DNA from: Candidatus Woesearchaeota archaeon
GTDB lineage: Archaea > Nanobdellota > Nanobdellia > Woesearchaeales > GW2011-AR4
Length of the DNA stretch: 64,000 nt
Assembly (NCBI GenBank): GCA_018303185.1
Contig: JAGVYR010000001.1
Coordinates: forward strand, 8,461 to 72,460
Direction: 5' to 3'
The notes under the pieces were generated by a model. That model was not told the DNA's origin, ran no database searches, and saw nothing but the letters and a program-made list of their open reading frames with translations. How positions within the stretch are numbered: the first letter of the stretch is position 1; every line of letters begins with the position of its first letter. The translations under genes and the position numbers were made by a program. Below are positions 1 to 64,000 of the stretch, piece after piece.

Positions 1-754
1 GCGATACTGTTATCCTTATCTGCACAGCCATTATTTTCCTCTTTTTCCCTGTGTTTATTGAAAATTCAATGAATTTTCAAATTCCGAAATATGCTCATTT
101 TTTCTTTCCTCTGTCCCTAGCGCATATTTCGTTATACTGAATTTAGGCTAAATTTTGCCTTTTTTATAGTTTTTGTGGCAATTTATATATAAATGTTTTG
201 ATTAAGCAGCAATTTAATTGTTTATTTATACATTAGAAATACTTTATATATACTTTATTTATGCTTTATTTTGTATAAAACTACTGCAATTTTACTTTAT
301 TTATGCTTTGTTTATGCTTGAGTTTGGATATTTTATCACTAAAAGGAGATTGGCGTATAACTGGAAGTTTCCCAAAATTTCAGATTTTTCTCTTGAATAT
401 CGAATTGAAGTCGGCAAAAACAACAATAATGGCGGCTGTCCTCCCTCGCTTCGCTCGGTCGTCGCTTGACACCCCGAAGGGATAATCTCACTTCGTTCGT
501 TAGTTCGAGCGAAGCTCAAACCAACCCCCGTCAAGCCAGCGCCATTGTTGTTTTTTGCTTTTACGCAGATTGCACTTCGTGCTTTCTGCATTTGCTGAAA
601 GAACTAAAGAAAAAAACTTCTCGCTAACGCTCGACCACGCTGCGCTCTCGCTTCGCTCGGGTCGGGAAACAGGAATTATACAGTTCGCTTCGGCTCGCCA
701 CTCTGTTCCCTTCGGCTGCCCAAGAATTCTTTATTTACTAAAGCCCCAGAAAAC

Positions 755-997
755 CTATTGCTCATCTTTGTGATATAGGGCAAGAATGTAAACAACATTT
801 TCCTCAAATTTATAAGATAATCTCCAGGGAGAAATATACAGTTCTCTGGTCCCTTTTCGGTCAAATCTCATCGGCTTCCCAATTTCTGGGTTATCCTTTA
901 TTTTAGAAACTTGCTTTATAATCTTCTCTTTAACGGATTTATCTTTAATCTTCTTGAAATCTTTCTTAAAATTAGGATCAAAAATTACTTCTACCAC
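755..997 (-). CDS. RelE/ParE-family type II toxin
   Basis: 80 aa. KKDFKKI...PMRFDRKGTRELYISPWRLSYKFEE...ILALYHKDE is a typical RelE/ParE/YoeB fold signature. The start overlaps the upstream antitoxin ORF by 7 nt. Confidence 0.7.
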   Translation of the reverse strand: MVEVIFDPNFKKDFKKIKDKSVKEKIIKQVSKIKDNPEIGKPMRFDRKGTRELYISPWRLSYKFEENVVYILALYHKDEQ

Positions 998-1257
998 TTT
1001 TTCATTTCATCTATAAAATCATCAAAATCCATCCTGATGCCCTTTCCTTCTTCAATTCTTTTCCACGCTTCACCAGTTTTTTTGGCAAATTCTAAATCCT
1101 CTTTTAGATTGCTGTCTAACTTGCTGGCTTTCTTCATGATTAACTGGCCTTCATTCTGGATTATCAAAAGTTTATCCCCTTCATTAATGCCTGCTCTCAT
1201 TTCAGTAGGTATGACAACCTGCCCTTTGGAACTCATTTTGGTTATAGCCACATTCAT
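991..1257 (-). CDS. AbrB/MazE (SpoVT-AbrB) family antitoxin
   Basis: 88 aa. SSKGQVVIPTEMRAGINEGDKLLI is a swapped-hairpin AbrB/MazE motif. It lies directly upstream of the RelE-like ORF and overlaps it. Confidence 0.65.
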   Translation of the reverse strand: MNVAITKMSSKGQVVIPTEMRAGINEGDKLLIIQNEGQLIMKKASKLDSNLKEDLEFAKKTGEAWKRIEEGKGIRMDFDDFIDEMKKW

Positions 1258-1766
1258 TTATATCACCTATGTAAGATTAATCTTACCCACTATATAAACT
1301 TTACGGTTTTCTGGGGCTTTGTATCTATTTTTTGTTGGGCAGCCTACGGTCACTCGCAACTTCGCCTTCGCTCTCCAAAATCCGCCATCATTTTCCAGCT
1401 CTCAAAATTTTTCGGGATGCCTTGAAAATTTTGGAGGGAAAATGCTCCCTAGCCTCCGCTCTGTATCTGGTCTGCCTGATTTGAGGGCACCCTAGGACTT
1501 CGCATAATTCCGATGTTAGCCAAAATTTTCTTACTGCCTAACAGGTTCACTACGTTCCCGAAAATCCTTAAAGTTAGTGCCTTCGTTAAATCGGCAAACG
1601 GAAAAACTTCGCTTATCCGACCAACGAAACGAATCGGAAATTCCTTGAACTTCCTTTAACATAGGATAAACTATTACGCTTCGCTTCATCCAAATTTTTT
1701 CCAACGAGAAAAGTTGGGGGCATACGACGAAAGTTTAATAAAGTTTAACCTTTTTATTTATCCTAT

Positions 1767-2294
1767 ATGGCAGAAAAAATAAAAAAAGCTTGGTATAAAA
1801 GGTGGTGGGCTATTACATTATGGATATTTCTTGGGACTACATTCTTAATTACTTTATTTGGCGACCCTGATACTGCTAAAAAACAAGCAGAATTGACTCG
1901 AATTGCTCAACAAGAAGCGAACAATCCTTCTATTGATTTAGAAATGAGTATGGGAAAAATATTTGATACATTTAGTGGACTATCAAAACTACAACAAGAA
2001 GAAAAAATGAAAGAATTTAAGGGTAAACGAATTAAGACTTCGATTTATGCTTCCAAAATAGACAAAGCTTCACTTTCTACACAATATGTAGTTTTGGAGA
2101 TGTATGAATATCCATATAATTTATTTCCCCACGCTAAAGCTTTTTTCCCAAGTGAAGAAAAAGATAATTTATTGAAGGCAAATATCGGGGATACAATAAT
2201 TTTTTCTGGAGAATTTGTAAGTTATCGCGAAGGAAGTTCAACAAGTACTGTAGAATTTACTAACTCAAGATTTATAGGCATTAAAAAGGAATGA
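1767..2294 (+). CDS. hypothetical protein with N-terminal TM helix (AT-rich cassette gene 1)
   Basis: 175-aa ORF. The region is very AT-rich compared with its flanks. An archaeal-type TTTAATAA box lies about 27 nt upstream of the ATG. The stop overlaps the next ORF (ATGA). Confidence 0.55.
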   Translation: MAEKIKKAWYKRWWAITLWIFLGTTFLITLFGDPDTAKKQAELTRIAQQEANNPSIDLEMSMGKIFDTFSGLSKLQQEEKMKEFKGKRIKTSIYASKIDKASLSTQYVVLEMYEYPYNLFPHAKAFFPSEEKDNLLKANIGDTIIFSGEFVSYREGSSTSTVEFTNSRFIGIKKE

Positions 2295-3199
2295 ATCAAT
2301 TAAATATGGATATTACTTCAACTTTTTCTAAAGAGGAAATATTAAATATGTTTCTTACTTTTTATGATACGGATTGGTGGATAAACAAAACCAGAACTTT
2401 ACAACTATTAATAGAGGACGGGGAATTATTAACTAAAATAAATCAAGATAAAATATTAATGAAATTTGATAAAGAAAAACTGAAGCGTTCTTATCAATAT
2501 GAGTTACATATGACTTCTTACCACAGTTCAGAAGCTTTATTCGGTTTGTTATTTGCTTTTTTATTTGAAAAAGATACTCCTTGGGTGTACCTTACAGAAT
2601 ATCGCTTTGAGAATTTTAATAAATTAGTGGAGGGCATTAAGAATAAAGGTCTTGGAAGCATAATGAAAGAAGAAGAAATATCTAAGTTTATTCAATGGTT
2701 ATTTTTTGCTGGAGTTACGAAAAAAGAGTTTGATGACTATGAAAAAATTGAAAATAGTATAGAATTTGTTAATAAATACTTAAAATCATTGGCAGCCACA
2801 TTAAGTGATAAAAAAGATTACAATTCATACAAACATGGTTTTCGAGGTCTTCCAATAAGGTCCGCTATAACAATTCAAAAACAACAAGTAAATGTGCCAC
2901 CATTGGAAAGTTCTGGCGAAGCTTGTTTGTATCTCGATTTTGACTTTGAAAATAACAATGGAAGTAAGAAAAAAAGATTAAAAATTGTTACAAAAATTTA
3001 TTCTTACAAAACAGCATTGAACATAATAATAACAAATACGCAATTGATTAAGAATATTATAGAAGTACGAAAACAAATGATTATCGATAAAAATAATCAG
3101 ATAACTTTTGGCTTATTCCATGATAAAAAAGTCAAAGATATTTTTCATACGGAACTTAAAGATAAGCCATATCACATATCAAAATTCCAAATAAAATAA
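2291..3199 (+). CDS. hypothetical protein (AT-rich cassette gene 2)
   Basis: 302-aa ORF with a 4-nt overlap with the upstream gene. No motif I recognise. Base composition matches gene 1. Confidence 0.55.
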   Translation: MNQLNMDITSTFSKEEILNMFLTFYDTDWWINKTRTLQLLIEDGELLTKINQDKILMKFDKEKLKRSYQYELHMTSYHSSEALFGLLFAFLFEKDTPWVYLTEYRFENFNKLVEGIKNKGLGSIMKEEEISKFIQWLFFAGVTKKEFDDYEKIENSIEFVNKYLKSLAATLSDKKDYNSYKHGFRGLPIRSAITIQKQQVNVPPLESSGEACLYLDFDFENNNGSKKKRLKIVTKIYSYKTALNIIITNTQLIKNIIEVRKQMIIDKNNQITFGLFHDKKVKDIFHTELKDKPYHISKFQIK

Positions 3200-3451
3200 T
3201 CTACTGCCCCCAACTTTTCAGTCCTTCGGACATTTACCTGCTTCGCAGTAATTTATGCAATTCGGTGACAATCTTAAGAAAATAATAAAAAACGGCTGTC
3301 CCGCCGTCCCAGAGTTCACTTTAGCTCAAAATTTTTGCTTCGCAAAGTTGCACTAAAATTTTGTCCTTGCGGAGAGTTTAACAGCGATTAAGGAAATATT
3401 ACTCAGAAAAAATCAGGCTATACCGATATGTTAATTGCTCAATAACTATCT

Positions 3452-3697
3452 ATGGATATAACTGGAATTATTTGGGCTGTAATTCTTTATATGATGGCAA
3501 CATATCTTATTCTCTTTACCAATAAAGTAAATCTGTTTAAGGCAAATATAGACAATAGAACGGCTAAATTTTTGGGAATAAGATATAGGAAAGTAAATGA
3601 AAATATTGTAAAGACATACGATACCATTACAACAGGGGTTGCAGGGTTAAAAATTGCGATTTTAGCTTCAAAAATACTTTATTGGCCCATACATTGA
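3452..3697 (+). CDS. small hypothetical membrane protein
   Basis: 81-aa ORF with two hydrophobic stretches, inside the AT-rich island. Confidence 0.3.
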   Translation: MDITGIIWAVILYMMATYLILFTNKVNLFKANIDNRTAKFLGIRYRKVNENIVKTYDTITTGVAGLKIAILASKILYWPIH

Positions 3698-3791
3698 ACG
3701 CCAGATTTTTTCTTCCGCCATACTTCCCCTCGCCTTCGGCTCGGCCGCTTAACACCGCTATCTCTAATTCCAGAACTCGCCTCTTTTCATT

Positions 3792-5186
3792 TTACCTTTC
3801 GTAAACCTTAACATTATTTGTAAATCCGCTAACTTGCGATGCTGTCTTTCCAGGAAAAGCTTCGAATTTTATTTTTCTGCCTTCCAGCATCTGCACCAAT
3901 GCTACACCATTAACCTGTCCATCATGCGTGTACGCTTTGGAGATTTTGGCAAAATTCCATCCGTCCCAATTTTCATTTTTATCTGTCAGGTAGCCATACG
4001 GGACAAGCTCATATTTTATTATGCCATCCGTGGCATCAGCATCTTTTGGATCTGGCGCATTGCCTTTGACTGCAAACTGTTTTGCATCCCCTGCATAATC
4101 ACCCATGGAGACAATGATTAAAGCAGGATCTAATCCGTCATATGCAAAGGCAAGGTGTGTACTCCAATAGCCGGGCATGCGCTGGTATTCGGTCTTGCCA
4201 AAATAGCCGTTGGTATTTTCTTCAAACCAATTGCCCACTAATTTCCCGTCAATATCATAATCAATTTTCCCGCCGCGGGGCTCTTTTTGGCGAATGTTTC
4301 TGCCCAAGAGCTGTGTTCGTATGGGCTCAGCAAAATAATCGAACATATCGGCGTTGTGGAGTTTCCATGGCTCAGCAATGTAAGTCTCAGGAACAATGAA
4401 TCCGGAAAGGGTTATCCCATCATTATGTACAGAAAAATCAAACCCTGGCGCTTTTCCTATGGCTTCTCCTGCTTCAACTGCTGCAGTGTTATGTGTATCG
4501 GCAATGGCCTGTAATTTTTCTGATAATTGGTTGACATGGATATAAATGGTATAAAATGAGCAAGTGTGGTGGATAACGAGCCGATAATCGCCAATGCTGC
4601 TGGAGGAATATTCCTGCGGCATGCTCTGAACACTGGTTACAATTCCTGATGCTGGCGCTATAATGTCGCGGAATTTTGCCGTATCTTCCCTGTTGCTGGG
4701 AAAAAGCCATCCTTTTGCGTAATAATAACCATGGTCGATAGGCGTTACATGGCCGCCAATCATTAATCCTATTGGCTCGATGAGTTCAATGTCCTCAATA
4801 CGCATGGGCGGTGAGGTAAAAGTAATAGCCCCTTCGCCAGTGCATCCGCTATTCTCCTGCGGGCCAAAATCTTCTGCTTCAGGGTTTGGGGGAAAAATAA
4901 TCCGGCAGAGTTCAATTTCTTTTCCTCGGCAATACGATTCGCACCGTCCATGGTTATTCTGGCAGAAAGATTTGCATTCTTCTTCGTTAGGGCAGAGAGT
5001 TCCTAATCCTTTATCTCGTGCATTCTCCGGGGTTACTGCACCGGGTTGATAGGCATTTTTATTATTTTGGTTAATGGTTTCGTCCGATCTCTCAGGCTCA
5101 AAACTTTCTTGTTGAGCGCATCCACTTATGAAAATAACTAAAAAGACAGGCAATAGCAGTACCAAATAACCTCTTCTTAACCTCAT
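3792..5186 (-). CDS. secreted lipoprotein, Cys-rich N-terminal module, unknown function
   Basis: The long ORF runs to 5342, but the likely start is the Met at 5186 (MRLRRGYLVLLLPVFLVIFISGCAQQ, a signal peptide with a lipobox). A CxxxC-rich stretch follows. Confidence 0.6.
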   Translation of the reverse strand: MRLRRGYLVLLLPVFLVIFISGCAQQESFEPERSDETINQNNKNAYQPGAVTPENARDKGLGTLCPNEEECKSFCQNNHGRCESYCRGKEIELCRIIFPPNPEAEDFGPQENSGCTGEGAITFTSPPMRIEDIELIEPIGLMIGGHVTPIDHGYYYAKGWLFPSNREDTAKFRDIIAPASGIVTSVQSMPQEYSSSSIGDYRLVIHHTCSFYTIYIHVNQLSEKLQAIADTHNTAAVEAGEAIGKAPGFDFSVHNDGITLSGFIVPETYIAEPWKLHNADMFDYFAEPIRTQLLGRNIRQKEPRGGKIDYDIDGKLVGNWFEENTNGYFGKTEYQRMPGYWSTHLAFAYDGLDPALIIVSMGDYAGDAKQFAVKGNAPDPKDADATDGIIKYELVPYGYLTDKNENWDGWNFAKISKAYTHDGQVNGVALVQMLEGRKIKFEAFPGKTASQVSGFTNNVKVYER

Positions 5187-5214
5187 GGTATAATCTCTCT
5201 TCTCATTGTATAAT

Positions 5215-5356
5215 AAACTTTCGGCGGCCTTTGGAACTCTGCGGTGCTCACTTCGTTCGGGGCAGATAACAGGCATGCCATATGTTAAACTCAATAACAA
5301 AAACCGCACTAATCCCCGGGCGAAAGCCGCTAACCCTGGCAAAGCGAGATTCGGGA
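5215..5356 (-). repeat. degenerate copy of MITE-like repeat family A
   Basis: It shares ...gctcacttcgttcgg... and ggcaaagcgagattcgggacaaagcc with the copies at 9281-9426, 20606-20811 and 27886-28041. Confidence 0.4.
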
Positions 5357-5435
5357 CAAAGCCTATTTTCCAAAAATATTATAAACCCGAATGTTACTGC
5401 AAAGCCAGCCGAATAAAAAATTAAGGTGATAAAGC

Positions 5436-5816
5436 ATGAAGCCAAAGACACTTAAAGTCCTATATTGGGCAGTAACCATCCTGTTCGCAGTTTTCATGCT
5501 TTTCTCGGGCATTGCCGAGCTGATGCAGACACAGCAGTCAATAGACGTGCTCGCGCAATTGGGCTACCCTGCCTATCTCAACATAATACTCGGAGTTGCA
5601 AAAGTGCTTGGCGTCATAGCAATACTCCAGAGAACCTATCCTACACTGAAAGAATGGGCTTATGCCGGCTTCACGATTGATTTCATAGGCGCAGGCACTT
5701 CATTATACTTTGCGGACCAAGGCATATTGATGGCTTCCTCGGTATTGATATTCCTTGCAGTGATGTTCACATCCTACTTCCTCGGGAAGAAAGTGGATGC
5801 CATGAAAGGCAGATGA
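5436..5816 (+). CDS. DoxX-family membrane protein
   Basis: 126 aa with four TM helices and a DoxX-like layout. A GGTGAT Shine-Dalgarno-like motif lies 7 nt upstream. Confidence 0.7.
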   Translation: MKPKTLKVLYWAVTILFAVFMLFSGIAELMQTQQSIDVLAQLGYPAYLNIILGVAKVLGVIAILQRTYPTLKEWAYAGFTIDFIGAGTSLYFADQGILMASSVLIFLAVMFTSYFLGKKVDAMKGR

Positions 5817-6326
5817 TTGGATTTCATTTTTTATTATATTTTCATTAATCACACTATTGTAAGAATCCAAAAAACAATGGATGAAAAAAACCTATCCTAC
5901 TCCCACACCCAGATAGGGCATCTGATGATATTCGTGCTTGCGGCAGTAGCAGCCCTTTACGCCTTTATTCTTTCAAAAGCGGGCTTCAATCCTGCAATTC
6001 TCGGGATAATGGCACTCATACTGCTCATCCTCGCCTCTTTCACAACTTTGAAAGCTGAAATCGGCCAAACCCATCTGAAGATAAAGTTCGGCTACGGCAT
6101 TTTCAGGAAAAAATTTCCCTTAAAGGAGATAGCCTCTGCAAAAGCAGTGAAAAACCGCTGGTATTTCGGCTGGGGAATAAGGTACTGGCTCTTCCCAAAG
6201 ATGTGGGTATTCAACGTCTCGGGATTTGATGCTGTTGAAATAAAGATGAGAAACAGCAGAATCTACAGGATAGGCACTGACGACCAGAAGAATCTTGAGG
6301 CAGCATTAGTGCAGGCGATGAAATAG
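5817..6326 (+). CDS. hypothetical membrane protein
   Basis: ORF with two or three TM helices. The true start may be the internal Met near 5877. Confidence 0.45.
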   Translation: MDFIFYYIFINHTIVRIQKTMDEKNLSYSHTQIGHLMIFVLAAVAALYAFILSKAGFNPAILGIMALILLILASFTTLKAEIGQTHLKIKFGYGIFRKKFPLKEIASAKAVKNRWYFGWGIRYWLFPKMWVFNVSGFDAVEIKMRNSRIYRIGTDDQKNLEAALVQAMK

Positions 6327-6530
6327 CTAGACATCCACCTTATAATCCCCAAGGCTTTCAATCTCTTTCTTCAATGCCTTTAAGTCTGCATTATCATGCT
6401 CAACCACTGCCTTTCCCGCCTTCAAATCCACTTTGCAGCTCTTCACGCCCTTTATGTCACTGCATGCATCCTCTATCAGTGCCTTGCACGAAGCGCAGTG
6501 CATCCCCTTGACTGATATTGTCGTTTTCAT
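6327..6530 (-). CDS. copZ: copper chaperone, HMA domain (CopZ-like)
   Basis: 67 aa with a GMHCASC metal-binding motif and an HMA-fold-length protein. Confidence 0.85.
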   Translation of the reverse strand: MKTTISVKGMHCASCKALIEDACSDIKGVKSCKVDLKAGKAVVEHDNADLKALKKEIESLGDYKVDV

Positions 6531-6542
6531 GTTTTCACCTTT

Positions 6543-7991
6543 TCATGCTATGATTTTGAATGTCCCGGGCCCTGCCATGCCCATTGAGCAGCTGAACATT
6601 ATATTCCCTGTTTGCTGCGGCGTAAATTTTATTGTCTTTACACCATAAGGAAGCCGCTCAAGTATCTTTAAGGCAGGCACACTTATCACTTTTGCACAGC
6701 CCTGCGCATTTCTTCCGTCAATATTCCACTCAACAGGAATGCCTTTTTTCACAGTAAACGATGAGGGGTAATAATCAAGGCCCCGCACTTCCATGTTCAG
6801 CACCTGCTTCTCTACAGGATCATACATGCCGCTTGTCGGAAGGGAGTATACATTCGTATTGGAAGGGAAAGAAGCCCCTACAAGAGTTATTCCCGGCATT
6901 ATATTGAAAATGCCCAATATGATAACCAGAACTGCAGAAAATGTCATGAAATGCCTCTGCACATTCCCTTTCACAAAGCTTGAGAATGCGCCTATGCCCG
7001 CAAGCGATGGCAGCGTTCCAAGTGAAAAGGCCAGCATGGTCAAAGCCCCTGCAGTAAAGCTTCCGCTCCCCAAAACATAGAGCTGCAGGGCCTGTGTGAA
7101 GCCGCACGGCAAAAAGAAGGTTGATGCCCCAAAAAAGAAAGAAGCTTTGTGGCTCCCTTCCTTATGGCCCGCGTCATAAATCCTGTGCGCTATGAATTTA
7201 GGCATTTTTACATGTATTCTGCTGAGGAAAGGAAATATGTGAAGCAGCTGTATTCCCATGAGCACCATGAGCACGCTTGCTGCCAATGTAATTATTCCAT
7301 GGGCTTTTGCAGAGAGCATGAACACAGATCCTATAAGGCCGACCATTCCGCCTAAAAGAGTGTATGAAACAATCCTCCCGATATTGAAGTATATGTGCGG
7401 CCTGAATCTCTGCCAGCCTTCAAGATTAGGGTGCCTTTCATTATATTTGGCAGCAACGGCAAGCAGCAATCCGCCGGAAACAGCAAGGCATGTTGAAGCC
7501 GAAGCGACAAGCCCAATCAAAAAGATGAAGCCGTAGCTCATATTGTCTGTCACGCCAATGTCGTTGAAAGAAAAATCAAAATGCTTTAAAATAAGGTATG
7601 CTGCGAGTATGATTACAAGCACTGCCCCTATTTCCGCATATTTTTTTTTGTCTAAAGATATTATTGAGCTTTTTATTATTTTATTTTTTATTGGATTTTT
7701 TTCATCTATTTGGCTGTTGTTATTTCTCTCTATGCTGTTGCTTTGATTTTGGTTGCCTTCTTTATTGCTGTTTGGATCATACTTTTCTTCATATGAAAGA
7801 GTGTACTGCTCCGGCAGCTCCTTCTGCAGCAGCTCAAGGCTCACATCATCATTGCAGTCTACAATAACCTCCTCTCTAGCCCTATGGACGCGCGCAGAAT
7901 GCACCCCCTTTGCCTTGCGCAGATTCCTTTCGACAAGCACTTCGCATGCGCTGCAGGTCATTCCTTTTACTTTTAGATTAAGTTTTTTCAT
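6543..7991 (-). CDS. HMA-domain membrane protein with a DsbD/CcdA-like Cys-containing TM core and a C-terminal soluble beta domain
   Basis: N-terminal HMA domain (GMTCSAC) after a probable start at MKKLNLKVKG. There is a low-complexity N/S/Q linker, then six or more TM helices with conserved Cys (ASASTCLAVSGG, FLPCGF). The C-terminal roughly 100-aa domain (YYPSSF...GCAKV...FSCSMGM) could be cupredoxin-like. Confidence 0.65.
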   Translation of the reverse strand: MKKLNLKVKGMTCSACEVLVERNLRKAKGVHSARVHRAREEVIVDCNDDVSLELLQKELPEQYTLSYEEKYDPNSNKEGNQNQSNSIERNNNSQIDEKNPIKNKIIKSSIISLDKKKYAEIGAVLVIILAAYLILKHFDFSFNDIGVTDNMSYGFIFLIGLVASASTCLAVSGGLLLAVAAKYNERHPNLEGWQRFRPHIYFNIGRIVSYTLLGGMVGLIGSVFMLSAKAHGIITLAASVLMVLMGIQLLHIFPFLSRIHVKMPKFIAHRIYDAGHKEGSHKASFFFGASTFFLPCGFTQALQLYVLGSGSFTAGALTMLAFSLGTLPSLAGIGAFSSFVKGNVQRHFMTFSAVLVIILGIFNIMPGITLVGASFPSNTNVYSLPTSGMYDPVEKQVLNMEVRGLDYYPSSFTVKKGIPVEWNIDGRNAQGCAKVISVPALKILERLPYGVKTIKFTPQQTGNIMFSCSMGMAGPGTFKIIA

Positions 7992-8093
7992 TTTGTTGAT
8001 TTTTGCATTTCTTTTTTGTTTGTATATCACTTTATTTTTTATGATATTGCGTGCCGGTTTAGGGCCATTTCTGCAATAGCATTTTTTAAGGTG

Positions 8094-8294
8094 CTATTGG
8101 CCTTTACTGTGCATTCCGAAAAGGTCGTGAAGCCAGCAATACCCAAAAAAACTTTCAAAGAGCGCAATCCAGGCAACTATTATTATAGCCCAATCCAAAA
8201 GTGCGATATCAAATCTCAAAGGCCATGGCCCAAGCCACCAAAATGCCAGCGCAAACCGCAAAATCCTGTCTGTCCTGCCCAAATTTTGTTTCAT
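8094..8294 (-). CDS. DUF2892/YgaP-like small membrane protein
   Basis: 66 aa with an RILRFALAFWW...G pattern and two TM helices. Confidence 0.45.
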   Translation of the reverse strand: MKQNLGRTDRILRFALAFWWLGPWPLRFDIALLDWAIIIVAWIALFESFFGYCWLHDLFGMHSKGQ

Positions 8295-8339
8295 TTTTAC
8301 GCCTCCTCACTCCTTAATCTGCCCCCATCGGCTCAAATT

Positions 8340-8807
8340 TTAAGCCCATTCAAACACCCTTTCCTCAACAGCAGGGATGCCTTGCATGGTTATTCTAAAA
8401 GTATCGGGTTTTTCATCCAAATTAAAAACTATGATTCCTGAGCTATGATGGCCGCTCATTTGGGTTGCGGATGTGGGAGCAAAAGCTTTTCCGCCATAGC
8501 TGAGAGTTGTTATTTCTGAAAGGTCAAACTGGCTCAATTCCACGGAATGGGTGTTTGCGGCCAAATTGACTGTAAAAATGCCGTTTTCAAAACCCAAAGG
8601 AGTAAGCTCTATCGCAACATCCCCTGTTCCGGCATTGCCTGTGCTTATCGGCCTGTAGCCGGATGAAGATGAAACAGGGAGATTCAAAGGAGAAGCAGGC
8701 TGCTGATTATTGCTGCTGGTAAAAAGCCCTGCAACCGTGTAGATAAGCACCGCGGCAACAATTGCCAGAAGGGCATACATAATGTATTTTTCATAGTCTT
8801 TTTTCAT
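8340..8807 (-). CDS. hypothetical membrane-anchored extracytoplasmic protein
   Basis: 155 aa with an N-terminal TM anchor and a Ser/Thr-rich linker. Confidence 0.5.
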   Translation of the reverse strand: MKKDYEKYIMYALLAIVAAVLIYTVAGLFTSSNNQQPASPLNLPVSSSSGYRPISTGNAGTGDVAIELTPLGFENGIFTVNLAANTHSVELSQFDLSEITTLSYGGKAFAPTSATQMSGHHSSGIIVFNLDEKPDTFRITMQGIPAVEERVFEWA

Positions 8808-8808
8808 T

Positions 8809-9240
8809 TTATTTTCTCCTTTTTTTCATTTCACTTTTTTTCCTGCTTATTCTTTCCTTAATGAGCAGATAAATGCCTGCAGCCGCTATAACCCCGCCTG
8901 TTAAAAGGAAGTATTTTGAAAACTGCTGCACCTGCTGGAATGGCACCCCTGCAACAATAAGCCCTGAATTTATAATTATGAGGTTCCTTGAGATGCACAT
9001 TTTTTTCAGGTAGATTAGTACTGTTGCGATTAACAGCACCAGGGCGATAGTCCAGGCAGGCAATGCTATTTTCGTCAAAAAAAGAAGCGGCATTCCAGCA
9101 ACAGTTATCCCTACAAGGCTCAATGCCGAAATGATTCCAAGGCATACGCTGTGGCACACCTGCCACGACCCCAGTATGCTTGCAGCTCCCGAGACACTTC
9201 CTGTCGCTCCAATAGCCCTTTCTCTCAGGTTTTTTGCCAT
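8809..9240 (-). CDS. hypothetical membrane protein with CHSVC motif
   Basis: 143 aa with four TM helices, a CxxxC in TM1 and a basic C-terminus. Confidence 0.45.
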   Translation of the reverse strand: MAKNLRERAIGATGSVSGAASILGSWQVCHSVCLGIISALSLVGITVAGMPLLFLTKIALPAWTIALVLLIATVLIYLKKMCISRNLIIINSGLIVAGVPFQQVQQFSKYFLLTGGVIAAAGIYLLIKERISRKKSEMKKRRK

Positions 9241-9280
9241 TTTTCAGTGTATTTTATTTAACTTATTTCAGGCTTTGTCA

Positions 9281-9426
9281 TAAATAAAGGCAGTGCCGAT
9301 TTGCGAGCCTTGTTTATAGCTCACCAAGCATGACAGGGGACGCTCCATCCGGGATGTCATGCCCGTGAAAAGCTCCTTCAGGCGAGCAGGCACTGCCCGA
9401 GCGAAGCGAGATTTGTGACAAAGCCT
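9281..9426 (-). repeat. MITE-like repeat family A copy (reverse orientation)
   Basis: Its reverse complement aligns along its length with the 20606-20811 copy (gtgcctgctcgcct...cttttcac...catccc...gctcgcaaatcggcac). The terminal inverted repeats are degenerate. Confidence 0.5.
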
Positions 9427-9496
9427 CATCTCAAAAAATAAAAAAATCAAAATAAAATGCTAGCAGCATCCTTTGCCTTTTCCCTTTGCCATTTTT

Positions 9497-9643
9497 TGCG
9501 CCTCCTTTATTGCTTTATTTCCCCGACTGAATTTTTTGTAATCCCGATGTTGCAGCTCTTATGCCCTTTGCACCATGCTTCGCATTTCTCCGCCAGCTCT
9601 TTCTCTTTGTATGCAAAACTGCATTCCCCGCATACATAAATCT
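9497..9643 (-). CDS. small Cys-rich (CxxC...C...C/H) putative metal-binding protein, 48 aa
   Basis: Not in the ORF track (<60 aa). I translated it by hand as MVAQIYVCGECSFAYKEKELAEKCEAWCKGHKSCNIGITKNSVGEIKQ. It lies within the metal island. Confidence 0.4.
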
Positions 9644-9664
9644 GAGCAACCATTTTTCTCTCGA

Positions 9665-9949
9665 CTATCTAAGTTCTTTCTTTATTTCCTCATACTCATT
9701 TTTTGATATTTTTCCCGAAGCATACCTTTTCTTCAAAATTTCAAGTGCATCATCCTTTCTTCCTGATGCAGCATTTAATAGGGTTATTGCCAGCCAGATT
9801 ATAATGCCCCAGAACAGTATCATGAACAGCCACCCGAATCCAAAGCCAAAACCCATCATTCCATAGCTTCCCATTCCAAAGCCGCCAAACAGCAGCAAAA
9901 GCAATACGGCTATAACAATCCAAAGCAATGTATTTTTGTTTTGTTCCAT
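9665..9949 (-). CDS. SHOCT-domain membrane protein
   Basis: The C-terminal LKKRYASGKISKNEYEEIKKEL is the SHOCT signature. The N-terminal region is a Gly/Phe/Met-rich TM segment. Confidence 0.65.
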   Translation of the reverse strand: MEQNKNTLLWIVIAVLLLLLFGGFGMGSYGMMGFGFGFGWLFMILFWGIIIWLAITLLNAASGRKDDALEILKKRYASGKISKNEYEEIKKELR

Positions 9950-10161
9950 TTTTAACGGCTGTGTTTTCGTTTTATTTTTAGGCCTTGTTTTTATTTCAAT
10001 ATTATTACGAATTTTGCACTATTGAATCTTTAATCTCCTGCAGCTTTTATTATTATTGAATTTTTTTATTGTGTATTTTGTATTGCTCTTTTATTGTATT
10101 TTATGATATCATTGAAGATTATTGCTTTTCATTGGATTTTATTGGATCATTGATTATTGCA

Positions 10162-10566
10162 TTATTGAAACTCGAATCCCTTCTCTCTCCAGTCATTTGC
10201 TCCGCCAAGCTGGTTATATACGTTTGTATAGCCAAGAGATGCAAGGGTTTCCGCAGCCTCCCTGCTCATGCTTCCCGAGCGGCAGTACAATGCGATTGCG
10301 GCATTTTTGTCCGAAGGCAGTTTATCAAGATTTTTCTCAATTTCATTGTAAGGAATGAAAGCGTCCGTGCCCTTTATATGCTCCTGCTCCGGAATGTGAA
10401 CATCGGCAACATAGACTTTTTCACCTTCATTTTCTATCATGGCCTTCAGTTGTTCGCTTGTAATATCATCATATTTTGATGTTTCAGCTGACTCAGTTTG
10501 ATTTGAGCACCCATTAATAAGCAAGGCAATAATAAAAAAGCTTAAAACAAAAAATAAAGCTTTCAT
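10162..10566 (-). CDS. rhodanese-domain lipoprotein (sulfurtransferase-like)
   Basis: Lipobox LINGCS, plus the rhodanese active-site loop YCRSGSMS. Confidence 0.75.
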   Translation of the reverse strand: MKALFFVLSFFIIALLINGCSNQTESAETSKYDDITSEQLKAMIENEGEKVYVADVHIPEQEHIKGTDAFIPYNEIEKNLDKLPSDKNAAIALYCRSGSMSREAAETLASLGYTNVYNQLGGANDWREKGFEFQ

Positions 10567-11126
10567 TTTTTCAGCTCTTTTTTCATCTCATTGAACTCTT
10601 TCTTTGTTATCTCTCCTTGGGCATACCTCAGCTTTAGCGAGTCCATTGAATTCTTTTTGCTGTTCCTTATGAGCCACAATACAAAGAATGCTATTGCTGC
10701 CACTATGGCAATCCATACAATTGTATTGAAAATCCCATAATACCCATAGCCGTACATCATTCCCGGCCCTGTTCCATAGCCCATCATTCCTTTTCTATTG
10801 AAGCCGCCCATCATCCCGTAGCCATAATTGACAGTTTCATTGCAGTAGAGGCTCCTCCCCATGTTTATATGGACCAGCCTCAAGGATTCGGAGCCTTCTC
10901 CTCCCATCATCTCATCCATCCTCTCATGAGCCTCTCCCGGGTGTATCTGCTCCATATAATAGTCTCCTACGCCCTCAAGCTGCTCCTCTGTCAGCTCGCC
11001 GCATGGCGTTTTTGCATCAATCAGCTGCTTCGCTTCCGCAAAAATCTTCGCATCATGCTCCTCCTGTGCAAACACGAAAAGAGAGGCCATGACTGCCATC
11101 AAAACCAACAAGCTTATTTTTTTCAT
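10563..11126 (-). CDS. secreted Met/Gly-rich protein with C-terminal SHOCT domain
   Basis: Signal peptide, then MMGG/GYGMMGG repeats (Cu(I)-binding-like Met-rich), a TM helix and LKLRYAQGEITKKEFNEMKKEL (SHOCT). Confidence 0.6.
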   Translation of the reverse strand: MKKISLLVLMAVMASLFVFAQEEHDAKIFAEAKQLIDAKTPCGELTEEQLEGVGDYYMEQIHPGEAHERMDEMMGGEGSESLRLVHINMGRSLYCNETVNYGYGMMGGFNRKGMMGYGTGPGMMYGYGYYGIFNTIVWIAIVAAIAFFVLWLIRNSKKNSMDSLKLRYAQGEITKKEFNEMKKELKK

Positions 11127-11175
11127 TTTTTACCACCTTTAATGCTGAAATATTATGCTCAGATAAAAATCTTTT

Positions 11176-11679
11176 TCACCACTCCTTGCAGCAGTCAATT
11201 ATCTTTTTCATTATCTCCGAAAAGCGGCCCATTTTCTTTTCCTCTTTCCTGAAAGCCTCATTTTTTTCCAAATCCTCATGCTTCACCATCTTTAGGTTTA
11301 TCGCAAAAAACATTGAATACAGGTTAAATGACTTCTGAAAATATAAATTTGCCTCCTCTTTATTGCCCCTTGCAAGCTCCTTTGTGCCGACTTCGAAAAG
11401 CCTCATGCTTCCTGCCAGAAGGTGCTTGCTGATGCACCATTCCTCCCCAACAGGGTCTTTCACAATCTTTGCAAGAAGCTCCTTCCTCATCTCCCTTACA
11501 GAAAGAAGCATATCAAGGTATTTCTGGTTTTGGGTCTTTACTGCAGTGAAGAAAAAATGCTCCTCGAGGCTTATCAAGTTCATTATCGCGATGCTCATGT
11601 CCTCATCCCTTGACAGGTCAAAGGCAAAATCCTTTTTCTCATTGACTTTCTTTATCCACTGCTCCAGTTCATCGCTCAT
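11176..11679 (-). CDS. hypothetical cytoplasmic protein
   Basis: 167-aa ORF with coding-like composition. No motif recognised. Confidence 0.5.
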   Translation of the reverse strand: MSDELEQWIKKVNEKKDFAFDLSRDEDMSIAIMNLISLEEHFFFTAVKTQNQKYLDMLLSVREMRKELLAKIVKDPVGEEWCISKHLLAGSMRLFEVGTKELARGNKEEANLYFQKSFNLYSMFFAINLKMVKHEDLEKNEAFRKEEKKMGRFSEIMKKIIDCCKEW

Positions 11680-11798
11680 TTTGATTTTTTTGTTATATTA
11701 TTTTTGGTTTATTTTTGTTATATGCCATTGTTCTATTGTTTTTATTGGGTTGTTTATCGGTCTTATTTGTGATTTCTTAGCTTATCTTATCAATAGGG

Positions 11799-12323
11799 CT
11801 ATATAAGCGCCTCCGCCAAAATGCTCATTATGGCGAGCAGTGAAAACGTCAAAATTATGCCTTGGAAAGGAATCAGCTTTCCATTCCTCAATTCAGTTAT
11901 TTTCCTGCTCATCCAGGGAGTGATGCACACAATCAGCCCTCCTATTACGCTTCCAATCAGGAAAAGGTTCACAAGATATGTCCTATAGAACCATGAGCCG
12001 TAATCCCCAAACATGAATATGGATAGAGGTTCCTGCGCTCCAAGCAGGGGAAGCAACGGGATTATAGTGGTCAGGAATGAAAACGCTACCAAAGCAGCCC
12101 TTTGGTATGGAATGTACTGTTTTTTGATTAAATTGGCAGCATACCATCCCACTGAAGCTGCAAAAGCCCCTATGAAAATCCCTATGATTGAGCTGCTTAC
12201 CCCAAAATATGCGGCTCCTCCTGCTGCCGCAGCCGCTCCCACAGTGCAGAGCGGGCAGTGGGCATAGGCCGCTTTGATGAAAATGGGAAAGCCAAGAAGG
12301 GAGAGAAGTTTTCTGCCGCCCAT
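11799..12323 (-). CDS. hypothetical membrane protein with CPLC motif
   Basis: 174 aa with AHCPLCTVGAAAAAGGA at the N-terminus and four or five TM helices. Confidence 0.5.
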   Translation of the reverse strand: MGGRKLLSLLGFPIFIKAAYAHCPLCTVGAAAAAGGAAYFGVSSSIIGIFIGAFAASVGWYAANLIKKQYIPYQRAALVAFSFLTTIIPLLPLLGAQEPLSIFMFGDYGSWFYRTYLVNLFLIGSVIGGLIVCITPWMSRKITELRNGKLIPFQGIILTFSLLAIMSILAEALI

Positions 12324-12324
12324 A

Positions 12325-12795
12325 TCAAATCCTCATAAATTCAGATGTTGAGCCGTCTTTATTGACAGCATATACTATGAAAGGCCCGTATTTTGGCCCG
12401 GGCATTCCGGGGCTGCCTGACGGCATTCCGGGCATTGCAATCCCCTTTATGTCCGGCTTTTCCAGCATCAGTTTCTCAACAGCCTCCACCGGAACATGCC
12501 CTTCAACGAAATAGTCTCCTATTATCGTGGTGTGGCAGCTTTCCATTGAGTCAGGAACACCATGTTCTTGCTTGATTGCAGCTATATCTGATGGGCTTGA
12601 CGCTTCTACATCAAACCCTTTTTTGCCCATATAGTCCACAAATATGTCGCAGCAGCCGCAACCCGGTCCCTTGAATATTTTCACAGCATTGCCTGCCAGC
12701 TCGCTTTTGCCCTGGCTGCATGCCCCCAGCAGAAATATGGAAAAAATCAAGATAAAGCCAAGGGCAATTGCTTTTTTGCGCATCTCAGCATCCAC
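12325..12795 (-). CDS. DUF411/CopG-like periplasmic metal-binding protein
   Basis: Lipobox LLGACSQG, a CGCC motif and an MPGMPSGSPGMPGP Met-rich tail, typical of DUF411 copper-resistance proteins. The start is probably the internal Met (MRKKAIALGF). Confidence 0.65.
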   Translation of the reverse strand: MDAEMRKKAIALGFILIFSIFLLGACSQGKSELAGNAVKIFKGPGCGCCDIFVDYMGKKGFDVEASSPSDIAAIKQEHGVPDSMESCHTTIIGDYFVEGHVPVEAVEKLMLEKPDIKGIAMPGMPSGSPGMPGPKYGPFIVYAVNKDGSTSEFMRI

Positions 12796-13060
12796 CTACC
12801 ATTGCCGGAAGGCTTGAAGGGTCATATTTCTGCTTTATCGCGCTGTCCCCTCCTGATGCGCCTTTGGATGATCCAGCATTTACAGCAACGCTTGCGCTTC
12901 CGCTTTCAATGCTCTTCTTTATGCCGCTTATCTCAACAGCCTGCACTAAGCTTACTATCAAAAGCACTGCAAGCACAACAAGGGCAATCATCCTCTTTCT
13001 CTTTTCGCCTTCATGCTCTTTTGCGTGTTCGCTTTTTGCATGCTCATTTTCATGTTCCAT
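12785..13060 (-). CDS. His-rich membrane-anchored protein ending in MVGGC
   Basis: 91 aa with the N-terminus HENEHAKSEHAKEHEGE, a TM helix, and the C-terminus ...PAMVGGC. Confidence 0.45.
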   Translation of the reverse strand: MEHENEHAKSEHAKEHEGEKRKRMIALVVLAVLLIVSLVQAVEISGIKKSIESGSASVAVNAGSSKGASGGDSAIKQKYDPSSLPAMVGGC

Positions 13061-13061
13061 T

Positions 13062-13751
13062 TTAACAGCCTCCTACCATTCCGCCTCCTGCGCTCAAGCC
13101 CTGCTCAATTCCCCTATACTTGTTTGATGCAAGGTTTATGTAATTGAATTCAATGCCGTTCTGCTCAAGTGCGGCAGCTTTTCCCTGCATCTGCCCCGGA
13201 AAGAACAGGGTTTTCCATTTCCCAAGCTCCTCTAAAATTTCGTCATCAGTAAAATCATTTGGATGCTCTCTCAGCAGGAATTTTGCAACTCCCCTCATAG
13301 CATAGCTGTGCGCGCATCCGCATGCGGCCTGCCCATTCCTGAATATTATTGCCTCAGCGCCGCAGCAGTATTCGCAGCTTATCTGCATCCCGATTTTTAT
13401 GTACCTTTCAAGCTCCTCCGGAGCCAGCTCTATGTAATTGTCAAGGTAAGCCAGCCTTTTTATTGCCTCATCAGCCTTCCTTTGGTCGTAAGGGCTTATA
13501 TCATCATAGCTCACTCCAAGCTCTTCCCCGTAAAGCCTTGGCATTCCTGTTGGAATGACAGAAGTTTGGGAGGATGCAGCTTCATTTCCCGCGCTTCCGG
13601 CCTGCTGGGCAAATTCTCCCGAGGATGCCATTGCTGCAACCTTATTGACCATTACTTGAGTGTATGTGAGGGTTGCAACAACAAGAATAACAAGAATAAC
13701 AGCAGCCCTTTCCATGTTCTTCATTGTTTTCAATTCTTTTTCCATAGCCAT
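13062..13751 (-). CDS. Cys-rich membrane-anchored protein ending in MVGGC
   Basis: 229 aa with a TM anchor, CEYCCGAEA...ACGCAHS, and the C-terminus ...GGGMVGGC, the same terminal pentapeptide as the downstream gene. Confidence 0.5.
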   Translation of the reverse strand: MAMEKELKTMKNMERAAVILVILVVATLTYTQVMVNKVAAMASSGEFAQQAGSAGNEAASSQTSVIPTGMPRLYGEELGVSYDDISPYDQRKADEAIKRLAYLDNYIELAPEELERYIKIGMQISCEYCCGAEAIIFRNGQAACGCAHSYAMRGVAKFLLREHPNDFTDDEILEELGKWKTLFFPGQMQGKAAALEQNGIEFNYINLASNKYRGIEQGLSAGGGMVGGC

Positions 13752-13867
13752 TTAAGAAATGAGATTTGATATATAATTAACCTCTAAAACTATGGTACAA
13801 AAACACAGTTATAACAAGTTTTTCTGTATTTCATTGTTCAGGATTATCCCAAAAGCTGAAAGAAGGC

Positions 13868-14428
13868 TTAAATTGGCTTTTTTAAGTAAATATTGTTTAT
13901 TTTGCCCTTTTTTACTTTTGACAGCAGCCCTTTCCTCTCAAGCTGCTGCAGGATTACTGAGAGCTTTGTCTTCGAGATATCTGTCCTGTAGCCCAAAGTT
14001 GTCTGGGAAATGCCATCCTGCTCTTTCACCGCAAGCAGCACCTTCCTTTCATCCTCATCCAGGCCGGACAGCAGGATATTCAGCTTCTCTCCCTTGAGCT
14101 CCTTGTCCTTTGTCTGGGAAATCTCATTTATCAGTTCCTTGGACACTGTCTCAAAGCTTTCTGTCCTTTTTGTGAAAAAGTATAGATAAGTTCCAAAGCT
14201 TATTGTAAGCACGACCATTACAGAGCCTATGACAACAGGGATGTTGCTCTGCTCATGCGTGCACACCCCTCCAACGACACAGCTGCCGCCGCTTGACTCC
14301 ATCAAAGTGTCTGTAAGCTCATCCACCTGAATCTTGAAGATTCCGAGGATTACCGCAAACACAATGCCTATGGCGATTATTCCCAGCCCGAGGTGTTTGT
14401 TGTTCATTTTTCTGAAGAAAGGCAGCAT
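13868..14428 (-). CDS. membrane-tethered winged-helix transcriptional regulator (two TM helices, extracytoplasmic Cys loop)
   Basis: TM1, then the loop SSGGSCVVGGVCTHE, then TM2, then a C-terminal MarR/TrmB-like wHTH (ERKVLLAVKEQDGISQTTLGYRTDISKTKLSVILQQLERKGLL). Confidence 0.6.
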   Translation of the reverse strand: MLPFFRKMNNKHLGLGIIAIGIVFAVILGIFKIQVDELTDTLMESSGGSCVVGGVCTHEQSNIPVVIGSVMVVLTISFGTYLYFFTKRTESFETVSKELINEISQTKDKELKGEKLNILLSGLDEDERKVLLAVKEQDGISQTTLGYRTDISKTKLSVILQQLERKGLLSKVKKGKINNIYLKKPI

Positions 14429-14453
14429 TATTATTTAAATATATAGCCTGCCA

Positions 14454-15409
14454 TGCTTGTTTGCAAGTTAAGGTTATAAGTGGGTTTCCCCACGCTTGTT
14501 TTTCGGAAGAAAAACGTGCAGGGTGGGGAGGACCCACAAATGGCAACGTATAGGATAGACCTTAAAAAGTTAATGAAAATAACAGGCAGATTTCTGCGCA
14601 GGCACGACGTGCCTGAGCACTTCAGCAAGAGCAAAAACGAGAAGTATACACTGCATCAGCAGCTTGTTTTATTCATATTGTACTGCCTGCTGGACCTGCC
14701 CATTGACCTTTTTGGTGAATGGATAGGACTTATGGACTTGTCAGGGATAGGCCTTGATTCAAAGCCGCATTATTCGACGATGTGGCGTGCGTGGCGACGC
14801 TTTTCGCCGCGCTTCCTTAGGAAGCTGGTAAAGGCAAGCGGCAGGGGCGGAAGGGACAAGTGCATTGCCCTTGACCCAACGCATATGGAAATTACCCGGC
14901 CAAGCATTGCCTATTGCAAGCGCACAAAGCGCAATCCTGCGCAGGAGCCGAACAGGAAAACAACCATTGCCACAGGCACAAGAAGCCTGAGGATTGTAGA
15001 CGCTATAATGCACAAGGACAGCCACAGGCACGGCCTTGACGACTTTGAAGAGATGGCAGGCGAATGGATAAAGGGAAAGACAATTGTTGCAGATACAGAG
15101 TTTGACGCTGAGGAAAGGTTTCATGGAATTGTCCTTTCATTTGGGGGCAAAGGCGTTGCCCCTTTGCGCCATAAAAACATCCAGATTTGGAGGACAAATG
15201 GGGCGCGACGCAAGCAATTGCGCCGGAGATGGCCTGGCAGAAGCTACCGCAGGAGGCCAATGGCAGAGACTCTGAACAGCATGCTGAAAAGGGGCATGAG
15301 CGCATTCTTGAGAGGCCGTACCGTCTGGCAGCAGGCAAGGCATTTCTACGCCAAATGCCTTGCGCACAATATGATTATGAGGTGTCAGGAATGAACTTGC
15401 AAACAAGCA
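14454..15409 (+). mobile_element. IS5-like insertion sequence, about 956 bp, intact
   Basis: It has perfect 16-bp terminal inverted repeats, TGCTTGTTTGCAAGTT at 14454-14469 and AACTTGCAAACAAGCA at 15394-15409. It is flanked by an 8-bp direct repeat GCCTGCCA (14446-14453 and 15410-17). It contains a single transposase ORF. Its GC content is clearly higher than that of the flanks. Confidence 0.75.
14540..15394 (+). CDS. DDE transposase, IS5/IS4 superfamily
   Basis: Motifs resemble the IS5-family D-D-E (IALDPTH; VADTEFDAEE; R...AET...LKRG). The GGGAGGA Shine-Dalgarno precedes the ATG at 14540. The stop overlaps the right inverted repeat. Confidence 0.7.
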   Translation: MATYRIDLKKLMKITGRFLRRHDVPEHFSKSKNEKYTLHQQLVLFILYCLLDLPIDLFGEWIGLMDLSGIGLDSKPHYSTMWRAWRRFSPRFLRKLVKASGRGGRDKCIALDPTHMEITRPSIAYCKRTKRNPAQEPNRKTTIATGTRSLRIVDAIMHKDSHRHGLDDFEEMAGEWIKGKTIVADTEFDAEERFHGIVLSFGGKGVAPLRHKNIQIWRTNGARRKQLRRRWPGRSYRRRPMAETLNSMLKRGMSAFLRGRTVWQQARHFYAKCLAHNMIMRCQE

Positions 15410-15422
15410 GCCTGCCAATAAC

Positions 15423-15905
15423 TCATCTTTGCACTATCCTTATAGCCTCTCGTTGTACTTTCAGTATTAATTCCTTTATTCTCTTCAATTGCTGCAAATC
15501 GATGCTTGTCTCAACGCCATAGGTGGAAATTTCCCTGCTTTCCCTTACTGTTGGGCTGGACATGCTCTTTTCAGCATCAAGAATATCGAATTGGGCAACC
15601 AGGTCTTTATCCAAGTCAAGTTTCTCCTCATTTATCAAAGTAAGCAGAACAGTTATTGTGCAGGCCTGATTCCTCGATTCATAGCCGTATTTGGCAAGGA
15701 TTGCCAAAAAGCAGTGATATATGGCATAAAACCCCACATTCAGTGCCCAGTCATATATCCTTAACTTTTCAAGAGTCTGCACTATCCCATAATTATGTTC
15801 AGATTTCTTAATATGCTTTTGTGCCAAATCCAAATCTGGCTTTGCCTTTATCAGCCTTTTTGGATCTTTAAGGCACCATTTCAAATGCTCATCTGTTTGC
15901 GGCAT
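15423..15905 (-). CDS. HEPN-domain protein (HEPN/MNT module)
   Basis: 160 aa, alpha-helical, overlapping the upstream nucleotidyltransferase gene by about 25 nt. Confidence 0.55.
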   Translation of the reverse strand: MPQTDEHLKWCLKDPKRLIKAKPDLDLAQKHIKKSEHNYGIVQTLEKLRIYDWALNVGFYAIYHCFLAILAKYGYESRNQACTITVLLTLINEEKLDLDKDLVAQFDILDAEKSMSSPTVRESREISTYGVETSIDLQQLKRIKELILKVQREAIRIVQR

Positions 15906-16525
15906 TTTCTTATAACCTCTGCATATTTTTCAGGATTATCAAATACAAGGCTTTCAGACAGGATATTGTAAAAGATTTTGCCTTCTTTGTTTTGCAGAAT
16001 ATCCTTTTCAGCTATATCCACATACCTTATTGGCTTTTCAACCAGCTCAGATTTTCTTATTTCATCTTTTATCTTTTTGACGTCCTTGGATCTTTCAGCA
16101 CCATACATAAGCAGGATATCTATATCGTTAAAATCCCTGGTTTTTATAGATGAGCCGAAAACCAAGCCCATTCCAACATAGCCTTTAAATTTTTTTAGGC
16201 TATGGGATAAGGCACTTAGCCATTTGGGAAACTCTTTCTCTTCCAAACTTAACATATATTCCATAAACTTAATGGCCAGTTTGTTGTTATATTCATAAGA
16301 AAAAAAGGCTGAATTGCCCATATCTTCTTTGGTTAACAGCATTTTATCCGCCAAAAGATTGCACAGCTTATTGGCATGTGCATGATTAATGCCCAATATT
16401 CTGGCTAATTGCCTGGGATTATACCTATCATTGTAATGCTTAAACAGGTATTTAGCTATCTGAATTTCAATCTTTGTAAATTGTATGTTATTAACATCCA
16501 TATGTATGCTGAAAACATATATCAT
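15881..16525 (-). CDS. minimal nucleotidyltransferase (MNT) with N-terminal wHTH
   Basis: GLVFGSS...DIDILL is the pol-beta-type NTase motif (GS...DxD). It is paired with the downstream HEPN gene. Confidence 0.65.
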   Translation of the reverse strand: MIYVFSIHMDVNNIQFTKIEIQIAKYLFKHYNDRYNPRQLARILGINHAHANKLCNLLADKMLLTKEDMGNSAFFSYEYNNKLAIKFMEYMLSLEEKEFPKWLSALSHSLKKFKGYVGMGLVFGSSIKTRDFNDIDILLMYGAERSKDVKKIKDEIRKSELVEKPIRYVDIAEKDILQNKEGKIFYNILSESLVFDNPEKYAEVIRKCRKQMSI

Positions 16526-16581
16526 ATATAAAGTTTGCGGTTTTAAGTCCTGCTCTCAGATGTTCTTGGCGATATATTAAT

Positions 16582-16666
16582 GGGGGCTGTTAATTTTTAA
16601 TATTGATTAGCCACTATTATGTTCGAAAGACCTAACAAATGCTATTAAAAACTTAGGTCTTTCGTT
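16582..16666 (+). repeat. double-hairpin repeat R1, copy A
   Basis: About 94% identical to 20532-20615. It contains a perfect 12-bp inverted repeat cgaaagacctaa/ttaggtctttcg. Confidence 0.5.
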
Positions 16667-16856
16667 ATAACGAAAACCGAACTAATCCTCGGGCTAAAGT
16701 TTTGCGAAGCAAAGTCACGAACGAAGTGGCTTGACCCGAGGTTTTTATCGTTCGGTTTTCGTGGATTGGAAATGCAAGGAAACCACATTTCCGGCATGCC
16801 GAAAATCTTTGATTTTCGTGCATTCCGCATTGAAGTGCGGGGTTTTAGTTTGAAAT
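16667..16856 (+). repeat. repeat R2, copy A
   Basis: 13-bp inverted arms acgaaaaccgaac/gttcggttttcgt, then a roughly 70-bp block nearly identical to 52492-52562 (ggaaacc.catttccggcatgccgaaaatctttgattttcgtgcattcc...). Confidence 0.5.
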
Positions 16857-16979
16857 GCAAAGCATTTCTAACTCTTAGAAAACCCGTTGGTTTTCAAAGA
16901 AACCCAATCCAAATTCCTTGCAGAATTTTCAATAATAATTGCTTCACCACCTCTCAGAATTAGTTTTTTAAGCCTTACT

Positions 16980-19154
16980 CTACAGCCTTTTCGCCTTCAG
17001 CAGCAGCGCATTGGTGACAACGCTTACCGAGCTTAGTGCCATTGCCCCTCCTGCAATTATCGGGCTTAAAAGCCATCCGGTAAACGGGTACAAAACTCCA
17101 GCTGCTATCGGTATCCCAAGTATATTGTAAATCAGCGCCCAGAACATTCCCTGCTTGATTTTTGCCATTGTTAATTTGCTTAATTTTATTGACTTTGGCA
17201 CATCCAATAAACTGTCCCTCATCAGCACTATGTTTCCTGTCTCCATTGCGACATCAGTCCCTGAGCCCATCGCAATTCCAATGTCTGCCTGCGCAAGCGC
17301 AGGGGCATCATTTATCCCGTCGCCTACCATTGCCACTTTTCCTTTTTTCTGCAGCTTTTTCACGTAATTTGCCTTGTCTTCAGGCATCACTTCCGCAAAA
17401 TAATTCTCAATTCCCGCTTTCTTGGCAATTGCTGCCGCTGTCCTTTCATTGTCGCCTGTTATCATGTAAGGCACAACGCCTATTTTCTTAAGCGCTCTCA
17501 CAGCTTCAGAAGAATCTTCTTTTATTTCGTCAGCGACGGCAATTATTCCAAGTACCTTCCTGTCCTGAGAAACAATCATCGCAGTCTTTCCTTCACTTTC
17601 AAGTTTGCCAATCTGTTCCATTATGCCTGAAACATCGGCCTTTTTCTCTTTCATAAGCCTTAAATTTCCTATAGAATACTGCTTTGAGCCCAATTTTGCA
17701 GCAACGCCTTTCCCGGCAACTGCGCTAAAAGAAGACGCTTTCCTGAAAACAATTTTTTTCTCTTTTGCCTTCTGCACAATCGCGTCTGCCAGCGGATGCT
17801 CGGAAGAATTCTCAATGCTCCCTGCAATCTCCAGAAGCTCTTTTTCTGATTTTGCGCCTTTTACGATAATGTCAGTGACTTCAGGCTTTCCCTTTGTTAT
17901 CGTTCCGGTCTTGTCAAAAATCACATACTTCACTTTATTTGCTGTTTCCAAAGCGTCTCCCCCTTTTATCAGGATTCCGTGGCTTGCGCCTATTCCTGTC
18001 CCGACCATTATTGCTGTGGGAGTTGCCAGCCCCAAAGCGCAGGGGCACGCGATTACGAGGACAGCAACTGCAGTAATGATTGCAAAGCCCAGTGGCTGGC
18101 TTGCAATGAATATCCAGTTAAGGAAGGTCAGCACAGCTATGATGATAACAATAGGCACAAAGTAAGCCGAGATGCTATCTGCAAATCTCTGTATCGGCGC
18201 TTTCCTTGTCTGCGCTTCCTCAATGAGCTTGATTATCCTTGAAAGGGTTGTCTCGCTTCCCACTTTTGTTGCCTGCATTATGAAGCTGCCCTGTTTGTTA
18301 ATTGTGGAGCCTATCACTTCCTGGCCTTTGCCTTTTCCGACAGGCATGCTCTCTCCGGTAACCATGCTTTCGTCTATTGAGCTATGGCCTTCAATGATTA
18401 CACCGTCCACCGGAATCTTCTGCCCGGGCTTGACTATTATTTTGTCGCCTTTCTTCACGTCATCTATCGGTATCTGAATTTCCTTCCCGTTCTTGATTAT
18501 TGTCGCGGTTTTGGCCCCTATCTTCATCAGCTTGCTTATTGCCTCGCTTGTCCTTCCCTTTGCGATTGCCTCAAGGTACTTTCCTACCAGCACAAGCGTA
18601 ATCAAAACAGCGGAAATCTCAAAGTACTGGTGGCCCATCGGGTCGAACAGGGCAACGTAGGCAGAATAGAAATAGGCTGCGCTTGTTCCCAGTGCTATCA
18701 AAGTATCCATGTTAGCTGACCTGTTTTTAAGAGCGGACCAAGTTCCAACATAGAACGACCATCCTATGTAGAATTGTATCGGTGTGGACAATAGCCAAAG
18801 AATGTAAATTGCAAACGGCAGCGATTCCATGAGAAACATCCCGATGATTAAGGCAGGCACTGAAAGGACTGAGCTTATTATAACCTTGTTCCTCAATGCC
18901 CTTATCTCCTCTTTTTTCGCTATGCCGTCTTCTGCAGCCCCTTCCCTTATCACAGATGCGCCGTATCCTTTGCCCTTTACAGCTTCTATCAGTTTTTCTT
19001 CTGAAGTTTTTTTCTCGTCAAATTCCACAGCCGCCTTTTCAGTTGAATAGTTGACAGTCGCGCTCTTTACACCGTCCACTTTGGTGAGCGCCCTTGTTAT
19101 CAATGCAGAGCAGCTTGCGCAGTGCATCCCGCTGATTCTTAGGCTTGATTTCAT
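16980..19154 (-). CDS. copA: copper-translocating P1B-type ATPase
   Basis: N-terminal HMA (GMHCASC), CPC in TM6 (ACPCALGLATP), DKTGT, GDGINDAP, 724 aa. Confidence 0.95.
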   Translation of the reverse strand: MKSSLRISGMHCASCSALITRALTKVDGVKSATVNYSTEKAAVEFDEKKTSEEKLIEAVKGKGYGASVIREGAAEDGIAKKEEIRALRNKVIISSVLSVPALIIGMFLMESLPFAIYILWLLSTPIQFYIGWSFYVGTWSALKNRSANMDTLIALGTSAAYFYSAYVALFDPMGHQYFEISAVLITLVLVGKYLEAIAKGRTSEAISKLMKIGAKTATIIKNGKEIQIPIDDVKKGDKIIVKPGQKIPVDGVIIEGHSSIDESMVTGESMPVGKGKGQEVIGSTINKQGSFIMQATKVGSETTLSRIIKLIEEAQTRKAPIQRFADSISAYFVPIVIIIAVLTFLNWIFIASQPLGFAIITAVAVLVIACPCALGLATPTAIMVGTGIGASHGILIKGGDALETANKVKYVIFDKTGTITKGKPEVTDIIVKGAKSEKELLEIAGSIENSSEHPLADAIVQKAKEKKIVFRKASSFSAVAGKGVAAKLGSKQYSIGNLRLMKEKKADVSGIMEQIGKLESEGKTAMIVSQDRKVLGIIAVADEIKEDSSEAVRALKKIGVVPYMITGDNERTAAAIAKKAGIENYFAEVMPEDKANYVKKLQKKGKVAMVGDGINDAPALAQADIGIAMGSGTDVAMETGNIVLMRDSLLDVPKSIKLSKLTMAKIKQGMFWALIYNILGIPIAAGVLYPFTGWLLSPIIAGGAMALSSVSVVTNALLLKAKRL

Positions 19155-19582
19155 TTTTTAGTCGGTAGTTTTTTGTTTTTGCTGTTTTAATTGCTTAATG
19201 GTTTTTATTTGGTTTTATTGGGCTTTTTTATTGCATTTTGGCTGTTGTTGCTCTTTTTTTATTTTTTTATTTGATTTATTTTTAATTGTTGAAATTTTTA
19301 TTTTTTTATTGCTTTAACTGCTGAAATTATAGTTTGTTTCTTATCGCTTTTCATTTATTTTATTGTTTAATTATTGAAATCGTTATTTATTGCATACTGT
19401 TTTAATTTTTGTGTTTGGCATTGTTGTTTTGTTGTTTTTAATCTTTGGACTTTTTTCATTGAATTTTTTTGTTATTGCACCTTTTTCATCATAATTTTTG
19501 AAATCTTCCTTCTCGTTTTTTGTTTCTGTTGAATTTTTTTATTGTTTGTCATTAAGCTTTATCTTTGTAAAAGCACAAAATC

Positions 19583-19975
19583 CTAAGCCCCTCTTTTTTC
19601 CTCTTCCAGTATCTTGCAGCAATACTCCTTCATGTGGCTGTCTATCAGGCTCATCAGCGGCTTAATTGTCTCTTTATTCAGCGAATAGTACCTAAACTTT
19701 CCCTTCTGCTCTGCCATGACCATGCCGCACCTTTCCAGCCTTTTCAGGTTGTGCGATATCATGGTCTGCTCAAATCCTGTCGCTTTGCACAGCTGAGTGA
19801 CATTTTTCCTTCCCTGCCTCAGCACATTAATAATCTGCAGCCTGTTTGGGTTTGCCAGAGAAGTGAAAAAGATGCTGTACGCGCCCGTTGGATGGTCCAT
19901 ACATGACACAAATATCATATGATATATAAATCTTATGATTTTCCGGGGCTTTGCCGGATGCTTAAGAATGCGCAA
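19583..19975 (-). CDS. ArsR/SmtB-family metalloregulator
   Basis: wHTH NPNRLQIINVLRQG...TQLCKATGFEQTMISHNLKRLERCGMV. The likely start is the internal MDHPTG Met. It lies directly upstream of copA on the same strand. Confidence 0.75.
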   Translation of the reverse strand: MRILKHPAKPRKIIRFIYHMIFVSCMDHPTGAYSIFFTSLANPNRLQIINVLRQGRKNVTQLCKATGFEQTMISHNLKRLERCGMVMAEQKGKFRYYSLNKETIKPLMSLIDSHMKEYCCKILEEEKRGA

Positions 19976-19992
19976 TTAGCCCATACTGGGCG

Positions 19993-20430
19993 TTACAGTC
20001 TGTCAGGATGGTATCTTCTCAGATAGTTTTCAAACAACTGCCTAAAAACCGGATGCCTTGGGCTTCTTGAATTGAACATGGCATTAATCAAAGCATCGGC
20101 TGCTTTAGGGATTTCTGCAGCGGGTTTTGCCCCATTATGCCCATTCAGGATATGCTCCATGTCTAAGACCATTCCGGTCTGATATATCCCTTTTTTGGCT
20201 TGGATTCCATAAGTAATTCTGGGCTTGGTGCTGCCCTCATAAAAATCTATCTCTTCAGCAGTTGCCCTTCCAGCTTTTATCTTGCTTTGGATTTCTGAAA
20301 GGCGGAGTGTCCATTGAACTGCCCATTCCCCGACTCCCTTATCTTCTGCCACAAGTATATCGTGTTCTCTGTATCTTTTTACATGAGTTATATAATGCGC
20401 ACGCATGCCGTCAATTGCCACTACAGCCAT
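19993..20430 (-). CDS. hypothetical protein
   Basis: 145-aa ORF. A TTTATATA box about 20 nt upstream of the ATG with no Shine-Dalgarno suggests an archaeal-type leaderless promoter. Confidence 0.5.
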   Translation of the reverse strand: MAVVAIDGMRAHYITHVKRYREHDILVAEDKGVGEWAVQWTLRLSEIQSKIKAGRATAEEIDFYEGSTKPRITYGIQAKKGIYQTGMVLDMEHILNGHNGAKPAAEIPKAADALINAMFNSRSPRHPVFRQLFENYLRRYHPDRL

Positions 20431-20448
20431 GATGGAAGGTTCTGCAGG

Positions 20449-20458
20449 GCATATATAA
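20449..20458 (-). promoter_or_regulatory. putative archaeal TATA box for leaderless transcript of the 20430 gene
   Basis: aaatatTTATATATgccctgcagaaccttccATG on the minus strand. Confidence 0.35.
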
Positions 20459-20531
20459 ATATTTAGATTAGTTCTACTGTTTAGTAATTAATAAAAATTT
20501 AATACAGTTATTATTGTTTCAAAATATAATA

Positions 20532-20615
20532 GGGGCTGTTAATTTTTAATATCAATCAGCCCCTATTATGTTCGAAAGATCTAACAAATGCTATTAAAAA
20601 CTTAGGTCTTTCGTT
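20532..20615 (+). repeat. double-hairpin repeat R1, copy B
   Basis: taggggctg...cagccccta, a 9-bp stem, plus the cgaaagatctaa/ttaggtctttcg stem. A second copy of the 16582 element. Confidence 0.5.
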
Positions 20616-20811
20616 GGCTATGTAGAAAATCTCGCTCCGCTCGCATAGTGCCTGCTCGCCTTTATGAACTTTTCACTTGCCTGACATCCCATAGGGCTAA
20701 TCTCACTCCGTTCGTTAGTTCGAGTATAGCTCAAACTTCCCCTGTCAGGCTGAATGAGCTATAAATAGGGCTCGCACATTGGCACTATGCTTATTTTCTA
20801 CAGAGCCCCTT
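20606..20811 (+). repeat. MITE-like repeat family A copy
   Basis: Terminal inverted repeats ggctatgtagaaaat / attttctacagagcc. The internal core is shared with 27886-28041 and 9281-9426. It contains a nested sub-element also seen at 476-545. Confidence 0.5.
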
Positions 20812-20846
20812 TCGTTATAATTATAAACAATAACAAATCCGGTTGA

Positions 20847-21419
20847 GTGATGCCCGAAATAACAAAAACCTTCAGCGCTCCTGACAGGAAATCATGGCGT
20901 AAATGGCTTGAAAAGAACCACAGCAAGGAAGATAAAATCTGGCTCATCCGCCACAAGAGGCACACTGGAAAGCCCGCAGTCAGCATGTCTGATGCAATGG
21001 ATGAAGCCATTTGTTTCGGCTGGATTGACACGATAGTAAAAAGTATTGACGAAGACACATTCGCGCAGTGCTTTGTAAAAAGAAAAGAGGCAGGAAGGTG
21101 GAGCGCAGCCACAATAGCAAGGGCAAAGCGCCTGATAAAAGAAAAAAGGATGTCCCCTTCAGGATTAAATTCATATAAACAGGGATTGAAAAACCCATTA
21201 GCGTACATAATCCTTCCGAAGAATCCTGAAATGCCGCAGGATTTGAAAGAAGCTTTGGAAAAAAACAGGGCAGCCCAAAACAAGTTCAATGCCCTCGCCC
21301 CTTCCTACAGGCGCACTTACATCAGCTGGGTCTCCCGTGGAAAATTGCCTGCAACAAGGGAAAAGAGGATAAAAAAGACAATTGAAAATGTTCTTAAGAA
21401 TAAAAGGCTTGGGATGTAA
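20847..21419 (+). CDS. YdeI/OmpD-associated family protein
   Basis: MSDAMDEAICFGWID is characteristic of the YdeI_OmdA family. Confidence 0.65.
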   Translation: MMPEITKTFSAPDRKSWRKWLEKNHSKEDKIWLIRHKRHTGKPAVSMSDAMDEAICFGWIDTIVKSIDEDTFAQCFVKRKEAGRWSAATIARAKRLIKEKRMSPSGLNSYKQGLKNPLAYIILPKNPEMPQDLKEALEKNRAAQNKFNALAPSYRRTYISWVSRGKLPATREKRIKKTIENVLKNKRLGM

Positions 21420-21473
21420 TACTAATTCCCGCAAACCAAAACCCTAATAAACTATCAGGAAAACAATGAGGAT

Positions 21474-23381
21474 ATGCAATACAAAGGCTTCACTTTAGAC
21501 CCCTTTCAGGAGCAGGCCATCCAGTCTATTGAGAACAACCATTCTGTCGTTGTATCTGCCCCCACTGGCTCAGGAAAGACGCTGATTGCTGACTATATAA
21601 TCAACAAGTACATTGATGAAGGCATAAAGATAGTCTACACCGCCCCCATCAAAGCCCTTTCCAACCAGAAATACAGGGAATTCTCCGAAGAGTACGGCAA
21701 GGATAAAATCGGGCTTTTGACAGGGGACATTGTCATAAACCCTGAAGCGAAAATGCTGATAATGACCACTGAAATCTACAGGAACATGGCCCTTTCAAAA
21801 GACATTGACAATGTCGCGTATGTGATTTTCGACGAAATACATTACATTAATGACATAGAGCGCGGCTATGTGTGGGAAGAGTCCATTATTTTTTCAAAGC
21901 CGGAAACCCGCTTTCTCTGCCTCTCTGCAACCATCCCGAATGCGGATGAATTTGCTGAATGGATACAGAAAATAAAGAAGCACAGTGTGGATGTCGTGAA
22001 GAATGAAGTCAGGAATGTCCCTCTTCATTGCATGTTCTACGACGCAGAGCTGGGCATAGCCTCCCTGGAAGACATAAAGGAAGTCGCTGAAATTCCCGAG
22101 CAGAGGCACAGCAGGGGGAGGCAGAGGCAACGGCATAGGGCAAAGAAGCCGTCCCATATAGAATTAATAAAAGAAATTCAGGACAAGCTTCCCTGCTTTT
22201 TCTTCACTTTCTCAAGGAAAGAATGCCAAGAGCACGCTTTTGAGCTTGCCAACGCAAGGATTTTCCAGCCGGATTCAAGGATAACTTCAATAGCCCGGCA
22301 GAAATTAAGCCAGGCGCCTCCTGAAATTAACGGCCTTGTCTCAACCAAAGTAATGAGGCATGTCCTGCCGTATGGAATAGCATTCCATCATGCCGGCTTG
22401 CTTCCCATAATGAAAGAGCTTGTCGAGGATTTGTTTTCCAAAGGCCTCATAAAAGTCCTGTACACAACTGAAACATTTGCAGTCGGCATAAACATGCCCG
22501 CAAAGACAGTTTGCTTTCAGGCTTTAAGGAAATTTGACGGCATGAATTTCCGCTACCTCAATTCAAAAGAGTATTTTCAGATTGCCGGCCGCGCAGGCAG
22601 AAGAGGCATTGACAGGGAAGGATTCTCATACGCAATGATTGACAAGCGCGATTTCAGCTACAGCACGATAAAAAGAATCACTTCAAAGGACATTGACCCT
22701 ATTAAATCCCAGTTCCGGCTCTCAATAAACACCGTCCTCAATCTCATAAAAAACCACGACGAGCAGGAGCAGCACGTCATCCTGAGCCACAGCTTCTACA
22801 ATTTCCAGAGATACGGAAAAGATTTTGAAAAGATAACTGTAATGCACCAGAAATTCCAGGCGATGAAAAGCCGGCTTGAGAAAATGGGGTATGTCAAAGA
22901 CAGCCAGCTAACAGAGAAAGGGGTTTTCTGCTCCCGCATCTATTCAGATGAGATTTTGACTGGCGAATTGTTTGCCACTCCATTTTACAATGACCTTAAC
23001 GAATACCAAATCCTCCTTTTATTGGCGTGCATCGCCTACGAAGGCAGGGAGATGGACCGTTTCTATAAGATATACAAGACAGATTTCCTCTACAGCCTGA
23101 AGAGAAAGATAAAGGCTGACAGGTACCTCAGCCGCTTTAAAAAGTTCATCAGCATGGAAGACTTAACTGCGCTTATTGACCCATGTTATAGCGGAAAGGA
23201 CATTTTTGCCATAATAAAAAACTCAACTTTGCTTGAAGGCGACTTAATAAGATTCTTCAGGCAGATTCTTGACCGTGTCGGCCAGATAAAAAACGCCTCT
23301 CAGGATATAAGGCTGCGGCAGATGATGGGCAGCATACAGGGCATTATCCTCAATACGCTGAAGGATGTGGATGGGATTTAG
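21474..23381 (+). CDS. Ski2/Mtr4-like superfamily-2 RNA helicase
   Basis: Walker A APTGSGKT, DEIH box, and LSATIPNADEFAEWI, the Ski2/Mtr4-type motif. A helicase core without an obvious C-terminal DSHCT domain. Confidence 0.75.
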   Translation: MQYKGFTLDPFQEQAIQSIENNHSVVVSAPTGSGKTLIADYIINKYIDEGIKIVYTAPIKALSNQKYREFSEEYGKDKIGLLTGDIVINPEAKMLIMTTEIYRNMALSKDIDNVAYVIFDEIHYINDIERGYVWEESIIFSKPETRFLCLSATIPNADEFAEWIQKIKKHSVDVVKNEVRNVPLHCMFYDAELGIASLEDIKEVAEIPEQRHSRGRQRQRHRAKKPSHIELIKEIQDKLPCFFFTFSRKECQEHAFELANARIFQPDSRITSIARQKLSQAPPEINGLVSTKVMRHVLPYGIAFHHAGLLPIMKELVEDLFSKGLIKVLYTTETFAVGINMPAKTVCFQALRKFDGMNFRYLNSKEYFQIAGRAGRRGIDREGFSYAMIDKRDFSYSTIKRITSKDIDPIKSQFRLSINTVLNLIKNHDEQEQHVILSHSFYNFQRYGKDFEKITVMHQKFQAMKSRLEKMGYVKDSQLTEKGVFCSRIYSDEILTGELFATPFYNDLNEYQILLLLACIAYEGREMDRFYKIYKTDFLYSLKRKIKADRYLSRFKKFISMEDLTALIDPCYSGKDIFAIIKNSTLLEGDLIRFFRQILDRVGQIKNASQDIRLRQMMGSIQGIILNTLKDVDGI

Positions 23382-23552
23382 TGGTATTTCTGAGAACCAA
23401 CCGCCAGCTTTTTAAATGCATGAACGATACTTGCTTCAAAAGGGTGGCTTGAGCCCCATAGTTCTTAGGGGAGATATAACAGATACTAGAGGTAGGAACG
23501 CAAAATCACAAAATCGGTAAATCAGAAGTTATTTGAAAGAGAATCCAGGGTA

Positions 23553-24314
23553 ATGATGTACAACTTAGGTAGCTTTTACCCTAATTATGTCCCAAGAAAG
23601 AATAATGGGATGGTTTTCAGGTCTGAACATAAAACTCTTGTTGAAATTGTAAAAAGCAGCTTAGAGAGTGGGCATACTGTACAGGCAGATTCGAGAGGCA
23701 AAAGATCATACTGGATTCAGATAGGCAACGTGCCTGAAATCCGGAGAAGCCTCAGGCGCCTTGGAATGAAAAACTCAAAAAAAGAGAGAGTATTCCCAAA
23801 GAAGATCAACGGAGAGTTGGGAAGGGATTTGGTGAGGGGATTTTACGACGCCAGCGGCAGGGTGTCAGTTACAAACAAATATGCCATCAAGGTAGCATTT
23901 CAGTTTGAAGGCACTAAGTTCCTGCACGGACTGAGCAAATTTCTGGAAGAACATGTAGGGGTTGAAAGAAAATACCCGTATGATGGAAGAACACTAATGT
24001 ATTCTCATGCAGATTCATGGAAGATATACAGATTTATGTACGGGAATTTAGGATTCATAAAAGAAAAAGGGATGTATCTTCCAGAAAAAAAGGGAGCATT
24101 TCCAAAAAGAAAAAGAATACCTCCATTATCTGAAAAAAGAAAAATTGCAACTTATAGAAAGATGGAGAGTGCATCAAAGATGCTGAACGATGCAGACCCA
24201 AAGAAAGTTGCAAAAAAACTTGGATACGGGACTGTCAATTCATTTTATAGGGCTTTCTACAGGCATTTCGGGTATGGAATGAGAGAGTTCTATTCGCAGA
24301 AAGGCAGATTGTAA
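23553..24314 (+). CDS. hypothetical protein with LAGLIDADG-like motif
   Basis: VRGFYDASGRV resembles the second LAGLIDADG block. The rest is uncharacterised. Confidence 0.35.
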   Translation: MMYNLGSFYPNYVPRKNNGMVFRSEHKTLVEIVKSSLESGHTVQADSRGKRSYWIQIGNVPEIRRSLRRLGMKNSKKERVFPKKINGELGRDLVRGFYDASGRVSVTNKYAIKVAFQFEGTKFLHGLSKFLEEHVGVERKYPYDGRTLMYSHADSWKIYRFMYGNLGFIKEKGMYLPEKKGAFPKRKRIPPLSEKRKIATYRKMESASKMLNDADPKKVAKKLGYGTVNSFYRAFYRHFGYGMREFYSQKGRL

Positions 24315-24517
24315 GGAAAAACCGGGAAACGCAGTTCCGTCGACAAACCCAAAAACCCTTAAAATTCCTGCCAATAATCACTACACCAGTATACAAATTA
24401 GTAACATTTATATATAAGTTACATCAATAAAAGTGAAGCTTACTGGGAGACTCAGTAAGGGTGTCGAGGAATTGAGTTTTTCTACTATAGTAGATTCTCC
24501 TTGCTAGAGGTGAGACT

Positions 24518-25567
24518 ATGCAAAATCAAAAGAGCGATTTGTTGGATAACGGGCTGGAAGTAGGGCAGGCCAGCATCAAGGTAATCGGGGTAGGCGGTGG
24601 CGGCAACAACATGGTCAACTGGCTCTATAAGAAAGGGGTCAAGGGAGCTGAGATCATAGCCTGCAACTCTGATAAGCAGCATCTCGAGATTACACAGGCC
24701 GACTCAAAGTTCCTTATAGGAAAGCATGTAACTAGGGGCTTGGGATGCGGAGGCTTCCCGCAGAAAGGAGCCGAGGCAGCGCAGGAAAACATGAATGATA
24801 TCAAAGAGCATATTAGAAACTCGGACATAGTATTCGTATGCGCAGGAATGGGCGGCGGCACCGGAACAGGAGCAGCGCCGATAGTTGCATCTGTTGCAAA
24901 GGATGCAGGCGCAATAGTAATCGGCACTGTAACCATGCCCTTCAGCATAGAAAGGGCTCGCGTACATAAGGCAGAATTCGGCCTCGACCAATTAAGGAAA
25001 TACGCAGACACCGTCATAGTGATTGACAACAACAGGCTTGTGAGCATTGCTGGCAATCTTCCTGTGCAGCAGGCATTCGCTGTGGCAAACGAGCTTATAG
25101 CTACAATGATAAGGGGCATTGTTGAGACAATATCGGTCCCATCTTTAGTCAACCTTGACTTCGCTGATGTAAAAGCCATAATGAAGGGAAGCGGCGTAGC
25201 TGCAATCGGCGTCGGCACATCAGACACAACAAACAAGGTTGAAGAAGCAGTCAAAGGCGCACTCAGCAATCCTTTGCTGGACATAAGCTACAAAGGCGCA
25301 ACCGGAGCTTTAATCCACATAGAAGGCGGCCCTGACATGACTCTGGATGAGGTAAGCAGGGCAGGCGAAATGGTCACAGAAAGCCTTGATGAAGACGCAA
25401 ACATCATCTGGGGAGCAAGAGTTTCGGAAAACATGAAGGGAAAGATTACTGTCATGACAATAATAACAGGAGTGACAAGCCCCTGGATAGTTGGAAAGGA
25501 CACAGAGAAGGCTGCAAAGCTTGAAAAAAAGAAAATGGAAAATGAATTCGGCATCGAATTCTTTTGA
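24518..25567 (+). CDS. ftsZ: cell-division GTPase FtsZ (tubulin superfamily)
   Basis: IKVIGVGGGGNNMV, GGGTGTG tubulin signature, 349 aa, GAGGTGA Shine-Dalgarno. Confidence 0.9.
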   Translation: MQNQKSDLLDNGLEVGQASIKVIGVGGGGNNMVNWLYKKGVKGAEIIACNSDKQHLEITQADSKFLIGKHVTRGLGCGGFPQKGAEAAQENMNDIKEHIRNSDIVFVCAGMGGGTGTGAAPIVASVAKDAGAIVIGTVTMPFSIERARVHKAEFGLDQLRKYADTVIVIDNNRLVSIAGNLPVQQAFAVANELIATMIRGIVETISVPSLVNLDFADVKAIMKGSGVAAIGVGTSDTTNKVEEAVKGALSNPLLDISYKGATGALIHIEGGPDMTLDEVSRAGEMVTESLDEDANIIWGARVSENMKGKITVMTIITGVTSPWIVGKDTEKAAKLEKKKMENEFGIEFF

Positions 25568-26307
25568 GGTGCAAAATGGAAAATGACCCTATTATGAAAA
25601 AAGTTGTTGGAAGCATAGTTGAGAGCAATGAAAGGCTTATGAATTCAAGGCAGGAAGTGAGCAAATTCTCAAAAATTGTCCCTGCCCTTATGAAAAAAGG
25701 GCTTGACGAGCTCAATTTATCAATGTTCAGCCCGGAAATAAAGCAGGCAATCCTTACTGCCCTTGGAGAAGAGTACAGGAGAAAAGGCAACCTTAGCGAG
25801 GCTGTAAAGGCATTTGTGCTTGCAGGGGAAAGGTCGAAGCTTAATGATATTGCAGAGGAATACGAGAGGCTTGCCCAGTACGACAACTGCATCGAAGCCT
25901 ACAAGATGGCAGGAAACCATACAAAGCTCATGGAAATGGGCATGAGGTGCCTTAATGACGGCAAATTGGAGCATGCAATAAAGGCCTTCATCGCTGTGGG
26001 AGATGTCGGCAGGCTTATTGAGGTTGGCGACCAGTGCATGGCAAAATTCCGCTTTGACCACGCCCTCGAAATATTCGGCACAATGAAAGACAAAAGGAAG
26101 CTTACAGAGCTCGGCAACAGGTGCGTTGAGGAAAAGCAGTACAAATACGCGCTGCAGGCATTCTCAATAGCTGAGAACAGGGACGGCCTTAACATAATAG
26201 GAGACAGCTGCCTTAGGGAAGAGCACATTTCAATGGCCCTCGAAGCCTACCATCTTGCAAGCAATGAGATGATGGTTCAGTTCATAAGGGAAAACTTCCA
26301 GGATTAA
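25564..26307 (+). CDS. repeat protein (about 38-aa helical repeats), FtsZ-coupled
   Basis: ATGA overlap with the ftsZ stop. There are five or more repeats of the form A.KAF..AG....L.E.G..C. Confidence 0.55.
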   Translation: MRCKMENDPIMKKVVGSIVESNERLMNSRQEVSKFSKIVPALMKKGLDELNLSMFSPEIKQAILTALGEEYRRKGNLSEAVKAFVLAGERSKLNDIAEEYERLAQYDNCIEAYKMAGNHTKLMEMGMRCLNDGKLEHAIKAFIAVGDVGRLIEVGDQCMAKFRFDHALEIFGTMKDKRKLTELGNRCVEEKQYKYALQAFSIAENRDGLNIIGDSCLREEHISMALEAYHLASNEMMVQFIRENFQD

Positions 26308-26324
26308 GCAGTAACGGAGCAAAA

Positions 26325-26717
26325 ATGGAAAGCCTGCTGAAAACCAACACAAGCGATTACATGCTCGACAAGAAGCTCGAGATAATGTTTGACATGAACA
26401 ACAAGAAGCTCTATGCAGAGATTACAGAGCTGAAAAAGGCCGTAATAGGGCTTTCTGAGGAAGTTGCGTCTTTGAAAAAAGCCCAGGCGCAGTCAAGGCA
26501 CTCTGCTTCTGCACCCTCGTATGAGGAGCCGATCCGCCATCAGCCGGAACCTGTTCATCAGGCACCGCAAATTCATGCCGTTCAGAATCATAACAGCCAA
26601 TCCGGTGAAACAAGAAGCGATGACGGCAGGACAAGGGCAAGGACAGGAGACTACAATCCGGATGATGTGTCAATAGACAAGTTCTTCTATTTCGGGAACA
26701 AAGGCCAAAAGAGGTAA
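26325..26717 (+). CDS. hypothetical coiled-coil protein with disordered Q/P/H-rich tail
   Basis: 130-aa ORF. Confidence 0.45.
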   Translation: MESLLKTNTSDYMLDKKLEIMFDMNNKKLYAEITELKKAVIGLSEEVASLKKAQAQSRHSASAPSYEEPIRHQPEPVHQAPQIHAVQNHNSQSGETRSDDGRTRARTGDYNPDDVSIDKFFYFGNKGQKR

Positions 26718-26773
26718 AAGGGCAACAGGAATAAATCCAATAAAACAGAGGCAATGAAATCGAGGCGGTCGCT

Positions 26774-27109
26774 ATGCAAGAGAACAAATACAAGTGCTCA
26801 TACTGCAATAAGGAATTTGACTTCAGGGATGTCAAGTACGGGGAGGACGGAAAGAGGCTTTTCTGCGAAAAATGCCTTGGTTTGCATAAGAAAGAGCTTG
26901 AAGAAAAGAAAAAGGGCTTCAGGGCCGAATCAGGCGAATTTGAAAAAGTGCAGGTAATATGCATAGACTGCAGGTATAAGTTCAGCATAAGCAGGAAAAA
27001 GCCAAGCTTAAGGTGCCCCTACTGTAACCGCTCAAACATTATGAAAGATGACACGACTGCTGACGAGCTGATAAGCGAAGTCACAAAGAATCCTGATATG
27101 TATAGGTAG
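26774..27109 (+). CDS. double zinc-ribbon protein
   Basis: Two CxxC...CxxC units (CSYCNK...CEKC; CIDCRY...CPYC). Confidence 0.5.
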   Translation: MQENKYKCSYCNKEFDFRDVKYGEDGKRLFCEKCLGLHKKELEEKKKGFRAESGEFEKVQVICIDCRYKFSISRKKPSLRCPYCNRSNIMKDDTTADELISEVTKNPDMYR

Positions 27110-27358
27110 AAGTTAGTGCGAAATGGCGGTTGGCATCTGATTTGTGAGCACCATAAAACACGAGGCGGGCGCATTGAGGGAAAGCGAGCCTCGTGACTAG
27201 CATTGCAGAGCATATTGAAAATAAAGAGTAGTTAAAAAAGTTTCAGTGCGGGCAATGTCTTCGAGCTTGCGAGGAGATGCTGGAAGCGAAGTTTCCGTGC
27301 GGCAATCCGAAGAATGAAGAAGAATGAGATTTCGCACCAATTCCGGATAAGGACAAAA

Positions 27359-27838
27359 TCATTTCTTATGGTGCCCTGAGACCTGCCTGAAAAGCGCCTT
27401 GTTCTGGTAAGACTCTGCTATCTTCTTCACAATGAGATAGCTTATCGGGGCTATTGCAAAAGCAAGGATTATGTTTCCTACAATAAATTTCTTGCTGTAG
27501 TTGTAAACTGTATTCAAAAAGGTCACATCATACTGCACATGGGGCACTCCCTGAAAGATAAGCCCGCCAATCTTATAGCTCAGCGCATATACCGGGAATG
27601 TTGTGACAGGATTCCAGAAGAATATTGACGCAATTATCGCCAGCTTGCTGGCTCTTGGAAAGAAAAACGAAACCAATAGCCCTAAAATCAGGTTAAAACC
27701 GGGCGTCGGAAGAATGCTTATGAAAGTACCTATTGCAAAGCCAAAAGCTATTGCGTGCGGCGTCTTTCTTTCCTGCATAAGCTTCCTGTGATGCCTCTTT
27801 GCTTCTGCAATGAATTTCCTGAATATCCTCTTAGGCAT
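27359..27838 (-). CDS. DUF2062-family membrane protein
   Basis: 159 aa. The pattern HAIAFGFAIGTFISILPTPGFNL is typical of DUF2062. Confidence 0.6.
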   Translation of the reverse strand: MPKRIFRKFIAEAKRHHRKLMQERKTPHAIAFGFAIGTFISILPTPGFNLILGLLVSFFFPRASKLAIIASIFFWNPVTTFPVYALSYKIGGLIFQGVPHVQYDVTFLNTVYNYSKKFIVGNIILAFAIAPISYLIVKKIAESYQNKALFRQVSGHHKK

Positions 27839-27885
27839 GGCGTCTTGGAGACTTAGATGGCTATTTTAAATGTTGCTATTACTGA

Positions 27886-28041
27886 GGCTTCGGTGAAAAT
27901 CTCACTTCGTTCGGCTGGTGCCTGCTCGCCCTTATGAGTTTTTCTCAGGCATGCCACCCCGAATGGGGCATCCCCCGTCATGCTTAATGAGCTTTAAGCA
28001 TGGCTCGCACATTGGCACCAGCTACATTTTCACCGAAGCCT
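27886..28041 (+). mobile_element. MITE-like non-autonomous element (family A), apparently recent insertion
   Basis: 156 bp with perfect 15-bp terminal inverted repeats GGCTTCGGTGAAAAT / ATTTTCACCGAAGCC. It is flanked by a 9-bp direct repeat TATTACTGA on both sides. It has no ORF. Confidence 0.6.
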
Positions 28042-28042
28042 A

Positions 28043-28438
28043 TTACTGATTTCCTTTAAACGCCAGGCACGCAGAATTGATGCAGTATCTTTTGCCGGAA
28101 GTGCCTGGCCCGTCATTGAACACATGGCCGAGATGGCCGCCGCACTTTGCGCACAGGACTTCTGTCCGCATCATGCCATGGCTGAAATCCCTCTTCAAAA
28201 TAACTGCTTCTTTCACAGCAGGATCAGTAAAAGACGGCCAGCCTGTGCCGGAATCAAACTTTGTATCGGAAGAGAAAAGCTTCCCTCCGCAGCCTTTGCA
28301 GTGGTACATCCCGCCAGCCTTATGGCTCCAGTACTTTCCCGTGAAGGCAGGCTCGGTTCCTTTCTCCCTGAGGATGCGATATTCTTCTTCAGAGAGCTTG
28401 CTTTTCCAGTCTTTTTCAGATTTTTTGGTTTGTTCCAT
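28043..28438 (-). CDS. msrB: peptide-methionine (R)-S-oxide reductase MsrB
   Basis: CxxC...CxxC zinc site plus GWPSF and RYCINS catalytic motifs, 131 aa. Confidence 0.9.
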
Positions 28439-28570
28439 GCTAGGTTAAATGGCGCCTATTTATTTTTCTTTTTTTATTTTTAGTTTTTATTGCTTTTCAG
28501 GATTATTGCCTCTGTTCTTTCTTTTTGATGCTGGAGTTTATATTATTCTGTGTATGCCGAATAATCCCGC

Positions 28571-29413
28571 CTAAAAAAACAGCGGCGTGACAAAAACCTC
28601 AAGAAGGGCTGCAAAGAACAGCACGAACACCGCAAGGAAAACCAAATCCAGCGAATCCGTAAGGATGTGCCTAAACTTCCCGCTTCCGAAATCATGCCTT
28701 GATATTGCAACCGATATTATCCCGCCTGCCAGCCCTGCCATGAAATAGGCGAGCATCTCAGGCACTCCATGAATGCTGTACCTCAATAATCCAAGTGAAA
28801 ATGAGGAAAAGTAGTTCAGCCCTATGGTTGAGTGCACGAAATGCCCTATAGCTGCTCCAATAACTGAGGCGTTCCATGTCAGTATGAATATAGCCCCAGT
28901 TCCATAGAAAAACGCGAAAATCAGGGCAAATATCATCACAACAAGGTTATTGAAGAAGATGCTGCCGAATATTCCCACAAGGCTCACTGCATTTCCCGTT
29001 ATGTCAATGCCCTGCACCCTTTCAATCTCCTTTATCTGCACGCTGAAGACATTGAAGGTCACATCCTCGGGCAGGAAAACATACCATATTGAAAATGAAA
29101 CCACAAAACCCATAAAGAGGAACATAAAGAATGAAAGGGCCTTTCCGTGCTCCTTTATCAAAACCGCTTCTTCCTCATAGACTAAATCCTTCTTTTCCTC
29201 TATCTTTATCGCTGTGTACATGAAGGGCGTTGCAGCAAGCACTGTAAGGAATATGGCGACAAGGCTGGCATGCTCGGCAAAGATATAGAGCCCGAGCATT
29301 ATCGCGAGGGAGCTGTAAATCAGCCCTATGAAGAACATCTCCCAGGGCTTTTTCCCTGCCTTGACGGGATTGACAAGAGACTCGAATACCATGCCTTTTC
29401 TTCGGAATAGCAA
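28571..29413 (-). CDS. SpoIIM/DUF95-family membrane protein
   Basis: Five or six TM helices in a DUF95-like arrangement. Confidence 0.55.
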   Translation of the reverse strand: MLFRRKGMVFESLVNPVKAGKKPWEMFFIGLIYSSLAIMLGLYIFAEHASLVAIFLTVLAATPFMYTAIKIEEKKDLVYEEEAVLIKEHGKALSFFMFLFMGFVVSFSIWYVFLPEDVTFNVFSVQIKEIERVQGIDITGNAVSLVGIFGSIFFNNLVVMIFALIFAFFYGTGAIFILTWNASVIGAAIGHFVHSTIGLNYFSSFSLGLLRYSIHGVPEMLAYFMAGLAGGIISVAISRHDFGSGKFRHILTDSLDLVFLAVFVLFFAALLEVFVTPLFF

Positions 29414-29886
29414 TTTATATATTTTTGTATTTGTGGGTTAAGTATAGTACTATGTGTCGGAATTATTCCCTGCCCGAGCATTGTGGCGAGGGCTCATAAG
29501 TGCCGAGCGTGCTCAAAAATTTTCAATTTTTGGCATCCCGGAAATCTTGGATTTTCCAGGATATTGGCTCGGCCTAATTGTCCCGCGAAGCGGTATTTTT
29601 GATTTTTGTCACTTAATCTTACTTAACCGTATTTGTGGTTAAGGCAGAGCCGCCGAATTCATACGGTCGCCAAGTTAAGCGCCTTTTGCTCGGTTGTTTT
29701 TTTGATTTTTATTTTGTTGAAACAATGTTTATTTTTATTGAAGAAAAACAATGCCATTTAATCAGAACTTGTAACCTGCCTCGCAAAAATATTGGCGCTT
29801 AGCTTAACTTGGCTTTACTTTGCCTCAGACAAAAAGCGGGCCTGCCTTAACCTATATTTGCGAGAATAATAAGATAAGAAAACTTC

Positions 29887-30672
29887 TCAATAAAACGCCT
29901 TGAATTCTCCGACTTCGAGCCCTGACTTCGTGAACTTCAGCAGGTTTGCCCCGGGCACAATCTCCGTTCCCCTGAGCTTCTTGACAGCAACCGTCCTGTT
30001 GACGTTCTTGGAAGTGTCATTGAGCTGCATCTGTATGACGCCATCGCAGGCAAACTCAGAAACGCCGTCCTTGGTCAGCAATTCCGTCCCCGGTGGAGAA
30101 TCTGTCAGGTATATCGAAGTCGCTCCAAGGTCGTTAACCCTGTTTATGAAGAGGTAAGTGAACTGGGAAACATCCTCAAAAGGCGCATAGCCTGCAACCT
30201 TCAAAACCTTGTCCCTCCCCAAAACTCCTGTAGGATCCGGCTGGTCCTTCAGCGGAAGGCTGAACATCCTTGCGTTTATATTCAATGCAGAAAGGGAATC
30301 CACCACAATCCTCTGCGCCTTTATTTTCTTCGCTGCCCTGGTTATTGTCTCCACAATATTGTAGCCTATATGGTCAATCGGAACCTTAAGGAACTCAAGC
30401 TTTCCTTCCTTCTGAAGCTTTTCAAGGTCCCAGCCGAATCCCTTTCCATAGGTTTTGAGCTTCTCAGGATCGTCTTCGACTGATACAAAAAGCCCGTTCT
30501 CATTGTTTTCAACAGCCCCTCTATACAAAAACTGAAGCGCAAATATTGTCTTGCCGGTTCCGGGCATGCCGCACACAAGGATGCTCTGCCCCCTTATGAA
30601 GCCCCCTCCAACAAGCCCGTCAAAGCCTTTGACCCCGCTTTTCACCCTTTCAATTCCGGAAACTTTTGCCAT
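29887..30672 (-). CDS. KaiC/RecA-like single-domain ATPase (paralog 1)
   Basis: GIERVKSGVKGFDGLVGGG...GMPGTGKT (Walker A), RIVVDSL (Walker B) and the C-terminal ...LEVGEFKAFY. Confidence 0.8.
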   Translation of the reverse strand: MAKVSGIERVKSGVKGFDGLVGGGFIRGQSILVCGMPGTGKTIFALQFLYRGAVENNENGLFVSVEDDPEKLKTYGKGFGWDLEKLQKEGKLEFLKVPIDHIGYNIVETITRAAKKIKAQRIVVDSLSALNINARMFSLPLKDQPDPTGVLGRDKVLKVAGYAPFEDVSQFTYLFINRVNDLGATSIYLTDSPPGTELLTKDGVSEFACDGVIQMQLNDTSKNVNRTVAVKKLRGTEIVPGANLLKFTKSGLEVGEFKAFY

Positions 30673-30721
30673 TTTGATTCTTTACTGAAGGTTATTATTA
30701 AAGTTTTTGATTTGATAAGTT

Positions 30722-30800
30722 GGCGTGCGGCGAGGCTGGGGTCGCGCCCTGCGGGCTGCCGAGCAGGTTTTCGCAGAAAACCGTCGCACCGCCATAAAGC
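30722..30800 (+). repeat. GC-rich structured element R4, copy 1
   Basis: gcgtgcggcgagg...ggggtcgcgccctgcggg...aggttttcgcagaaaacc...gtcgcaccgcc. It is homologous to 51181-51262 and 53741-53832. Confidence 0.5.
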
Positions 30801-30815
30801 TTGGCTCAAGCTCAC

Positions 30816-31514
30816 TTAAAGCACAATAGTATCAGGGAAAACAACCATTCCCTTTTCAGTGATTCTCATCGAGCATATCTTGGATTCGTGCCTCGTGCCC
30901 CTCATCTTGTACACTTCAATGGCCCTGAACCTCAGCCCTTTCGGCTCTCTCTGGTTGTAGAGCAGTATGATTGCATCCGCCATGAATCCCATGACAGTCG
31001 AATGGTGCTTGTCAGGGTCCTGATCTTCCTCTGCGACAACAACAGCAGTGCAGCCCCATTCCTCAATCATGTCAAACAGCGCCACAAGCATCCTTCTCTT
31101 CTCTGCTTCTGTGTCAAAAAGCGCCGTATATGCAGACAAGGAATCTATCACAATCCTCTTTGCCTCAACTTCCTGGATTGCCTTCTCTATTTCCTTGCTC
31201 CTTTCTTTTACTATTTTAGCTATCCTTTCCGGGCTGTACTTCAAAAAAATGAAGCGCCCCTGGCTCTCAAGCTTGTTCAGGTCCCAGCCGAATTTGGACA
31301 TGTGGTCATAAAACCTGTTTTTCCTCTCTTCAAAGGAGATATAGATACCGGTCTCACCGTCAGTTATGCCCTCAACAAGAAACTGCGTCGCGAATATGCT
31401 CTTTCCGCATCCGCCGCCGCCCATTACAAGCACTGCGCTGTTCTTTTCAAAGCCGCCCTCTGTGAGCTTGTCAAGCCCTTTGATGCCTGTTGAAATCCTT
31501 GCTTCGTTGGCCAT
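30816..31514 (-). CDS. KaiC/RecA-like single-domain ATPase (paralog 2, divergent)
   Basis: GIKGLDKLTEGG...GGGGCGKS Walker A, RIVIDSL Walker B. Confidence 0.8.
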   Translation of the reverse strand: MANEARISTGIKGLDKLTEGGFEKNSAVLVMGGGGCGKSIFATQFLVEGITDGETGIYISFEERKNRFYDHMSKFGWDLNKLESQGRFIFLKYSPERIAKIVKERSKEIEKAIQEVEAKRIVIDSLSAYTALFDTEAEKRRMLVALFDMIEEWGCTAVVVAEEDQDPDKHHSTVMGFMADAIILLYNQREPKGLRFRAIEVYKMRGTRHESKICSMRITEKGMVVFPDTIVL

Positions 31515-31532
31515 TTTATCTGTAGAAGGCCA

Positions 31533-32219
31533 TCAGTAGAAGGCCTTGTATTCCTCTATCTCAAGCCCTGCTTTCGATATTTTCAGTATGTTCTGGCCGG
31601 GCGTGATTTCTGTGCCCCTCATCTTCTTTATGGAAAGCGTCCTGCTCACAGTCTTGCTGACATCATTGAGCTGCAGCTGTATGACTCCGTCGCATACAAA
31701 CTCCGACACTCCGTCCTTGGTGAGCTGGTCGCCGCCGCCTGCTGAGGGGCTGTCCGTTATGAAAATGCTTGTCACCCCGAGCTCTTCAAGCACCCCTACA
31801 AAAGAGTACACGAACTGCGTTATGTCCTCGAAAGCCATGTAAATTGATGAAAGCGAATCTACGACAAGCCTTTTTGCGTTCATCCTGGTGACTTGCTCCC
31901 TGACTTTGTCCACAATGTCAAATTTCTTGTCAGTAGGCGCAACATGAAGGAACTGTAGTTTCCCTGCCTTTTCCAGCGCCTCAATGTCTTTCCACCCGAA
32001 TTCAGCCCCGTATTTCCTCAGCTTCCTTGGATGCTCTTCAATGCTCACATAAAGCCCGTTTTCATTGAACTTCTTTGCGCCCATATACAGGAACTGCAGC
32101 CCGAATATTGTCTTTCCGGTCCCGGGAGTGCCGCATATCAGTGTAGAGTGCCCTCTGGGAATGCCTCCTCCGACAAGTTTTTCAAGCCCCTTTATTCCGC
32201 TGTTTATCCTTTCCATCAA
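31533..32219 (-). CDS. KaiC/RecA-like single-domain ATPase (paralog 3)
   Basis: GTPGTGKT, RLVVDSL and the C-terminal ...LEIEEYKAFY. A close paralog of the 29887 gene. Confidence 0.8.
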   Translation of the reverse strand: MMERINSGIKGLEKLVGGGIPRGHSTLICGTPGTGKTIFGLQFLYMGAKKFNENGLYVSIEEHPRKLRKYGAEFGWKDIEALEKAGKLQFLHVAPTDKKFDIVDKVREQVTRMNAKRLVVDSLSSIYMAFEDITQFVYSFVGVLEELGVTSIFITDSPSAGGGDQLTKDGVSEFVCDGVIQLQLNDVSKTVSRTLSIKKMRGTEITPGQNILKISKAGLEIEEYKAFY

Positions 32220-32234
32220 ATCATCCTTTCCATT

Positions 32235-32576
32235 TTAAGATGTCAGCTCATCAAGGAATTTTTCCAGTGACTTTTCCTCCTTCATTACAAACTTAAGGTA
32301 AGGTATTATGCCGATTATCAGCGCGACAAGCCCTACAAGCACCATGATGTTAAGCTGGTTTCTTGTGATAAGGTCGTTGAGCAATCCGACTATTGACACT
32401 ATAAGGAATGCAAAAAAAAGTATTATGCTCCCTCCGAGTATAAGCAGGGATTTTTCCCTCTCAATCTTCATCTTTTCTATCCTTAAAGAAATAATCTGCT
32501 TCTCTGCCTCGCTGAGCTTCCTCTTTGGAATGACGCGAAAGTCCTTTCTCTCAAGAAGCTCCTGATTTTCTTCCAT
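32235..32576 (-). CDS. small membrane protein (two TM helices)
   Basis: The ORF is in the track with a TTG start. I prefer the ATG at 32576 (MEENQ), which is preceded by a GAGGT Shine-Dalgarno and an upstream TATAAATA box. Confidence 0.5.
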   Translation of the reverse strand: MEENQELLERKDFRVIPKRKLSEAEKQIISLRIEKMKIEREKSLLILGGSIILFFAFLIVSIVGLLNDLITRNQLNIMVLVGLVALIIGIIPYLKFVMKEEKSLEKFLDELTS

Positions 32577-32631
32577 TAACAACCTCTTTTTAATTGATTT
32601 TTGAGTATAACGGATATTTATACTTTTGGTA

Positions 32632-34950
32632 TTACTTTTGGCTCATTGCTTTTAAAATTTCCTCTTTTGTCTTCCCTTTAGCCACTTCAGCCCCGATTTT
32701 AGCATCCCACTTCTTCATCCAGTCTGCAAAGTCATTCTTCTGAGCCGTGACGTGCTCCTTGAAAGTGTCGGGGTCCATGTTCTCTATTGCGTCATAAAGC
32801 TCCGTTGTATTCGTAACCATTACCCCGTTCTTGAGCTCCAGAGGGGGAACTTTAGCTGCAGCAGGGCCTCCTGCACTTCCTCCCTCTTTTTTCTTCTCTG
32901 ACTCAAACTTCTTCCTTGCTTCCTGGGCCCTTGCGAACTCTTCCCTGAGCTCTGATTCCGAGACAAGCTTTGTCCTTTTTTGCGGCGGCTCTTTGCCCAG
33001 CTTCTTCCACTGCTCTGCAACCCTTGGCTTCAGCCCGTCAAGGTAGATATCTACCATGTTGAAGCTTCCTGACTTTACCTTGTCAAGGGCCATCTTAAGC
33101 TCCAGCTTCAGGTCAAAGGCATCTATGTTTTCTTTCTCAAGCGCCTCTATTGAGTATTCAAGGTCATCAATCATGTCGTTGTATTTGTTGTAGTTGGAAA
33201 GCTCCTCATCGCTCAGCCTTGCGTGCTCGTGAAAAAGGGGCCTGAATGATATGAAATAAGGATTGCCCTTGTTATAGGCAGCGTTCTGAAGCATTCCTGT
33301 TCCTGTCGCGCTCTTCAGCAGGGACTGAAGCATGTAATCTCCGTATTTGGTCTTTATCCTGTCCAAATCCCCCTGGTCTCTCGTTCTCATCTGGACTTCT
33401 GTGTTTATGTTGGCTTTTGTCTCGCCGATAAAGTCCTTTAATACCTGGGAGATTAGCATTAAACCGACACCCCACTTCCTGAACTCCCTTGCTCCCCTTT
33501 CAATCTGGATGAATCCTGCGCCGGAGCCTCCGAACTTGGGCAGCAGCCTGTGAACCTCATCAAATATGACCATGAGCTTCAATACCGGGCTTTCGGGAAG
33601 GTTTGCGTGGAAAACTTCACGGATAGTATTAGCGACAAGTATGTCTGCATCTTCGGGGTCAAGCTTGTTTATTGTAAAGACGTTTATCTCTCCAGGCTTC
33701 ATGTATCTCTTGATGTCCACTCTTTCCCTAGCGTTGAGTATCTGCCTTACGTTCCCATTAAATGCTCTTGCGTCCCCTTTTTTAAGCCCGAACTTTGGAT
33801 AGAGGCCGAACATCTTCTTGTCAGTATTCTTTCTCAAAAAGCCTGACCACTGCGCCGTCGGGTCAAAAACTATGACTGACACGCCCTTAACAAGCGCCTC
33901 TTCGACAAGCACTTCTGCCGAGACTGTCTTTCCGCCTCCTGTTGAGCCTGCGATAAGCGTGTGGATTGTCAATTGGTCGAGGTCGAAATATGTTTTTTTT
34001 GTGGTTTCCGCAACCATGCCGAGATATGCCGTCCTTGGGCCCGACTTTGGCAGCAGTCCATAGTCTATCTTCATTGTATACCTCTTTTTCTTGGCTTTTT
34101 TCTTGAGATAGACTATGCCGCCTATCGAGCCTATGCCGAACACAATTCCCGCAAGTATGAGCCATCTTACAGGGATTATCCCCAGGAAAACATGGTCCCA
34201 GAAGGGCTCCACAACCTGGAAAGTCCTGCTGGCGCTTGTTTCCAAATCAAGATACTCTGCTGCAACATTGATTACGTAAGTTCCGGGCCTTATGAAGTCG
34301 GGCATGTCAAATTCCTTGACTATGTTGACAGAAGTTGCAAGCTCTACCACTTCTGACTCTTCAAAAAACGCCTTGTCGAACTTGTAGGTGGTGGTTCCAT
34401 CGTCAAGCCTGTCAATGCTGTATTTCATAGTGACATTGTACCTTTCATCAGAAAGCAGGTTCTGCACCCCAACTTTAAAATTGAAGATTTTTCCTATTGC
34501 GGCCTTTTCGGTAATCGGCTCTATCTCTATCAGAAGCGCTTCGACAGGGACAGCAGTGTTGCTTGTTACCGATATATTTATCGGAATTTGCTCATTTATG
34601 CTGCCGGAAATATCCAAAAAGCCGCTTCTGAATGAGGCATTCTCCCCGAATATGGTAAGCTTGACCTGTTCAGTGAGGCCCGGCTGCACATTCAGGCCTG
34701 TCCGGTCCATTGTTGCAATTCTTGATATGTCTCCTATGATGGTGAAGCTGACATCAATATTGCTCTCCCTGCTGTTCGTGATCTTTACTGGGATTTCCAG
34801 AAAGTCACCGCTCTTGACGCGCCTGTTGATTGACTCGGGGGATATGGAATATTGGTCTGACTGCGCCTGCGCAAAGCTGCTGAATGCTATTGCAAAAGCT
34901 AGCAAAATGCACGTCAGTACTGCAGCTTTAGTACGCTTATGGCTTCTCAT
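32632..34950 (-). CDS. membrane-anchored HerA/FtsK/VirB4-superfamily (DUF87-like) P-loop ATPase with an N-terminal extracellular domain
   Basis: Signal peptide, then a roughly 240-aa extracellular beta-rich region, a TM helix (WLILAGIVFGIGSIGGIVYL) and the cytoplasmic ATPase: Walker A GSTGGGKT, VIVFDPTAQW, Walker B MVIFDEVHRL. There is a long C-terminal coiled-coil tail. Confidence 0.7.
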   Translation of the reverse strand: MRSHKRTKAAVLTCILLAFAIAFSSFAQAQSDQYSISPESINRRVKSGDFLEIPVKITNSRESNIDVSFTIIGDISRIATMDRTGLNVQPGLTEQVKLTIFGENASFRSGFLDISGSINEQIPINISVTSNTAVPVEALLIEIEPITEKAAIGKIFNFKVGVQNLLSDERYNVTMKYSIDRLDDGTTTYKFDKAFFEESEVVELATSVNIVKEFDMPDFIRPGTYVINVAAEYLDLETSASRTFQVVEPFWDHVFLGIIPVRWLILAGIVFGIGSIGGIVYLKKKAKKKRYTMKIDYGLLPKSGPRTAYLGMVAETTKKTYFDLDQLTIHTLIAGSTGGGKTVSAEVLVEEALVKGVSVIVFDPTAQWSGFLRKNTDKKMFGLYPKFGLKKGDARAFNGNVRQILNARERVDIKRYMKPGEINVFTINKLDPEDADILVANTIREVFHANLPESPVLKLMVIFDEVHRLLPKFGGSGAGFIQIERGAREFRKWGVGLMLISQVLKDFIGETKANINTEVQMRTRDQGDLDRIKTKYGDYMLQSLLKSATGTGMLQNAAYNKGNPYFISFRPLFHEHARLSDEELSNYNKYNDMIDDLEYSIEALEKENIDAFDLKLELKMALDKVKSGSFNMVDIYLDGLKPRVAEQWKKLGKEPPQKRTKLVSESELREEFARAQEARKKFESEKKKEGGSAGGPAAAKVPPLELKNGVMVTNTTELYDAIENMDPDTFKEHVTAQKNDFADWMKKWDAKIGAEVAKGKTKEEILKAMSQK

Positions 34951-36475
34951 CTTCCGCCTTTTGCCCCACCAGTTTTATCGAATCCTCAATATAGTTGGTA
35001 ACAGCTTCAAGAACCCTGTATTGAGTAAGTATTCCTGCAACTTTATTCTTGTATATGACCGGAAGCCTTCTGTAATTCTTGTCGAGCATTATCTTGTTGG
35101 CCACAAACAGGCTTGTGCTTTGGTCGATTGTCTCTACGGGAGAGTTCATTATGTTCACGGCCTTGATTTTGGAAAATCCTTCCCTGCTTTTGTAAAATTC
35201 TCCCATAATATCCTTGATTGTGATAATGCCCATAAGCTTGCTGTCAGACTCGCTAAACTGCTGGTACACCAGTGCATATCCTTTCTTTGCCCTTGCCATC
35301 TTTCTGGCTATTTCCACAACAGGCTCATCCCTGCTCACTCTCAGTATGTCCCTGTCCATTATATTGCCGACATATGGCTGTCCGACAGGCTCCATCTGCT
35401 CTTTTGAAAACAGCTCGTTGATAAATTTAAGAAGGTCCGTCACTGTGACTATTCCGGCAAGCTTTTCTCCTTCAGCCAGGGGCAGCTTCCTTACTTTCTT
35501 TTTCTGGAGCGTTTGCATTGCCTTCAGCACAGTCCACTCATCAGAGCCGGCAACAAGGGGCGCGCTCATGATGTCCCTTGCTGAGGATTTTTCAGGATTA
35601 TTTTTTAGTATTGCGTTGGGAAGAAGATCGCTTTCTGTTATCATTCCAACAGGCTTCTTTTTGTCCATGACTACAAGGGAATTGAGGTTTTCCTCAAGCA
35701 TCTGTTTCATGACCTGAAGTGCGCGTGCATCTGCATCTGCTGTTTTGACATACCTGGACTTGATAAGGTAGAGTCTTGTTGTATCCAGTGCAACAGTGCT
35801 TTTCAGGAGCCCGTAGTTTGACAGGTTTGCCCTGTCTTTTCTCCTCCTATAAAGCCTGAAAGACAGGAAAGCTGCCAGGGCAGCAGCGAAGTAGAAATGC
35901 AGGTTTCTGGCAAAATGCCATGATATCTTTCTGGCATTGTCAAAAAATGTTCCCTGCCTTATGTCAATAAGGATGGTATTGATTATTGTCCCGCTTGACA
36001 GCTCGCTTTCAGGTCTCATGACCGTCAACGGCACTACTTCCACAGAGCCTCCCGGAGATGAAGGAACATCCGCAGAGGAAAGCCTTGGCTGCGTCATCAG
36101 CCTTATTGTGCTGTTTGGGGCTGCCCTTATCTGGCTCTGGGTAAAAAGGTAGTAGCCTTCAAGCATTGGGTTGCCGAATCGCATTGCCTCTTCTCTGGAG
36201 AGTGTTTTTGTGCGTGCTGCCCTTATTATCCCAAGGCTGTCTGTCCATTTTGCAGTAACCATTTCTCCGGAAACAGGATGGCCTCTTTGATCCACTATCC
36301 TCCCGTAAAGTCCTGTGGGGGGATTGCCGCTTGCACTGCATTCTCCGGTGCAGTTTTCAAGCACTATCTCGCTGCAGTCATCATTCTGGCAGGTAAGCCT
36401 TTGCGCACTTGTGCCTGCGGCTATCAGAGTGAATAAAACTATCGCAGACACTATAAAATTCCTGATTCTGTTCAC
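34937..36475 (-). CDS. membrane protein with extracellular domain and four cytoplasmic CBS domains
   Basis: Signal peptide, a Cys-rich extracellular part, a TM helix (FYFAAALAAFLSF) and then tandem CBS pairs (repeated hydrophobic-xDIM/DLL patterns). It overlaps the downstream ATPase gene by 14 nt. Confidence 0.65.
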   Translation of the reverse strand: MNRIRNFIVSAIVLFTLIAAGTSAQRLTCQNDDCSEIVLENCTGECSASGNPPTGLYGRIVDQRGHPVSGEMVTAKWTDSLGIIRAARTKTLSREEAMRFGNPMLEGYYLFTQSQIRAAPNSTIRLMTQPRLSSADVPSSPGGSVEVVPLTVMRPESELSSGTIINTILIDIRQGTFFDNARKISWHFARNLHFYFAAALAAFLSFRLYRRRKDRANLSNYGLLKSTVALDTTRLYLIKSRYVKTADADARALQVMKQMLEENLNSLVVMDKKKPVGMITESDLLPNAILKNNPEKSSARDIMSAPLVAGSDEWTVLKAMQTLQKKKVRKLPLAEGEKLAGIVTVTDLLKFINELFSKEQMEPVGQPYVGNIMDRDILRVSRDEPVVEIARKMARAKKGYALVYQQFSESDSKLMGIITIKDIMGEFYKSREGFSKIKAVNIMNSPVETIDQSTSLFVANKIMLDKNYRRLPVIYKNKVAGILTQYRVLEAVTNYIEDSIKLVGQKAEDEKP

Positions 36476-36482
36476 CTCTTTT

Positions 36483-39400
36483 TTAGTGCAAATTGCTTAT
36501 GTTGCTTATTTTACTATGCAGCTCCATGCATTTCTTTGACACTTCAGCCTTATGCTCCCTCGGGATAATGCTGTATAGTGATTGTATCTTCTTGTATATT
36601 GCGAATGACGCCTTTTTGTCGTTTGCCATTATGCTGCTTTCCGCTTCATCAGCCAGCTTATGCACATAAAGCATGTTGAGCCTGTGCGCCATGTCAGTCA
36701 CTGCCTGCTTTACTCTTTCTCTTTTCTCTTTCTCAAGCGCCCTGAACTTTTCTGTTATCTGCCTGTATTTCAGGGATGCGTTTTCATAATTCATCGCGGC
36801 AGCATCCGCATTCGCCTCTTCAATTATTTTTTTAAGCTCCTTCAGCTCCTTGCCGCCAAGAAGATGCGCAAATTTCTCGATGCCGCCCATTGAATACACG
36901 AAATAAAACCCTGCCAGCAGCACGATTGCAGCTATCTCGAGTATCAGCCTTATGTCGGCAGCATTTATGAAGCTTGTCGCCGCGCTTTCAAGTATCGAGA
37001 GCCCTATAAAAATCCCTTTGCTCTCAATCTTAAGGCTTTTGTCAAGAAGCATTGACTTTATGCTTTCAGAGTCATCAAGGCTTATTGATTTTTTAATAAG
37101 GTATGAGTATTCTTCAATCTTGTTCAGGTCTATCCGGACTATCGGGTCATATTGCACGACTTCATGGTCAAAAAGCAGCTCTGTCTCATTCAGGTCCTTT
37201 GCGATTTCTTTAGGAATCACCTCGTAGAAGACATAGTCCGATATGTTTGAATTCACCTTGACTATCTTATGGATCAGGGTATAAGTTCTCCTGTCTCCTG
37301 AGATATACTCAAAGTTCACAATCTTTGCCTTTGTTGTGACAGTGATTGCCGATTGCAAATTGAGGTTATGGCTTATAAGCTGCTCTTTTTCTCTCCTGGA
37401 GAACTTAAGGTTTGTCTGGTTTAGCAGCACACTGACCCCTTCCGCAATTTCTGGCCTGCCGGGATAGTTTACAAATTCCGTCGACTCGGCAACCTCAATC
37501 ACTCTTGGAGTTGTTTTTCTTATTTCCTCAACTCTATCCAGTATTTTCTGCGTTTCCTTTTCAAGCTCACTTTCATTCAGCTTTCTCCACTTGAGGCTGT
37601 GCAGGTCTCTATTTGCCCTGTCAAGGCTTGTAATGCTTCTCTCGAGCATCTCCTTGAGCCTGATCGCGTCAGCAGCTTCCTTCTCCTTTCCTGTAAGGCT
37701 TCCTGAATCCTCGATGGCAGACCTTATCTGCTGGACAAGGCTTTCTGTATCCCGGTCGCTCTGGTCAAGGTCGACAGAAAGCTCGTTTATTACCGCTTCT
37801 TCATTTACTACAAGGCTGTAAGTCTGGCTCGCGTTCAGGTTTCCGCTCCTGTCAATGCAGTCTACCTTCCATCTGTAGTCGCCATTGGGCATGTTAGCAA
37901 CCTTAAAATTGTTTGATGAGCCTGTAAGCACAGAGCTGTTCGATGCCTTGACCGAGGAGAATGGGAGGCTGTAGGGTTCATAATAAAGCCTGCATGTCAT
38001 GTAGCCGCCATCGGCTGCGGCATAAGTGAAGGTTACATTTCTCGAGCTGATTATTGTGTCATTCTGCGGGCTTATGAGATAGGCGATGGGGGCTTTTTCA
38101 TCCTTAAGAGTGAGATTGAAGCTCACTTCCTGATTATTGGCATTTATTGATATGTCCTTGGATAGCTTATTGTATCCTCTCTTTGCGATTTCTATATCAT
38201 GGCTGCCCTTATACACTGTAAATGATGCCTGCCCGCTGCTGCTCGTGTTCTTTTCTTCGTCATCCACCGATACTATGGCATTCTGTATGGCTGTTCCGGT
38301 GCCATTCTGCCTGACTGTCACGGTAAAGTTGAACATCTTTCTGACGCTTATAGTTTCTATGTCTGTCTGGTTCCAGAAAGAGTCTTTCACAGTCAAATTT
38401 ACATTATAAGTCCCGTTGAACTGGAACAGCTTTGTGGGATTTGATTCTGTGCTGTCTATCGTTCCGTCATTCTCAAAATCCCATTTGTACGTTACAGTTC
38501 CAGTATTTCCCGACACTGTTGCCGAAAAAGTGACTGCTTTCCCTTCATCTATTGAAGTTCTGTTGGCATTTATTGTAACGCTTAAAGGATTGCTTTGCGG
38601 CGCAAGCACTTCAAACTGCCTTGTTATTGTCTCCGTAACATTAATGTAATGCATGTCCGCTGTTATAGTATAATTTCCGGCATTGCTTGTGTTTTCTATC
38701 TTCCTTATCTCCGATATGGGAAATCCTGAAAACAAAGGCTGGAATAAATGCCTGTACGTGACAGCATTATTTTTCCTTACGGTCATGTTTACAGTGGAAT
38801 TTACTCTGGCTATGACTGTCGCATAAACACTGTCAGTCAGGTTGTATTGAAGCTGGCCTGTTGAGGCATTGAAAGGCACACACGAGCTGCAGCTTCCTCC
38901 GCAGTCTATTCCCGTCTCCTGCCCGTTCTGCCTTGCATCCGAGCAGCTGCCTATCTCTGTAAAGTTGAATTTGTAGAATTCCTGCCTCTCGTTTCCGTTG
39001 AAATCCCTTGCTTTTATAGTAAGGTTGTTTTTTCCTTCCATTACCGGTAATGCAATTTCTTTTTTTCTTCCTGTCCCGGCATCTTCAAATGCTGTAAATC
39101 CGTTATTGTTTGCATTATAGCTTATGTTCCCGTATTCGCTCAGAGTTATTTTTACAGGCAGTGAGAAAGTTATCTCTGACTGCTCGCTGTTGTTGGTTAT
39201 ATTCAGCGATATTGAAGGCGCTGCCGAATCCGCAACAGTAAAAGTATGCTCAAGCCTTCCGCCGCTGTAATTTATCCCGATTGTGTGCTGCCCGTTGGCA
39301 AGGACTCCATGCGGCAACGAGCCGTTCAGTAAAGATAAAAATGATGTATTTTCTCCCAAAGCAATTTTTTCCCCCGCATCCAGCGTATAATTCGCGTCAA

Positions 39401-40013
39401 TCGTCTCATTGGCCGAGAAATTGAGATAAATATTTTCCCCTGATGAAAGATTGCTGCTGTTATCCGGGCTTGTTATCGTTATTATCGGATTTCCCGATGA
39501 CATTATTGAAAAGCCCGAGCCTCCAAAGCTCCCTTGGAATTGTGCGCTCAGGTTCTTCCACTCGGAATAATAAGTATTGGTGTAAGGGTTCTCTCCCAGG
39601 CTGTATTCAACATAGACTGTCTGGGCAAGCACCCTGTTATTTTCAGTTGCCCCATAAGTCCCATATGACAGGTATAAAGGCTCGTTCCAGTCCGGCCTTG
39701 TCGGCACCATGGACATGAAGTTGCAGCACGCCTCGCTTCCGTAGCAGGCAAAAGTCGAGTCTCCTGTATTTTCTGACTGGACATTCCATCTCGTGCAGAG
39801 ATTTGATTCGTTCAGTCCCAGCTCAAACAGCGAATTTTCAACAGTGAAGTCAATTGCCCCGGTATCCGATTCAATCCCGTTATTGTCAAAATCGTATGCG
39901 GGATTGCTTCCGTATTGAAGGTTGATTAAAACGCGCTCTGTAGTCTGCGCCAAAGCGGCTGTGCTTATTATAAGAATAAACAGCAGCAGCATTGTTTTGA
40001 GGAAGGAGCTCAT
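36483..40013 (-). CDS. giant surface (glyco)protein with PKD domain, C-terminal TM anchor and cytoplasmic coiled-coil tail
   Basis: 1176 aa with a signal peptide and dozens of N-x-S/T sequons. The PKD signature is TVTYKWDFENDGTIDSTESNPTKLFQFNGTYNVNLTVKD. The TM helix lies near residue 1010, followed by about 150 aa of cytoplasmic coiled coil. Confidence 0.75.
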   Translation of the reverse strand: MSSFLKTMLLLFILIISTAALAQTTERVLINLQYGSNPAYDFDNNGIESDTGAIDFTVENSLFELGLNESNLCTRWNVQSENTGDSTFACYGSEACCNFMSMVPTRPDWNEPLYLSYGTYGATENNRVLAQTVYVEYSLGENPYTNTYYSEWKNLSAQFQGSFGGSGFSIMSSGNPIITITSPDNSSNLSSGENIYLNFSANETIDANYTLDAGEKIALGENTSFLSLLNGSLPHGVLANGQHTIGINYSGGRLEHTFTVADSAAPSISLNITNNSEQSEITFSLPVKITLSEYGNISYNANNNGFTAFEDAGTGRKKEIALPVMEGKNNLTIKARDFNGNERQEFYKFNFTEIGSCSDARQNGQETGIDCGGSCSSCVPFNASTGQLQYNLTDSVYATVIARVNSTVNMTVRKNNAVTYRHLFQPLFSGFPISEIRKIENTSNAGNYTITADMHYINVTETITRQFEVLAPQSNPLSVTINANRTSIDEGKAVTFSATVSGNTGTVTYKWDFENDGTIDSTESNPTKLFQFNGTYNVNLTVKDSFWNQTDIETISVRKMFNFTVTVRQNGTGTAIQNAIVSVDDEEKNTSSSGQASFTVYKGSHDIEIAKRGYNKLSKDISINANNQEVSFNLTLKDEKAPIAYLISPQNDTIISSRNVTFTYAAADGGYMTCRLYYEPYSLPFSSVKASNSSVLTGSSNNFKVANMPNGDYRWKVDCIDRSGNLNASQTYSLVVNEEAVINELSVDLDQSDRDTESLVQQIRSAIEDSGSLTGKEKEAADAIRLKEMLERSITSLDRANRDLHSLKWRKLNESELEKETQKILDRVEEIRKTTPRVIEVAESTEFVNYPGRPEIAEGVSVLLNQTNLKFSRREKEQLISHNLNLQSAITVTTKAKIVNFEYISGDRRTYTLIHKIVKVNSNISDYVFYEVIPKEIAKDLNETELLFDHEVVQYDPIVRIDLNKIEEYSYLIKKSISLDDSESIKSMLLDKSLKIESKGIFIGLSILESAATSFINAADIRLILEIAAIVLLAGFYFVYSMGGIEKFAHLLGGKELKELKKIIEEANADAAAMNYENASLKYRQITEKFRALEKEKRERVKQAVTDMAHRLNMLYVHKLADEAESSIMANDKKASFAIYKKIQSLYSIIPREHKAEVSKKCMELHSKISNISNLH

Positions 40014-40294
40014 TTCAGCATCCCTCCCTTCATCAGCTGCTCTTTTATCGCTTCCAGCTCTTTGTTGATCTGCTCCCTTACTTTTTCCTCAGAAGTTTTC
40101 CTTGTCTCTTTCTCAATATCCTGCCTTAATTTGTTTAACTGGAATAATTCCGGGCTTTGCGCCTTTGCCCATTCCTTCCTTACAATGCTTCTCAATTGCT
40201 CGCTTAAATCAAGAAAATGCTGCTCCTTTGCAAGCTGCTTCAATTCATCCAGAAGGGATTTCGGCATCCTGATGCTGACTAAAACATCAGTCAT
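40010..40294 (-). CDS. ribbon-helix-helix (RHH/CopG-Arc) family DNA-binding protein
   Basis: VSIRMPKSLLDELKQLAKEQ is an RHH beta-strand plus helix. The probable start is MTDV, an internal Met of the 40315 ORF. It overlaps the giant gene by 4 nt. Confidence 0.5.
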   Translation of the reverse strand: MTDVLVSIRMPKSLLDELKQLAKEQHFLDLSEQLRSIVRKEWAKAQSPELFQLNKLRQDIEKETRKTSEEKVREQINKELEAIKEQLMKGGMLK

Positions 40295-40436
40295 CCTTTC
40301 CCTGCCTCCTGACATAGTTTCTTGAGAATTCCCTGATTGCTTCGCTTCTTGACTTGTAGATGCCTTTCTTCACCAAAGAATCCAGCCACTCAACTATTTC
40401 CTTCGGCAGCCGCACATTGAAAATCTCTACATCCAT
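40287..40436 (-). CDS. small RHH/CopG-like DNA-binding protein, 49 aa
   Basis: I translated it by hand: MDVEIFNVRLPKEIVEWLDSLVKKGIYKSRSEAIREFSRNYVRRQGKDD. It is not in the ORF track. Its stop overlaps the next gene start (gATGActga). Confidence 0.45.
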   Translation of the reverse strand: MDVEIFNVRLPKEIVEWLDSLVKKGIYKSRSEAIREFSRNYVRRQGKDD

Positions 40437-40702
40437 TGTATTCTATCTGTATTACACTAGTGTTTTGTCTAGTACTTTGCCAGATAGTATATAAATCTTT
40501 TGCATTTCCACACTAATAGACGGATTTAGTACACTGGTTTGTGGGTGTGAGTTGACTGTATGGGTTTTGTATTGTATGTGTAATTGACTTATGTTACATA
40601 AATTGATTCACAAAGACTGATAGACTGTATCCGGCATTAGAACATTACTTATTAGTAGTAACAATTAGTAAATTTTATATACTCTTGCTCTAATCTAAGC
40701 CT

Positions 40703-41656
40703 GTGGCAGAGTTAATTGTAAGAAAGGATTATGGAACATCAAGTGCCGGGCTGGACTCAAGACTTGGTGATTCCGCGAAGATTGATTCAGGGAGAACTTT
40801 CTACGATTTTGCAACAGAAAACCTAAAAGGGACTATGGACATTTTACAGGCTCATTATCCAAAACAGATTGCTGGTAGAATCCTCACTATAAACGGTTCC
40901 GGCGATCATGTGATAAATTTTCTTGCCGGAAATCCTGCTGAGGTAACGGGCATTGACAGGTCTTTGGTCGCATGCCTGTATAGTGACATGAAAATAGGCA
41001 TCCTGCAGGCCTTTTCTTTTGACATGTTTAAGGGTTTTTTTGACTATAACACTGGAGATCAAGGCAGCCTTCATTTCTATAACAATTGGTTTCTGAATAA
41101 GCTAAATAGGTCTTTAGACAGAAGGACACTTGAGTTTTTTGGAAGCATTTGCAAAAGCCTCAGAAGCGGTTCTGAAGATGAGGAAAAGGCCGCTTTTCAA
41201 AGGTTATTCGGGCATATGGTCTCGAAATCCGGCGGGGTTAAAGGCGCGAAATTGATAAACTGTTATCTGGCCAGTGAAGAAGCGTATAAAGAGTTTCAGG
41301 GACGTGCAAGGAAAACTGAAATAAGGCTCATAGCAGATGAAATGCAGTCGCATCTTCAATCAGCAGAAGAGAGATACGATGTAATCCATTTAAGTAACAT
41401 ACATGACTATTGCACAAGAGAAATAGTCGGAATAATTGAGCTTGCACAGAAAAGGCTCGCTGAAGAGGGAATATTGATCCTGTACAATAACGGAGGTCCG
41501 GTAATAAAGGAAGATGATGGCTGGAGAAACTATCGTGTTGAGAATGTTTATATGGGAGACGGAAGAATGGACTTCATATCAGTTTTTAAAAATCCGGTAG
41601 CGCTCAAAACAGCAATGGAGCTTCAGTGGCTGCAAAGCTCGGCAGATTTGCACTAG
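40703..41656 (+). CDS. hypothetical protein, possibly Rossmann/SAM-methyltransferase-like
   Basis: RILTINGSGDHVINFLAGNPAEVTGIDRS loosely resembles motif I of class I methyltransferases. Weak evidence. Confidence 0.4.
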   Translation: MAELIVRKDYGTSSAGLDSRLGDSAKIDSGRTFYDFATENLKGTMDILQAHYPKQIAGRILTINGSGDHVINFLAGNPAEVTGIDRSLVACLYSDMKIGILQAFSFDMFKGFFDYNTGDQGSLHFYNNWFLNKLNRSLDRRTLEFFGSICKSLRSGSEDEEKAAFQRLFGHMVSKSGGVKGAKLINCYLASEEAYKEFQGRARKTEIRLIADEMQSHLQSAEERYDVIHLSNIHDYCTREIVGIIELAQKRLAEEGILILYNNGGPVIKEDDGWRNYRVENVYMGDGRMDFISVFKNPVALKTAMELQWLQSSADLH

Positions 41657-41695
41657 TGCAGGGTAAATGCATTTAACAAGAATTTTTGGATAAAC

Positions 41696-43138
41696 CTACC
41701 TATTCCCCCTGAACCCGCCGCCTCTTCCGCCTGAGCCAAACCTTTTCGGCCCTCTTCCGCCTCCGTGATGATAGCCTCCTCCAGAACTTCTGCCTTCGCC
41801 TCCGGAGCCAAAGCTGCCTTCGCCTCTTGAGCCGGAATCTTCTCTTCTTCCAAAGCCTTCGCTTCTTCCTTCAGGCCTCCCAAAGCCGCCTGAGCCTTCC
41901 CTTCTCGGGCCGAATCCGCCCCTTGGTGGGCCTCTTCCGCTGCCTCTGCCAAAGCCTCCACGACCCCTTTGCCCGAAATTTCTTGGGCCTGAGTCCCTGT
42001 CAAAGCCTGAATCTTTTACAATCCGGATTCTTTCAAGCTGCGGAGCTTCTATCTTCTGGACATCAAGCGAGTAATCTCTCAATATCCTGTCGAAATTCTC
42101 GTAATCACGTTCAGAAAGCAAGTTAATCACTTTCCCGTCTTTTCCTGCACGCGCAGTCCTTCCAATCCTGTGGACATACTGCTTGCTGTCAGCAGGCTGG
42201 TTATAATTGTAGATATGGGTGACGCCCTCGATATGCAAACCTCTGGCTGCAACATCTGTGCATGCAATTATGTTTGGCCCCTGCGACTTGAAGCTGTCAA
42301 GGACTTTCTTCCTTCTTGCCTGGGAGTAGCCGCCGTGCATCGCCTGCACCTCAACACCGTTCGTTTTAAGGTTCCTGCAGACAAAATCTGTTGTGCTCTG
42401 CGTATTGCAGAAAACCATCACCAATCCTGAGCTTTCATGCTTAAGCAGATGCACCAATAAAGACAGCTTCTGGTTTTCCTGTATGTTATAATAGCACTGA
42501 GACAATTTTTTAGGATCAACATACTGCTCAGCAGATACTTTCACAGGGTCCTTCATGTACCTTCTGGATATGGAAGTTAGTTCCTCCTCTATTGTTGCGG
42601 AGAAAAGCAAAGTCTGCCTTTCCTTAGGGCATGCTCTTATTATCTGCTCCACGTCATCTATGAATCCCATGTCCAGCATCCTGTCTGCCTCGTCAAGAAC
42701 CAGTATCTTAACCCTGTCAAGCTTGAAATCGCCCCTTCTCATCAAATCCAAAACTCTGCCGGGAGTTCCCACTACAACATCTGCCTTCCTTAAGTTATCT
42801 ATCTGGGGCATCATTGAGACTCCGCCATAGATTGATATGACAAAAAGCCCTTTGAATTTTCCGTATTTTCTTATGCTCTGGCACACTTGTTCTGCCAATT
42901 CCCTCGTAGGGGCAAGAACCAAAGCCTGCACTCCCTTCCCTCTTTCAACAAACTGCACTATTCCTGCGCCGAAAGCCAAAGTTTTTCCTGAACCTGTAGC
43001 GCTTCCTCCAATAACATCCTTCCCCTGAAGTATTAATGGGATTGTTTTTACCTGTATCTCTGAAGGCTCCTTGAAGCCCTCTTCAGCTATGACCTTCATC
43101 AGCTGTTCTCCTATCCCTAATTTCCTGAAACTTTCCAT
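41696..43138 (-). CDS. DEAD-box RNA helicase with C-terminal RGG/GRG-rich tail
   Basis: Q-motif, GSGKT, VLDEADRML, SAT and HRIGRTARAG. The C-terminus has long GRG/GGF repeats. Confidence 0.9.
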   Translation of the reverse strand: MESFRKLGIGEQLMKVIAEEGFKEPSEIQVKTIPLILQGKDVIGGSATGSGKTLAFGAGIVQFVERGKGVQALVLAPTRELAEQVCQSIRKYGKFKGLFVISIYGGVSMMPQIDNLRKADVVVGTPGRVLDLMRRGDFKLDRVKILVLDEADRMLDMGFIDDVEQIIRACPKERQTLLFSATIEEELTSISRRYMKDPVKVSAEQYVDPKKLSQCYYNIQENQKLSLLVHLLKHESSGLVMVFCNTQSTTDFVCRNLKTNGVEVQAMHGGYSQARRKKVLDSFKSQGPNIIACTDVAARGLHIEGVTHIYNYNQPADSKQYVHRIGRTARAGKDGKVINLLSERDYENFDRILRDYSLDVQKIEAPQLERIRIVKDSGFDRDSGPRNFGQRGRGGFGRGSGRGPPRGGFGPRREGSGGFGRPEGRSEGFGRREDSGSRGEGSFGSGGEGRSSGGGYHHGGGRGPKRFGSGGRGGGFRGNR

Positions 43139-43308
43139 TTTATTTATTCACCTATATTGTAGTTTTAACTTATGTATTGAAAATTCTTTTAAAATTTTCA
43201 ATCCCGAAAACCTTCGGTTTTCGTTATATTCCGAATATTTTAAGAAAAAGTCATGAGAATGCTTTCTCTTAAGGTCCGTATATATAGCAACAAGTATTCC
43301 ATTCCTGT

Positions 43309-44067
43309 TTATAAAGGTAATGGTTTTACACCTGCACATTCTCTGGCCTTAATTTCAAGTAGATATGCTAACTCGAGATAAGGTGCCTGCTTCCTAATTT
43401 CCATAGGAGCTGGAGAAATAGGCAAGGTATTTTTCATAAACAGCGGCATCCCCCCTGGAAACAAAATTGTGTCATCTTTCGAAGGAAAGCAGAAGGTGGT
43501 TAGATTTAACTGTTCGCTAGAATCCGGGACATTTGGCCAAACTCTTCCATTATTCAGCTCAAGATAAAATAATATTCCATTTAGCTCGCTTTGCCCAAGA
43601 AAGGTGCTTGTTTCTCCCACCAATTCTAATGGAATTTTGCGATTATTGATTTTCGTCCTGACAATAGTTTCTGGCTCAGCCCTATCTAACGAATATCCGC
43701 TTTCCAAGAGGGGAGCAACTACTTTTAAGCTTGGGTCTACGAGCAAACTGTTTTTCTCCACATATCCATCTCCAACAGCAATCAGCACGGCATGACATCC
43801 AACTGCTTGATTGAATAAATAAGGGTCATTGCCCCAATAAACTCCAAAAGTCATCCCTGGAAATTTCTTTTTCAATTCTGCGTACGCCTTGACTGCCAAT
43901 TCTCCACAATCTCCGTGTTGGTTTTCCGGAGAGTAGTCATACCAATTCGTTATGAGAACTCCCCCTTTAGTTGGATGAAAGCCTATTTCTCCAATTCTGT
44001 CAAGGAGGTCCAATTTACCAAACCTAAAGTGCCTGACTGCATCGCTTAGTTCGTCTATGAGCCCCAT
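43309..44067 (-). CDS. hypothetical protein
   Basis: 252-aa ORF. No motif recognised. Confidence 0.45.
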   Translation of the reverse strand: MGLIDELSDAVRHFRFGKLDLLDRIGEIGFHPTKGGVLITNWYDYSPENQHGDCGELAVKAYAELKKKFPGMTFGVYWGNDPYLFNQAVGCHAVLIAVGDGYVEKNSLLVDPSLKVVAPLLESGYSLDRAEPETIVRTKINNRKIPLELVGETSTFLGQSELNGILFYLELNNGRVWPNVPDSSEQLNLTTFCFPSKDDTILFPGGMPLFMKNTLPISPAPMEIRKQAPYLELAYLLEIKARECAGVKPLPL

Positions 44068-44163
44068 ATAGCAAGGGGATGGTTTTTTCTTTTTAAACTT
44101 AATTCAAATACTCCCTGCCAGTAGTATGAAACCTTTATAATCCAATAAGCAAAAAATCCCTTC

Positions 44164-45948
44164 ATGAACAAGAAAGCAGACTATTGTTTTGAGGTTTCAT
44201 GGGAAGTGTGCAATAAAGTCGGAGGAATCTTCACTGTTGTAAAGAGCAAGGCAGCAAGGATGGTTGAGTATTACCATGAAAACTATTACCTTATAGGCCC
44301 TTACTTCCATGACAAGGCTCTGGGCCAGTTCATTGAAGGCACTCCCGAGCATTCTTTCAGGGAAGCGGCTGACAGCCTGAAATCCCAGGGCATAACCTGC
44401 CATTTTGGGAAATGGCGCGGCGATGGAGAGCCGAACGTAATCCTGATAGACTTTGAAAGCTTCAGGGGCAAAATCAACGACATAAAAAAGGAATTATGGG
44501 AATATTTCAAGGTTGACTCCATAAGGGCAGGCAATGACTATGACGAGCCGGTTGCGTTCGCATATGCTTCTGGAAAAGTGATTGAATCATTGTCAGGCGC
44601 GCTGCACAATAAAAAAGTTGTCGCGCATTTCCATGAATGGCTCTCAGGCGCCGGATTATTGTACTTGAAATCAAGAAGCGCGAAAGTCGCAACAGTATTC
44701 ACAACGCACGCAACCATCTTAGGCAGGACACTGGCCTCATCAGGCATTGACATCTACAATGTATGGGACAAGATAAACCCTGAGGAAGAAGCAAAGAAAC
44801 ATTCCATAGAGTCAAAATTCACGATAGAAAAGCAGTCTGCACTGAATGCTGATGCATTCACGACTGTGTCGGAAATCACGGCTATGGAGGCAGAGCACAT
44901 GCTGGGGAGAAAGGCTGACGTCTTGGTACTAAACGGCCTTGACATAGAAAAATTCCCGAGCTTTGAAGACGCGTCAATACACCACCGCATCATGCGCGAC
45001 AAGATGCGCGAATTCCTTGAATATTATTTCTTCCCTTACTACAGCTTTGACCTGAACCAGTCATTGAACTTTTTCACGTGCGCCCGCTATGAATTCCATG
45101 ACAAGGGAATAAACATAATGATAAAGGCCCTTGGAAACCTGAACAGGAGGCTGATGCAGGAGAAAAGCAGCAAGACAATCGTGGCATTCTTCTTCGTGCC
45201 TGCTGATGTAAGGAGCATGAAACCCGAAATAATAGAGAACAGGACAAACTACCAGGACATAAAGGGGTCTTTCGACGATTCCCTGGAAGACATCAAGAGG
45301 AACATCATGCGCATTCTTCTTTCAGGGAAGAAGATATCGGAAGAGACGGTATTTTCAAAAGAATTCGTCTCTGAAGTTAAAGGGAAATTGTCCAGATTCA
45401 AAAGAAAAGGCCTCCCGCCTGTATGCACCCATGACCTCCATGCCCCTAAAGATGATATTCTCCACGGGCTCTGGCAGGAAGGGCTTAACAATGGTGAGAA
45501 TAGCAGGGTCAAGGTAATATTCTACCCGATTTACCTTACAGGCGCCGATAACCTTCTCAACCTGAGCTATTATGAGGCAATAGAAGCCGGCCATCTGGGA
45601 ATCTTCCCCTCATATTACGAGCCGTGGGGCTATACTCCTCTTGAAGCGGGTTCTTTGGGAGTTGCTTCTGTAACCACTGACCTCGCGGGCTTCGGAAGGT
45701 TCTTCTGCGCTGAATGCCGCCAAGGGGATGAAGCGGGAATCTTCATAGTGAAGCGGCTTAATAAGACAGAAGATGACGCGGTAAGGCAGCTTGAGGATGT
45801 CATGTACAGGTACAGCCAGTTTTCCCAGAATGAGAGGATAGACAACAAGCTCCAGGCAAGGAAAATAGCGGCAACAGCTGACTGGAAGCTCTTCATAAAG
45901 AATTACATTGAGGCGCACAACAAGGCAATTGAGAAGGCGTTTGGCTAG
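44164..45948 (+). CDS. glycogen synthase, GT3 (eukaryote/animal-fungal type) family
   Basis: The N-terminus FEVSWEVCNKVGGIFTV matches the GT3 hallmark (FEVAWEVANKVGGIYTV in eukaryotic GSY). It is 594 aa. A C-terminal YEPWGYTPLE block is present. Confidence 0.75.
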   Translation: MNKKADYCFEVSWEVCNKVGGIFTVVKSKAARMVEYYHENYYLIGPYFHDKALGQFIEGTPEHSFREAADSLKSQGITCHFGKWRGDGEPNVILIDFESFRGKINDIKKELWEYFKVDSIRAGNDYDEPVAFAYASGKVIESLSGALHNKKVVAHFHEWLSGAGLLYLKSRSAKVATVFTTHATILGRTLASSGIDIYNVWDKINPEEEAKKHSIESKFTIEKQSALNADAFTTVSEITAMEAEHMLGRKADVLVLNGLDIEKFPSFEDASIHHRIMRDKMREFLEYYFFPYYSFDLNQSLNFFTCARYEFHDKGINIMIKALGNLNRRLMQEKSSKTIVAFFFVPADVRSMKPEIIENRTNYQDIKGSFDDSLEDIKRNIMRILLSGKKISEETVFSKEFVSEVKGKLSRFKRKGLPPVCTHDLHAPKDDILHGLWQEGLNNGENSRVKVIFYPIYLTGADNLLNLSYYEAIEAGHLGIFPSYYEPWGYTPLEAGSLGVASVTTDLAGFGRFFCAECRQGDEAGIFIVKRLNKTEDDAVRQLEDVMYRYSQFSQNERIDNKLQARKIAATADWKLFIKNYIEAHNKAIEKAFG

Positions 45949-46158
45949 ATTTTTTGATTTTTCTTGGCTCTCGATTTCGTTTTATTGGATTTTTTGTGTT
46001 TTGTTTATTGTATTTTTGTCTGTCGGTTTGCAATCGCTTAACCCGTAGCTGATTTTTAACTGGTTTTTTCAATACGCTCCGCAATTCTTGTCGCAAGGCT
46101 CGCTCTCACGCATAACGCTCGCCTCGCGGCTTTATTTTACCAAAACAGAAATCCGGCG

Positions 46159-47709
46159 TCAGTTAGCGTCAATCATCGACATATTCTTATCCAGAATTAC
46201 TGCGCTGCTTATCCTGTTCTTCCCGAATGATTTCGACCTGTACATGGTCTTGTCAGCCGCATCAACAAGATGCATGTAATCAACATTGGAATCCATGCAC
46301 GTGACTATCCCGATGCTCATAGTGATGTTTCCCTTGGGCTGCTTCTGCCTTCCGAAAAACTCTCCTGTTTCAGCATCTTTCCTTATTCGCTCCATCGCGG
46401 CCTTTGCATCATTTACAGAAGTATTGGGCATTATCACGATAAACTCCTCTCCCCCATATCTTCCCGCAACATCAGCATCCCTGACTTTATTCTTAAGTAT
46501 GGCGCTTATCTCCTGCAATAATGAGTCTCCCCTGACATGGCCATGAGCATCATTGTAATGCTTGAAGTCGTCTATGTCCATCAGTGCTACTGAAACGGGA
46601 TTCTGCTTTGAGGCATTTTTCATGAACTTGTCCCTTAGTATGGCCATGAAATGCCTCCTGTTGTAAAGCCCTGTCAAATTATCGACAACAGACTCCTCTT
46701 TTGCATGCTCAAATTCCTGTGCATTGTAGATCGCCATGGCAAGCTGGTCTGCAACGACAGAAAGAAATGAGGAATGGTCGCTGTTCAGCTTTATGTATCC
46801 TGAATAGTAAAGGCACAGCGCTCCAAGAAGATTTCCACGCATCCTGATAGGCAGGGAAATCGCAGACTTTATGTCTCCGGCCTTTATCCCTTTGAACCTG
46901 AAATCCTTTGAGAAGTCATTCACTTCAACATTGCTTTTCAGGTTTATTATCTCCGAGGCTATGGCACTTTCAAGCGGCTCAAGCCCGTTCATCGGATTAA
47001 AAGAATATTTTTTCTTTACAGCTCCATTCTCTATTATCATGACCGAGCAGTTTTTTGCCTTTCCCTCTTCAACCATGTAATCCACAATATGCCTTATTAT
47101 CCTGTCAAGCTCCAATGAGGAATTTGTCATTTTTGTCAGGTTGTATATGGCTGAAAGCTCTGCAATTTTTCTCTTGTCCTTGCCGCTCTCATTCAGCATG
47201 GCAGGGACAAATGATGAAAGGGCACGCAGCACAGAGGCTATTGCTTTTCTGTCCTCTTCCTTTGCAGGATTTGCCTTTGACAGGGCATCTTTTATTTCAT
47301 CCTCTTCAATATTGGAATTCTTGGTTAAAGATGAAAAATCAGAATTTTCTGCACCTGCTTCAATCACATAAGGGCAGCCGATTGCTCCTGCAACTCTTCC
47401 AGCATCTGCAAGCGCAGCCCAAACGCTGCAGAATCCAAGCTCGTGCCTTTGCAATTGCACTTTGCCTGGCTCATTTAAAACAGCCCTCAGCGCGTCTTTC
47501 CTGAACTCTGCAAGGGCTTTTTTCCCATAATCGCAGCTGCCTATAAGCTGGATTAGAAATGGTATTTTTCCTGAAGACGCTACTTCATTTCCTTCTAAAT
47601 CAACGATGCAGACATGCCTCTTTAAAGCCTCATTGGCCTTGTCCGCGAGCATCTTCCAGCCTTCAATATTGTCCCTGAACAGCGCCTCTTCCCCTGCATA
47701 TTCTGCCAT
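46159..47709 (-). CDS. GAF-domain diguanylate cyclase (GGDEF)
   Basis: The C-terminal domain has DNLTGLYNRRHF, DIDDFKHYND and RYGGEEF, a complete active GGDEF signature. The N-terminal roughly 330 aa is GAF-like. Confidence 0.85.
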   Translation of the reverse strand: MAEYAGEEALFRDNIEGWKMLADKANEALKRHVCIVDLEGNEVASSGKIPFLIQLIGSCDYGKKALAEFRKDALRAVLNEPGKVQLQRHELGFCSVWAALADAGRVAGAIGCPYVIEAGAENSDFSSLTKNSNIEEDEIKDALSKANPAKEEDRKAIASVLRALSSFVPAMLNESGKDKRKIAELSAIYNLTKMTNSSLELDRIIRHIVDYMVEEGKAKNCSVMIIENGAVKKKYSFNPMNGLEPLESAIASEIINLKSNVEVNDFSKDFRFKGIKAGDIKSAISLPIRMRGNLLGALCLYYSGYIKLNSDHSSFLSVVADQLAMAIYNAQEFEHAKEESVVDNLTGLYNRRHFMAILRDKFMKNASKQNPVSVALMDIDDFKHYNDAHGHVRGDSLLQEISAILKNKVRDADVAGRYGGEEFIVIMPNTSVNDAKAAMERIRKDAETGEFFGRQKQPKGNITMSIGIVTCMDSNVDYMHLVDAADKTMYRSKSFGKNRISSAVILDKNMSMIDAN

Positions 47710-47802
47710 GATATTTGCATTGAAGCACTGTTTATTAAAGGTTTTTATTGGATTGCGTCCATGTCGGTAAGTTTTTAAATTGATGGAGCAATTATTGCTG
47801 AA

Positions 47803-48231
47803 ATGAAAGATAAAGAATCTTATATCAAAGTATGCCCTAAATGCAGCAGTTCACATGTCGTCCCAGATTTAAGCAAAGATATGATTGCTTGGGGCGGTTC
47901 TACAAGGAGTTTATGCAAAGAATGTAACTTTTCATCTATTGTTTTTCCGGAAATAAAAAGAGAAGAATTGCGTAAATTCAAAGAAGGGGTAAAAGATAGG
48001 ACTAAAGAAGAAAAAGAAGATATGCAGGAACTGACGAAATCCAAAGGGTTTACACATAAACCATTCATCAGATTTTATCTATGGTACTATGCATTTGGAG
48101 TTTTAGCGGTGTTTTTGATAGTGTTCAGTGAGCGGTTATTCGGTGATAAAGGAAAAATTATAGTCGTTATGAATTTTCTTGTATTGCTCTTTTTTGTTGC
48201 TGTGATAATAAAAGGGATAAGGAAGAAATAA
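47803..48231 (+). CDS. zinc-ribbon plus two-TM membrane protein
   Basis: CPKCSS...CKEC, then two TM helices. Confidence 0.45.
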   Translation: MKDKESYIKVCPKCSSSHVVPDLSKDMIAWGGSTRSLCKECNFSSIVFPEIKREELRKFKEGVKDRTKEEKEDMQELTKSKGFTHKPFIRFYLWYYAFGVLAVFLIVFSERLFGDKGKIIVVMNFLVLLFFVAVIIKGIRKK

Positions 48232-48290
48232 AAAAGAAAGCGCAGCCAAAAACAGGCTGCGCTCCCATTCACCCCTTTGTCCCTGCGTCT

Positions 48291-49127
48291 TTAGCTGAGT
48301 TCAACATAAAAGTAATAGGCTGTAGAGCTTGAAAAGCCGATGCCCGCATTCTCCGGAACAATCATCTGGAAGTCATACAGGTTTGAGTTGAATCCCTCGA
48401 TGTTTGCCTCAATCGGAGTCACATACACGACATTCCCGTTAGTGGTGTTTGTACCGTCATACATTATTATCTGGGTAAAGTTGGCATCATCGCTGTCTGA
48501 AAATGACTGCTCATTGTCATTCTGCCATGTCTGGAGCGTGAAGCACTGATTTTTTCCTACGACAATAGAGCCTATTGTGACTGATGAATGATTTGTCCTG
48601 TCAAAAGTTGCAGTTATGTTGTCATCCTGGTTTACATGCCCTAAGGCTGCATTCTCCCTTTCCTCTATCGTCCTGTTTGAAAGAGATGCCCTCAAAGCCC
48701 CTTCTGCAGCCCACGTGCAGTTTATCTGCGCCCATGTGACTGTTCCTGATGCCCTGGTAGAGTAAACTTCGCCTGCAATGCTCGTAAGGCTCCACTGGTA
48801 GAAAGTGTTGGTATTTGCGTCATCCAAGGCGAATGTGCCTGTCACGTTTCCGACATAAGCCTTCCATCTTGTGTTCTGCTGCCTTATGTCCATGGTCATT
48901 ATGAATATGTATCCGCCCGGGCTGCTTCCGTTGACTGTTGAGTTGACCTTGGTAGCTACCGTTGCATTTGGTGTGAGGTTTGCGGTAATATCAACAACTG
49001 GGCCGACAGGAAGTGAGTTTACGAAATGAGAAATGATGGCAAGCATTGCTACTATCGCCAGCAGGAATGCCAGCGTGTTAATTCCTCTTGCAGCTGATTT
49101 CAGCATCTGTGTGCGCATTTCAATCAC
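48291..49127 (-). CDS. secreted sequon-rich protein, FYVEL-terminus paralog family (member 1)
   Basis: Signal peptide, RWKAYVGNVTGTF and the C-terminus YYFYVELS. The start is uncertain and may be an internal Met, because of the 4-nt overlap with the upstream gene. Confidence 0.6.
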   Translation of the reverse strand: MIEMRTQMLKSAARGINTLAFLLAIVAMLAIISHFVNSLPVGPVVDITANLTPNATVATKVNSTVNGSSPGGYIFIMTMDIRQQNTRWKAYVGNVTGTFALDDANTNTFYQWSLTSIAGEVYSTRASGTVTWAQINCTWAAEGALRASLSNRTIEERENAALGHVNQDDNITATFDRTNHSSVTIGSIVVGKNQCFTLQTWQNDNEQSFSDSDDANFTQIIMYDGTNTTNGNVVYVTPIEANIEGFNSNLYDFQMIVPENAGIGFSSSTAYYFYVELS

Positions 49128-50230
49128 TTCAAAATCTCCAATTGCCTCAAGACGCTCTCCTTGAATTTGTACAGATCCTCTTTCCTTATGCGGCCTCCTG
49201 CGCTGTTCCTGTGGCCGCCGCCATTGGCACTGTCAAGGGTCTTAAGGGACCTCTCAAGAAGGTCATTAACCGCTACCTTGCTGTCCCTTCTCCTGACAGA
49301 AAGCTGTATGAAATCGCGCTTCATGTCCTGCGCTATTATGATTGTCCTGTTTGGGTATAAGCTGCTGATGGCTGAGCTTATAGCAGACTTTATCGCATAT
49401 CTTGGCTTTATGTAGTCGAAAATAAGCTCCTGCTTTGGATAGAACTCTGCAAGCTTCCTGACATTCCTTTTCCAGTAGCTTATCTCCTGCTGGATTGCCT
49501 TCCTGTATTTTGAAAGCCTTGAATTCACGACTTCCCTGCTGCTTTTCGCGCTGCAGAGTATGTCATAGCATTCACCTGCTTTCCTGAAGTCATATGCTTC
49601 TGTGAAAAAAAGCGTTTCTGTGGCTTTGCCTATTATCGTGCTGAATGCATCTTTCTTCGCCGGTATTTTATTTCGGGCAAATGTTTTTGACAGAAAATCC
49701 TTCCATGCATCCGCAGCATTGTCGCCTATGATGCCTATTGCAGCAATCCAATCTGATTCAGTTAAGTCAAAAAGCCTGCTTCCTAGGTCGAATGCGAGCT
49801 TCGCAGTGCAGTACTTTGAAGCCTCAACTTCTGAAGAAATCATCTGCGGCTTTATGTGCACAGTCTTCTTTGAATTAAGATTCCTGTAGAGCTTGTGATG
49901 GTCAAGTATCAGCATCTCTGCAAATTTTTCTGTATCCTGCACGTAGTCTGGATACTGGTCAAGGCTCAAATCTGCGATTATCAGCTTGCTTATCTTCTTT
50001 TTTTTCAGCCTGCTGAATGTCTCCTTCTTTATAGAAAGCTCGTCAGGGCCCTGGCTAAGCCTTAGGTCTATTCTTTTCCCGCGTGCTTTCTCAACAATCC
50101 TGTTGAGTATTGCCGCTGATGAAACGCCGTCAGGGTCTGTATGGTGCAGTATTGCAATCCTGTCTTCCTTTTTCAGCCCTCTGATGAAAGAGTCCAGCCT
50201 TTCGGCCAGCTCCCTGTTTTTTATTTCCAT
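49124..50230 (-). CDS. DHH/DHHA1 phosphoesterase (RecJ/NrnA-like)
   Basis: ILHHTDPDGVSSAAIL (DHH motif) and GGGHRNSAGG (DHHA1). The probable start is MEIKNREL, an internal Met of the longer ORF. Confidence 0.75.
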   Translation of the reverse strand: MEIKNRELAERLDSFIRGLKKEDRIAILHHTDPDGVSSAAILNRIVEKARGKRIDLRLSQGPDELSIKKETFSRLKKKKISKLIIADLSLDQYPDYVQDTEKFAEMLILDHHKLYRNLNSKKTVHIKPQMISSEVEASKYCTAKLAFDLGSRLFDLTESDWIAAIGIIGDNAADAWKDFLSKTFARNKIPAKKDAFSTIIGKATETLFFTEAYDFRKAGECYDILCSAKSSREVVNSRLSKYRKAIQQEISYWKRNVRKLAEFYPKQELIFDYIKPRYAIKSAISSAISSLYPNRTIIIAQDMKRDFIQLSVRRRDSKVAVNDLLERSLKTLDSANGGGHRNSAGGRIRKEDLYKFKESVLRQLEILK

Positions 50231-50234
50231 TTTC

Positions 50235-51032
50235 TTACTCCAGCTCCACGTAGAAATAGTACGGGGTAGCTGCGCCGTCATGGCCCTCGTGGCCGTTTTC
50301 AAGCACAAGCATCTGGAAGTCTGCTGTGTCAGCAGCCCCGGGCTTGTAGCTGTTTGCGTTCTGCCTTAGCAATGCTGTGAAGATGAGGCTGGAATTGTCG
50401 CTCAGCAGGAGCTCATTCCAGTTTGCGTCTGAAGCCTCATTTGTATATGAGTGGGCCAGTGAGCAGCCGTCTGCATTATTGATTGTGTTTGTTCCGACCT
50501 GAAATCCTTCAGTATCATTGTAAAAGCTTGTGAAGGTCTCATTCAGCCCGTCAGGGTCTGTGATGTTTATTCCGAAATTCATTTCAATTTGGGAGCCGTT
50601 TATGGAAGACACAATTCCTCCGGGCCTTATCGGCGTGCTTCCGTTTTGGGAAACATTTATGCAAAAGATTCTGGTCCATGTTACTGAGGAGCCATTGGAC
50701 GCATAGATTTCTCCTGAAGGATCCGGAAGGTTCCAGTCATATAGCGTAAAGTTGTCTGCATCATCCAAAGTTATTATGCCTGTTATGTTTCCAAGATAGC
50801 CTTGCCATGCCATCGTTACCCTTGTACCGTCAATTACAAGCTCAGTCACGTTGCCGGCTTCTGCCTGGACAGATATAGGATTTGTATTTGCAGGATTCCT
50901 TCCTGTGTTGGAAATGTTGATTACATTGGGCCCCTGAGGAGCAGCTAATGCCATTGATGCCAGCAAAGCAAGAACGCTTATCAGTATCAACGCCGCTGCA
51001 AGATTCCTCAAAGAGTCTTTGGTATGTTCCAT
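50235..51032 (-). CDS. secreted sequon-rich protein, FYVEL-terminus paralog family (member 2)
   Basis: Signal peptide ...ALA-AP, AWQGYLGNITGII and the C-terminus YYFYVELE. Confidence 0.6.
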   Translation of the reverse strand: MEHTKDSLRNLAAALILISVLALLASMALAAPQGPNVINISNTGRNPANTNPISVQAEAGNVTELVIDGTRVTMAWQGYLGNITGIITLDDADNFTLYDWNLPDPSGEIYASNGSSVTWTRIFCINVSQNGSTPIRPGGIVSSINGSQIEMNFGINITDPDGLNETFTSFYNDTEGFQVGTNTINNADGCSLAHSYTNEASDANWNELLLSDNSSLIFTALLRQNANSYKPGAADTADFQMLVLENGHEGHDGAATPYYFYVELE

Positions 51033-51180
51033 AAGGTTAGATAAGCGAAAAATTTATATATACTTAACGTACTTATTGTATATCAAATACGTTTAGTATG
51101 TACTTATGGAGTGAATAAATGGCTAAAAATGAGCAAGATTGAATCCATTTTATGGGATTAAGTGAGCAGACTCCTCTCGC

Positions 51181-51262
51181 TTACCCGTAGCGGCGTGCGG
51201 CGAGGCAGGGGACGCTCCCTGCGGGATGCCGAGCAGGTTTCGAAGAAACCGTCGCACCGCCA
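51181..51262 (+). repeat. GC-rich structured element R4, copy 2
   Basis: gcggcgtgcggcgaggcaggggacgctccctgcgggatgccgagcaggtttcgaagaaaccgtcgcaccgcc. It ends about 36 nt before the ATG of the PhoU-like gene and is immediately followed by AATATAAT. Confidence 0.5.
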
Positions 51263-51297
51263 ATATAATTAGACTATGAAAATACAAGAAACTTAAC

Positions 51298-52245
51298 ATG
51301 CAAACAAGAAAACTCGTGAAGGCAGGAGCAGCATCCCATACAGTCGCTCTTCCAAAGGATTGGCTGAAGAAAAACAATCTTGAGAAAGGAAATATAGTAT
51401 ATATAAGGGAGCTGGCAAGCAACGAGCTCCTTGTTTCTTCGCAGGAAGAGAGGAAGCAAAAAGAGGAGAAAGAGATAACAATAAGCCTTGAGGATAAAAA
51501 GCTCGACACGCTGCACAGGGAGCTTGCCTCTGCATACATTAACAACCATACGACTATCAATATTATAGGGAAAGAGCTCTACAGGAATGTAGTTGAGATA
51601 AGAAACATCCTCAATAATTTTGTCGCGCTTGAGATAACAGAGCAGACTTCAACAAAGATTGTTGCAAAAGACATGCTCAGCCTGAAGGAAGTCTCGATTG
51701 ACAAGACAATAAGGCGTGTTGACAACATAATAAGGTCTGTGCTGAAAGACGTGATGGAAAAAAGCGCTGACATGCAGGACAGCATCAATATGCGCGATTC
51801 CGATGTGAACAGGCTTTACTTCCTCCTCTTCAAGATTGCCAAGGGCGCTCTGATGGATCCTTCCATCTCGAAAGAAGTCGGAATTTCTTCACAGGTGGAT
51901 ATACTGTCCTATTGGTACCTCATACTAAACCTTGAAGCCATTGCAGACCATTCGAAGGATATATACAGTTCATACATCAGCCTTGGGAAGGATAAATCTT
52001 CAGAAGGCATAAATGCGGTCCTAAAGCTGATAGAAGAGTCATATCTTGAAGTCATGAAATCCTATTACGGGAATGACAAGATGGCAGCGGACAGGGTAGC
52101 ATCAAAGAGGATAGATATCTTCAACAGGTGCGAAGAGCTGTCAGAGAAGCAGGCAAGCATGCACGTCATCCGGATTGCGGAAAACCTGAAAGACATTGAG
52201 AACTCAATATGCAACATATCAAGGGTTGTGATGGATAAGGAGTAG
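51298..52245 (+). CDS. AbrB-PhoU fusion regulator (archaeal PhoU-like)
   Basis: The N-terminus TVALPKDWLKKNNLEKGNIVYI is an AbrB/SpoVT swapped hairpin. Two PhoU-like helical repeats follow. Confidence 0.75.
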   Translation: MQTRKLVKAGAASHTVALPKDWLKKNNLEKGNIVYIRELASNELLVSSQEERKQKEEKEITISLEDKKLDTLHRELASAYINNHTTINIIGKELYRNVVEIRNILNNFVALEITEQTSTKIVAKDMLSLKEVSIDKTIRRVDNIIRSVLKDVMEKSADMQDSINMRDSDVNRLYFLLFKIAKGALMDPSISKEVGISSQVDILSYWYLILNLEAIADHSKDIYSSYISLGKDKSSEGINAVLKLIEESYLEVMKSYYGNDKMAADRVASKRIDIFNRCEELSEKQASMHVIRIAENLKDIENSICNISRVVMDKE

Positions 52246-52411
52246 GAAGATGAATTCAAGATTAAGGTTAGCATCCTCTTTGCGAGGCTACGAAATTGGC
52301 ATATTAAGGGAGTTGAGGGGGACGCCCCCTACGGGGCTTCAACGATACTTCCAGAGCAACAGCAATAGCCGAGCCTGATGCTAACCGACGACAGCAGAAA
52401 AAAACAATAAA

Positions 52412-52564
52412 ACAAAACAATAACGAAAACCGAAATTATCCCTCTTAAAGGCAGAGATTTTTGCCGTTCGGTTTTCGGGATTGAAAATGCGAGGAAACCG
52501 CATTTCCGGCATGCCGAAAATCTTTGATTTTCGTGCATTCCACACTAAAGTGCAGGGGTTTTAG
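52412..52564 (+). repeat. repeat R2, copy B
   Basis: cgaaaaccgaa/ttcggttttcg inverted arms plus a 70-bp block nearly identical to 16782-16856. Confidence 0.5.
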
Positions 52565-52667
52565 GCCCAATGAAAATTCCTGCGAAATTTCCAATAACAA
52601 AAACAACAAAAGATACACCAAACAAATACAACAATAAATCAAAACAAAAAATCAAACAAATTCAAAA

Positions 52668-53732
52668 ATGCAGCAAAAAATAAAATCTCTCATTGAAAGC
52701 AGCAAGCTAGTCTTCAGGCAGTGCCAGCTAGAAACCGGCGCAATAGTAGCTGCAAACTCGGACTTGAATATCTATCCGAAGGACGTGCAGAACTACCGCT
52801 ATGTATGGCCAAGAGATGTTTCTTTCATTTTAGCAGCTGCAGATTTATTGAAAATAAAGGGAATGCACGAGCCTTTTTACAATTGGCTCATGGAACGCGC
52901 TGAAGATTTCTCAGAATCCGGGCTTCTTTTCCAGAATTACTATCCAAACGGGCCGAAGCGCTGGATGGGCTTCCAGCCTGACCAGAATGGCAGCGTGCTG
53001 TGGAGTATTCACAGTCATTGCAGAGATAATTTGGAAGATGCAAAAAAGCATGAGCCTTTGATAAGAAAACTTGCCGACGGCATTTTAAGCGTATGGAACG
53101 GCAGGCACTTCACCATAATCTCGCAGGACTTGTGGGAAGAAAACTATGCCTATCCGAAATTTGAGCAGAACCACACTTACGCGCTGGCAGCATGCTCCCA
53201 CGGCCTAAGGCTTGCAGATGAAATACTGAAAGAAGAAAAATACAGGAAAGCCTCGGAAGAGATGAAAAAAGCAATTGAAGGCTCATTTGACAGGTATTTT
53301 TTAAGGATGAATGGAAAATTGAAAGACAGGACAATAGACACTTCAATGCTTGGTCTTGCATATCCATTTCCAATATTTGACGCAGGAGACACAAGATTCA
53401 CTTCAACTCTTGACCTTATTGAAAAAAACAACACCGATTCCAACAGGGCATTCAGGTATCCCAATGATTTGTACGACGGCTTCAAGTACAGCGGCATTGA
53501 CGGAAGAAGGGGCTCGGGATTCTGGCCGCTCTTAAACTTCTGGCTTTCAATATGCTTTTCACTGAGGAATGACAGGAAAAAAGCATTAAACTACTATCTT
53601 GCTGCAGTTGATGAGGCAGAAGGCTGTTTCCCCGAGCAGATATTCACAAACGAAATCCAAAAATCCCCAAAGCCATTGGCATGGAGCCATGCAATGTTCA
53701 TATTAGCATCAGAGAAATTAGGGTTTATATAA
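52668..53732 (+). CDS. glycoside hydrolase family 15-like (glucoamylase/glucodextranase catalytic domain)
   Basis: YRYVWPRDVSF is the GH15 signature. Length is consistent with an (alpha/alpha)6 barrel. Confidence 0.7.
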   Translation: MQQKIKSLIESSKLVFRQCQLETGAIVAANSDLNIYPKDVQNYRYVWPRDVSFILAAADLLKIKGMHEPFYNWLMERAEDFSESGLLFQNYYPNGPKRWMGFQPDQNGSVLWSIHSHCRDNLEDAKKHEPLIRKLADGILSVWNGRHFTIISQDLWEENYAYPKFEQNHTYALAACSHGLRLADEILKEEKYRKASEEMKKAIEGSFDRYFLRMNGKLKDRTIDTSMLGLAYPFPIFDAGDTRFTSTLDLIEKNNTDSNRAFRYPNDLYDGFKYSGIDGRRGSGFWPLLNFWLSICFSLRNDRKKALNYYLAAVDEAEGCFPEQIFTNEIQKSPKPLAWSHAMFILASEKLGFI

Positions 53733-53740
53733 AATGGATA

Positions 53741-53832
53741 AAATAGTTTTGGCGTGGCGTGCTACGAGCCGGGGGACGCCCCATACGGGGTGGCGAGTAG
53801 GGCTTTTGCGAGGCAAAAGACCGTAGCACCGC
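53741..53832 (+). repeat. GC-rich structured element R4, copy 3 (divergent)
   Basis: ggcgtg...gggggacgccccatacgggg...ggcttttgcgaggcaaaagacc...gcaccgcc. An AAAAATATAAAAATATTA box follows directly and the GDE gene starts about 30 nt later. Confidence 0.45.
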
Positions 53833-53862
53833 CTAAAAATATAAAAATATTATCAAGCAACA

Positions 53863-55719
53863 ATGGTAAAGGCAATCCACCAGTTAAGCGGCGAAAGGAT
53901 AGAGAAAGACGTCGAAAAGGCAGATTTTATTCTCACAAGCGGCAATGGAAGCTACCTTTACCTTGGAGATTATCCTGAAAGCCGCTATCAGGGCTTTTTC
54001 ATATATGAGAACTCGGAGATGCTCAAGGTTCTTGAGCTGATATCCGTAAAGGGCGCAGCCCCGATAGACACTGTGAAAAACCTCTTCTATTCTGTCCAGA
54101 GGAAAAGAGGCATGCTGATAGAAACCTTCTTCCTTCCAAGAGGCAAAAGCTCCATGATGTACAGCCTCAACGAAAAGAGAGAGATAGAGATTTTCCTCGA
54201 TTTCAAAAAATCCTATGACAACAGGGTATGGGGCCTCTCCTACAGCACCTATGAGCAGGATGGCTGCATCATAATAGAATTCACAAAAGCGACAGACAGC
54301 AGGGAGGATGCCTCTTCAGGGCAGGAGGAATACAAGGCCTATCTTGCTATAAAGTCAGACACCGGAAAATTCTCATTAGCGGGAAATTGGATTAAGCATG
54401 ACTATAATCTGGATAAAACAAGAGGGTCAATACCGAATTCAAGGTTTGTATGCCATGCACTTAATATGGAAGGAAGCAAATTTTTTTTCTCAGCCTCGTT
54501 CAGCAAAGAAAAGGCAATAGGGGAATGCATCAGCATCTTTCAGAACAATGAATCAATATTAAAGGGAGATGAGCAGTCATTAGGGAGGATAATAGCTTCA
54601 AAAGATATAAATAGAATAAAAGACAGGGAAAAAAGGTACGCTTACATCTCATCGCTGCTCTCCCTAAGCTCATTGGTTGTAAAAGAAGAAAAGAGCGCAG
54701 GAATTTTTGCCGGGCTGCCGTGGTTTTTCCAGTTCTGGGCAAGGGATGCCGCAATATCGTGCCGCGGCTTGAAAAGCATAGACCTAAAATTGTCAAAAAA
54801 AATCCTTTTTGACATGCTTGGCACCATGAATAATGAGGGGCGCGTGCTTAACATATACAGCCTTTCGGATAAGGATGATTCAAATCAGGCAGCCGGCATA
54901 GCAAGCACCGCAGACGCGACAGGATGGATTTTCCTCAGGCTGTACTGGCTCTTCAGGGAAGGGAACCTCAATATTATAGAAAGGGCAAAGGCAAAAAAGC
55001 TGCTGCTTGATGCTATAAGGCTTTCCGAAGGCAGGATAAATGAGGAAGGGTTTGAAGCCAACAGGGAAAAAGAGACATGGATGGATACTTCAGATCCCGC
55101 AGGCAAAGACAGGAGGGAAGGCATAAGGATAGAGATTCAGGCTTTAAGGCTGATGATATACCGCTTCGCTTATGAATTGACAGGCATGCAGAAATTCCTT
55201 AAGTGGGAGGAGCTCATGAAAGAGAGGGTTTTGTCCGCATTCTATAAGGACGGGATGCTTGCAGACGGAGTTGGGGATTTTACAGTAAGGCCGAACATTT
55301 TCATAGCATATTACGCCTATCCGTGGCTGCTTGATGAAAGCCAGTGGAAGCTTGTTTTTGATTTGGCAATAAAAAAGCTGTGGCTTGACTGGGGCGGCTT
55401 TGCCACAATAGAGAAAGGCCATCCTCTTTTTCAGTGGAATTACACAGGGGAAAGCAATGCAAGCTACCACAGGGGAGACTCATGGTTTTGGGTAAATTGC
55501 CTTGCGGCTTTGTGCATGCTTAGGCTTGACAGCAAGAAATACTACAGGAATATACTTAAGGTAATGGAAGCGGGCACGCAGGAAATTCTCTGGATGGGCG
55601 CAATATCGCACCATTCCGAGGTAAGCTCTGCATCCTCGTTAAAGAGCGAGGGATGCATGATGCAGGCATGGAGCAGCGCCATGTTCCTGGAGCTTTTGCA
55701 GGAATTTTTTTCAGTCTAG
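53863..55719 (+). CDS. glycogen debranching enzyme (amylo-alpha-1,6-glucosidase, GH133/GDE_C)
   Basis: GLPWFFQFWARDAAIS and ETWMDT motifs, 618 aa. Confidence 0.8.
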   Translation: MVKAIHQLSGERIEKDVEKADFILTSGNGSYLYLGDYPESRYQGFFIYENSEMLKVLELISVKGAAPIDTVKNLFYSVQRKRGMLIETFFLPRGKSSMMYSLNEKREIEIFLDFKKSYDNRVWGLSYSTYEQDGCIIIEFTKATDSREDASSGQEEYKAYLAIKSDTGKFSLAGNWIKHDYNLDKTRGSIPNSRFVCHALNMEGSKFFFSASFSKEKAIGECISIFQNNESILKGDEQSLGRIIASKDINRIKDREKRYAYISSLLSLSSLVVKEEKSAGIFAGLPWFFQFWARDAAISCRGLKSIDLKLSKKILFDMLGTMNNEGRVLNIYSLSDKDDSNQAAGIASTADATGWIFLRLYWLFREGNLNIIERAKAKKLLLDAIRLSEGRINEEGFEANREKETWMDTSDPAGKDRREGIRIEIQALRLMIYRFAYELTGMQKFLKWEELMKERVLSAFYKDGMLADGVGDFTVRPNIFIAYYAYPWLLDESQWKLVFDLAIKKLWLDWGGFATIEKGHPLFQWNYTGESNASYHRGDSWFWVNCLAALCMLRLDSKKYYRNILKVMEAGTQEILWMGAISHHSEVSSASSLKSEGCMMQAWSSAMFLELLQEFFSV

Positions 55720-56094
55720 AAAAGCAGCCTTTATCCCGGAAGCGGTAAGTTTTTCAGATATCTCTTCATCTCCCCTGTAAACGAAAACTTTCTGCACTCC
55801 TAGGTTTTTTATCGCTTTTGAGATATAAGCAACGTCATCCGATTTCAGCCTTACAAGAGCGCCTTCATACTTTTTGGGAGCTTCATTGCCCTGAAACAGG
55901 GTCATTGAATCGTAGCTCTGCTCATCCAAAACTTCAAAATCAGGCGGAATAATGCGGGCTGTTGCAGTTACTGATTTCCCCGATTGCGTTTGCTGGTTAG
56001 GGCCGGATGAATCTGCAATAAAAAAAGAATCTGCATTGAAGGAAAATAATATTAAAAATGATATTAATATTGTCGCTGTCTTGATTACAACCAC
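55711..56094 (-). CDS. hypothetical secreted protein
   Basis: 127-aa ORF with an N-terminal hydrophobic segment. Confidence 0.35.
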   Translation of the reverse strand: MVVIKTATILISFLILFSFNADSFFIADSSGPNQQTQSGKSVTATARIIPPDFEVLDEQSYDSMTLFQGNEAPKKYEGALVRLKSDDVAYISKAIKNLGVQKVFVYRGDEEISEKLTASGIKAAFLD

Positions 56095-56109
56095 CCTTCT
56101 TTAAATGCC

Positions 56110-56445
56110 CTACCCAGTTACCGGAACTTTCTTGCCGTTGAACTCTGTAAGCTGCCCTTTCCTGTTGAATCTCATCGTGATATCGTTGCTCTTCTTCTCA
56201 CCGTCCTTCTCTGCAGAAACGTGCATGAAAACGATCCAGTCGCTTCCTTCCTTGACGCTCTCCATGCTTTCGACCTTAAAAGCGCCAAGATTCTCGGTTG
56301 AATTGCCGTCTCTTGAAAAAAACTGGACATTCTCCTGCACAACCTCTATCGCCATTGACTCAGCTTCTTCCTTTGAGACAGAAGCGCACCCCGCAATGAA
56401 AAGCAGGATAAGTGCAATTCCGGGAATTAGTTTATTTGGAGTCAT
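56110..56445 (-). CDS. hypothetical lipoprotein (PepSY-like?)
   Basis: Lipobox FIAGCAS, about 90 aa mature. Confidence 0.45.
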   Translation of the reverse strand: MTPNKLIPGIALILLFIAGCASVSKEEAESMAIEVVQENVQFFSRDGNSTENLGAFKVESMESVKEGSDWIVFMHVSAEKDGEKKSNDITMRFNRKGQLTEFNGKKVPVTG

Positions 56446-56719
56446 CTTCCTTTTTCATGAGCCTTCCCAAAACCGGCTCAAGCTTCGCCAAAAGCTTCTT
56501 TTTCGCAAGAGCTATTTTTGCTTTTCTTTCCCTGCTCTTCTTCTCCTTAAGCAGTATTTTCTGCATACGCTCATTGTAGCGCTTCATGAGCTTTTCCATT
56601 TCTGCATGGAATTTATTCTCTAACTCTTTCGGCTTTTTGCTGTTGCCCAAATCGTCTGAATATTTGTCCGCAATCTTCTGCTTCTCGTCATCATACCATA
56701 TCTCAAGGTCATCCGCGTC
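56432..56719 (-). CDS. hypothetical Lys-rich coiled-coil protein
   Basis: The probable start is the internal MDADDLE Met, immediately after the stop of a 52-aa upstream ORF. Confidence 0.35.
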   Translation of the reverse strand, partial: DADDLEIWYDDEKQKIADKYSDDLGNSKKPKELENKFHAEMEKLMKRYNERMQKILLKEKKSRERKAKIALAKKKLLAKLEPVLGRLMKKEDDSK

Positions 56720-56723
56720 CATA

Positions 56724-56882
56724 TCAGTCCTTGCCTTCTTTGGCAAGCCTCTTTACCTCGGCTTCAACCTCCTCTCCGGTAAGGATGCCTTCTTTCTCCA
56801 GAAGGCTTGTCATGGCCGCAAGCTTTTTTTCTATCATCCTTATATCGCCCATGTTCCTGAGTATTTGCTCATCTGCATCCAT
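56724..56882 (-). CDS. small hypothetical protein, about 52 aa
   Basis: I translated it by hand: MDADEQILRNMGDIRMIEKKLAAMTSLLEKEGILTGEEVEAEVKRLAKEGKD. It is not in the ORF track. Confidence 0.25.
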   Translation of the reverse strand: MDADEQILRNMGDIRMIEKKLAAMTSLLEKEGILTGEEVEAEVKRLAKEGKD

Positions 56883-56887
56883 CTAAA

Positions 56888-57208
56888 TCACCTGCAAAAG
56901 CATGTGCACTCATTGCACCCTATCTCAGCCTCTTCGAAATCAATTTTGCTGTAGCCCATATCCTCTGTAGAGCACTGCGACCTGCACCTTGACCTGCATT
57001 CATCCTGTGTCTCGATTGTGTGCGTAACCACATTTATGAAGCGCCCGCACTTGTCCTCAATCTCAAATTTCTTTTGCTCCTTTAACGGCAGAAGCAGGAA
57101 CAGTATAGCTATAACTGCAAGAGCCACTATTGCAAGAAACTTTTTATCCATTCTGCTGATAAAACCCTTAAGCATTCTTCCCATCCTTTTCAAATGCCAG
57201 ATATTCAT
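56888..57208 (-). CDS. small membrane-anchored Cys-rich protein
   Basis: A TM helix, then CGRF...CRSRCRSQC...CNECTCFC. Confidence 0.4.
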   Translation of the reverse strand: MNIWHLKRMGRMLKGFISRMDKKFLAIVALAVIAILFLLLPLKEQKKFEIEDKCGRFINVVTHTIETQDECRSRCRSQCSTEDMGYSKIDFEEAEIGCNECTCFCR

Positions 57209-58373
57209 CCTTTACAATCTTTTTTACGCTGTGAAGGCCGTGGTAGGCATCCTGTAATCCCTTATTTAAAGGTTTCCCCATGAGAAGATCATGCCTTAGG
57301 TGGTATACTGACAGCCTTATTATTCCGAATGAGATTACTATAAGTGAGAGAATCATCAGCGCTGCCAGTATATTGCCTGAAATCCCAAGCTCTGAAAGGT
57401 CTCCGTAGGATATCAGAAGCGACAATCCAAATATGATAATTGAAAGAAGCGTTGTAAACTCGCTTCCCGCTATAAGGAATACTGCCCCAACAACAAATGT
57501 TGCCATGAGGCCGCCAAGCGTTATGACCATGTCATTGTAGTATGAACTGCATATTATCTCTGTGTGCGGGCTTCCGAGCACATCATATATGACCGCCTTT
57601 GTATGCTCGCATCCGTAATACTGGGCTGCGATAGCATGCCCAAACTCATGCAAAGCTATGGTGCTGAGCACCATAAACCCCATGACTGATACAAGGAATA
57701 TGGCAAACCTGAAAAAGAGGGTTACGAGATGGAGTGTGCTGCTGCTTTTCCTTATTTTTAGGTCCAGGCTATGGATTCCAAGGTTTGAGACATCAAGATA
57801 AAATGACCTTACCACAAGAAACATTGCGATATTGGGCAAAAGCCACAGCAGCCTGAAAGACTCAAATAAAGTGTATGACAGCGCAATATAGAGCATGAGC
57901 ATTCCCGCATAAAACAGGCCGAAGAACCCCGCTCTTCTCAGGTGGTAATTGGAGTAAAATGCAAGGTCCACAAATGCAATAACCAGCAGAAGCGATGATA
58001 TGGCCATTGAGAAAATAAAGAAGGATTTAATGCTGAAATTTACAGCAAATATTGCAGCCATGAAGAGAAAAAGGAGGTATATGAGGTTCTTTTTTGCGGC
58101 TATCTTGTAAGATATATAGATGATTATCACGCTAGTAACAACACTTAGCACAAGGTTCATCAGGGCAAAGTCGGAGCCTGATGGCGCCAGTATTCCGAAA
58201 GCCCAGAGAAAGTTGATTACCCCCATTAAAAAATAAAAGATGCCCATGACGGCAAGGGCCCTGCTCATCTTGAATTCGGCGCTGCCCCTGCTATATAGGC
58301 TGTAAAATGAATAGAATGACAATCCTGCCACAGCTGCAAAGCTCGCTCCGTTTAAAAAAAACAGCACATCCAT
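57168..58373 (-). CDS. polytopic membrane protein with HExxH zinc-metalloprotease motif
   Basis: About 10 TM helices. ALHEFGHAIAAQYYG (HExxH) lies in the C-terminal third. Confidence 0.5.
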   Translation of the reverse strand: MDVLFFLNGASFAAVAGLSFYSFYSLYSRGSAEFKMSRALAVMGIFYFLMGVINFLWAFGILAPSGSDFALMNLVLSVVTSVIIIYISYKIAAKKNLIYLLFLFMAAIFAVNFSIKSFFIFSMAISSLLLVIAFVDLAFYSNYHLRRAGFFGLFYAGMLMLYIALSYTLFESFRLLWLLPNIAMFLVVRSFYLDVSNLGIHSLDLKIRKSSSTLHLVTLFFRFAIFLVSVMGFMVLSTIALHEFGHAIAAQYYGCEHTKAVIYDVLGSPHTEIICSSYYNDMVITLGGLMATFVVGAVFLIAGSEFTTLLSIIIFGLSLLISYGDLSELGISGNILAALMILSLIVISFGIIRLSVYHLRHDLLMGKPLNKGLQDAYHGLHSVKKIVKDEYLAFEKDGKNA

Positions 58374-58417
58374 ATTAGCCCCTCTTTTTGCCGGCAGATT
58401 TCCGGGTTATGCACCTG

Positions 58418-58966
58418 CTAGCCGCACTTAAAGCTGTTCAGCATGCTGGTGTACATTGCAAGATTTGCAGGCTCTGCTTCGGGTGAAGTCACCAATACCA
58501 CCACTATATGGCTGTCGCCGCACACAGTGCCTGACACAAAAGAGTCGATTCCCTCCCCGGCAAACTTAATCGCATAAGTGTACCATTCTTCCTGCCCGAA
58601 TTTCCTTACGCCGACTGACTTCGCTGCCTCATCTTCTGAAGTGCCTTCATTGCTGCCGGAAAAGTCAGACAGCGCCTGCTCAACTCCCAGCTCATTCAGG
58701 GGCTTGCCATTTGTGGGATTGACGGTGAATATCACAAGATTGTCGCTCTTCCTGATTGCCCAGTTATTTGGCAAATCCTTGGTTATCTGCTCCCAATCAG
58801 CAGGATAGCTAAAGGTAAAGCCGTATTCTTCGCTCTTAAAAGCGCCCGCTTCGGAGCCTTCATTTTCTGGAGAGCAGGATACAGCCAGAAGCATTATTGC
58901 AGCCAATGCAGGAAACTTAAAGCCCATTGCAAAAATCTGATTGCTGGTGCTTATAAAGTTTTCCAC
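58418..58966 (-). CDS. hypothetical lipoprotein
   Basis: Lipobox LLAVSCSP. Confidence 0.45.
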   Translation of the reverse strand: MENFISTSNQIFAMGFKFPALAAIMLLAVSCSPENEGSEAGAFKSEEYGFTFSYPADWEQITKDLPNNWAIRKSDNLVIFTVNPTNGKPLNELGVEQALSDFSGSNEGTSEDEAAKSVGVRKFGQEEWYTYAIKFAGEGIDSFVSGTVCGDSHIVVVLVTSPEAEPANLAMYTSMLNSFKCG

Positions 58967-59211
58967 AAAACGGTTAAGTAAAATATTATGCTTTTTTTAT
59001 CTTTCCTCTGCCAGCAATAATGGCGGCTGTCGTCGCTCCGCTCCTCGTCGGACATCCCGTAGGGAGCGTCCCCTGTCCGACCAGCGCCATCGTTGGCTTA
59101 TATTTTTGTCACTTAATCTTACTTAACTCCACAAAACCAAAAGGTTTATATACTGATGATACTACTATTAAGTAATAAATATATTACTTAATAATACGGG
59201 GGGATGGTTGC

Positions 59212-59835
59212 TTGAATAAGGCATGGACAGCGCTGGTTATAGTATTTCTGCTCGGATGGGCCTCATCGGAAGTATATAGCACTATATTCGGAGATGGCAA
59301 AGAAAGCGCTTCTGCCATGCCGGGATATTACTCATTTGAAGGCTTGCCCCAAGATGAATCAGATGGCATGCAGCAGATAGAAGCGCCTAAATCAAATGAT
59401 GACGCAAATATCAGAAGGTTTGACCTTCTTGAGAAGCTTCTTGCCCAGGAAAGCGAAGATGACAGGGAAAAACTGTCCCCTTATGACTGGATAAAGCAGG
59501 ACCAGATTCAGGTATATAACAACATGGTCATAATCAGGCTGAAAAATCCACAATGGGCGCGCTTCACAGACACCAAATCGATGGACCCTGTTATAGATTC
59601 CTCAAGCCATGCCTTGGAGATAGTGCCGGAAAGCGAAGAAGAGGTGCATGAAGGGGACATTGTCGCCTATGAGTCTGTATACAAGAAGGGAATCATAACT
59701 CACCGTGTCGCCAAGATTGGAAAAGACTCTGAAGGATGGTATGCAGTAATGAAAGGCGACAATAATCCGGGCAATGATCCGGGCAGGGTAAGGTTCAGCC
59801 AGATAAGAAGGGTCGTGGTTGCGGTTATTTATTAG
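59212..59835 (+). CDS. signal peptidase I, Sec11/S26B (archaeal-eukaryal) type
   Basis: TDTKSMDPVIDS (catalytic Ser box), GDIVAY, ITHRV (catalytic His) and KGDNNPGNDPG. There is an unusually long region of about 90 aa between the TM anchor and the Ser box. Confidence 0.7.
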   Translation: MNKAWTALVIVFLLGWASSEVYSTIFGDGKESASAMPGYYSFEGLPQDESDGMQQIEAPKSNDDANIRRFDLLEKLLAQESEDDREKLSPYDWIKQDQIQVYNNMVIIRLKNPQWARFTDTKSMDPVIDSSSHALEIVPESEEEVHEGDIVAYESVYKKGIITHRVAKIGKDSEGWYAVMKGDNNPGNDPGRVRFSQIRRVVVAVIY

Positions 59836-60052
59836 GGTTTTTATATTATTTTCTTAGTCTTATAACTTTGTTATTGTTGATTTATTGATTTTTATTGATT
59901 TTTTATGTTGTTTTATTGTACAGCAAAACTGCGTTTTATGTATTGTTTCTATTGATTTATTGTTTTTTATGTATTGTTTTTATTGAATTTTTTATTGGTT
60001 AAAGTTTTATTTTAAAAAGAGCCATAAATAAAAAACAAATAAAAAGGCTTGC

Positions 60053-61042
60053 CTAATTGAAGTCCTGCACAGCCCCGAAAACGATTGTGCCGTTGCATAT
60101 TCCCCCTGCTCCAAGCGGAATCTGCAGCCTCCAGAAAGTTGAGTTTGAGCTGTTGCCGTAAGTGCGGCTGAGTGTCCTCTTCGGGATGGTTTTGTCAACC
60201 ATCATAGTCTTGTTTGTAAGGTTAACCATGGTTGCGAAGGGCGTTGAATTGATTGTATCATACCTCAGGCTGCCTATGCTTATGTTGGCAGTAGACGCAG
60301 TGGGGTCGCATATCATTGAAAGGTTTTGCCCTACGCTCTCGTTCGTGCCTCCATATCCTCTTACAGTGAAATTCATTGGCACATTTCCAGCGTTTGTCAC
60401 GTTTTCCCTTATCGGCTTTGACGTCTGCGTGACTGAAAGATTGCCGAAATCAACAACAAGGTTCTCAACCTCTATTCCGAGAACCTGATTGAATGTCGCG
60501 GCCGCTGATTGGTTTGTGCTCGATAGGGCTATGTCAGAAACCGTCATGTTGCAGGACCAGCTACCGGGATTTACATAGTATTGCACCGCAAACTGGCACG
60601 TGCAAGTCCCGTTGAGATTGTTTGAATCAGGAATTGGGCTGCACGAAGACACGCCGCAGCTCCTGTTTGTATAATGCGTGTTGTTGTCATCCGCAGCAAT
60701 GGAGGAAGTGCCGGACATGAAAAGAGTTGCATTTATGCTTACCAAATCATCAAAGCCGTTGTCATCCTGGAAAGAGCCGTTGCACAAAACTGTAGTCACG
60801 TTGCCTGCCTGCAGGTCAACATTTCCGGCAGAATCGAGGGGATCAACTATCTGGACAAGATACAGGTAAGGAGGGGCATTAGAGACATTTACCCTCGCAA
60901 GAACAGTTGCGTTGGTGGTATTTCCGGCTAAAACATCAACAGCAACAAATGTTATTCCTATAAATGAGAAAGACAGCAGAAAAAGCGCCATCAGCGCGTA
61001 ATATGCAAGTTCCAGGCGTTTTCGCTTTATTCTTATTATCAT
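60053..61042 (-). CDS. secreted/surface sequon-rich protein
   Basis: 329 aa with a signal anchor and more than 25 N-x-S/T sequons. Confidence 0.5.
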   Translation of the reverse strand: MIIRIKRKRLELAYYALMALFLLSFSFIGITFVAVDVLAGNTTNATVLARVNVSNAPPYLYLVQIVDPLDSAGNVDLQAGNVTTVLCNGSFQDDNGFDDLVSINATLFMSGTSSIAADDNNTHYTNRSCGVSSCSPIPDSNNLNGTCTCQFAVQYYVNPGSWSCNMTVSDIALSSTNQSAAATFNQVLGIEVENLVVDFGNLSVTQTSKPIRENVTNAGNVPMNFTVRGYGGTNESVGQNLSMICDPTASTANISIGSLRYDTINSTPFATMVNLTNKTMMVDKTIPKRTLSRTYGNSSNSTFWRLQIPLGAGGICNGTIVFGAVQDFN

Positions 61043-61101
61043 TCGCGCTCGTTATCATTCGCATTAACAGCCAAGGCGGCCTGCTTGTGCCATTTCGGAA
61101 G

Positions 61102-61326
61102 TCATTTGAGCATCATTATTATCTGTGCCCCTTCCCTCTCCCAGAAATTCCTGCATTTCTGCTCCATGCACATCAAAAGCACGCTGGACTCAGTTTCCCT
61201 GGCGGCAAGCTTCTGCCCGCATTCCTCGCAAAGTTCCTCTTTCATTGCCATGTTGACCTCTCTCCCTGTTTTTTCCTTGTTCATGATTATTCTTGCATTA
61301 TCCTTATGCCATCTTGCCCTCTGCAT
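61102..61326 (-). CDS. small hypothetical zinc-ribbon-like protein
   Basis: CEECGQK...C...C. A weak call. Confidence 0.25.
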   Translation of the reverse strand: MQRARWHKDNARIIMNKEKTGREVNMAMKEELCEECGQKLAARETESSVLLMCMEQKCRNFWEREGAQIIMMLK

Positions 61327-61353
61327 ACCCTGTTTTGGCTCTGCTTATTGCGC

Positions 61354-62094
61354 CTATGTCAGCTCGACATAGAACCAGTAGCTTGTCGGGACCGCAGTGT
61401 CTCCGTCCTCTCCTACGACCATCTGGAAATCCGCAGAATGGCCCTGGAATCCTGTCGCATCCTGCTCAAGCAGCGCAGCGTAAATGATCTTGGTGCTGTT
61501 GTCCGTAAGTATTGTTTCATTGTACCTTAACTGGTCAGCTGCATCATTCACGTTGAGCGAGACCGCCTTACAGCCGCTGTTTTCGTCTATTGTCGCGCTT
61601 CCGACATCAAAACTTCCGGTGAATGTCAGGTTGAACGTCTCGTTCACTCCATCCACATCATTTGCATCTGCCCCGAGGCTTGCTTCAAGCTGCCCCAGAG
61701 TGACATTCTGCTCTGCTGCTGTTTTAGTGAAGTTAAAGCATCCCACATTATTCCATGTAGGCGCTGTTGAGCTGTTGACAGCGTAAATTTCTCCCTGCGG
61801 GCTCATGTCCGCCCACTGATACAGGCTGTTTCCCGCAGCATCCTCAAGCGATATTGTCCCTGTGACATTGCCGAAGAAGCCCTGCCATCTTTGGGTTGCC
61901 CTGGAAGCCGTTATTGAAAGTGATGTTACGTTTCCTGCCTGTGCCTCCTGCTGTATTGCGCTCTGGGCCTGTGCTGTCTGGCTGTCACCTCTTGTAATTG
62001 AATCCGGCCCTATGGGCTGGGCAAATGCAGCTGCACTCAGGGCGATTGCTAAAACTAATAATTCAAGCACTAGCACTTTCGCTCTCAGTCGCAT
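61354..62094 (-). CDS. secreted sequon-rich protein, FYVEL-terminus paralog family (member 3)
   Basis: Signal peptide AFA-QP, QRWQGFFGNVTGTI and the C-terminus YWFYVELT. Confidence 0.6.
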   Translation of the reverse strand: MRLRAKVLVLELLVLAIALSAAAFAQPIGPDSITRGDSQTAQAQSAIQQEAQAGNVTSLSITASRATQRWQGFFGNVTGTISLEDAAGNSLYQWADMSPQGEIYAVNSSTAPTWNNVGCFNFTKTAAEQNVTLGQLEASLGADANDVDGVNETFNLTFTGSFDVGSATIDENSGCKAVSLNVNDAADQLRYNETILTDNSTKIIYAALLEQDATGFQGHSADFQMVVGEDGDTAVPTSYWFYVELT

Positions 62095-62183
62095 TTGCTC
62101 TTTTCCCGCTGCTTCCAGTCTTTGTGTCTTATCTTGTTATCAAAAATTAAAAAATAAAATTAAAAAATCAAAAGGCTGCCTGC

Positions 62184-62933
62184 CTAGGACAGCTCTACGT
62201 AAAACCAATAAGGTGTAGATGCTACAATATCTCCGTCTTCTCCTACAATCATCTCGAAGTCTGCAGGATGGTTCTGGAATCCTGTCGCGCTCTGCTCCAG
62301 TATTGCGGTGTAGATGACGCTGTGCCTTGTCCCGTTGTCTATCAATATTGTCTCGTTGAAGCGGGCAGCGTCATAGGCATCATTCACGTTCAGTGAAACA
62401 TGCTTGCAGTCGCTTGTCAGGGTGACACTTCCGATCGTTATTGGCTGCTTAGTTGTATGGTTGAAGGTTTCATTGACTCCGTCCTCATCCAGTGCGCTCA
62501 TTCCAAGATTAGATTCCAAGGCACTTAATGTAAGTCTCTGCGCTGTGCTTGACTTAGTGTGGTTAAAACATGTCACATTGCTCCATGCCGGAGCTGTCGA
62601 GCTGTTGACTGCGTATATCTCTCCTTGGGGGACGTCATCTGCCCATTGGTAGAGGCTGTTTCCCGCGGCATCATCAAGTGCTATTGTCCCTGTGACATTG
62701 CCGAAGAAGCCCTGCCATCTTTGTGAGGCCCTTGTGCCGCTTACCAGCAGGCCCGTCACGTTTCCCCCTTCAGCCTCCTGCTGGACGCCGCCAGGTGCCG
62801 TCGCCGTCTGGCTGTCACCCCTTGTTATGCTGCTGGGGCCGATTGGATTGGACTGCGCGTACACGCCAGCGCTAAAAACAACCAATGCTATCAGGAAGAC
62901 AGCAATTTTCGCAAATTTCATTTCCATTTTCAT
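62184..62933 (-). CDS. secreted sequon-rich protein, FYVEL-terminus paralog family (member 4)
   Basis: Signal peptide VYA-QS, QRWQGFFGNVTGTI and the C-terminus YWFYVELS. About 70% identical to member 3. Confidence 0.6.
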   Translation of the reverse strand: MKMEMKFAKIAVFLIALVVFSAGVYAQSNPIGPSSITRGDSQTATAPGGVQQEAEGGNVTGLLVSGTRASQRWQGFFGNVTGTIALDDAAGNSLYQWADDVPQGEIYAVNSSTAPAWSNVTCFNHTKSSTAQRLTLSALESNLGMSALDEDGVNETFNHTTKQPITIGSVTLTSDCKHVSLNVNDAYDAARFNETILIDNGTRHSVIYTAILEQSATGFQNHPADFEMIVGEDGDIVASTPYWFYVELS

Positions 62934-63384
62934 TGTTCACCTCTCGTCGGAATTTTACTGTATTTTATTAGTATGAAATGCGGGAACGGACAGCATCATA
63001 ATTCACCAGGTATCGAGGCGTCAGATGGTTATGACCATGAATCCATTCCCGCACTAGCAGGCAAGAAAAAGAATCGGTATCGAGGCGTTCCTTTCTGCTT
63101 GCCCGTATAAGCTTAACCTGATATCACCTCTTGCTGTCCGGATATTGTTGCAGGTTCCATTTTTGTATCCAGTTCTTTGATTTAGCACCTTAGTGTAGGT
63201 TTTTGTATCCTAATTGTTCTAATAATGTAACTTATATTTAAATATTTCGTTTATTACTGTAGTTTTTTATATATTTTAGTTAATATAGTTCATTAATTAA
63301 TTAATCATTTAATTAGTATTTATAAAAAATTTCAGACGGGAAAATAGAATTCAGGAAAGATGCCCTTAAATTGCCCTAAACCCC

Positions 63385-64000
63385 TTAAGAAAGTTCCACA
63401 AAAAAATAATAGTTCCTGACAGTGCCCTGGATAGTTCCATTCACGCCCACTATCATCTGGAAATCCGTTGAATGGCCTTGGAATCCCGTCTGGTCCTGTT
63501 CGAGGATAGATGTAAAGACTATGCTGGTGTTGTCGGTAAGAATAATCTCCTTGAAGCGCTGCGTCTGGTACCCGTTATTGTCATATAAAGTCGCCATGGA
63601 GCAGTTGTCGGCATTGTTTATGGTTATATCCCCGACGGAAAAATATGATCCGTCTGTTCCGTAAGTCTGGTTGAAAGTCGCGTTTACGCTGTCATCGTCA
63701 GCCTCTTCCGACGGCATTCCCAATCCTATAAACCTGTTAAGCGCTGTAAGGTTGTATTTTTCCTCAAGGTAGTCTGCTGTAAAATTGACGCAGAATACTC
63801 TGGTCCATGTGACCGGAGTTCCGTTGGACGCATAAATCTCCCCGCTGGGGTTTGCAAGCCCCCAGTCATAAAGTGCATTGCCTGCAGCGTCCTCAAGCGT
63901 AATGCCGCCTGAAATATTTCCAGTAAATCCCTGCCATCTCTTGGTTATGCGCTGCGAGCTGACATCAAGCGAAGTTACATTGCCGCCTTCCGCTTCCTGC
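63385..64000 (-). CDS. secreted protein, FYVEL-terminus paralog family (member 5), 5' end outside window
   Basis: The frame stays open to the window edge (...KRWQGFTGNISGGITLEDAAGNALYDW...). The C-terminus is YYFFVELS. Confidence 0.5.
   Translation of the reverse strand, partial: QEAEGGNVTSLDVSSQRITKRWQGFTGNISGGITLEDAAGNALYDWGLANPSGEIYASNGTPVTWTRVFCVNFTADYLEEKYNLTALNRFIGLGMPSEEADDDSVNATFNQTYGTDGSYFSVGDITINNADNCSMATLYDNNGYQTQRFKEIILTDNTSIVFTSILEQDQTGFQGHSTDFQMIVGVNGTIQGTVRNYYFFVELS

Follow-up and report, generated by a model that had tools for sequence, protein, structure and literature searches.

What is the short, geneless stretch of DNA that lies between msrB and the gene of a DUF2062 membrane protein in the genome of a Candidatus Woesearchaeota archaeon, and how could it have arrived there with both neighbours left intact? 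The question was addressed in a window of 64,000 nucleotides (the whole stretch of DNA that was analysed), along with contigs from metagenomes and other collections. It can be said with considerable confidence that the element is a MITE, i.e., a non-autonomous cut-and-paste DNA transposon, and that the transposase acting on it in trans is most likely of the IS5 family.

The element, called copy A here, occupies positions 27886-28040 on the plus strand. It is 155 bp long with 54% GC, is matched by the nhmmer profile of its family at E = 7e-47, and lacks a credible ORF, the only ones inside it being mechanical ORFs of 42-43 aa. The left terminal inverted repeat (TIR; 27886-27900, plus strand) is an exact match to GGCTTCGGTGAAAAT, and the right one (28026-28040, minus strand) is its exact reverse complement, all 15 of the 15 positions being paired. 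Exact matches to this 15-mer are found in the 64-kb window at the two ends of copy A and nowhere else. Just outside the TIRs, the 9-bp sequence TATTACTGA is present at 27877-27885 on the left and again at 28041-28049 on the right. This 9-mer occurs twice in the window, both times flanking copy A, where 0.38 occurrences are expected; at the base composition found here, any one pair of 9-bp flanks would agree by chance with a probability of about 4.5e-6. The original prediction had described perfect 15-bp TIRs, a flanking 9-bp duplication and an element free of ORFs, and these are borne out by the sequence, both repeats being unique in the window. Its length of 156 bp and its right limit at 28050 were each one base off, as the element measures 155 bp and the duplication ends at 28049. 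It had also allowed that the 9-bp repeat might be a coincidental genomic motif, which does not agree with the finding of the 9-mer nowhere else in the window.

The msrB gene (28043-28438, minus strand) codes for a peptide-methionine (R)-S-oxide reductase of 131 aa with the PF01641 SelR domain. The DUF2062 gene (27359-27838, 159 aa, PF09835 at E = 1.7e-23) lies downstream on the same minus strand, with 204 bp between the two. Read on the minus strand, the right-hand duplication is TCAGTAATA, which consists of the last msrB codon CAG, the stop TAA (28043-28045) and TA. It was therefore correctly predicted, as these coordinates confirm, that the insertion had landed on the 3′ end of msrB with the stop codon inside the right-hand duplication. 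The further statement that the insertion ‘regenerates’ the stop needs to be qualified. The duplication does carry the native stop, but this is automatic in a target duplication, and the protein was never changed. The C-terminus of MsrB falls in the same alignment column as that of nine homologues; thus, the stop is native, and the protein has been neither shortened nor extended. On the other side of the element, the minus strand reads TTTAAAATA at 27862-27870. This TATA-like box precedes the DUF2062 ATG by 23 nt and would be an archaeal TATA box for a leaderless DUF2062 transcript, a role predicted from what is generally known of archaeal promoters. When the element and one copy of the duplication are subtracted, a spacer of 40 bp is left between the two genes. 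The insertion sits between the msrB stop and the TATA-like box and leaves both of them intact.

How old is this insertion? Eight loci from the contigs were inspected at the insertion point, four of them containing msrB and four containing the DUF2062 gene, and all of them were filled. These were drawn from 6 msrB-carrying and 12 DUF2062-carrying contigs from several groundwater samples, and the filled-site contigs are identical to one another except for one SNP. The reconstructed empty site of copy A would read ...AATGTTGCTATTACTGATTTCCTTT..., and its 24-mer, ATGTTGCTATTACTGATTTCCTTT, had 0 matches in the species-representative genome contigs and 0 in the metagenome contigs. Look-ups of the exact proteins of msrB and the DUF2062 gene similarly returned filled sites and none that were empty. 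The search for an empty site in metagenome data, which had been proposed as a check, thus yielded no unoccupied site either among the contigs or in the two DNA collections. The closest MsrB outside the same population is only 72% identical, and therefore no orthologous site is available for comparison with a sister genome. The perfect TIRs, the perfect duplication and a sibling copy of 98% identity at another locus speak in favour of recency. The claim of a ‘recent’ insertion is accordingly upheld relative to the family, but not relative to the population, as all the sampled contigs carry it. The insertion is young relative to the family, yet fixed in the sampled population, and it is probably selectively neutral.

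Copy A is not alone. Two other full copies are present in the window. Copy B (9271-9425, minus strand) is 155 bp long and 78% identical to copy A; its TIRs read GGCTTTGTCAyAAAT, and its flanks are degenerate (TGAGATGA / TGAAATAA, 6/8). Copy C (20616-20807, plus strand) is 192 bp long, with TIRs GGCTmTGTAGAAAAT and flanks tCTTTCGTT / cCTTTCGTT, i.e., (t/c)CTTTCGTT, matching at 8/9 positions. The loop of its central hairpin holds a nested module of some 38-41 nt (~20697-20735). Copy C interrupts another repeat, and a paralogue of this repeat (16578-16670, plus strand, family D9, 93%; ...GGTCTTTCGTTATAA) is continuous across the junction in the alignment. This uninterrupted stretch serves as a paralogous empty site for copy C. 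Among the metagenome contigs, L005 880-1071 and L014 307-498 are variants of the same insertion as 20616-20807, with identical flanks. They differ by about 8 substitutions clustered within about 45 nt of the 3′ part, and the sequence in L005 is the same as that of the copy at a different locus, L013. Such a difference suggests a patchwise conversion between copies.

Further copies were sought with the conserved 5′ region of the family, by which 13 metagenome contigs were matched; contigs overlapping the loci of the window itself were removed before the new copies were counted. In addition to the three full copies of the window, at least seven further loci were found in this way. Perfect duplications (9/9) are seen at three loci with three different sequences, namely copy A, L007/L016 (TATTTTTTA) and L011 (GATTTTTGG). 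At two more, L009/L010 (GAATAACAA / GAATGACAA) and copy C, the repeats agree at 8/9 positions; at L015 the agreement is about 8/9, with a slip of one base. As these independent loci have 9-bp repeats of their own, the 9-bp duplication is a trait of the family. The copy at L011 is the one that is 98% identical to copy A; the remaining pairs of copies are 76-96% identical, and TIR mismatches in copies other than A number 0-2. All copies are intergenic, several of them being only 0-15 bp away from a gene end. The family pattern gave 0 matches in species-representative genome contigs, a collection from which the organism is absent, and 0 in viral contigs. Thus, the family shows the features by which a MITE is known, i.e., short length, no transposase gene, TIRs, duplications of constant length and variable sequence, and dispersed intergenic copies.

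Three ‘older degenerate copies’ had been listed in the original prediction, and this account could be kept only in part. The stretch at 5215-5356 is not a copy; it has no profile match at E ≤ 1 and offers just a 14-nt motif and a 26-nt end-like stretch. The other two, copies B and C, are indeed related, but neither of them is decayed. Both are intact and belong to different subfamilies, with 76-81% identity and no more than 1 mismatch in their TIRs. The region at 5215-5364 is rather a composite of a reversed family-like 5′ end at 5345-5364 (GGCTTTGTCCCGAATCTCGC), a CTCACTTCGTTCGG motif at 5247-5260 and a stretch that is similar to the repeat at 16650-16700. The start of a mechanical 516-aa ORF (3792-5342) falls within this region; its true start is probably further downstream in the gene. 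Distant relatives with the same architecture and other stems, ending in GGTCGGTGCGAAATCTCATTCTTCGGGTTGCCATC ... GATGGCAACC..., were also noticed (L008 1400-1600, L018 10701-10870 and L011 4640-4800). The L018 copy is chimeric, with the 3′ two-thirds of the MITE inside such a distant-relative element. The shared architecture points to a wider superfamily.

What, then, moves these elements? The TIR consensus of the family is GGCTYTGTWGAAAAT. Ends that begin with GGC and duplications of 8-9 bp are traits of the IS5 family (9 bp in the IS903 group and 8 bp in the ISH1 group). The ends of the MITE start with GGCT and its duplication is 9 bp, as expected of an IS5-family-derived MITE. Further, one copy (L017) has the end GGCTTTGTTGAAAATC, the first 12 nt of which are the first 12 of the inverted repeat of IS903B, GGCTTTGTTGAATAAATC; the direct repeat of IS903B is also 9 bp (PMC10569121).

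An insertion sequence of the IS5 family is present in the window itself. It spans 14454-15408 on the plus strand (955 bp) and has the TIR (T)GCTTGTTTGCAAGTT; on either side lies a copy of AGCCTGCCA (14445-14453 and 15409-15417). Its transposase gene (14540-15394, plus strand) codes for 284 aa from the ATG. The protein matches the NCBIfam model NF033579, ‘IS5 family transposase’, at E = 1.5e-24 over positions 20-287 of 289, which is below the curated cut-off of the model. A Pfam search with it gave no match even at E = 10; some of its relatives do carry PF01609. Haloarchaeal transposases of the IS5 family, that of ISHvo2 among them, are 25-28% identical to it, and no match to IS903 was found. 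An identical protein, from Candidatus Woesearchaeota archaeon, is labelled ‘hypothetical protein’ at NCBI. The IS copies are identical at three sites, flanked by AGCCTGCCA, ATGCAAATC and ACAAAAACC, respectively; these repeats are 9 bp long, or 8 bp if the terminal A is counted within the IS. Relatives of the IS at 76-83% identity have the ends GGCTTGTTTGCAAGTT and duplications of 8-9 bp. The IS and the MITEs co-occur in the same groundwater metagenome samples, and contigs with the same IS also carry archaeal ribosomal and RNA polymerase genes.

Two side observations concern this IS. Several metagenome contigs (L018-L027) join the left IS flank of the window to the right flank of another site, which reflects either assembly chimerism across the repeat or an IS-mediated rearrangement. 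An inverted repeat, GTGGGTTTCCCCAC ... GTGGGGAGGACCCAC, lies upstream of the transposase start (14480-14540) and is kept, with changes on both arms, in the relatives at 76-83% identity (L028-L033). It may be a leader structure that controls the translation of the transposase.

How close is this IS to the MITEs? The GGCTTGTTTGCAAGTT ends share 11 of 16 positions with the MITE ends, and the ends of the window IS have 9 of 15 positions in common with those of copy A. By this comparison, the two sets of inverted repeats are related at the family level and not identical. An autonomous element with the MITE ends or subterminal sequence was absent from the window and from about 180 kb of fetched loci. 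All 13 metagenome matches to the MITE 5′ region were MITEs as well, with no autonomous partner among them. The IS itself falls short of being such a partner: its ends agree with those of the MITEs at just 9-11 of 15-16 positions, and its subterminal sequence is not shared. The earlier view that no matching transposase lies in the window is therefore right in that no element combining the exact MITE ends with a transposase gene was found. The description of the IS at 14454 as ‘unrelated’ has to be withdrawn, as its transposase is of the IS5 family, its duplications are 8-9 bp long, and the ends of its clade share 11/16 positions with those of the MITEs. The IS is the sole candidate source of the transposase that was found, or else a relative of the source.

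On this basis, the following course of events is proposed. A DDE transposase, most likely of the IS5 family and supplied in trans, would bind the two 15-bp inverted ends, excise the element and insert it where the two target strands have been cut 9 bp apart; the repair of this stagger would leave a 9-bp direct repeat. For copy A, the target would have been TCAGTAATA, i.e., the last msrB codon, its stop and two more bases, in the 40-bp spacer that separates msrB from the predicted promoter of the DUF2062 gene. As the target is duplicated, msrB would keep its own stop on one side, and the TATA-like box of the DUF2062 gene would stay intact on the other. The proposal draws on what was directly seen, namely the ends, the duplication, the multiple copies with independent duplications, the sibling copy, the IS5-type ends and the multi-copy IS. 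Judging from the sequences, the family probably moves by IS5-type transposition, with a transposase that presumably comes from the IS at 14454-15408 or from a close, unsampled relative. Against the proposal, the sequences searched held no autonomous element with the MITE ends, and the IS has only 9-11 of 15-16 end positions in common with them. Neither insertion nor excision was observed at the copy A locus, and no empty site was found among the contigs. Further, a single transposase with a fixed end sequence fails to explain why the ends change on both arms between subfamilies.

This last point leads to the fold of the element. Copy A is predicted to form a branched hairpin and not a plain palindrome. 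It is made up of P1 (the TIRs), P2 of 10 bp (GCTGGTGCC/GGCACCAGC) and then three inner hairpins, and a 13-nt bulge, CTCRCTYCGYTCG, is present on one side only and kept in every copy. Folding energies of -72.5 kcal/mol (z = -7.7) and -73.2 kcal/mol (z = -6.4) are predicted for the two strands. Of the cells in ten distinct copies, 96% are paired. Changes on both sides were observed in 12 of 43 pairs, where shuffles gave 6.0 +/- 1.6 such pairs (0 of 500) and slid controls 0-1; this test covers ten related sequences, and kinship alone can beat shuffles without any real structure. Five of the double-changed pairs are in the TIRs, where the ends vary between subfamilies at positions 5, 6 and 8-11 with both arms changing together, and four are in P2, which exists in five different versions among the copies, each of them fully complementary. 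The unpaired motifs AATCTCRCTYCGYTCG, GTGCCTGCTCGCC and GGCTCGCA are invariant, and AATCTCRCTYCGYTCG recurs in other repeat families of the window. This strong co-variation of the stems around constant unpaired motifs is the only unusual feature of the family.

Nested inserts have a hot spot in the central hairpin loop of the MITE (CCC-GNRA-GGG). Four copies (window 20697-20735, L005, L013 and L017) carry there a module of about 41 nt, CTAATCTCACTYCGTTCGTTAGTTCGAGyrwAGCTCAAACT. The same module (487-527) is found at the corresponding position of another repeat family, at 430-540 of the window, and a relative of the latter repeat at 59020-59092 is without it. In L008 (954-1288), a chain of short hairpins of about 190 nt is found at the same loop position. 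None of the nested inserts has a flanking duplication. Besides the MITE, the 64-kb window holds no fewer than four families of intergenic hairpin repeats that are rich in GC: 430-540 and 59020-59092; 30722-30790, 51192-51262 and 53756-53826; 16763-16846 and 52478-52561; and 16578-16670 and 20527-20615. Several of them share with the MITE the module GACATCCC-GNRA-GGGAGCGTCCCCTGTC or the motif CTCGCTTCGCTCGG. For a DPANN archaeon, the genome has unusually many repeats of this kind. A wider but unlikely reading is that the MITE and several of these families form one class of modular mobile structured elements, in which the branched hairpin, and not a fixed end sequence, would be recognised or selected. 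The shared AATCTCRCTYCGYTCG and CCC-GNRA-GGG-AGCG-TCCCC hairpin, the co-varying stems, the invariant motifs and the nested modules are the evidence for such a class.

Three readings of the co-variation were considered. Each subfamily may be matched to its own transposase; an extruded hairpin may allow one arm to be corrected from the other, through template switching or mismatch repair; or the hairpin may be selected as RNA or as single-stranded DNA. Arm-to-arm correction of this kind in quasi-palindromes can mimic co-variation without selection. The third reading, carried to its end, would make the family mainly a structured RNA or single-stranded DNA element, with transposase mobility being secondary. 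The hairpin might then serve in RNA stability, as a terminator or insulator in transcripts such as that of msrB and DUF2062, or in mobilisation. In its favour are the very stable fold on both strands, the 96% of paired cells with 12 double-changed pairs above both the shuffled and the slid controls, the five complementary versions of P2, the invariant unpaired motifs with AATCTCRCTYCGYTCG recurring in other families, and the asymmetric bulge retained everywhere. Nevertheless, the 9-bp duplications and the IS5-like ends are those of transposase-type mobility. G.U wobbles fill 22 cells in 6 columns, with no clear excess over A.C mismatches, which fill 12 cells in 8 columns, and thus no strand is favoured. 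Both orientations with respect to the neighbouring genes are seen, copy A being antisense and copy B sense. With no clear excess of G.U and with both orientations, selection at the RNA level does not follow from these data. The co-variation test, with ten related sequences, is weak, and correction between the arms could give the same pattern without selection. Rfam 15 also gave no match at the gathering score in the window, the hits around the element being at chance level (E = 1.6 and 4.6). It is thus improbable that the family is chiefly such an element, and the probability that the co-varying structure is functional is low.

The other explanations fare much worse. REP/BIME sequences are hairpin repeats without TIRs or target duplications that are tied to a Y1 transposase (RAYT). 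Their stems typically co-vary around conserved unpaired motifs, as they do here, and GC-rich hairpin repeats abound in this genome. Even so, it is very unlikely that a RAYT (IS200/IS605-type) enzyme has spread the family, since the MITE has both TIRs and 9-bp duplications and no Y1 or RAYT gene was noticed among the 10 ORFs of the window that were scanned. A chance palindrome with coincidental flanks, to which the same low probability is given, is at odds with three perfect and two 8/9 independent 9-bp duplications, each expected at about 4.5e-6. Copy A could also be imagined as what is left of a full-length IS that inserted here and then lost its interior, which would leave TIRs and a duplication of the same appearance, but the same interior of 153-155 bp (about 190 bp with the nested module) occurs at no fewer than nine other loci with different flanks and duplications, so it is the short form that moves and this idea is effectively refuted.

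The closest known kind is therefore the IS5-family type of MITE, as found in the IS903 and ISH1 groups, and copy A is a clean but ordinary example of it. The likeness extends to the length of 155 bp, the lack of an ORF, the 15-bp TIRs starting with GGC, the 9-bp duplication as in IS903B, the many intergenic copies and the presence of an IS5-family IS in the genome. The differences are that the search turned up no IS whose ends are identical or whose subterminal sequence is shared, that the co-resident transposase is 25-28% identical to haloarchaeal enzymes with no IS903 match, and that the TIR sequence varies by subfamily on both arms together. Correia elements of Neisseria and the pneumococcal BOX and RUP elements are short intergenic repeats, TIR-bounded or modular, that form stable hairpins and are co-transcribed with their neighbours. 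BOX elements also gain internal modules, like the nested 41-nt module here. In contrast, Correia elements duplicate TA and not 9 bp, and all three are bacterial and unrelated in sequence; the likeness would be one of functional analogy. In a census of prokaryotic MITEs (NAR 2024), a Woesearchaea genome is among the most MITE-dense archaeal genomes, with 105 cMITEs/Mb (PMC11602168). The 64-kb window has three full copies and several other hairpin repeat families; the census is a count, and it is with this count that the present family is compared.

The finding leaves the current view of MITEs unchanged. It provides a clean, fully annotated case of a MITE family that is active, or was so until recently, in a genome of the Woesearchaeota (DPANN), and links this family to IS5-type transposition. 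The example shows how MITEs can fit into very short intergenic spacers with the flanking genes unharmed. Further, a multi-copy IS5-family IS has been recognised where annotation pipelines say ‘hypothetical protein’. The change of both arms across the subfamilies poses a small question, whether it arises from selection on the hairpin or from correction of one arm by the other. If the class of modular structured elements were true, it would point to hairpin-dependent mobilisation or to a host-level RNA role in the small-genome DPANN archaea.

Follow-up and report, generated by a model that had tools for sequence, protein, structure and literature searches.

Gene organization of the locus

The minus strand of the window, by which we mean the whole 64-kb stretch of DNA analysed, carries nine co-directional open reading frames between positions 29887 and 40436 (Table 1). 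They encode two RHH proteins, a surface protein (SURF), a CBS protein, an ATPase that we assign below to the SPEARE family (hereafter "the ATPase"), a two-TM protein (TM2) and three KaiC-like ATPases. Pfam identifies RHH, PKD and CarboxypepD_reg, 4xCBS, DUF87/HerA-like and three KaiC domains, in agreement with the domain calls of an earlier note on this sequence, whose gene coordinates and overlaps also proved correct. Neighboring genes overlap at RHHa/RHHb (8 nt, 40287-40294), RHHb/SURF (4 nt, 40010-40013) and CBS/ATPase (14 nt, 34937-34950), and the remaining intergenic gaps along the cluster measure 7, 49, 15, 18 and 143 nt. The likely RHHb start is the one called on a 99.8%-identical ENA contig. 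The 143-nt gap lies 5' of KaiC-3 and contains a hairpin (30766-30782) and a TATA-like TTTAATAATA box (~30693-30702); KaiC-3 probably has its own promoter.

Table 1. Genes and promoter-region elements of the cluster, in window coordinates
Feature	Position	Strand	Length	Remarks
Distal array	40557..40583	-		3-4 direct (A/T)TACA repeats 5' of TATA box; candidate RHH operator
TATA-box-like element TTTATATA	40488..40495	-		~55 nt 5' of RHHa ATG; sequence inspection
Proximal AATACA pair	40437..40452	-		11 nt apart; abuts RHHa start codon; candidate RHH operator
RHHa	40287-40436	-	49 aa	
RHHb	40010-40315	-	94-101 aa	likely start 40294 (94 aa)
SURF	36483-40013	-	1,176 aa	surface protein
CBS protein	34937-36475	-	512 aa	
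ATPase	32632-34950	-	772 aa	assigned to SPEARE family
TM2	32235-32582	-	115 aa	two-TM protein
KaiC-1	31533-32219	-		single-domain KaiC-like ATPase
KaiC-2	30816-31514	-		single-domain KaiC-like ATPase, divergent paralogue
KaiC-3	29887-30672	-		single-domain KaiC-like ATPase

FtsZ, glycogen synthase, DEAD helicases and MsrB flank the cluster, with FtsZ ~4 kb past its KaiC-3 end and a SpoIIM-family gene adjoining; in relatives the flanks include adenylate kinase, TruD and NifS, with partial synteny. The GC content of the cluster is normal, no tRNA lies at it, and the flanking genes examined include no integrase, relaxase or capsid gene. PADLOC returned no system-level match. Set among housekeeping genes in the chromosome of a DPANN archaeon of Woesearchaeales type, the operon is neither a mobile nor a defence module. 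The operon encodes no polytopic channel protein (TM helices per copy: ATPase 1, SURF 1, TM2 2) and no identifiable substrate, pilin, relaxase or effector.

An RHH pair and TACA arrays at the operon head

RHHa matches the NCBIfam CdrS/NikR/ParD RHH models weakly and over the RHH fold only (E 9e-7 to 2e-4, at most 29 bits), and among PDB sequences it matches the N-terminal RHH of NikR (E 7e-4). Its orthologues stand at the operon head in ~55 of 80 loci. RHHb comprises an RHH domain (Pfam RHH_1 at residues 13-47, E 0.003, short of the curated cut-off) and a C-terminal helix, and its position between RHHa and SURF is conserved, with overlaps mostly of 4-14 nt.

Of the four copies of WTACA-N6-WTACA in the 64-kb window, where 0.29 are expected, three lie in the region upstream of RHHa. 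Many related loci carry a TTTATA(A/T)A-like element upstream, and locus L083 repeats the whole layout of distal array, TATA box and proximal array. TACR repeats spaced 10-11 nt apart lie within 80 nt upstream of RHHa in 37 of 53 loci, compared with 0.64 loci on average, and never more than three, in shuffled sequences and one locus on the opposite strand. The histogram of their spacings shows sharp peaks at 11, 22 and 33 nt, and TACA arrays show a strand-specific enrichment of about 135-fold. Where the RHH pair is missing, in L099 and L100, so are the arrays.

The ATPase is a small relative of SPEARE

The N-terminal half of the ATPase comprises a signal/TM segment (residues 3-27), two PapD/ASH-like beta-sandwich ectodomains (34-247) and a TM helix (261-288). 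A P-loop core of the FtsK/HerA/VirB4 superfamily follows (307-570), with Walker A GSTGGGKT at 335-342 and Walker B DE at 464-465, and then a coiled coil (581-693) and a DUF5752-like end domain (704-770). Hydropathy supports this sequence of signal peptide, ectodomain, TM helix and cytoplasmic module. Modelled as a monomer, the protein reaches moderate confidence (pLDDT 76, pTM 0.51). Pfam detects no nuclease domain in the ATPase or related family members, and no DNA-binding domain, such as an FtsK gamma wHTH, on the ATPase. Across 23 orthologues, the Walker A and B motifs and many arginines are invariant. The ectodomain is conserved to the same degree as the catalytic core.

Over residues 36-641, the ATPase is 39% identical (E 4e-145) to P0309, a 717-aa protein on the Lake Tyrrell J07AB record that agrees in length and source with the SPEARE published from Lake Tyrrell at 717 aa (PMC6642349). 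The wider ATPase family forms 381 clusters at 50% identity (E<=1e-30), many of whose members span 2,000-6,253 aa with the ATPase domain at the C-terminus; over its cytoplasmic domain, the ATPase is 52% identical to a 4,079-aa Nanosalina protein. Because of the near end-to-end match to P0309 and the giant relatives with the same C-terminal ATPase, we assign the protein by sequence as a small member of the SPEARE family, a described but uncharacterised branch of the FtsK/HerA/VirB4 superfamily. Among species-representative genomes the family has at least 563 occurrences, and within the lineage its presence is near-universal, at a single locus. We recovered the published spread of SPEARE over Woesearchaeota, Aenigmarchaeota, Altiarchaeales and Nanohaloarchaea (PMC6642349). 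The cytoplasmic part of SPEARE has since been re-annotated as a VirB4/TraG-like ATPase with a coiled coil (PMC10266531), and its function has been hypothesised only, as an adhesion or translocation device (PMC6642349, PMC10266531).

Some family members are fused to DUF835 (P0199, E 2.9e-21; P0233; P0238), which is an inactivated KaiC domain (PMC5847659). This KaiC link rests on Pfam and the literature, since our own profile-based test of a DUF835 segment against the three KaiC proteins of the window gave no significant match. A coiled-coil partner protein of the ATPase is conserved as far as Altiarchaeales.

Surface, sensor and KaiC components

Hydropathy analysis predicts that SURF is a type-I protein with a signal peptide, an ectodomain, one TM helix (1014-1045) and a 130-aa cytoplasmic tail. 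The ectodomain begins with a variable N-terminus, continues with PKD, CarboxypepD_reg and Ig-like domains, and ends in a helical stalk and an alpha/beta domain; the sequence holds 40 N-X-S/T sequons. SURF is C-terminally anchored and present in one copy per operon. Orthology spans residues ~370-1170 in ~60 loci, leaving the N-terminal third variable. The earlier note had given this protein a coiled-coil tail; structure modelling instead gives the cytoplasmic tail a TPR-like helical-repeat fold and places the coiled coil outside the cell. The ATPase paralogue P0193 ends in the same tail module (domain E 1.6e-6), which some X adaptor proteins also contain (E 1e-10 to 3e-5). This lineage encodes the long adhesin part in a gene of its own, which is translationally coupled. 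Nearby genes repeatedly encode further secreted proteins with a C-terminal anchor, including family f13 (~555 aa, 11 loci) and giant Ig-repeat proteins.

The CBS protein contains two Bateman modules (4xCBS; Pfam CBS E 3.5e-43, four stretches) and is membrane-anchored with a Cys-rich ectodomain. Its second TM helix, at residues ~192-210 and followed by RRRKDR, has a weaker but plausible hydropathy signal; with this reservation, the type-I topology proposed for all three large proteins is borne out. The gene lies between SURF and the ATPase gene in L001, L082, L083 and L088 and is absent in L006, L031 and L087, and in L021 a CBS pair is fused to an X adaptor. We class the protein as an accessory sensor; CBS modules have been recruited repeatedly.

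TM2 consists of two adjacent TM helices between charged, conserved N- and C-terminal tails. In a metagenome scan, all nine loci with sequence upstream of TM2 had the ATPase gene there, and all 13 with sequence downstream of it had KaiC-1. KaiC-1 (Pfam KaiC E 1.6e-58) retains intact Walker A/B and EE motifs. As proposed earlier, KaiC-3 is its close paralogue (59% identity, with a 33-residue insertion; E 1.9e-49, two stretches) and KaiC-2 is divergent (30% identity; E 1.4e-61). KaiC-3 is kept after KaiC-2 in L002, L003, L006, L031, L083, L087, L088 and L094.

Conservation across related loci

The order RHHa-RHHb-SURF-ATPase, mostly with overlapping genes, recurs in 45 of the 52 related loci with enough upstream DNA. 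The nine-gene order is retained whole or mostly in L001, L083 and L088, at 45-70% protein identity, and partially in L002, L003, L006, L031, L082 and L087. This recurrence is far beyond chance: homologues in related genomes are co-localised rather than scattered, and the cluster behaves as the single conserved unit proposed earlier. Only Woesearchaeales-type loci have the RHH pair and SURF. Because the CBS and TM2-KaiCx3 genes are limited to one sublineage, we regard them as accessory.

The earlier note recognized no described locus here. That no longer holds for the ATPase, given its placement in a published family; it stands for the rest, as the literature searched yielded no separate 1,176-aa surface partner, no RHH pair accompanied by TACA repeats that are strand-specific, spaced by 11 bp and placed around a TATA box, and no strict ATPase-TM2-KaiCx3 linkage. 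The same literature yielded no recurrent CBS modules, no SPEARE-type ATPase fused to an inactivated KaiC domain, and no coiled-coil partner conserved to Altiarchaeales.

A model for the operon and its alternatives

We propose, with a probability of roughly 0.6, that the operon encodes a regulated, membrane-embedded SPEARE-family motor complex, an ATP-driven envelope apparatus for host contact; host association of the source archaeon is assumed from its DPANN lineage. The envelope-spanning machine suggested in the earlier note is thereby kept as a plausible reading. The ATPase would form a hexameric ring under the membrane, by analogy with its structural relatives. Its conserved ectodomains and SURF would build a glycosylated structure on the cell surface, with a variable tip for binding the partner (host) cell. 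ATP hydrolysis would drive a macromolecule, either DNA or protein, through the envelope of the symbiont where the cells touch, or would remodel that envelope. Much as KaiC-like ArlH docks on ArlI, the ATPase of the archaellum, the KaiC trio may dock on the motor as a switch. The CBS protein may tie activity to adenine-nucleotide status, and RHHa and RHHb may act as autorepressors that coat the TACA arrays.

An unlikely alternative is a type-IV-secretion-like injector, with the ATPase as VirB4/VirD4 and the surface proteins as a "straw" that pushes effectors into the host. The idea was explicitly proposed for nanohaloarchaeal giant proteins (PMC10266531) and fits the weak TrwB_AAD_bind, TraD and TraC matches of the ATPase, but all NCBIfam T4SS matches fall more than 300 bits under cut-off and cover the P-loop only. 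The VirB4 N-terminal domain (PF03135) was not detected, and the genes examined in the window and related loci include no VirB2/VirB3/VirB6/VirB8-like gene, relaxase or identifiable effector. HerA and DptH outscore VirB4. A canonical VirB4/TraC within an integrated element, the identity that by the earlier note would have refuted its reading, does not describe the ATPase. Somewhat more doubtful is an FtsK/SpoIIIE/TraB-like membrane DNA pump loaded by RHH adaptors, serving chromosome segregation at division or DNA uptake, with RHHa/RHHb and the 11-bp iterons acting as ParR/parC do or as the RHH accessories of conjugative coupling proteins do. The closest folds to the ATPase are indeed the DNA translocases HerA, DptH and FtsK, the 11-bp direct-repeat arrays lie on both sides of the promoter in a layout resembling plasmid R1 parC, which is bound by the RHH protein ParR, and in L083 a second RHH pair directly precedes a second ATPase paralogue. 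The nearby FtsZ and SpoIIM-family genes and the conserved coiled-coil partner also fit. Yet autoregulation is a simpler account of arrays at the operon's own promoter, Altiarchaeales and nanohaloarchaeal-type loci keep the ATPase and coiled-coil protein without RHH pair or arrays, ectodomains of thousands of residues with adhesion domains suit a purely internal segregation role poorly, and the ATPase lacks a DNA-binding domain such as the FtsK gamma wHTH.

We give still less weight to envelope biogenesis or maintenance, a reading that casts SURF as a sheath or S-layer-like glycoprotein that the ATPase and its partners anchor, organise or turn over, with no host-contact or transport role. The sequons, C-terminal anchor and single copy of SURF, the additional anchored proteins nearby and the evenly conserved ATPase ectodomain, which hints at a conserved self partner, agree with this reading, but an outward-facing, fast-evolving character is suggested by the variable N-terminal third of SURF and by the giant, adhesin-like paralogue ectodomains, and we know of no S-layer system with an FtsK/HerA-type ATPase. 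RHH genes often stand at the head of TA and defence modules, and several defence systems include a HerA-like ATPase; the earlier note had read the RHH repressors in this way. A mobile-element or anti-phage defence module, or a restriction-type nuclease as in the original SPEARE annotation, is nevertheless highly improbable. The weak PADLOC mad8 and HerA matches are confined to the P-loop core, the KaiC proteins match the same model, and the partly syntenic housekeeping flanks, normal GC, missing tRNA, lack of an integrase among the flanking genes examined, and near-universal single-locus presence of a family found so widely all speak against such a module. Pfam ResIII is sub-threshold in the window ATPase and above cut-off in related family members, but no nuclease domain was found, in agreement with published re-analysis (PMC10266531).

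Comparison with known systems

The ATPase shares with SPEARE a signal peptide, an Ig-like ectodomain, a single TM helix, an FtsK/HerA/VirB4-type ATPase and a coiled coil (Hamm et al. 2019, PMC6642349; PMC10266531). It differs in having just two Ig-like ectodomains rather than thousands of residues, and in lacking a protease, laminin-G or toxin-like region and the "restriction endonuclease" that the original name implies. The adhesin-like part resides in the separate SURF gene, with its own TM helix and cytoplasmic tail, and the operon adds the RHH pair with its TACA arrays, the CBS protein, TM2 and the KaiC-like trio, components that PMC6642349 and PMC10266531 do not mention.

Compared with HerA, the archaeal and bacterial DNA-end-resection translocase, and with HerA/DptH defence ATPases, the ATPase lacks a HAS-barrel and the partners NurA, Sir2, DUF4297 and Dpt. 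It is membrane-anchored with ectodomains, has only ~45 residues between TM and Walker A, and scores 30-36 bits with NCBIfam HerA models against cut-offs of 800-970. VirB4/VirD4 of T4SS and the archaeal Ced/Ted DNA-import ATPases belong to the same superfamily and are likewise membrane-associated motors with a proposed role at cell-cell contacts. The operon differs from these systems in having no VirB4 N-domain, CedA/VirB6-like polytopic protein, pilin gene or relaxase, and the CedD match is a weak one to the P-loop (E 3.6e-8, 32.5 bits; cut-off 600 bits).

Like ParR/parC and the RHH autorepressors CopG, NikR (N-domain) and CdrS, RHHa and RHHb are small RHH proteins beside tandem, helically spaced direct repeats, their putative targets, around their own promoter; unlike ParR they have no ParM or ParA partner. 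In the archaellum, KaiC-like ArlH docks on the hexameric motor ATPase ArlI, which serves here as an analogy only. Both systems encode single-domain KaiC-like ATPases with a membrane-associated motor, in our case a predicted hexamer, and the operon's KaiC proteins match ArlH at E 1e-10 to 1e-14, with scores far under the ArlH cut-off (215 bits). The operon departs from the archaellum in its motor, which is of the FtsK/HerA rather than the secretion ATPase/PilB type, and in carrying three KaiC paralogues instead of one.

Anatomy and chromosomal setting of the cluster

All nine open reading frames listed in the earlier note are present on the minus strand at positions 29887-40436. In operon order they encode two ribbon-helix-helix proteins (RHHa and RHHb), a 1,176-aa surface protein (SURF), a CBS protein, a 772-aa ATPase, a small protein with two adjacent TM helices (TM2), and three KaiC-like proteins (KaiC-1 to KaiC-3). 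RHHb and SURF overlap by 4 nt and the CBS and ATPase genes by 14 nt, as first described. RHHa and RHHb overlap by 8 nt, given an RHHb start at 40294, the start called on a 99.8%-identical ENA contig; the other intergenic gaps are 7, 49, 15, 18 and 143 nt. HMM searches against Pfam and NCBIfam reproduce the domain content proposed from sequence: both regulators are RHH proteins, SURF contains PKD and CarboxypepD_reg domains, the CBS protein has four CBS domains, and the ATPase is a P-loop protein of the DUF87/HerA-like type. Hydropathy and an AlphaFold model support the suggested order of signal peptide, ectodomain, single TM helix and cytoplasmic module for the ATPase and SURF; in the CBS protein, a second TM helix is lower-scoring yet plausible. 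SURF carries 40 N-X-S/T sequons. Scans of the window for tRNAs and Rfam families gave no matches, and a scan for sigma-70 promoters and intrinsic terminators, which is ill-suited to archaea, stayed at chance level.

In the ENA contig (ERZ27254845 k141_1022102; our locus L081), TGA replaces the window GGA at 33939, the codon for Gly338 in the ATPase Walker A motif. This TGA, at ~16075 of L081, falls inside GSTGGGKT and breaks the ATPase into two gene calls of 337 and 426 aa; it reflects either an assembly error or a nonsense variant present in the population. We dropped the idea that it is recoded as glycine, which is unlikely because TGA is a normal stop elsewhere in the operon, where it terminates RHHa.

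The cluster is surrounded by ordinary chromosomal genes, encoding FtsZ, glycogen synthase, two DEAD-box helicases, MsrB, a P-type ATPase and a SpoIIM-family membrane protein, and the GC content of the window is not anomalous. Flanks in related loci include genes for adenylate kinase, TruD, NifS and glycogen synthase, and a GalT-like gene. All close homologues belong to Woesearchaeota/Nanoarchaeota-type DPANN assemblies.

Three neighbours merit separate mention. The SpoIIM-family gene (28571-29413, minus strand) lies directly downstream of KaiC-3; homologues occur within 10 kb of the ATPase in six related loci (L012, L013, L053, L068, L069 and L079) and adjoin it in an Altiarchaeales locus (L100), a modest enrichment. 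About 4 kb past the KaiC-3 end, FtsZ and, immediately after it, a TPR protein are encoded on the plus strand (24518-26307). A PocR-GAF-GGDEF protein is encoded at 46159-47709 on the minus strand (GGDEF E 1.5e-43, intact GGEEF motif) and is found on the ENA contig too. Diguanylate cyclases are unusual in archaea.

The ATPase and the SPEARE family

SPEARE proteins are mostly extracytoplasmic with a TM segment towards the C-terminus; their most conserved part is intracellular and was described as resembling type III restriction enzymes, with relatives reported in Woesearchaeota, Aenigmarchaeota, Micrarchaeota and Altiarchaeales (Hamm et al, 2019; PMC6642349). A re-analysis assigned this region to a VirB4/TraG-like ATPase followed by a coiled coil, with no nuclease (PMC10266531).

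An exhaustive search with residues 285-772 of the window ATPase returned 381 clusters (50% identity, E<=1e-30). Among the best 150 representatives 49 exceed 2,000 aa, the longest having 6,253 aa; where coordinates of long representatives were read, they place the ATPase domain near the C-terminus. The representatives include a Candidatus Nanosalina protein of 4,079 aa and P0309 (717 aa), encoded on Lake Tyrrell record LTJ07As871_J07ABscf094182. Length and source alone are the grounds on which we equate P0309 with the published Lake Tyrrell SPEARE. Residues 36-641 of the window ATPase align with P0309 at 39% identity (E 4e-145), and the cytoplasmic part of the window ATPase alone matches at E 3.3e-111. 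P0309 itself scores 37.7 bits to Pfam ResIII, above threshold, which is probably the source of the original "restriction" reading.

The window ATPase contains the conserved intracellular VirB4/TraG/HerA-like ATPase region of SPEARE proteins. Its predicted topology (signal/TM 3-27, ectodomain 34-247, TM 261-288, cytoplasmic part 289-772) follows the family plan of an extracytoplasmic portion, a TM helix and a cytoplasmic conserved domain, with the ectodomain here the smaller part. It differs from giant SPEAREs in lacking a very long ectodomain with serine protease, laminin-G and other adhesion domains, having only two PapD/ASH-like beta-sandwiches. The published short versions (655 and 717 aa) likewise lack those domains (PMC6642349), and giant ATPase relatives with Peptidase_S8 or NEW3 exist (P0233). 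Neither Pfam nor NCBIfam identifies a nuclease domain in the window ATPase, whose ResIII match covers the P-loop region only, in agreement with PMC10266531. By sequence and predicted topology, then, the window ATPase is a small SPEARE-family member. We also considered SURF as a detached giant-SPEARE ectodomain and rejected this, as only CarboxypepD_reg-type repeats and the cytoplasmic tail match.

A four-gene core conserved across related loci

A scan of one genome per species identified at least 563 places encoding an ATPase relative, of which 80 were taken with 10-kb flanks. The neighbourhood is conserved: RHHa, RHHb, SURF and the ATPase occur in this order on one strand in 45 of the 52 loci with at least 5 kb upstream. 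The RHHa/RHHb and RHHb/SURF overlaps are mostly 4-14 nt across loci; at the SURF/ATPase junction roughly half of the loci show an overlap, and elsewhere the two genes are separated by up to ~100 nt, or by more in a few cases. Orthology of SURF spans residues ~370-1170, from the PKD domain through stalk, TM helix and cytoplasmic tail, and its N-terminal third is variable. The ATPase is conserved over residues 25-772, ectodomain included.

The ATPases fall into two size classes, of ~770 aa (as in the window) and ~1,300 aa, the latter adding an ectodomain (CarboxypepD_reg) and a C-terminal DUF5752-like or TPR module. Both classes stand in tandem in three loci (L014, L015, L018) and share a locus, with TM2 and three KaiC genes between them, in two more (L031, L083); from this co-occurrence, the short ATPase looks like a lineage-specific duplicate. 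The long ATPase is followed by an adaptor, X, whose N-terminus is often DUF5752-like, and a coiled-coil partner of ~350 aa, CC360; a wHTH-like protein and a giant Ig-repeat protein (1,700-2,700 aa) often come next. An Altiarchaeales locus (E 4.7e-50) and a nanohaloarchaeal-type locus (E 4.8e-28), neither of them with the RHH pair, likewise have CC360 after the ATPase. A window search for homologues of CC360, X and neighbour families f9, f13 and f25 returned none except the ATPase's own C-terminus, and CC360, the f9 protein and TM2 have no Pfam family. In the window, L001, L082, L083 and L088, SURF and the short ATPase have the CBS gene between them; L006, L031 and L087 lack it at that position. 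The nine-gene unit is thus kept within a sublineage and built on a much wider four-gene core.

Other surface proteins accompany these loci. Family f13 (~555 aa) is secreted with a C-terminal TM anchor, is encoded beside short-class ATPase genes in 11 loci (L007, L009, L011, L012, L034, L068 and L079 among them), and is a possible further envelope component or S-layer candidate. In L082, a close relative of the window, a 6,414-aa gene call with CARDB and Big_13 domains begins at 16556, 8 kb downstream of the ATPase; the surroundings of these loci often encode giant surface proteins.

The TM2-KaiC module

The three KaiC-like proteins (228-261 aa) each have one RecA/KaiC domain and score 168-208 bits to Pfam KaiC (cut-off 26.6). 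As the earlier note had said, KaiC-1 and KaiC-3 are close (59% identity) and KaiC-2 is divergent (30% to KaiC-1). Walker A and B are kept in all three, and in the alignment the catalytic E-E pair becomes E-D in KaiC-3. These features are those of archaeal single-domain KaiC-like proteins. A circadian clock, with double-domain KaiC plus KaiA and KaiB, is a poor match: all three proteins are single-domain, they score 130-165 bits to NCBIfam circadian KaiC (cut-off 408), and neither KaiA nor KaiB was found among the window genes examined.

A metagenome scan with a TM2 alignment yielded 14 loci. The ATPase lies upstream of TM2 wherever upstream DNA is present (9/9), KaiC-1 lies downstream wherever downstream DNA is present (13/13), and KaiC-2 and KaiC-3 come next wherever the contig continues. 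Several ATPase-family members carry a C-terminal DUF835: P0199 (E 2.9e-21), P0238 and the 4,192-aa P0233, which also has an N-terminal subtilase. Since DUF835 is catalogued as an inactivated KaiC-like domain (PMC5847659), the fusion independently ties KaiC-type modules to the motor. An hhalign comparison of the three KaiC proteins with one DUF835 segment, a thin profile, was not significant.

The 143-nt spacer ahead of KaiC-3 (30673-30815) has a TTTAATAATA box ~25 nt upstream of the ATG, besides a G+C-rich stretch and a perfect 7-bp hairpin (GGTTTTC TGC GAAAACC, 30766-30782). These features suggest that transcription is terminated or attenuated after KaiC-2 and that KaiC-3 has its own, nearly leaderless transcript.

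An 11-bp-periodic array upstream of the RHH pair

In most loci, 2-4 direct repeats with an (A/T)TACA core precede RHHa, the last copy often abutting the start codon. At least one pair of TACR motifs spaced 10-11 nt occurs within the last 80 nt in 37 of 53 loci, as against a mean of 0.64 loci in shuffles (maximum 3), 0.65 in random 80-nt windows from the same loci, and 1 locus on the opposite strand. Spacings peak at 11 nt (68 pairs), 22 nt (36) and 33 nt (12), and the density is ~135 times the locus background. The window contains four WTACA-N6-WTACA matches in 64 kb (0.29 expected), three of them upstream of RHHa. The distal-TATA-proximal layout also occurs in L083, and loci without the RHH pair have no TACA arrays.

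Elements upstream of RHHa in the window
Element	Position	Location
Proximal repeat pair	40437-40452	upstream of RHHa
TTTATATA box	40488-40495	between proximal and distal repeats
Distal repeat array	40557-40583	upstream of TTTATATA box

The RHH pair is a candidate autorepressor with a tandem-repeat operator, showing fold-level RHH matches and a strongly enriched 11-bp-periodic array at its own promoter. The simplest reading of this pattern is that the TACA array would be an operator for RHHa/RHHb, that is, autoregulation.

Two further arrangements were seen. At L083 15262-15623, the long ATPase gene is immediately preceded, with an overlap, by a second, divergent RHH pair (54 and 66 aa), which has upstream TAGTATAT units and a duplicated TTAATTAATTAGTTATA instead of TACA arrays. 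The sole window TACA array outside the RHHa upstream region consists of three ATACA units at 10-11-nt spacing inside the SURF 3' end (36572-36597, minus strand), ~100 nt ahead of the CBS gene; it may be an internal operator or a by-product of protein sequence, the latter because it encodes the conserved SURF tail motif IYKKIQSLYS.

Recurrent cytoplasmic modules

Several cytoplasmic modules recur on different proteins. Adaptor X has a C-terminal CBS pair in L021, and CBS modules have therefore been recruited more than once. The SURF cytoplasmic tail, modeled as a TPR-like repeat, reappears C-terminally in the ATPase paralogue P0193 (domain E 1.6e-6) and, by HMM search, in four X proteins (E 1e-10 to 3e-5; none in reversed controls); hhalign of the tail against a heterogeneous X alignment gave no match. 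DUF5752-like "HVxxxKNDFxxW" modules are found at the ATPase C-terminus, in X and in small tail-anchored proteins near the ATPase. Together with DUF835, these links suggest a cytoplasmic assembly made of shared interaction modules.

Near the ATPase, L004 (11622-13012) and L005 (3805-5207) each contain a cluster of three small DUF5752-like proteins with the motif HVNxxKNDFSxW, two of the three having a C-terminal TM anchor. The window ATPase ends with a motif of the same type (residues ~733-745).

A working model and its rivals

Composition, topology, fold class, intact catalytic motifs, synteny, fusions and the cis element form the computed basis for a model. In it, the ATPase would be a hexameric motor beneath the membrane, its conserved ectodomains pairing with the conserved SURF stalk while the variable SURF tip would face a partner cell. 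ATP hydrolysis would drive macromolecule transfer or envelope remodelling, with the KaiC trio docking as a switch on the analogy of ArlH and ArlI, the CBS protein as a putative adenine-nucleotide sensor, and the operon presumably repressed by the RHH pair. We are highly confident of the anatomy and family assignment; a function in host-contact translocation is tentative, and falls somewhat short of an even chance. Taken together, we give anatomy, family and host-contact function a probability of roughly 0.6.

Host-contact translocation has four rivals. A T4SS-like injector has a precedent in the effector "straw" proposed for SPEARE-type proteins (PMC10266531); the window ATPase matches VirB4/VirD4 ATPases at the P-loop level only (Pfam, NCBIfam), not at the VirB4 N-terminal domain or the T4CP all-alpha domain, and VirB2/3/6/8 and relaxase genes were not found among conserved neighbours in the 80 loci. 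An RHH-loaded DNA pump or segregation device, in which the RHH pair and arrays may act like ParR/parC in loading DNA, gains a little from the second RHH pair directly preceding the long ATPase in L083; autoregulation is the simpler account of the arrays themselves. Envelope biogenesis is the third rival, with SURF as a possible S-layer-like or sheath glycoprotein. A defence or nuclease module might draw on PADLOC, where the ATPase gives generic mad8/HerA/Cas3 P-loop matches and two KaiC proteins match mad8; the remaining six cluster proteins have no match, and no known anti-phage system model receives a multi-component match. Given these generic matches and the housekeeping setting, with its chromosomal flanks, normal GC and lack of tRNAs, the earlier remark linking the RHH repressors to mobile or defence-like modules is unsupported.

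A bolder version of host-contact translocation is, in our estimate, unlikely: ATPase, SURF and TM2 would form a new archaeal trans-envelope conduit for DNA or protein between DPANN symbiont and host, gated by the KaiC trio and CBS protein, with RHH proteins and 11-bp iterons both autoregulating and loading DNA. One hexamer would then contribute ~24 TM helices. An FtsK hexamer has about 24. If true, this would be a lineage-wide host-interaction machine of a composition unrelated to T4SS, Ced or T7SS.

Comparison with known systems

Other motor and secretion families fit the cluster poorly. HerA helicase proper is set aside: its N-terminal HAS-barrel is not in the ATPase model, NCBIfam HerA scores are 36 and 30 bits (cut-offs 800 and 970), and no NurA turned up in the genes examined, whether in the window or in related loci. 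The FtsK/SpoIIIE plan of four N-terminal TM helices, an alpha/beta motor and a gamma wHTH reading DNA motifs does not apply, nor does that of Ced/Ted DNA import (polytopic CedA/TedA, pilin-like CedA1/A2, CedB-type ATPase). The only NCBIfam Ced match is to the CedD P-loop (32.5 bits, cut-off 600), and TM2 matches no family. The archaeal secretion system predicted by Makarova et al (2015; arCOG01314/arCOG02884) was also rejected; it has MoxR-type ATPases and different membrane proteins.

The earlier view that the cluster corresponds to no described locus holds in part. It is not categorically new, because the family of its central protein was described in 2019 and re-annotated in 2023; the operon-level picture was not found in the literature searched. 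Searches on HerA with RHH in DPANN, DUF87 in Woesearchaeota, DUF5752, and FtsK in Woesearchaeales returned nothing relevant. New relative to that literature are the Woesearchaeota operon-level picture, the RHH/TACA element, the TM2-KaiCx3 and CBS accretions with their supporting fusions, and the widely conserved coiled-coil partner.

The tiny symbionts grouped as DPANN archaea form a large radiation, most of it uncultured. SPEAREs are the main candidate device for their attachment to hosts and exchange of material with them, hitherto discussed as single giant proteins with disputed domain assignments. In the window locus the family appears in compact form, dissected into separate genes for motor, adhesin-like partner, regulators and sensors, and the locus offers testable handles: the operator-like RHH array, the strict ATPase-TM2-KaiCx3 module backed by ATPase-iKaiC fusions, the recurrent CBS modules, and a coiled-coil partner kept from Woesearchaeota to Altiarchaeales. 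Moreover, proteins of 772 and 1,176 aa are far easier to express, model and image than proteins of 6,000-9,000 aa.

What the first reader, a model, noticed from the sequence alone, without database searches (positions are those of the whole stretch)
32632..34950. HerA/FtsK-superfamily ATPase fused to a cleavable signal peptide and roughly 240-aa extracellular domain
Walker A GSTGGGKT, VIVFDPTAQW and Walker B MVIFDEVHRL identify a DUF87/HerA-like translocase core. The N-terminal third is predicted to be outside the cell (AQA signal cleavage site, beta-rich, then one TM). Most HerA/FtsK/VirB4 enzymes are cytoplasmic or N-terminally multi-TM. A single-pass ATPase with a large ectodomain is an atypical architecture. 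A 100-aa charged coiled-coil C-terminus follows the ATPase.
Basis: seen in the sequence. Interest (0 to 1): 0.6.

Follow-up and report, generated by a model that had tools for sequence, protein, structure and literature searches.

The report
Surface-anchored HerA-like ATPase of DPANN archaea
This gene encodes a membrane protein with a small domain outside the cell and an ATP-driven ring-motor domain inside. It is the stripped-down form of the giant "SPEARE" surface proteins that tiny symbiotic archaea are thought to use on their hosts, so the architecture is real and unusual but already described, and its function is untested.

Summary
ORF 32632-34950 (minus strand, 772 aa) reads, from N to C terminus:
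- a signal peptide;
- two Ig-like beta-sandwiches;
- one transmembrane helix followed by KKKAKKKR;
- a HerA/DUF87-type P-loop ATPase with intact Walker A and B motifs and a conserved arginine aligned to HerA's reported finger;
- a helical region and a small C-terminal domain.

This order is kept in all full-length relatives examined, almost all labelled Woesearchaeota or Nanoarchaeota.

It is not a new architecture. The same core (tandem Ig, TM, ATPase, helical hairpin) ends giant proteins of up to 6873 aa, including nanohaloarchaeal SPEARE-type proteins (ATPase core about 53% identical). Hamm et al. 2019 described SPEARE and noted similar sequences in Woesearchaeota. A 2023 paper re-read the cytoplasmic part as an ATPase.

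What I add:
- The window protein is the minimal core form.
- By sequence it is HerA-like, not VirB4/TraG, and it lacks the HAS-barrel.
- It sits in a conserved operon: RHH, RHH-like, a 1176-aa PKD surface protein, a CBS membrane protein, the ATPase, a small membrane protein and three KaiC-like ATPases.

The most likely role is a ring motor under the membrane in a host-contact or translocation complex. That role is inferred, not shown.

The parts
32632..34950 (-). The gene of the finding: a 772-aa type-I membrane HerA-like ATPase, the minimal 'SPEARE-core' protein
   Evidence: ORF and translation; Pfam DUF87/HerA_C; AF2 model at pLDDT 86; homologs.
34864..34950 (-). Signal peptide, aa 1-29: a basic n-region, a hydrophobic core, then AQA|Q
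   Evidence: Sequence; hydropathy; 57 of 62 homologs have a (-3,-1) small-residue site. Cleavage is not shown.
34195..34863 (-). Ectodomain, aa 30-252: two Ig/FnIII-like beta-sandwiches (34-129 and 139-247). This is the conserved membrane-proximal module of the whole family
   Evidence: AF2 model. Foldseek hits to RbmA, ASH/SPD-2 and WxLIP tandem beta-sandwiches. An HMM of this module hits 127 of 169 representatives, lying just upstream of the ATPase in every one inspected, nanohaloarchaeal giants included. Sequon enrichment.
34102..34188 (-). Transmembrane helix, aa 255-283, followed by the conserved basic linker KKAKKKRY...LLPKSGPR (aa 284-306, window 34033-34101)
   Evidence: The linker has 76% mean column conservation.
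33226..34032 (-). Cytoplasmic FtsK-HerA-superfamily ATPase core, aa 307-575. Walker A is GSTGGGKT (33925-33948). Walker B is LMVIFDEV (33553-33576). The putative arginine finger R491 is at 33478-33480. The SQ sensor is at aa 501-502
   Evidence: All of these residues are invariant in 62 homologs. R491 aligns with R381 of Sulfolobus HerA. Hits to HerA structures.
32881..33225 (-). Helical region, aa 576-690. The first hairpin (~65 aa) is conserved family-wide
   Evidence: AF2 helices at 581-689. The HMM of this region hits 162 of 169 representatives.
32635..32853 (-). Small C-terminal alpha/beta domain, aa 700-772, DUF5752-like. It is repeated in long paralogs and in an accessory protein
   Evidence: AF2 model. 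Internal repeat in P0092 and a DUF5752 hit in P0092. Present in only 21 of 169 representatives.
34937..36475 (-). Upstream gene, whose end overlaps the ATPase start by 14 nt: a 512-aa protein with a signal peptide, a Cys-containing ectodomain, a weak TM, and four cytoplasmic CBS domains
   Evidence: Translation; Pfam CBS at 3.5e-43, four stretches; overlap. Present in the closest loci L001, L006, L002 and L020.
36483..40013 (-). A 1176-aa surface protein. It has a signal peptide, about 8 beta-sandwich domains (PKD, CarboxypepD_reg), an extracellular helical bundle (749-834), an alpha/beta domain (836-991), a TM (about 1003-1041) and a cytoplasmic TPR-like helical tail
   Evidence: A homolog lies directly upstream of the ATPase gene in about two thirds of the 84 related loci (homologs somewhere in 72). 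The conserved part is aa 450-1176.
40010..40315 (-). A 101-aa RHH-like protein with a helical tail. Its stop overlaps the start of the surface-protein gene by 4 nt
   Evidence: Translation; weak RHH_1 hit, E 0.003; homologs in 61 of 84 related loci, in the same position in those inspected.
40287..40436 (-). A 49-aa CopG-type ribbon-helix-helix protein, the first gene of the cluster. It overlaps the next gene by 29 nt
   Evidence: Read from the sequence; Pfam RHH_1 at 7.5e-8. Equivalent RHH_1 genes occur in L004 and L005.
32235..32582 (-). A 115-aa protein with a cytoplasmic helix plus 2 TM segments, 49 nt downstream of the ATPase
   Evidence: Conserved in L001, L006, L007, L008, L009 and L013.
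29887..32219 (-). Three consecutive single-domain KaiC-like ATPase genes: 31533-32219, 30816-31514 and 29887-30672
   Evidence: Pfam KaiC (PF06745) at 1e-49 to 1e-61; NCBIfam KaiC_arch families, with weaker ArlH hits. The same trio follows the ATPase in L001, L007, L008, L009 and L013.
28571..29413 (-). A SpoIIM/DUF95-family polytopic membrane protein, 473 nt downstream. It is a possible but uncertain member of the cluster
   Evidence: Pfam SpoIIM at 1e-14. It is found next to the ATPase in L002, L020 and L060, and within a few kb in L076 and L078.

Best explanation
What it is (shown). The gene encodes the minimal form of the SPEARE-type membrane ATPase family of DPANN archaea. From N to C terminus it has a Sec-type signal peptide, a conserved pair of Ig-like domains outside the membrane, one TM helix, a 20-residue basic linker, a catalytically intact FtsK-HerA-superfamily P-loop domain that is closest to HerA, and then a helical tail. 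In other family members the same core carries ectodomains of up to about 6400 aa.

How it most likely works (inferred).
- Like its relatives, the ATPase probably forms a ring. The residue aligned to HerA's reported arginine finger is invariant.
- The TM helix enters the ATPase where HerA carries its HAS-barrel, and the linker is short. The ring should therefore lie flat under the membrane, with its central axis running through the bundle of its own TM helices and the external Ig collar. This is the geometry of a type IV coupling protein.
- Together with the 1176-aa PKD surface protein encoded just upstream, and with the translationally coupled CBS membrane protein, it would form a cell-surface complex.
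- That complex would use ATP to move or pull a polymer (DNA or protein) across, or at, the symbiont's membrane during contact with another cell.
- The CBS domains and the three KaiC-like ATPases would act as nucleotide- or phosphorylation-dependent regulators.

The substrate and the direction of transport are unknown.
For: Architecture and conservation:
- Domain layout and topology.
- 347 representative clusters match the ATPase core at E<1e-30, and 118 of 127 have a TM 20-110 aa upstream of Walker A. Ectodomains run from about 220 to 6446 aa.
- The Ig module, TM, ATPase and helical hairpin are conserved even in nanohaloarchaeal giants.

Link to SPEARE:
- P0311 is labelled Ca. Nanosalina and P0296 is labelled Nanohaloarchaeota.
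- The window protein is 39% identical over aa 36-641 to the 717-aa P0312.
- P0312, P0314 and P0309 match the published SPEARE lengths to within one residue, and P0312's ATPase lies just after the published TM position.
- Contig LSSJ01000002 of 'Euryarchaeota archaeon SM23-78' (L071) comes from the same MAG as KYK27349.1, which is in the SPEARE tree of Hamm 2019.

Active, HerA-like ATPase:
- Walker A, Walker B, R491 and the SQ sensor are invariant.
- HerA is the top hit by sequence profile and by fold.
- HerA residues 121-176, which I place just after the HAS-barrel, align to query 307-362, directly after the TM linker.

Operon:
- Start/stop overlaps of 29, 4 and 14 nt, and short gaps elsewhere.
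- RHH-like homologs occur in 61 and surface-protein homologs in 72 of 84 loci, in the order RHH-like, surface protein, ATPase in about two thirds of loci.
- The CBS, 115-aa and KaiC x3 genes recur in the closest loci.

Precedents:
- Published proposals give SPEARE a role in host adhesion and transfer.
- Established knowledge (not tested here): HerA, FtsK, VirD4/TrwB and EssC are ring translocases, and the KaiC-like ArlH regulates the archaellum ATPase ArlI.
- The bare ATPase core is also close in fold to the packaging ATPase of the membrane-containing virus PH1 (TM-score 0.68 normalised to the target).
Against: - No experiment exists for any member beyond proteomic detection of one SPEARE protein.
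- No polytopic channel protein is conserved across the family. Six or twelve single TM helices make a doubtful conduit for DNA or folded protein.
- No relaxase, pilin, VirB6/8 or nuclease partner is present.
- Oligomeric state and ring orientation were not modelled. Only monomer predictions were available.
- The giant forms lack the RHH and surface-protein partners, so the operon partners are not universal.
- The KaiC and CBS association is limited to a subclade.
- The arginine-finger identity of Sulfolobus HerA R381, the extent of its HAS-barrel, and the ArlH-ArlI precedent are recalled from the literature, not verified here.
Confidence: 0.45

Rival explanations
1. Anchor or remodelling motor without translocation. 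The ATPase ring clusters adhesin ectodomains, applies tension to them or recycles them. It couples them to a cytoplasmic coiled-coil/TPR scaffold, like an attachment organelle, and nothing passes through the membrane.
For: - The ectodomains are adhesin-like and highly variable (220 to 6446 aa) on a constant core.
- Cytoplasmic partners are rich in coiled coil and TPR-like motifs. The tail motif of the surface protein is shared with ~150-aa proteins and with long-paralog C-termini.
- A 300-500 aa coiled-coil protein downstream is conserved as far as the halophile-type locus.
- No conserved channel-forming polytopic protein exists.
Against: - The characterised members of the FtsK-HerA superfamily known to me thread a polymer or act as scaffolds for effectors (established knowledge). 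None is known as a pure adhesin tensioner.
- The short, highly conserved TM-to-ATPase linker and the always-retained Ig collar suggest a coaxial conduit-like assembly.
Confidence: 0.25
2. A true type IV secretion component. The cytoplasmic domain is a VirB4/TraG-family ATPase and the protein is part of a T4SS 'straw' that injects effectors, as proposed for nanohaloarchaeal giants in 2023.
For: - The published proposal.
- The T4CP-like topology.
- Weak P-loop matches to TrwB_AAD_bind, AAA_10, TraD, TraC and IcmO.
- The T4CP TcpA is among the Foldseek hits.
Against: - All T4SS-family models fall below their cut-offs: AAA_10 at 19.9 against 27.5, TrwB_AAD_bind at 19.8 against 20.5, and the NCBIfam TraD, TraC and VirB4 models far below.
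- No PF03135 VirB4 N-domain hit was reported.
- HerA outranks the T4SS ATPases by both profile and fold.
- No other T4SS gene was identified among the window genes I scanned.
Confidence: 0.1
3. Antiviral defence. This would be a HerA-type defence ATPase, as in Sir2-HerA or DUF4297-HerA systems, here tethered to the surface as a sensor.
For: PADLOC hits to mad8 (1.9e-16, covering aa 311-537) and to defence HerA models. PDB hits include defence HerA complexes.
Against: - No effector (Sir2, nuclease, DUF4297) lies in the operon.
- The family is near-ubiquitous and syntenic in a chromosomal context, which does not look like a variable defence island.
- The ectodomains are adhesin-like.
Confidence: 0.07
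4. Cytoplasmic DNA degradation. The intracellular region is a type III restriction-enzyme-like domain that degrades imported DNA, as originally annotated for SPEARE in 2019.
For: The original annotation. A weak Pfam ResIII match at E 0.0012.
Against: - ResIII scores 19.2 bits against a cutoff of 22.5.
- No nuclease or methylase domain was detected by Pfam or NCBIfam. In the AF2 model every segment is accounted for by the ATPase core, helices or the small C-terminal domain.
- The 2023 re-analysis also found no endonuclease.
Confidence: 0.03

Closest known systems
SPEARE proteins of Nanohaloarchaeota (Hamm et al. 2019, PMC6642349; re-interpreted in PMC10266531)
   Same: - The same conserved core: membrane-proximal Ig module, TM, cytoplasmic P-loop ATPase and helical hairpin.
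- ATPase core about 53% identical; 39% identity over 600 aa to the 717-aa form.
- The same predicted topology.
- The 2019 paper already lists relatives from Woesearchaeota and SM23-78.
   Different: - The window protein has only the ~220-aa core ectodomain. It has no laminin-G, protease-like or long Ig arrays.
- It carries an extra DUF5752-like C-terminal domain.
- It sits in an operon with RHH proteins, a separate PKD surface protein, a CBS membrane protein and three KaiC-like ATPases. None of these appears at the one halophile-type giant locus examined, L085.
HerA DNA translocase/helicase (e.g. Sulfolobus HerA, PDB 4d2i)
   Same: - Best sequence and fold match for the ATPase.
- Passes the Pfam DUF87 and HerA_C cut-offs.
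- Shares the Walker motifs, the AREGRKFG-type arginine-finger motif and the NT-x-I-x-x-R motif.
   Different: - No HAS-barrel and no helical-bundle insert.
- Membrane-anchored with an ectodomain.
- No NurA/Mre11/Rad50 partners.
- Far below the NCBIfam HerA equivalog scores (36 against 800).
Type IV coupling proteins (TrwB/VirD4/TraD/TcpA)
   Same: - Topology of N-in, TM, outside loop, TM, then a cytoplasmic FtsK-HerA-superfamily NBD on a short linker.
- Ring expected to lie flat on the membrane.
- TcpA and IcmO appear among the weak hits.
   Different: - The outside 'loop' is 220-6400 aa of folded domains.
- No all-alpha domain.
- The family models are not reached.
- No relaxosome or T4SS genes.
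EssC/EccC of type VII secretion
   Same: A membrane-anchored FtsK-like ATPase that works with single-pass partners to export proteins. This is an analogy from established knowledge.
   Different: EssC has cytoplasmic FHA domains, two TMs and three tandem ATPase domains. The window protein has a single ATPase domain and no FHA match in Pfam.
Packaging ATPases of membrane-containing viruses (e.g. Haloarcula hispanica virus PH1 ATPase; PRD1 P9 class)
   Same: The same bare FtsK-HerA core without accessory domains: TM-score 0.68 normalised to the target, rmsd 5.5 A over 265 columns. From established knowledge, these enzymes pump DNA through a membrane-associated portal.
   Different: They are soluble viral proteins with no TM or ectodomain. 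The window shows no viral gene context.
ArlH-ArlI pair of the archaellum (KaiC-like regulator of a membrane-associated hexameric ATPase)
   Same: Single-domain KaiC-like ATPases encoded next to a membrane-associated ring ATPase. The window's KaiC-like proteins hit ArlH models weakly, at about 1e-13.
   Different: There are three paralogous KaiC-like genes, and they match generic KaiC_arch families better. The ATPase belongs to a different superfamily. No interaction has been shown.

Membership tests
SPEARE family (Hamm et al. 2019) | Conserved intracellular region homologous to that of nanohaloarchaeal SPEARE proteins | tested here: met
   - The ATPase core is 51-54% identical (E about 1e-92) to the acidic giants P0309, P0311 and P0314. 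P0311 is labelled Ca. Nanosalina.
- 39% identity over aa 36-641 to the 717-aa P0312.
- The MAG that carries L071 (SM23-78) contributes a protein to the SPEARE tree in Table S3.
SPEARE family (Hamm et al. 2019) | N-terminal part outside the cell, a TM anchor just before the conserved region, and the C-terminal region in the cytoplasm | tested here: met
   Hydropathy, positive-inside rule, sequon bias and the AF2 model. This is prediction only.
SPEARE family (Hamm et al. 2019) | Very long protein whose ectodomain has at least one laminin-G domain and multiple adhesion domains (and protease-like regions) | tested here: not met
   The protein is 772 aa. The ectodomain is two Ig-like sandwiches only, with no LamG or protease hit. 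The paper itself counts 655- and 717-aa versions as SPEARE.
HerA helicase (DNA end-resection HerA) | DUF87/HerA central P-loop domain with Walker A and B motifs and an arginine finger | tested here: met
   PF01935 scores 42.8 against 23.2, and PF05872 scores 29.6 against 22. The motifs are invariant. Aligns to HerA 4d2i.
HerA helicase (DNA end-resection HerA) | N-terminal HAS-barrel domain | tested here: not met
   In the AF2 model the TM helix (261-288) is followed after about 20 residues by the ATPase core, and there is no cytoplasmic beta-barrel.
HerA helicase (DNA end-resection HerA) | Reaches the curated equivalog score; operon with NurA/Mre11/Rad50 | tested here: not met
   NF040937 scores 36 against 800, and NF040819 scores 29.7 against 970. 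No such neighbours are present.
T4SS ATPases (VirB4; VirD4/TraG/TrwB coupling proteins) | Match to the family models (PF03135, PF12846, PF10412, PF02534, TIGR00929 and others) at their cut-offs | tested here: not met
   AAA_10 scores 19.9 against 27.5, and TrwB_AAD_bind scores 19.8 against 20.5. No PF03135 hit was reported. The NCBIfam TraD, TraC and VirB4 models score 20-30 bits against cut-offs of 366-650.
T4SS ATPases (VirB4; VirD4/TraG/TrwB coupling proteins) | N-terminal membrane anchor followed by a cytoplasmic NBD (coupling-protein topology) | tested here: met
   This is a resemblance in topology only.
T4SS ATPases (VirB4; VirD4/TraG/TrwB coupling proteins) | Encoded with other T4SS or relaxosome genes | tested here: not met
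   None was identified among the window genes I scanned, nor among the Pfam annotations of related loci.
FtsK/SpoIIIE | PF01580 at its cut-off; a multi-TM N-terminal domain; a gamma (KOPS-binding) domain | tested here: not met
   PF01580 scores 18.4 against 24, in the P-loop region only. There is one TM after the signal peptide. No winged-helix gamma domain appears in the model.
Ring (hexameric) translocase | Forms a closed ring with a central channel | not testable with these tools
   Only monomer prediction was available. Conservation of the residue aligned to HerA's reported arginine finger is indirect support.

The most novel reading that the evidence does not exclude
The conserved core (Ig collar, TM, HerA-like ring) defines a DPANN-wide class of envelope machine that has not been recognised as such. 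It would be distinct from T4SS, T7SS and type IV filament systems. The ring ATPase would be covalently tied to the surface adhesin. It would import host DNA or nucleotides, or export effectors, at the cell-cell contact site. In the minimal Woesearchaeota operon it would be regulated by a hetero-oligomer of three KaiC-like ATPases and a CBS nucleotide sensor.
Probability: 0.25. Interest if true: 0.85.

Novelty: new member of a known kind. Interest (0 to 1): 0.5.

Why it matters
DPANN archaea depend on host cells for most building blocks, and how material crosses between the cells is an open question. SPEARE-type proteins are the main genomic candidates, but they are huge, have been annotated in conflicting ways (restriction enzyme, protease, VirB4/TraG), and remain untested.

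This window provides the family's smallest natural version: 772 aa, with a high-confidence model. It contains only the parts conserved from Woesearchaeota to Nanohaloarchaeota, and its companion genes are separately encoded (surface protein, CBS sensor, KaiC-like ATPases).

That makes the question tractable. The core can be expressed, tested for ring formation, ATPase activity and DNA or protein binding, and modelled as a complex. The work also corrects the family assignment to HerA-like and shows which ectodomain module belongs to the machine rather than to the adhesin.

Tried and rejected
- tRNA and Rfam scans of the window found nothing.
- The promoter and terminator scan uses bacterial consensus sequences and gave counts no different from shuffled sequence.
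- PHROGs gave only generic P-loop hits, so there is no sign of a virus.
- Literature searches combining DPANN or Woesearchaeota with HerA, DUF87, FtsK-HerA or KaiC found nothing relevant. The 2014 dark-matter paper does not cover this family. Iyer et al. 2004 is not held. The link to SPEARE came only after the representative search showed giant homologs.
- I considered that the separate 1176-aa surface protein is simply the split-off ectodomain of the giant fused forms. I rejected the simple version of this. BLAST shows only an N-terminal domain match to one giant and a C-terminal tail-motif match to one long paralog, and the surface protein has its own TM and cytoplasmic tail.
- Foldseek on the surface-protein model returned only generic multi-Ig chains.
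- A long paralog and the coiled-coil partner were looked for in the window and not found.
- Pfam on the accessory proteins gave nothing above noise.


Full report
**Observation.**
- All quoted motifs are present. GSTGGGKT is at aa 335-342, VIVFDPTAQW at 359-368 and MVIFDEVHRL at 460-469.
- The N-terminus is MRSHKRTKAAVLTCILLAFAIAFSSFAQA|Q.
- A hydropathy scan finds two hydrophobic segments, aa 6-30 and 252-283. The second is followed by KKKAKKKR.

**Topology.** SignalP and DeepTMHMM were not available, so I used four independent lines.
- Positive-inside rule. Over 62 homologs, the 15 residues after the TM hold 7.7 K/R on average, against 1.9 before it. 57 of 62 have a small-residue (-3,-1) site after the N-terminal hydrophobic stretch.
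- N-glycosylation sequons. They number 273 in aa 30-250 and 48 in aa 289-772 over the 62 homologs. Composition predicts 127 in each region, so the density differs 12-fold.
- The AlphaFold2 model (mean pLDDT 86). It shows a signal helix, two beta-sandwiches (34-129 and 139-247), a long TM helix (261-288), an alpha/beta ATPase (307-569), helices (581-689) and a small domain (704-770).
- Published predictions. TMHMM and SignalP results for a homologous 717-aa protein give residues 1-322 outside, TM at 323-345 and 346-717 inside.

The ectodomain is about 223 aa. The C-terminal 200 aa is a helical region plus a small DUF5752-like domain, not merely a coiled coil.

**ATPase class.**
- Among Pfam families only DUF87 (42.8 bits, cutoff 23.2) and HerA_C (29.6 bits, cutoff 22) pass their gathering scores. 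AAA_10, TrwB_AAD_bind, FtsK_SpoIIIE and ResIII are sub-threshold matches.
- NCBIfam gives weak partial hits to HerA, CedD, TraD and TraC, all far below their cut-offs.
- A profile of 62 homologs finds only HerA-type chains in the PDB (4d2i at E 1.2e-8, then 9x1l, 9c1m, 8xau and others), plus IcmO weakly.
- Foldseek ranks Sulfolobus HerA first, with the coupling protein TcpA lower.
- Walker A, Walker B (D464, E465), the SQ sensor and R491 are invariant. R491 aligns with R381 of Sulfolobus HerA. I recall R381 as the trans arginine finger, which I did not verify here.
- There is no HAS-barrel. The ATPase core starts about 20 residues after the TM, at the position where HerA's barrel joins its core.
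- Against viral models, the bare core resembles the packaging ATPase of the membrane-containing virus PH1, with TM-score 0.68 normalised to the target.

**Family.** The protein is not an oddity.
- 679 homologs had E<=1e-3 among the candidates scored. The 120 listed split into a ~770-aa group (46-70% identical, full length) and a ~1300-aa group with extra CarboxypepD_reg, TPR or DUF5752 parts. The names given are Woesearchaeota, Nanoarchaeota or Nanoarchaeia.
- All full-length proteins among them keep the order of N-terminal hydrophobic segment, ectodomain, TM, then Walker A.
- A scan of one genome per species found 528 encoded relatives. The kept loci are mostly labelled Woesearchaeota, Nanoarchaeota, Nanoarchaeia or Pacearchaeota, and the rest carry other or generic labels.
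- An exhaustive search with the ATPase core (aa 289-580) found 347 representative clusters at E<1e-30. The same core (50-78% identical) sits at the C-terminus of proteins of 3000-6873 aa.
- In 118 of 127 representatives a TM lies 20-110 aa upstream of Walker A. Ectodomain length runs from about 220 to 6446 aa.
- The sequences of four giants show adhesin-like, sequon-rich ectodomains that end in the same membrane-proximal module.
- HMMs cut from my alignment show what is conserved across the family. The tandem-Ig module lies just upstream of the ATPase in every hit inspected (127 of 169 representatives hit). The ATPase hits 169 of 169. The first helical hairpin hits 162 of 169. The DUF5752-like end hits only 21 of 169.

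The window protein is therefore essentially the family's conserved core, with little else attached.

**Link to known work.** The most acidic giants are nanohaloarchaeal.
- P0311 (4079 aa) is labelled Candidatus Nanosalina and P0296 is labelled Nanohaloarchaeota.
- Hamm et al. 2019 (PMC6642349) described "SPEARE" proteins in Nanohaloarchaeota. They are very long, mostly extracytoplasmic, and anchored by a TM near the C-terminus.
- That paper calls the intracellular portion the most conserved region. It annotates it as restriction-enzyme-like and notes "similar sequences" in Woesearchaeota, Aenigmarchaeota, Micrarchaeota and Altiarchaeales.
- Its listed sizes (4,057, 3,315, 717 and 655 aa) match P0314 (4058), P0309 (3314) and P0312 (717) to within one residue.
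- Its Table S3 includes a protein from 'Euryarchaeota archaeon SM23-78', the MAG that also carries my locus L071.
- A 2023 paper (PMC10266531) re-read the cytoplasmic part as a VirB4/TraG-like ATPase followed by a coiled coil, and proposed a T4SS-like "straw".
- The window protein aligns with P0312 over aa 36-641 at 39% identity, E 4e-145. The alignment spans the ecto module, TM, ATPase and hairpin.
- The weak ResIII hit (19.2 bits against a cutoff of 22.5) probably accounts for the original "restriction enzyme" label.
- I found no paper on the Woesearchaeota members or on the operon described next.

**Genomic context.** The gene lies in a tight minus-strand cluster. In order of transcription:
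- a 49-aa CopG RHH (40287-40436);
- a 101-aa RHH-like protein (40010-40315);
- the 1176-aa surface protein (36483-40013);
- a 512-aa protein with signal peptide, ectodomain, TM and four CBS domains (34937-36475);
- the ATPase;
- a 115-aa two-TM protein (32235-32582);
- three KaiC-like ATPases (29887-32219);
- after 473 nt, a SpoIIM-family membrane protein.

Neighbouring genes overlap by 29, 4 and 14 nt or are separated by 7-49 nt.

Homologs of the RHH-like protein occur in 61 of 84 related loci and homologs of the surface protein in 72. In about two thirds of the loci the order is RHH-like, surface protein, ATPase. The CBS protein, the 115-aa protein and the KaiC trio recur only in the loci closest to the window (L001, L006-L009, L013). 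Short and long ATPase paralogs are often adjacent (L004, L005, L021, L022, L025) or a few genes apart (L001, L007).

The surface-protein model (pLDDT 79) shows about eight beta-sandwiches, an extracellular helical bundle, an alpha/beta domain, a TM and a cytoplasmic TPR-like tail. Its C-terminal two thirds are the conserved part. The tail motif recurs in ~150-aa proteins and at the C-termini of long paralogs.

Giant fused forms lack the RHH and surface-protein partners. They keep a 300-500 aa protein just downstream. For the halophile-type locus this protein is a homolog of the Woesearchaeota coiled-coil partner.

The rest of the window is ordinary chromosome: FtsZ, MsrB, helicases and glycogen genes.

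**Mechanism.**

Shown:
- an intact P-loop ATPase of the HerA branch, tied by a short conserved linker to a TM helix and an external pair of Ig-like domains;
- strong purifying conservation of this core while the distal ectodomain varies 30-fold in size;
- translational coupling to other single-pass proteins with ectodomains.

Inferred:
- The ATPase forms a ring, as its relatives do.
- The TM replaces the HAS-barrel, so the ring lies flat under the membrane, coaxial with its TM bundle and Ig collar, as in type IV coupling proteins.
- The complex works at the cell surface, probably at contacts with a host, to move or pull a polymer.
- The CBS domains and KaiC-like ATPases act as regulators, by analogy with ArlH-ArlI.

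Against this:
- No conserved polytopic channel protein exists.
- No T4SS or relaxosome genes are present.
- No oligomer model could be made.
- No experiment exists for any member.

The chief rival is a motor that clusters or remodels adhesins on a coiled-coil scaffold without translocating anything. Defence and restriction-type readings are poorly supported.

**Verdict.** The architecture is unusual within the FtsK-HerA superfamily, but it belongs to a family already in the literature. I therefore rate it a new member of a known kind.

New here:
- the definition of the conserved core;
- the recognition of the Ig collar as part of that core;
- the HerA rather than VirB4/TraG assignment;
- the breadth of the family in Woesearchaeota;
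- the conserved operon with its RHH, surface-protein, CBS and KaiC partners.

Interest is moderate. The function of the family is an open and relevant question for DPANN symbiosis, and this minimal member would be a practical entry point.

Noticed in passing
window 46159-47709 (-): A 516-aa protein with PocR, GAF and GGDEF (diguanylate cyclase, 1.5e-43) domains in what looks like a Woesearchaeota chromosome. From my own knowledge, c-di-GMP enzymes are rare in archaea, so this may be a bacterial acquisition.
   Followed up: no
window 44164-45948 (+), 52668-53732 (+), 53863-55719 (+): Glycogen synthase, a GH15 glucoamylase-like protein and an amylo-1,6-glucosidase (GDE_C). Glycogen synthase and GDE_C also flank the homologous ATPase loci L001 and L005, so this chromosomal neighbourhood is conserved.
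   Followed up: partly
window 36483-36680 (-) (aa 1107-1170 of the 1176-aa protein); L001 19857-20309; L002 18578-19039; L003 8994-10004: A ~45-aa TPR-like cytoplasmic tail motif (A..IY..I..LY..LP...K..V....C.E) is shared by the surface protein's tail, by ~150-aa proteins downstream of long paralogs, by a 336-aa protein, and by the C-termini of some long ATPase paralogs. It may be a common docking module.
   Followed up: partly
L001 20333-21478; L085 22211-23710; L086 22596-23489; L087 26805-27707: A 300-500 aa protein sits directly downstream of long and giant family members. The L085 (halophile-type) copy is a coiled-coil homolog of the Woesearchaeota partner (E about 1e-19). The L086 and L087 copies were seen only by position and size. 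The window has none.
   Followed up: partly
window 32632-34950 (-); protein P0048: One public ENA gene call for this exact gene starts at an internal Met and gives a 426-aa product lacking the signal peptide, ectodomain, TM and Walker A. The family is probably under-recognised in automated annotations.
   Followed up: no
loci L006, L008, L011, L018, L029 and others: Many MAGs that carry this family are titled 'uncultured Methanosarcinales archaeon' (the binchicken assemblies). Their proteins are 50-66% identical to Woesearchaeota/Nanoarchaeota ones, so the label looks like a placeholder or an error.
   Followed up: no
window 24518-26307 (+): FtsZ (349 aa) is followed, with a 4-nt overlap, by a TPR protein (247 aa). 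They lie about 2.3 kb from the SpoIIM-family gene on the opposite strand. No link to the ATPase cluster was seen in related loci.
   Followed up: partly
window 16980-19154 (-), 6543-8030 (-): A CopA-like heavy-metal P-type ATPase (HMA + E1-E2 ATPase), and a DsbD_2 membrane protein fused to HMA and cupredoxin-like domains. These look like a metal-handling pair.
   Followed up: no
window 1-4000: GC content falls to 0.32-0.37, against about 0.44 for the rest of the window.
   Followed up: no
window 49124-50308 (-): A DHH/DHHA1 phosphoesterase (394 aa). It lies about 1.4 kb from the GGDEF gene and could be a RecJ/GAN-like or a cyclic-dinucleotide-related enzyme.
   Followed up: no
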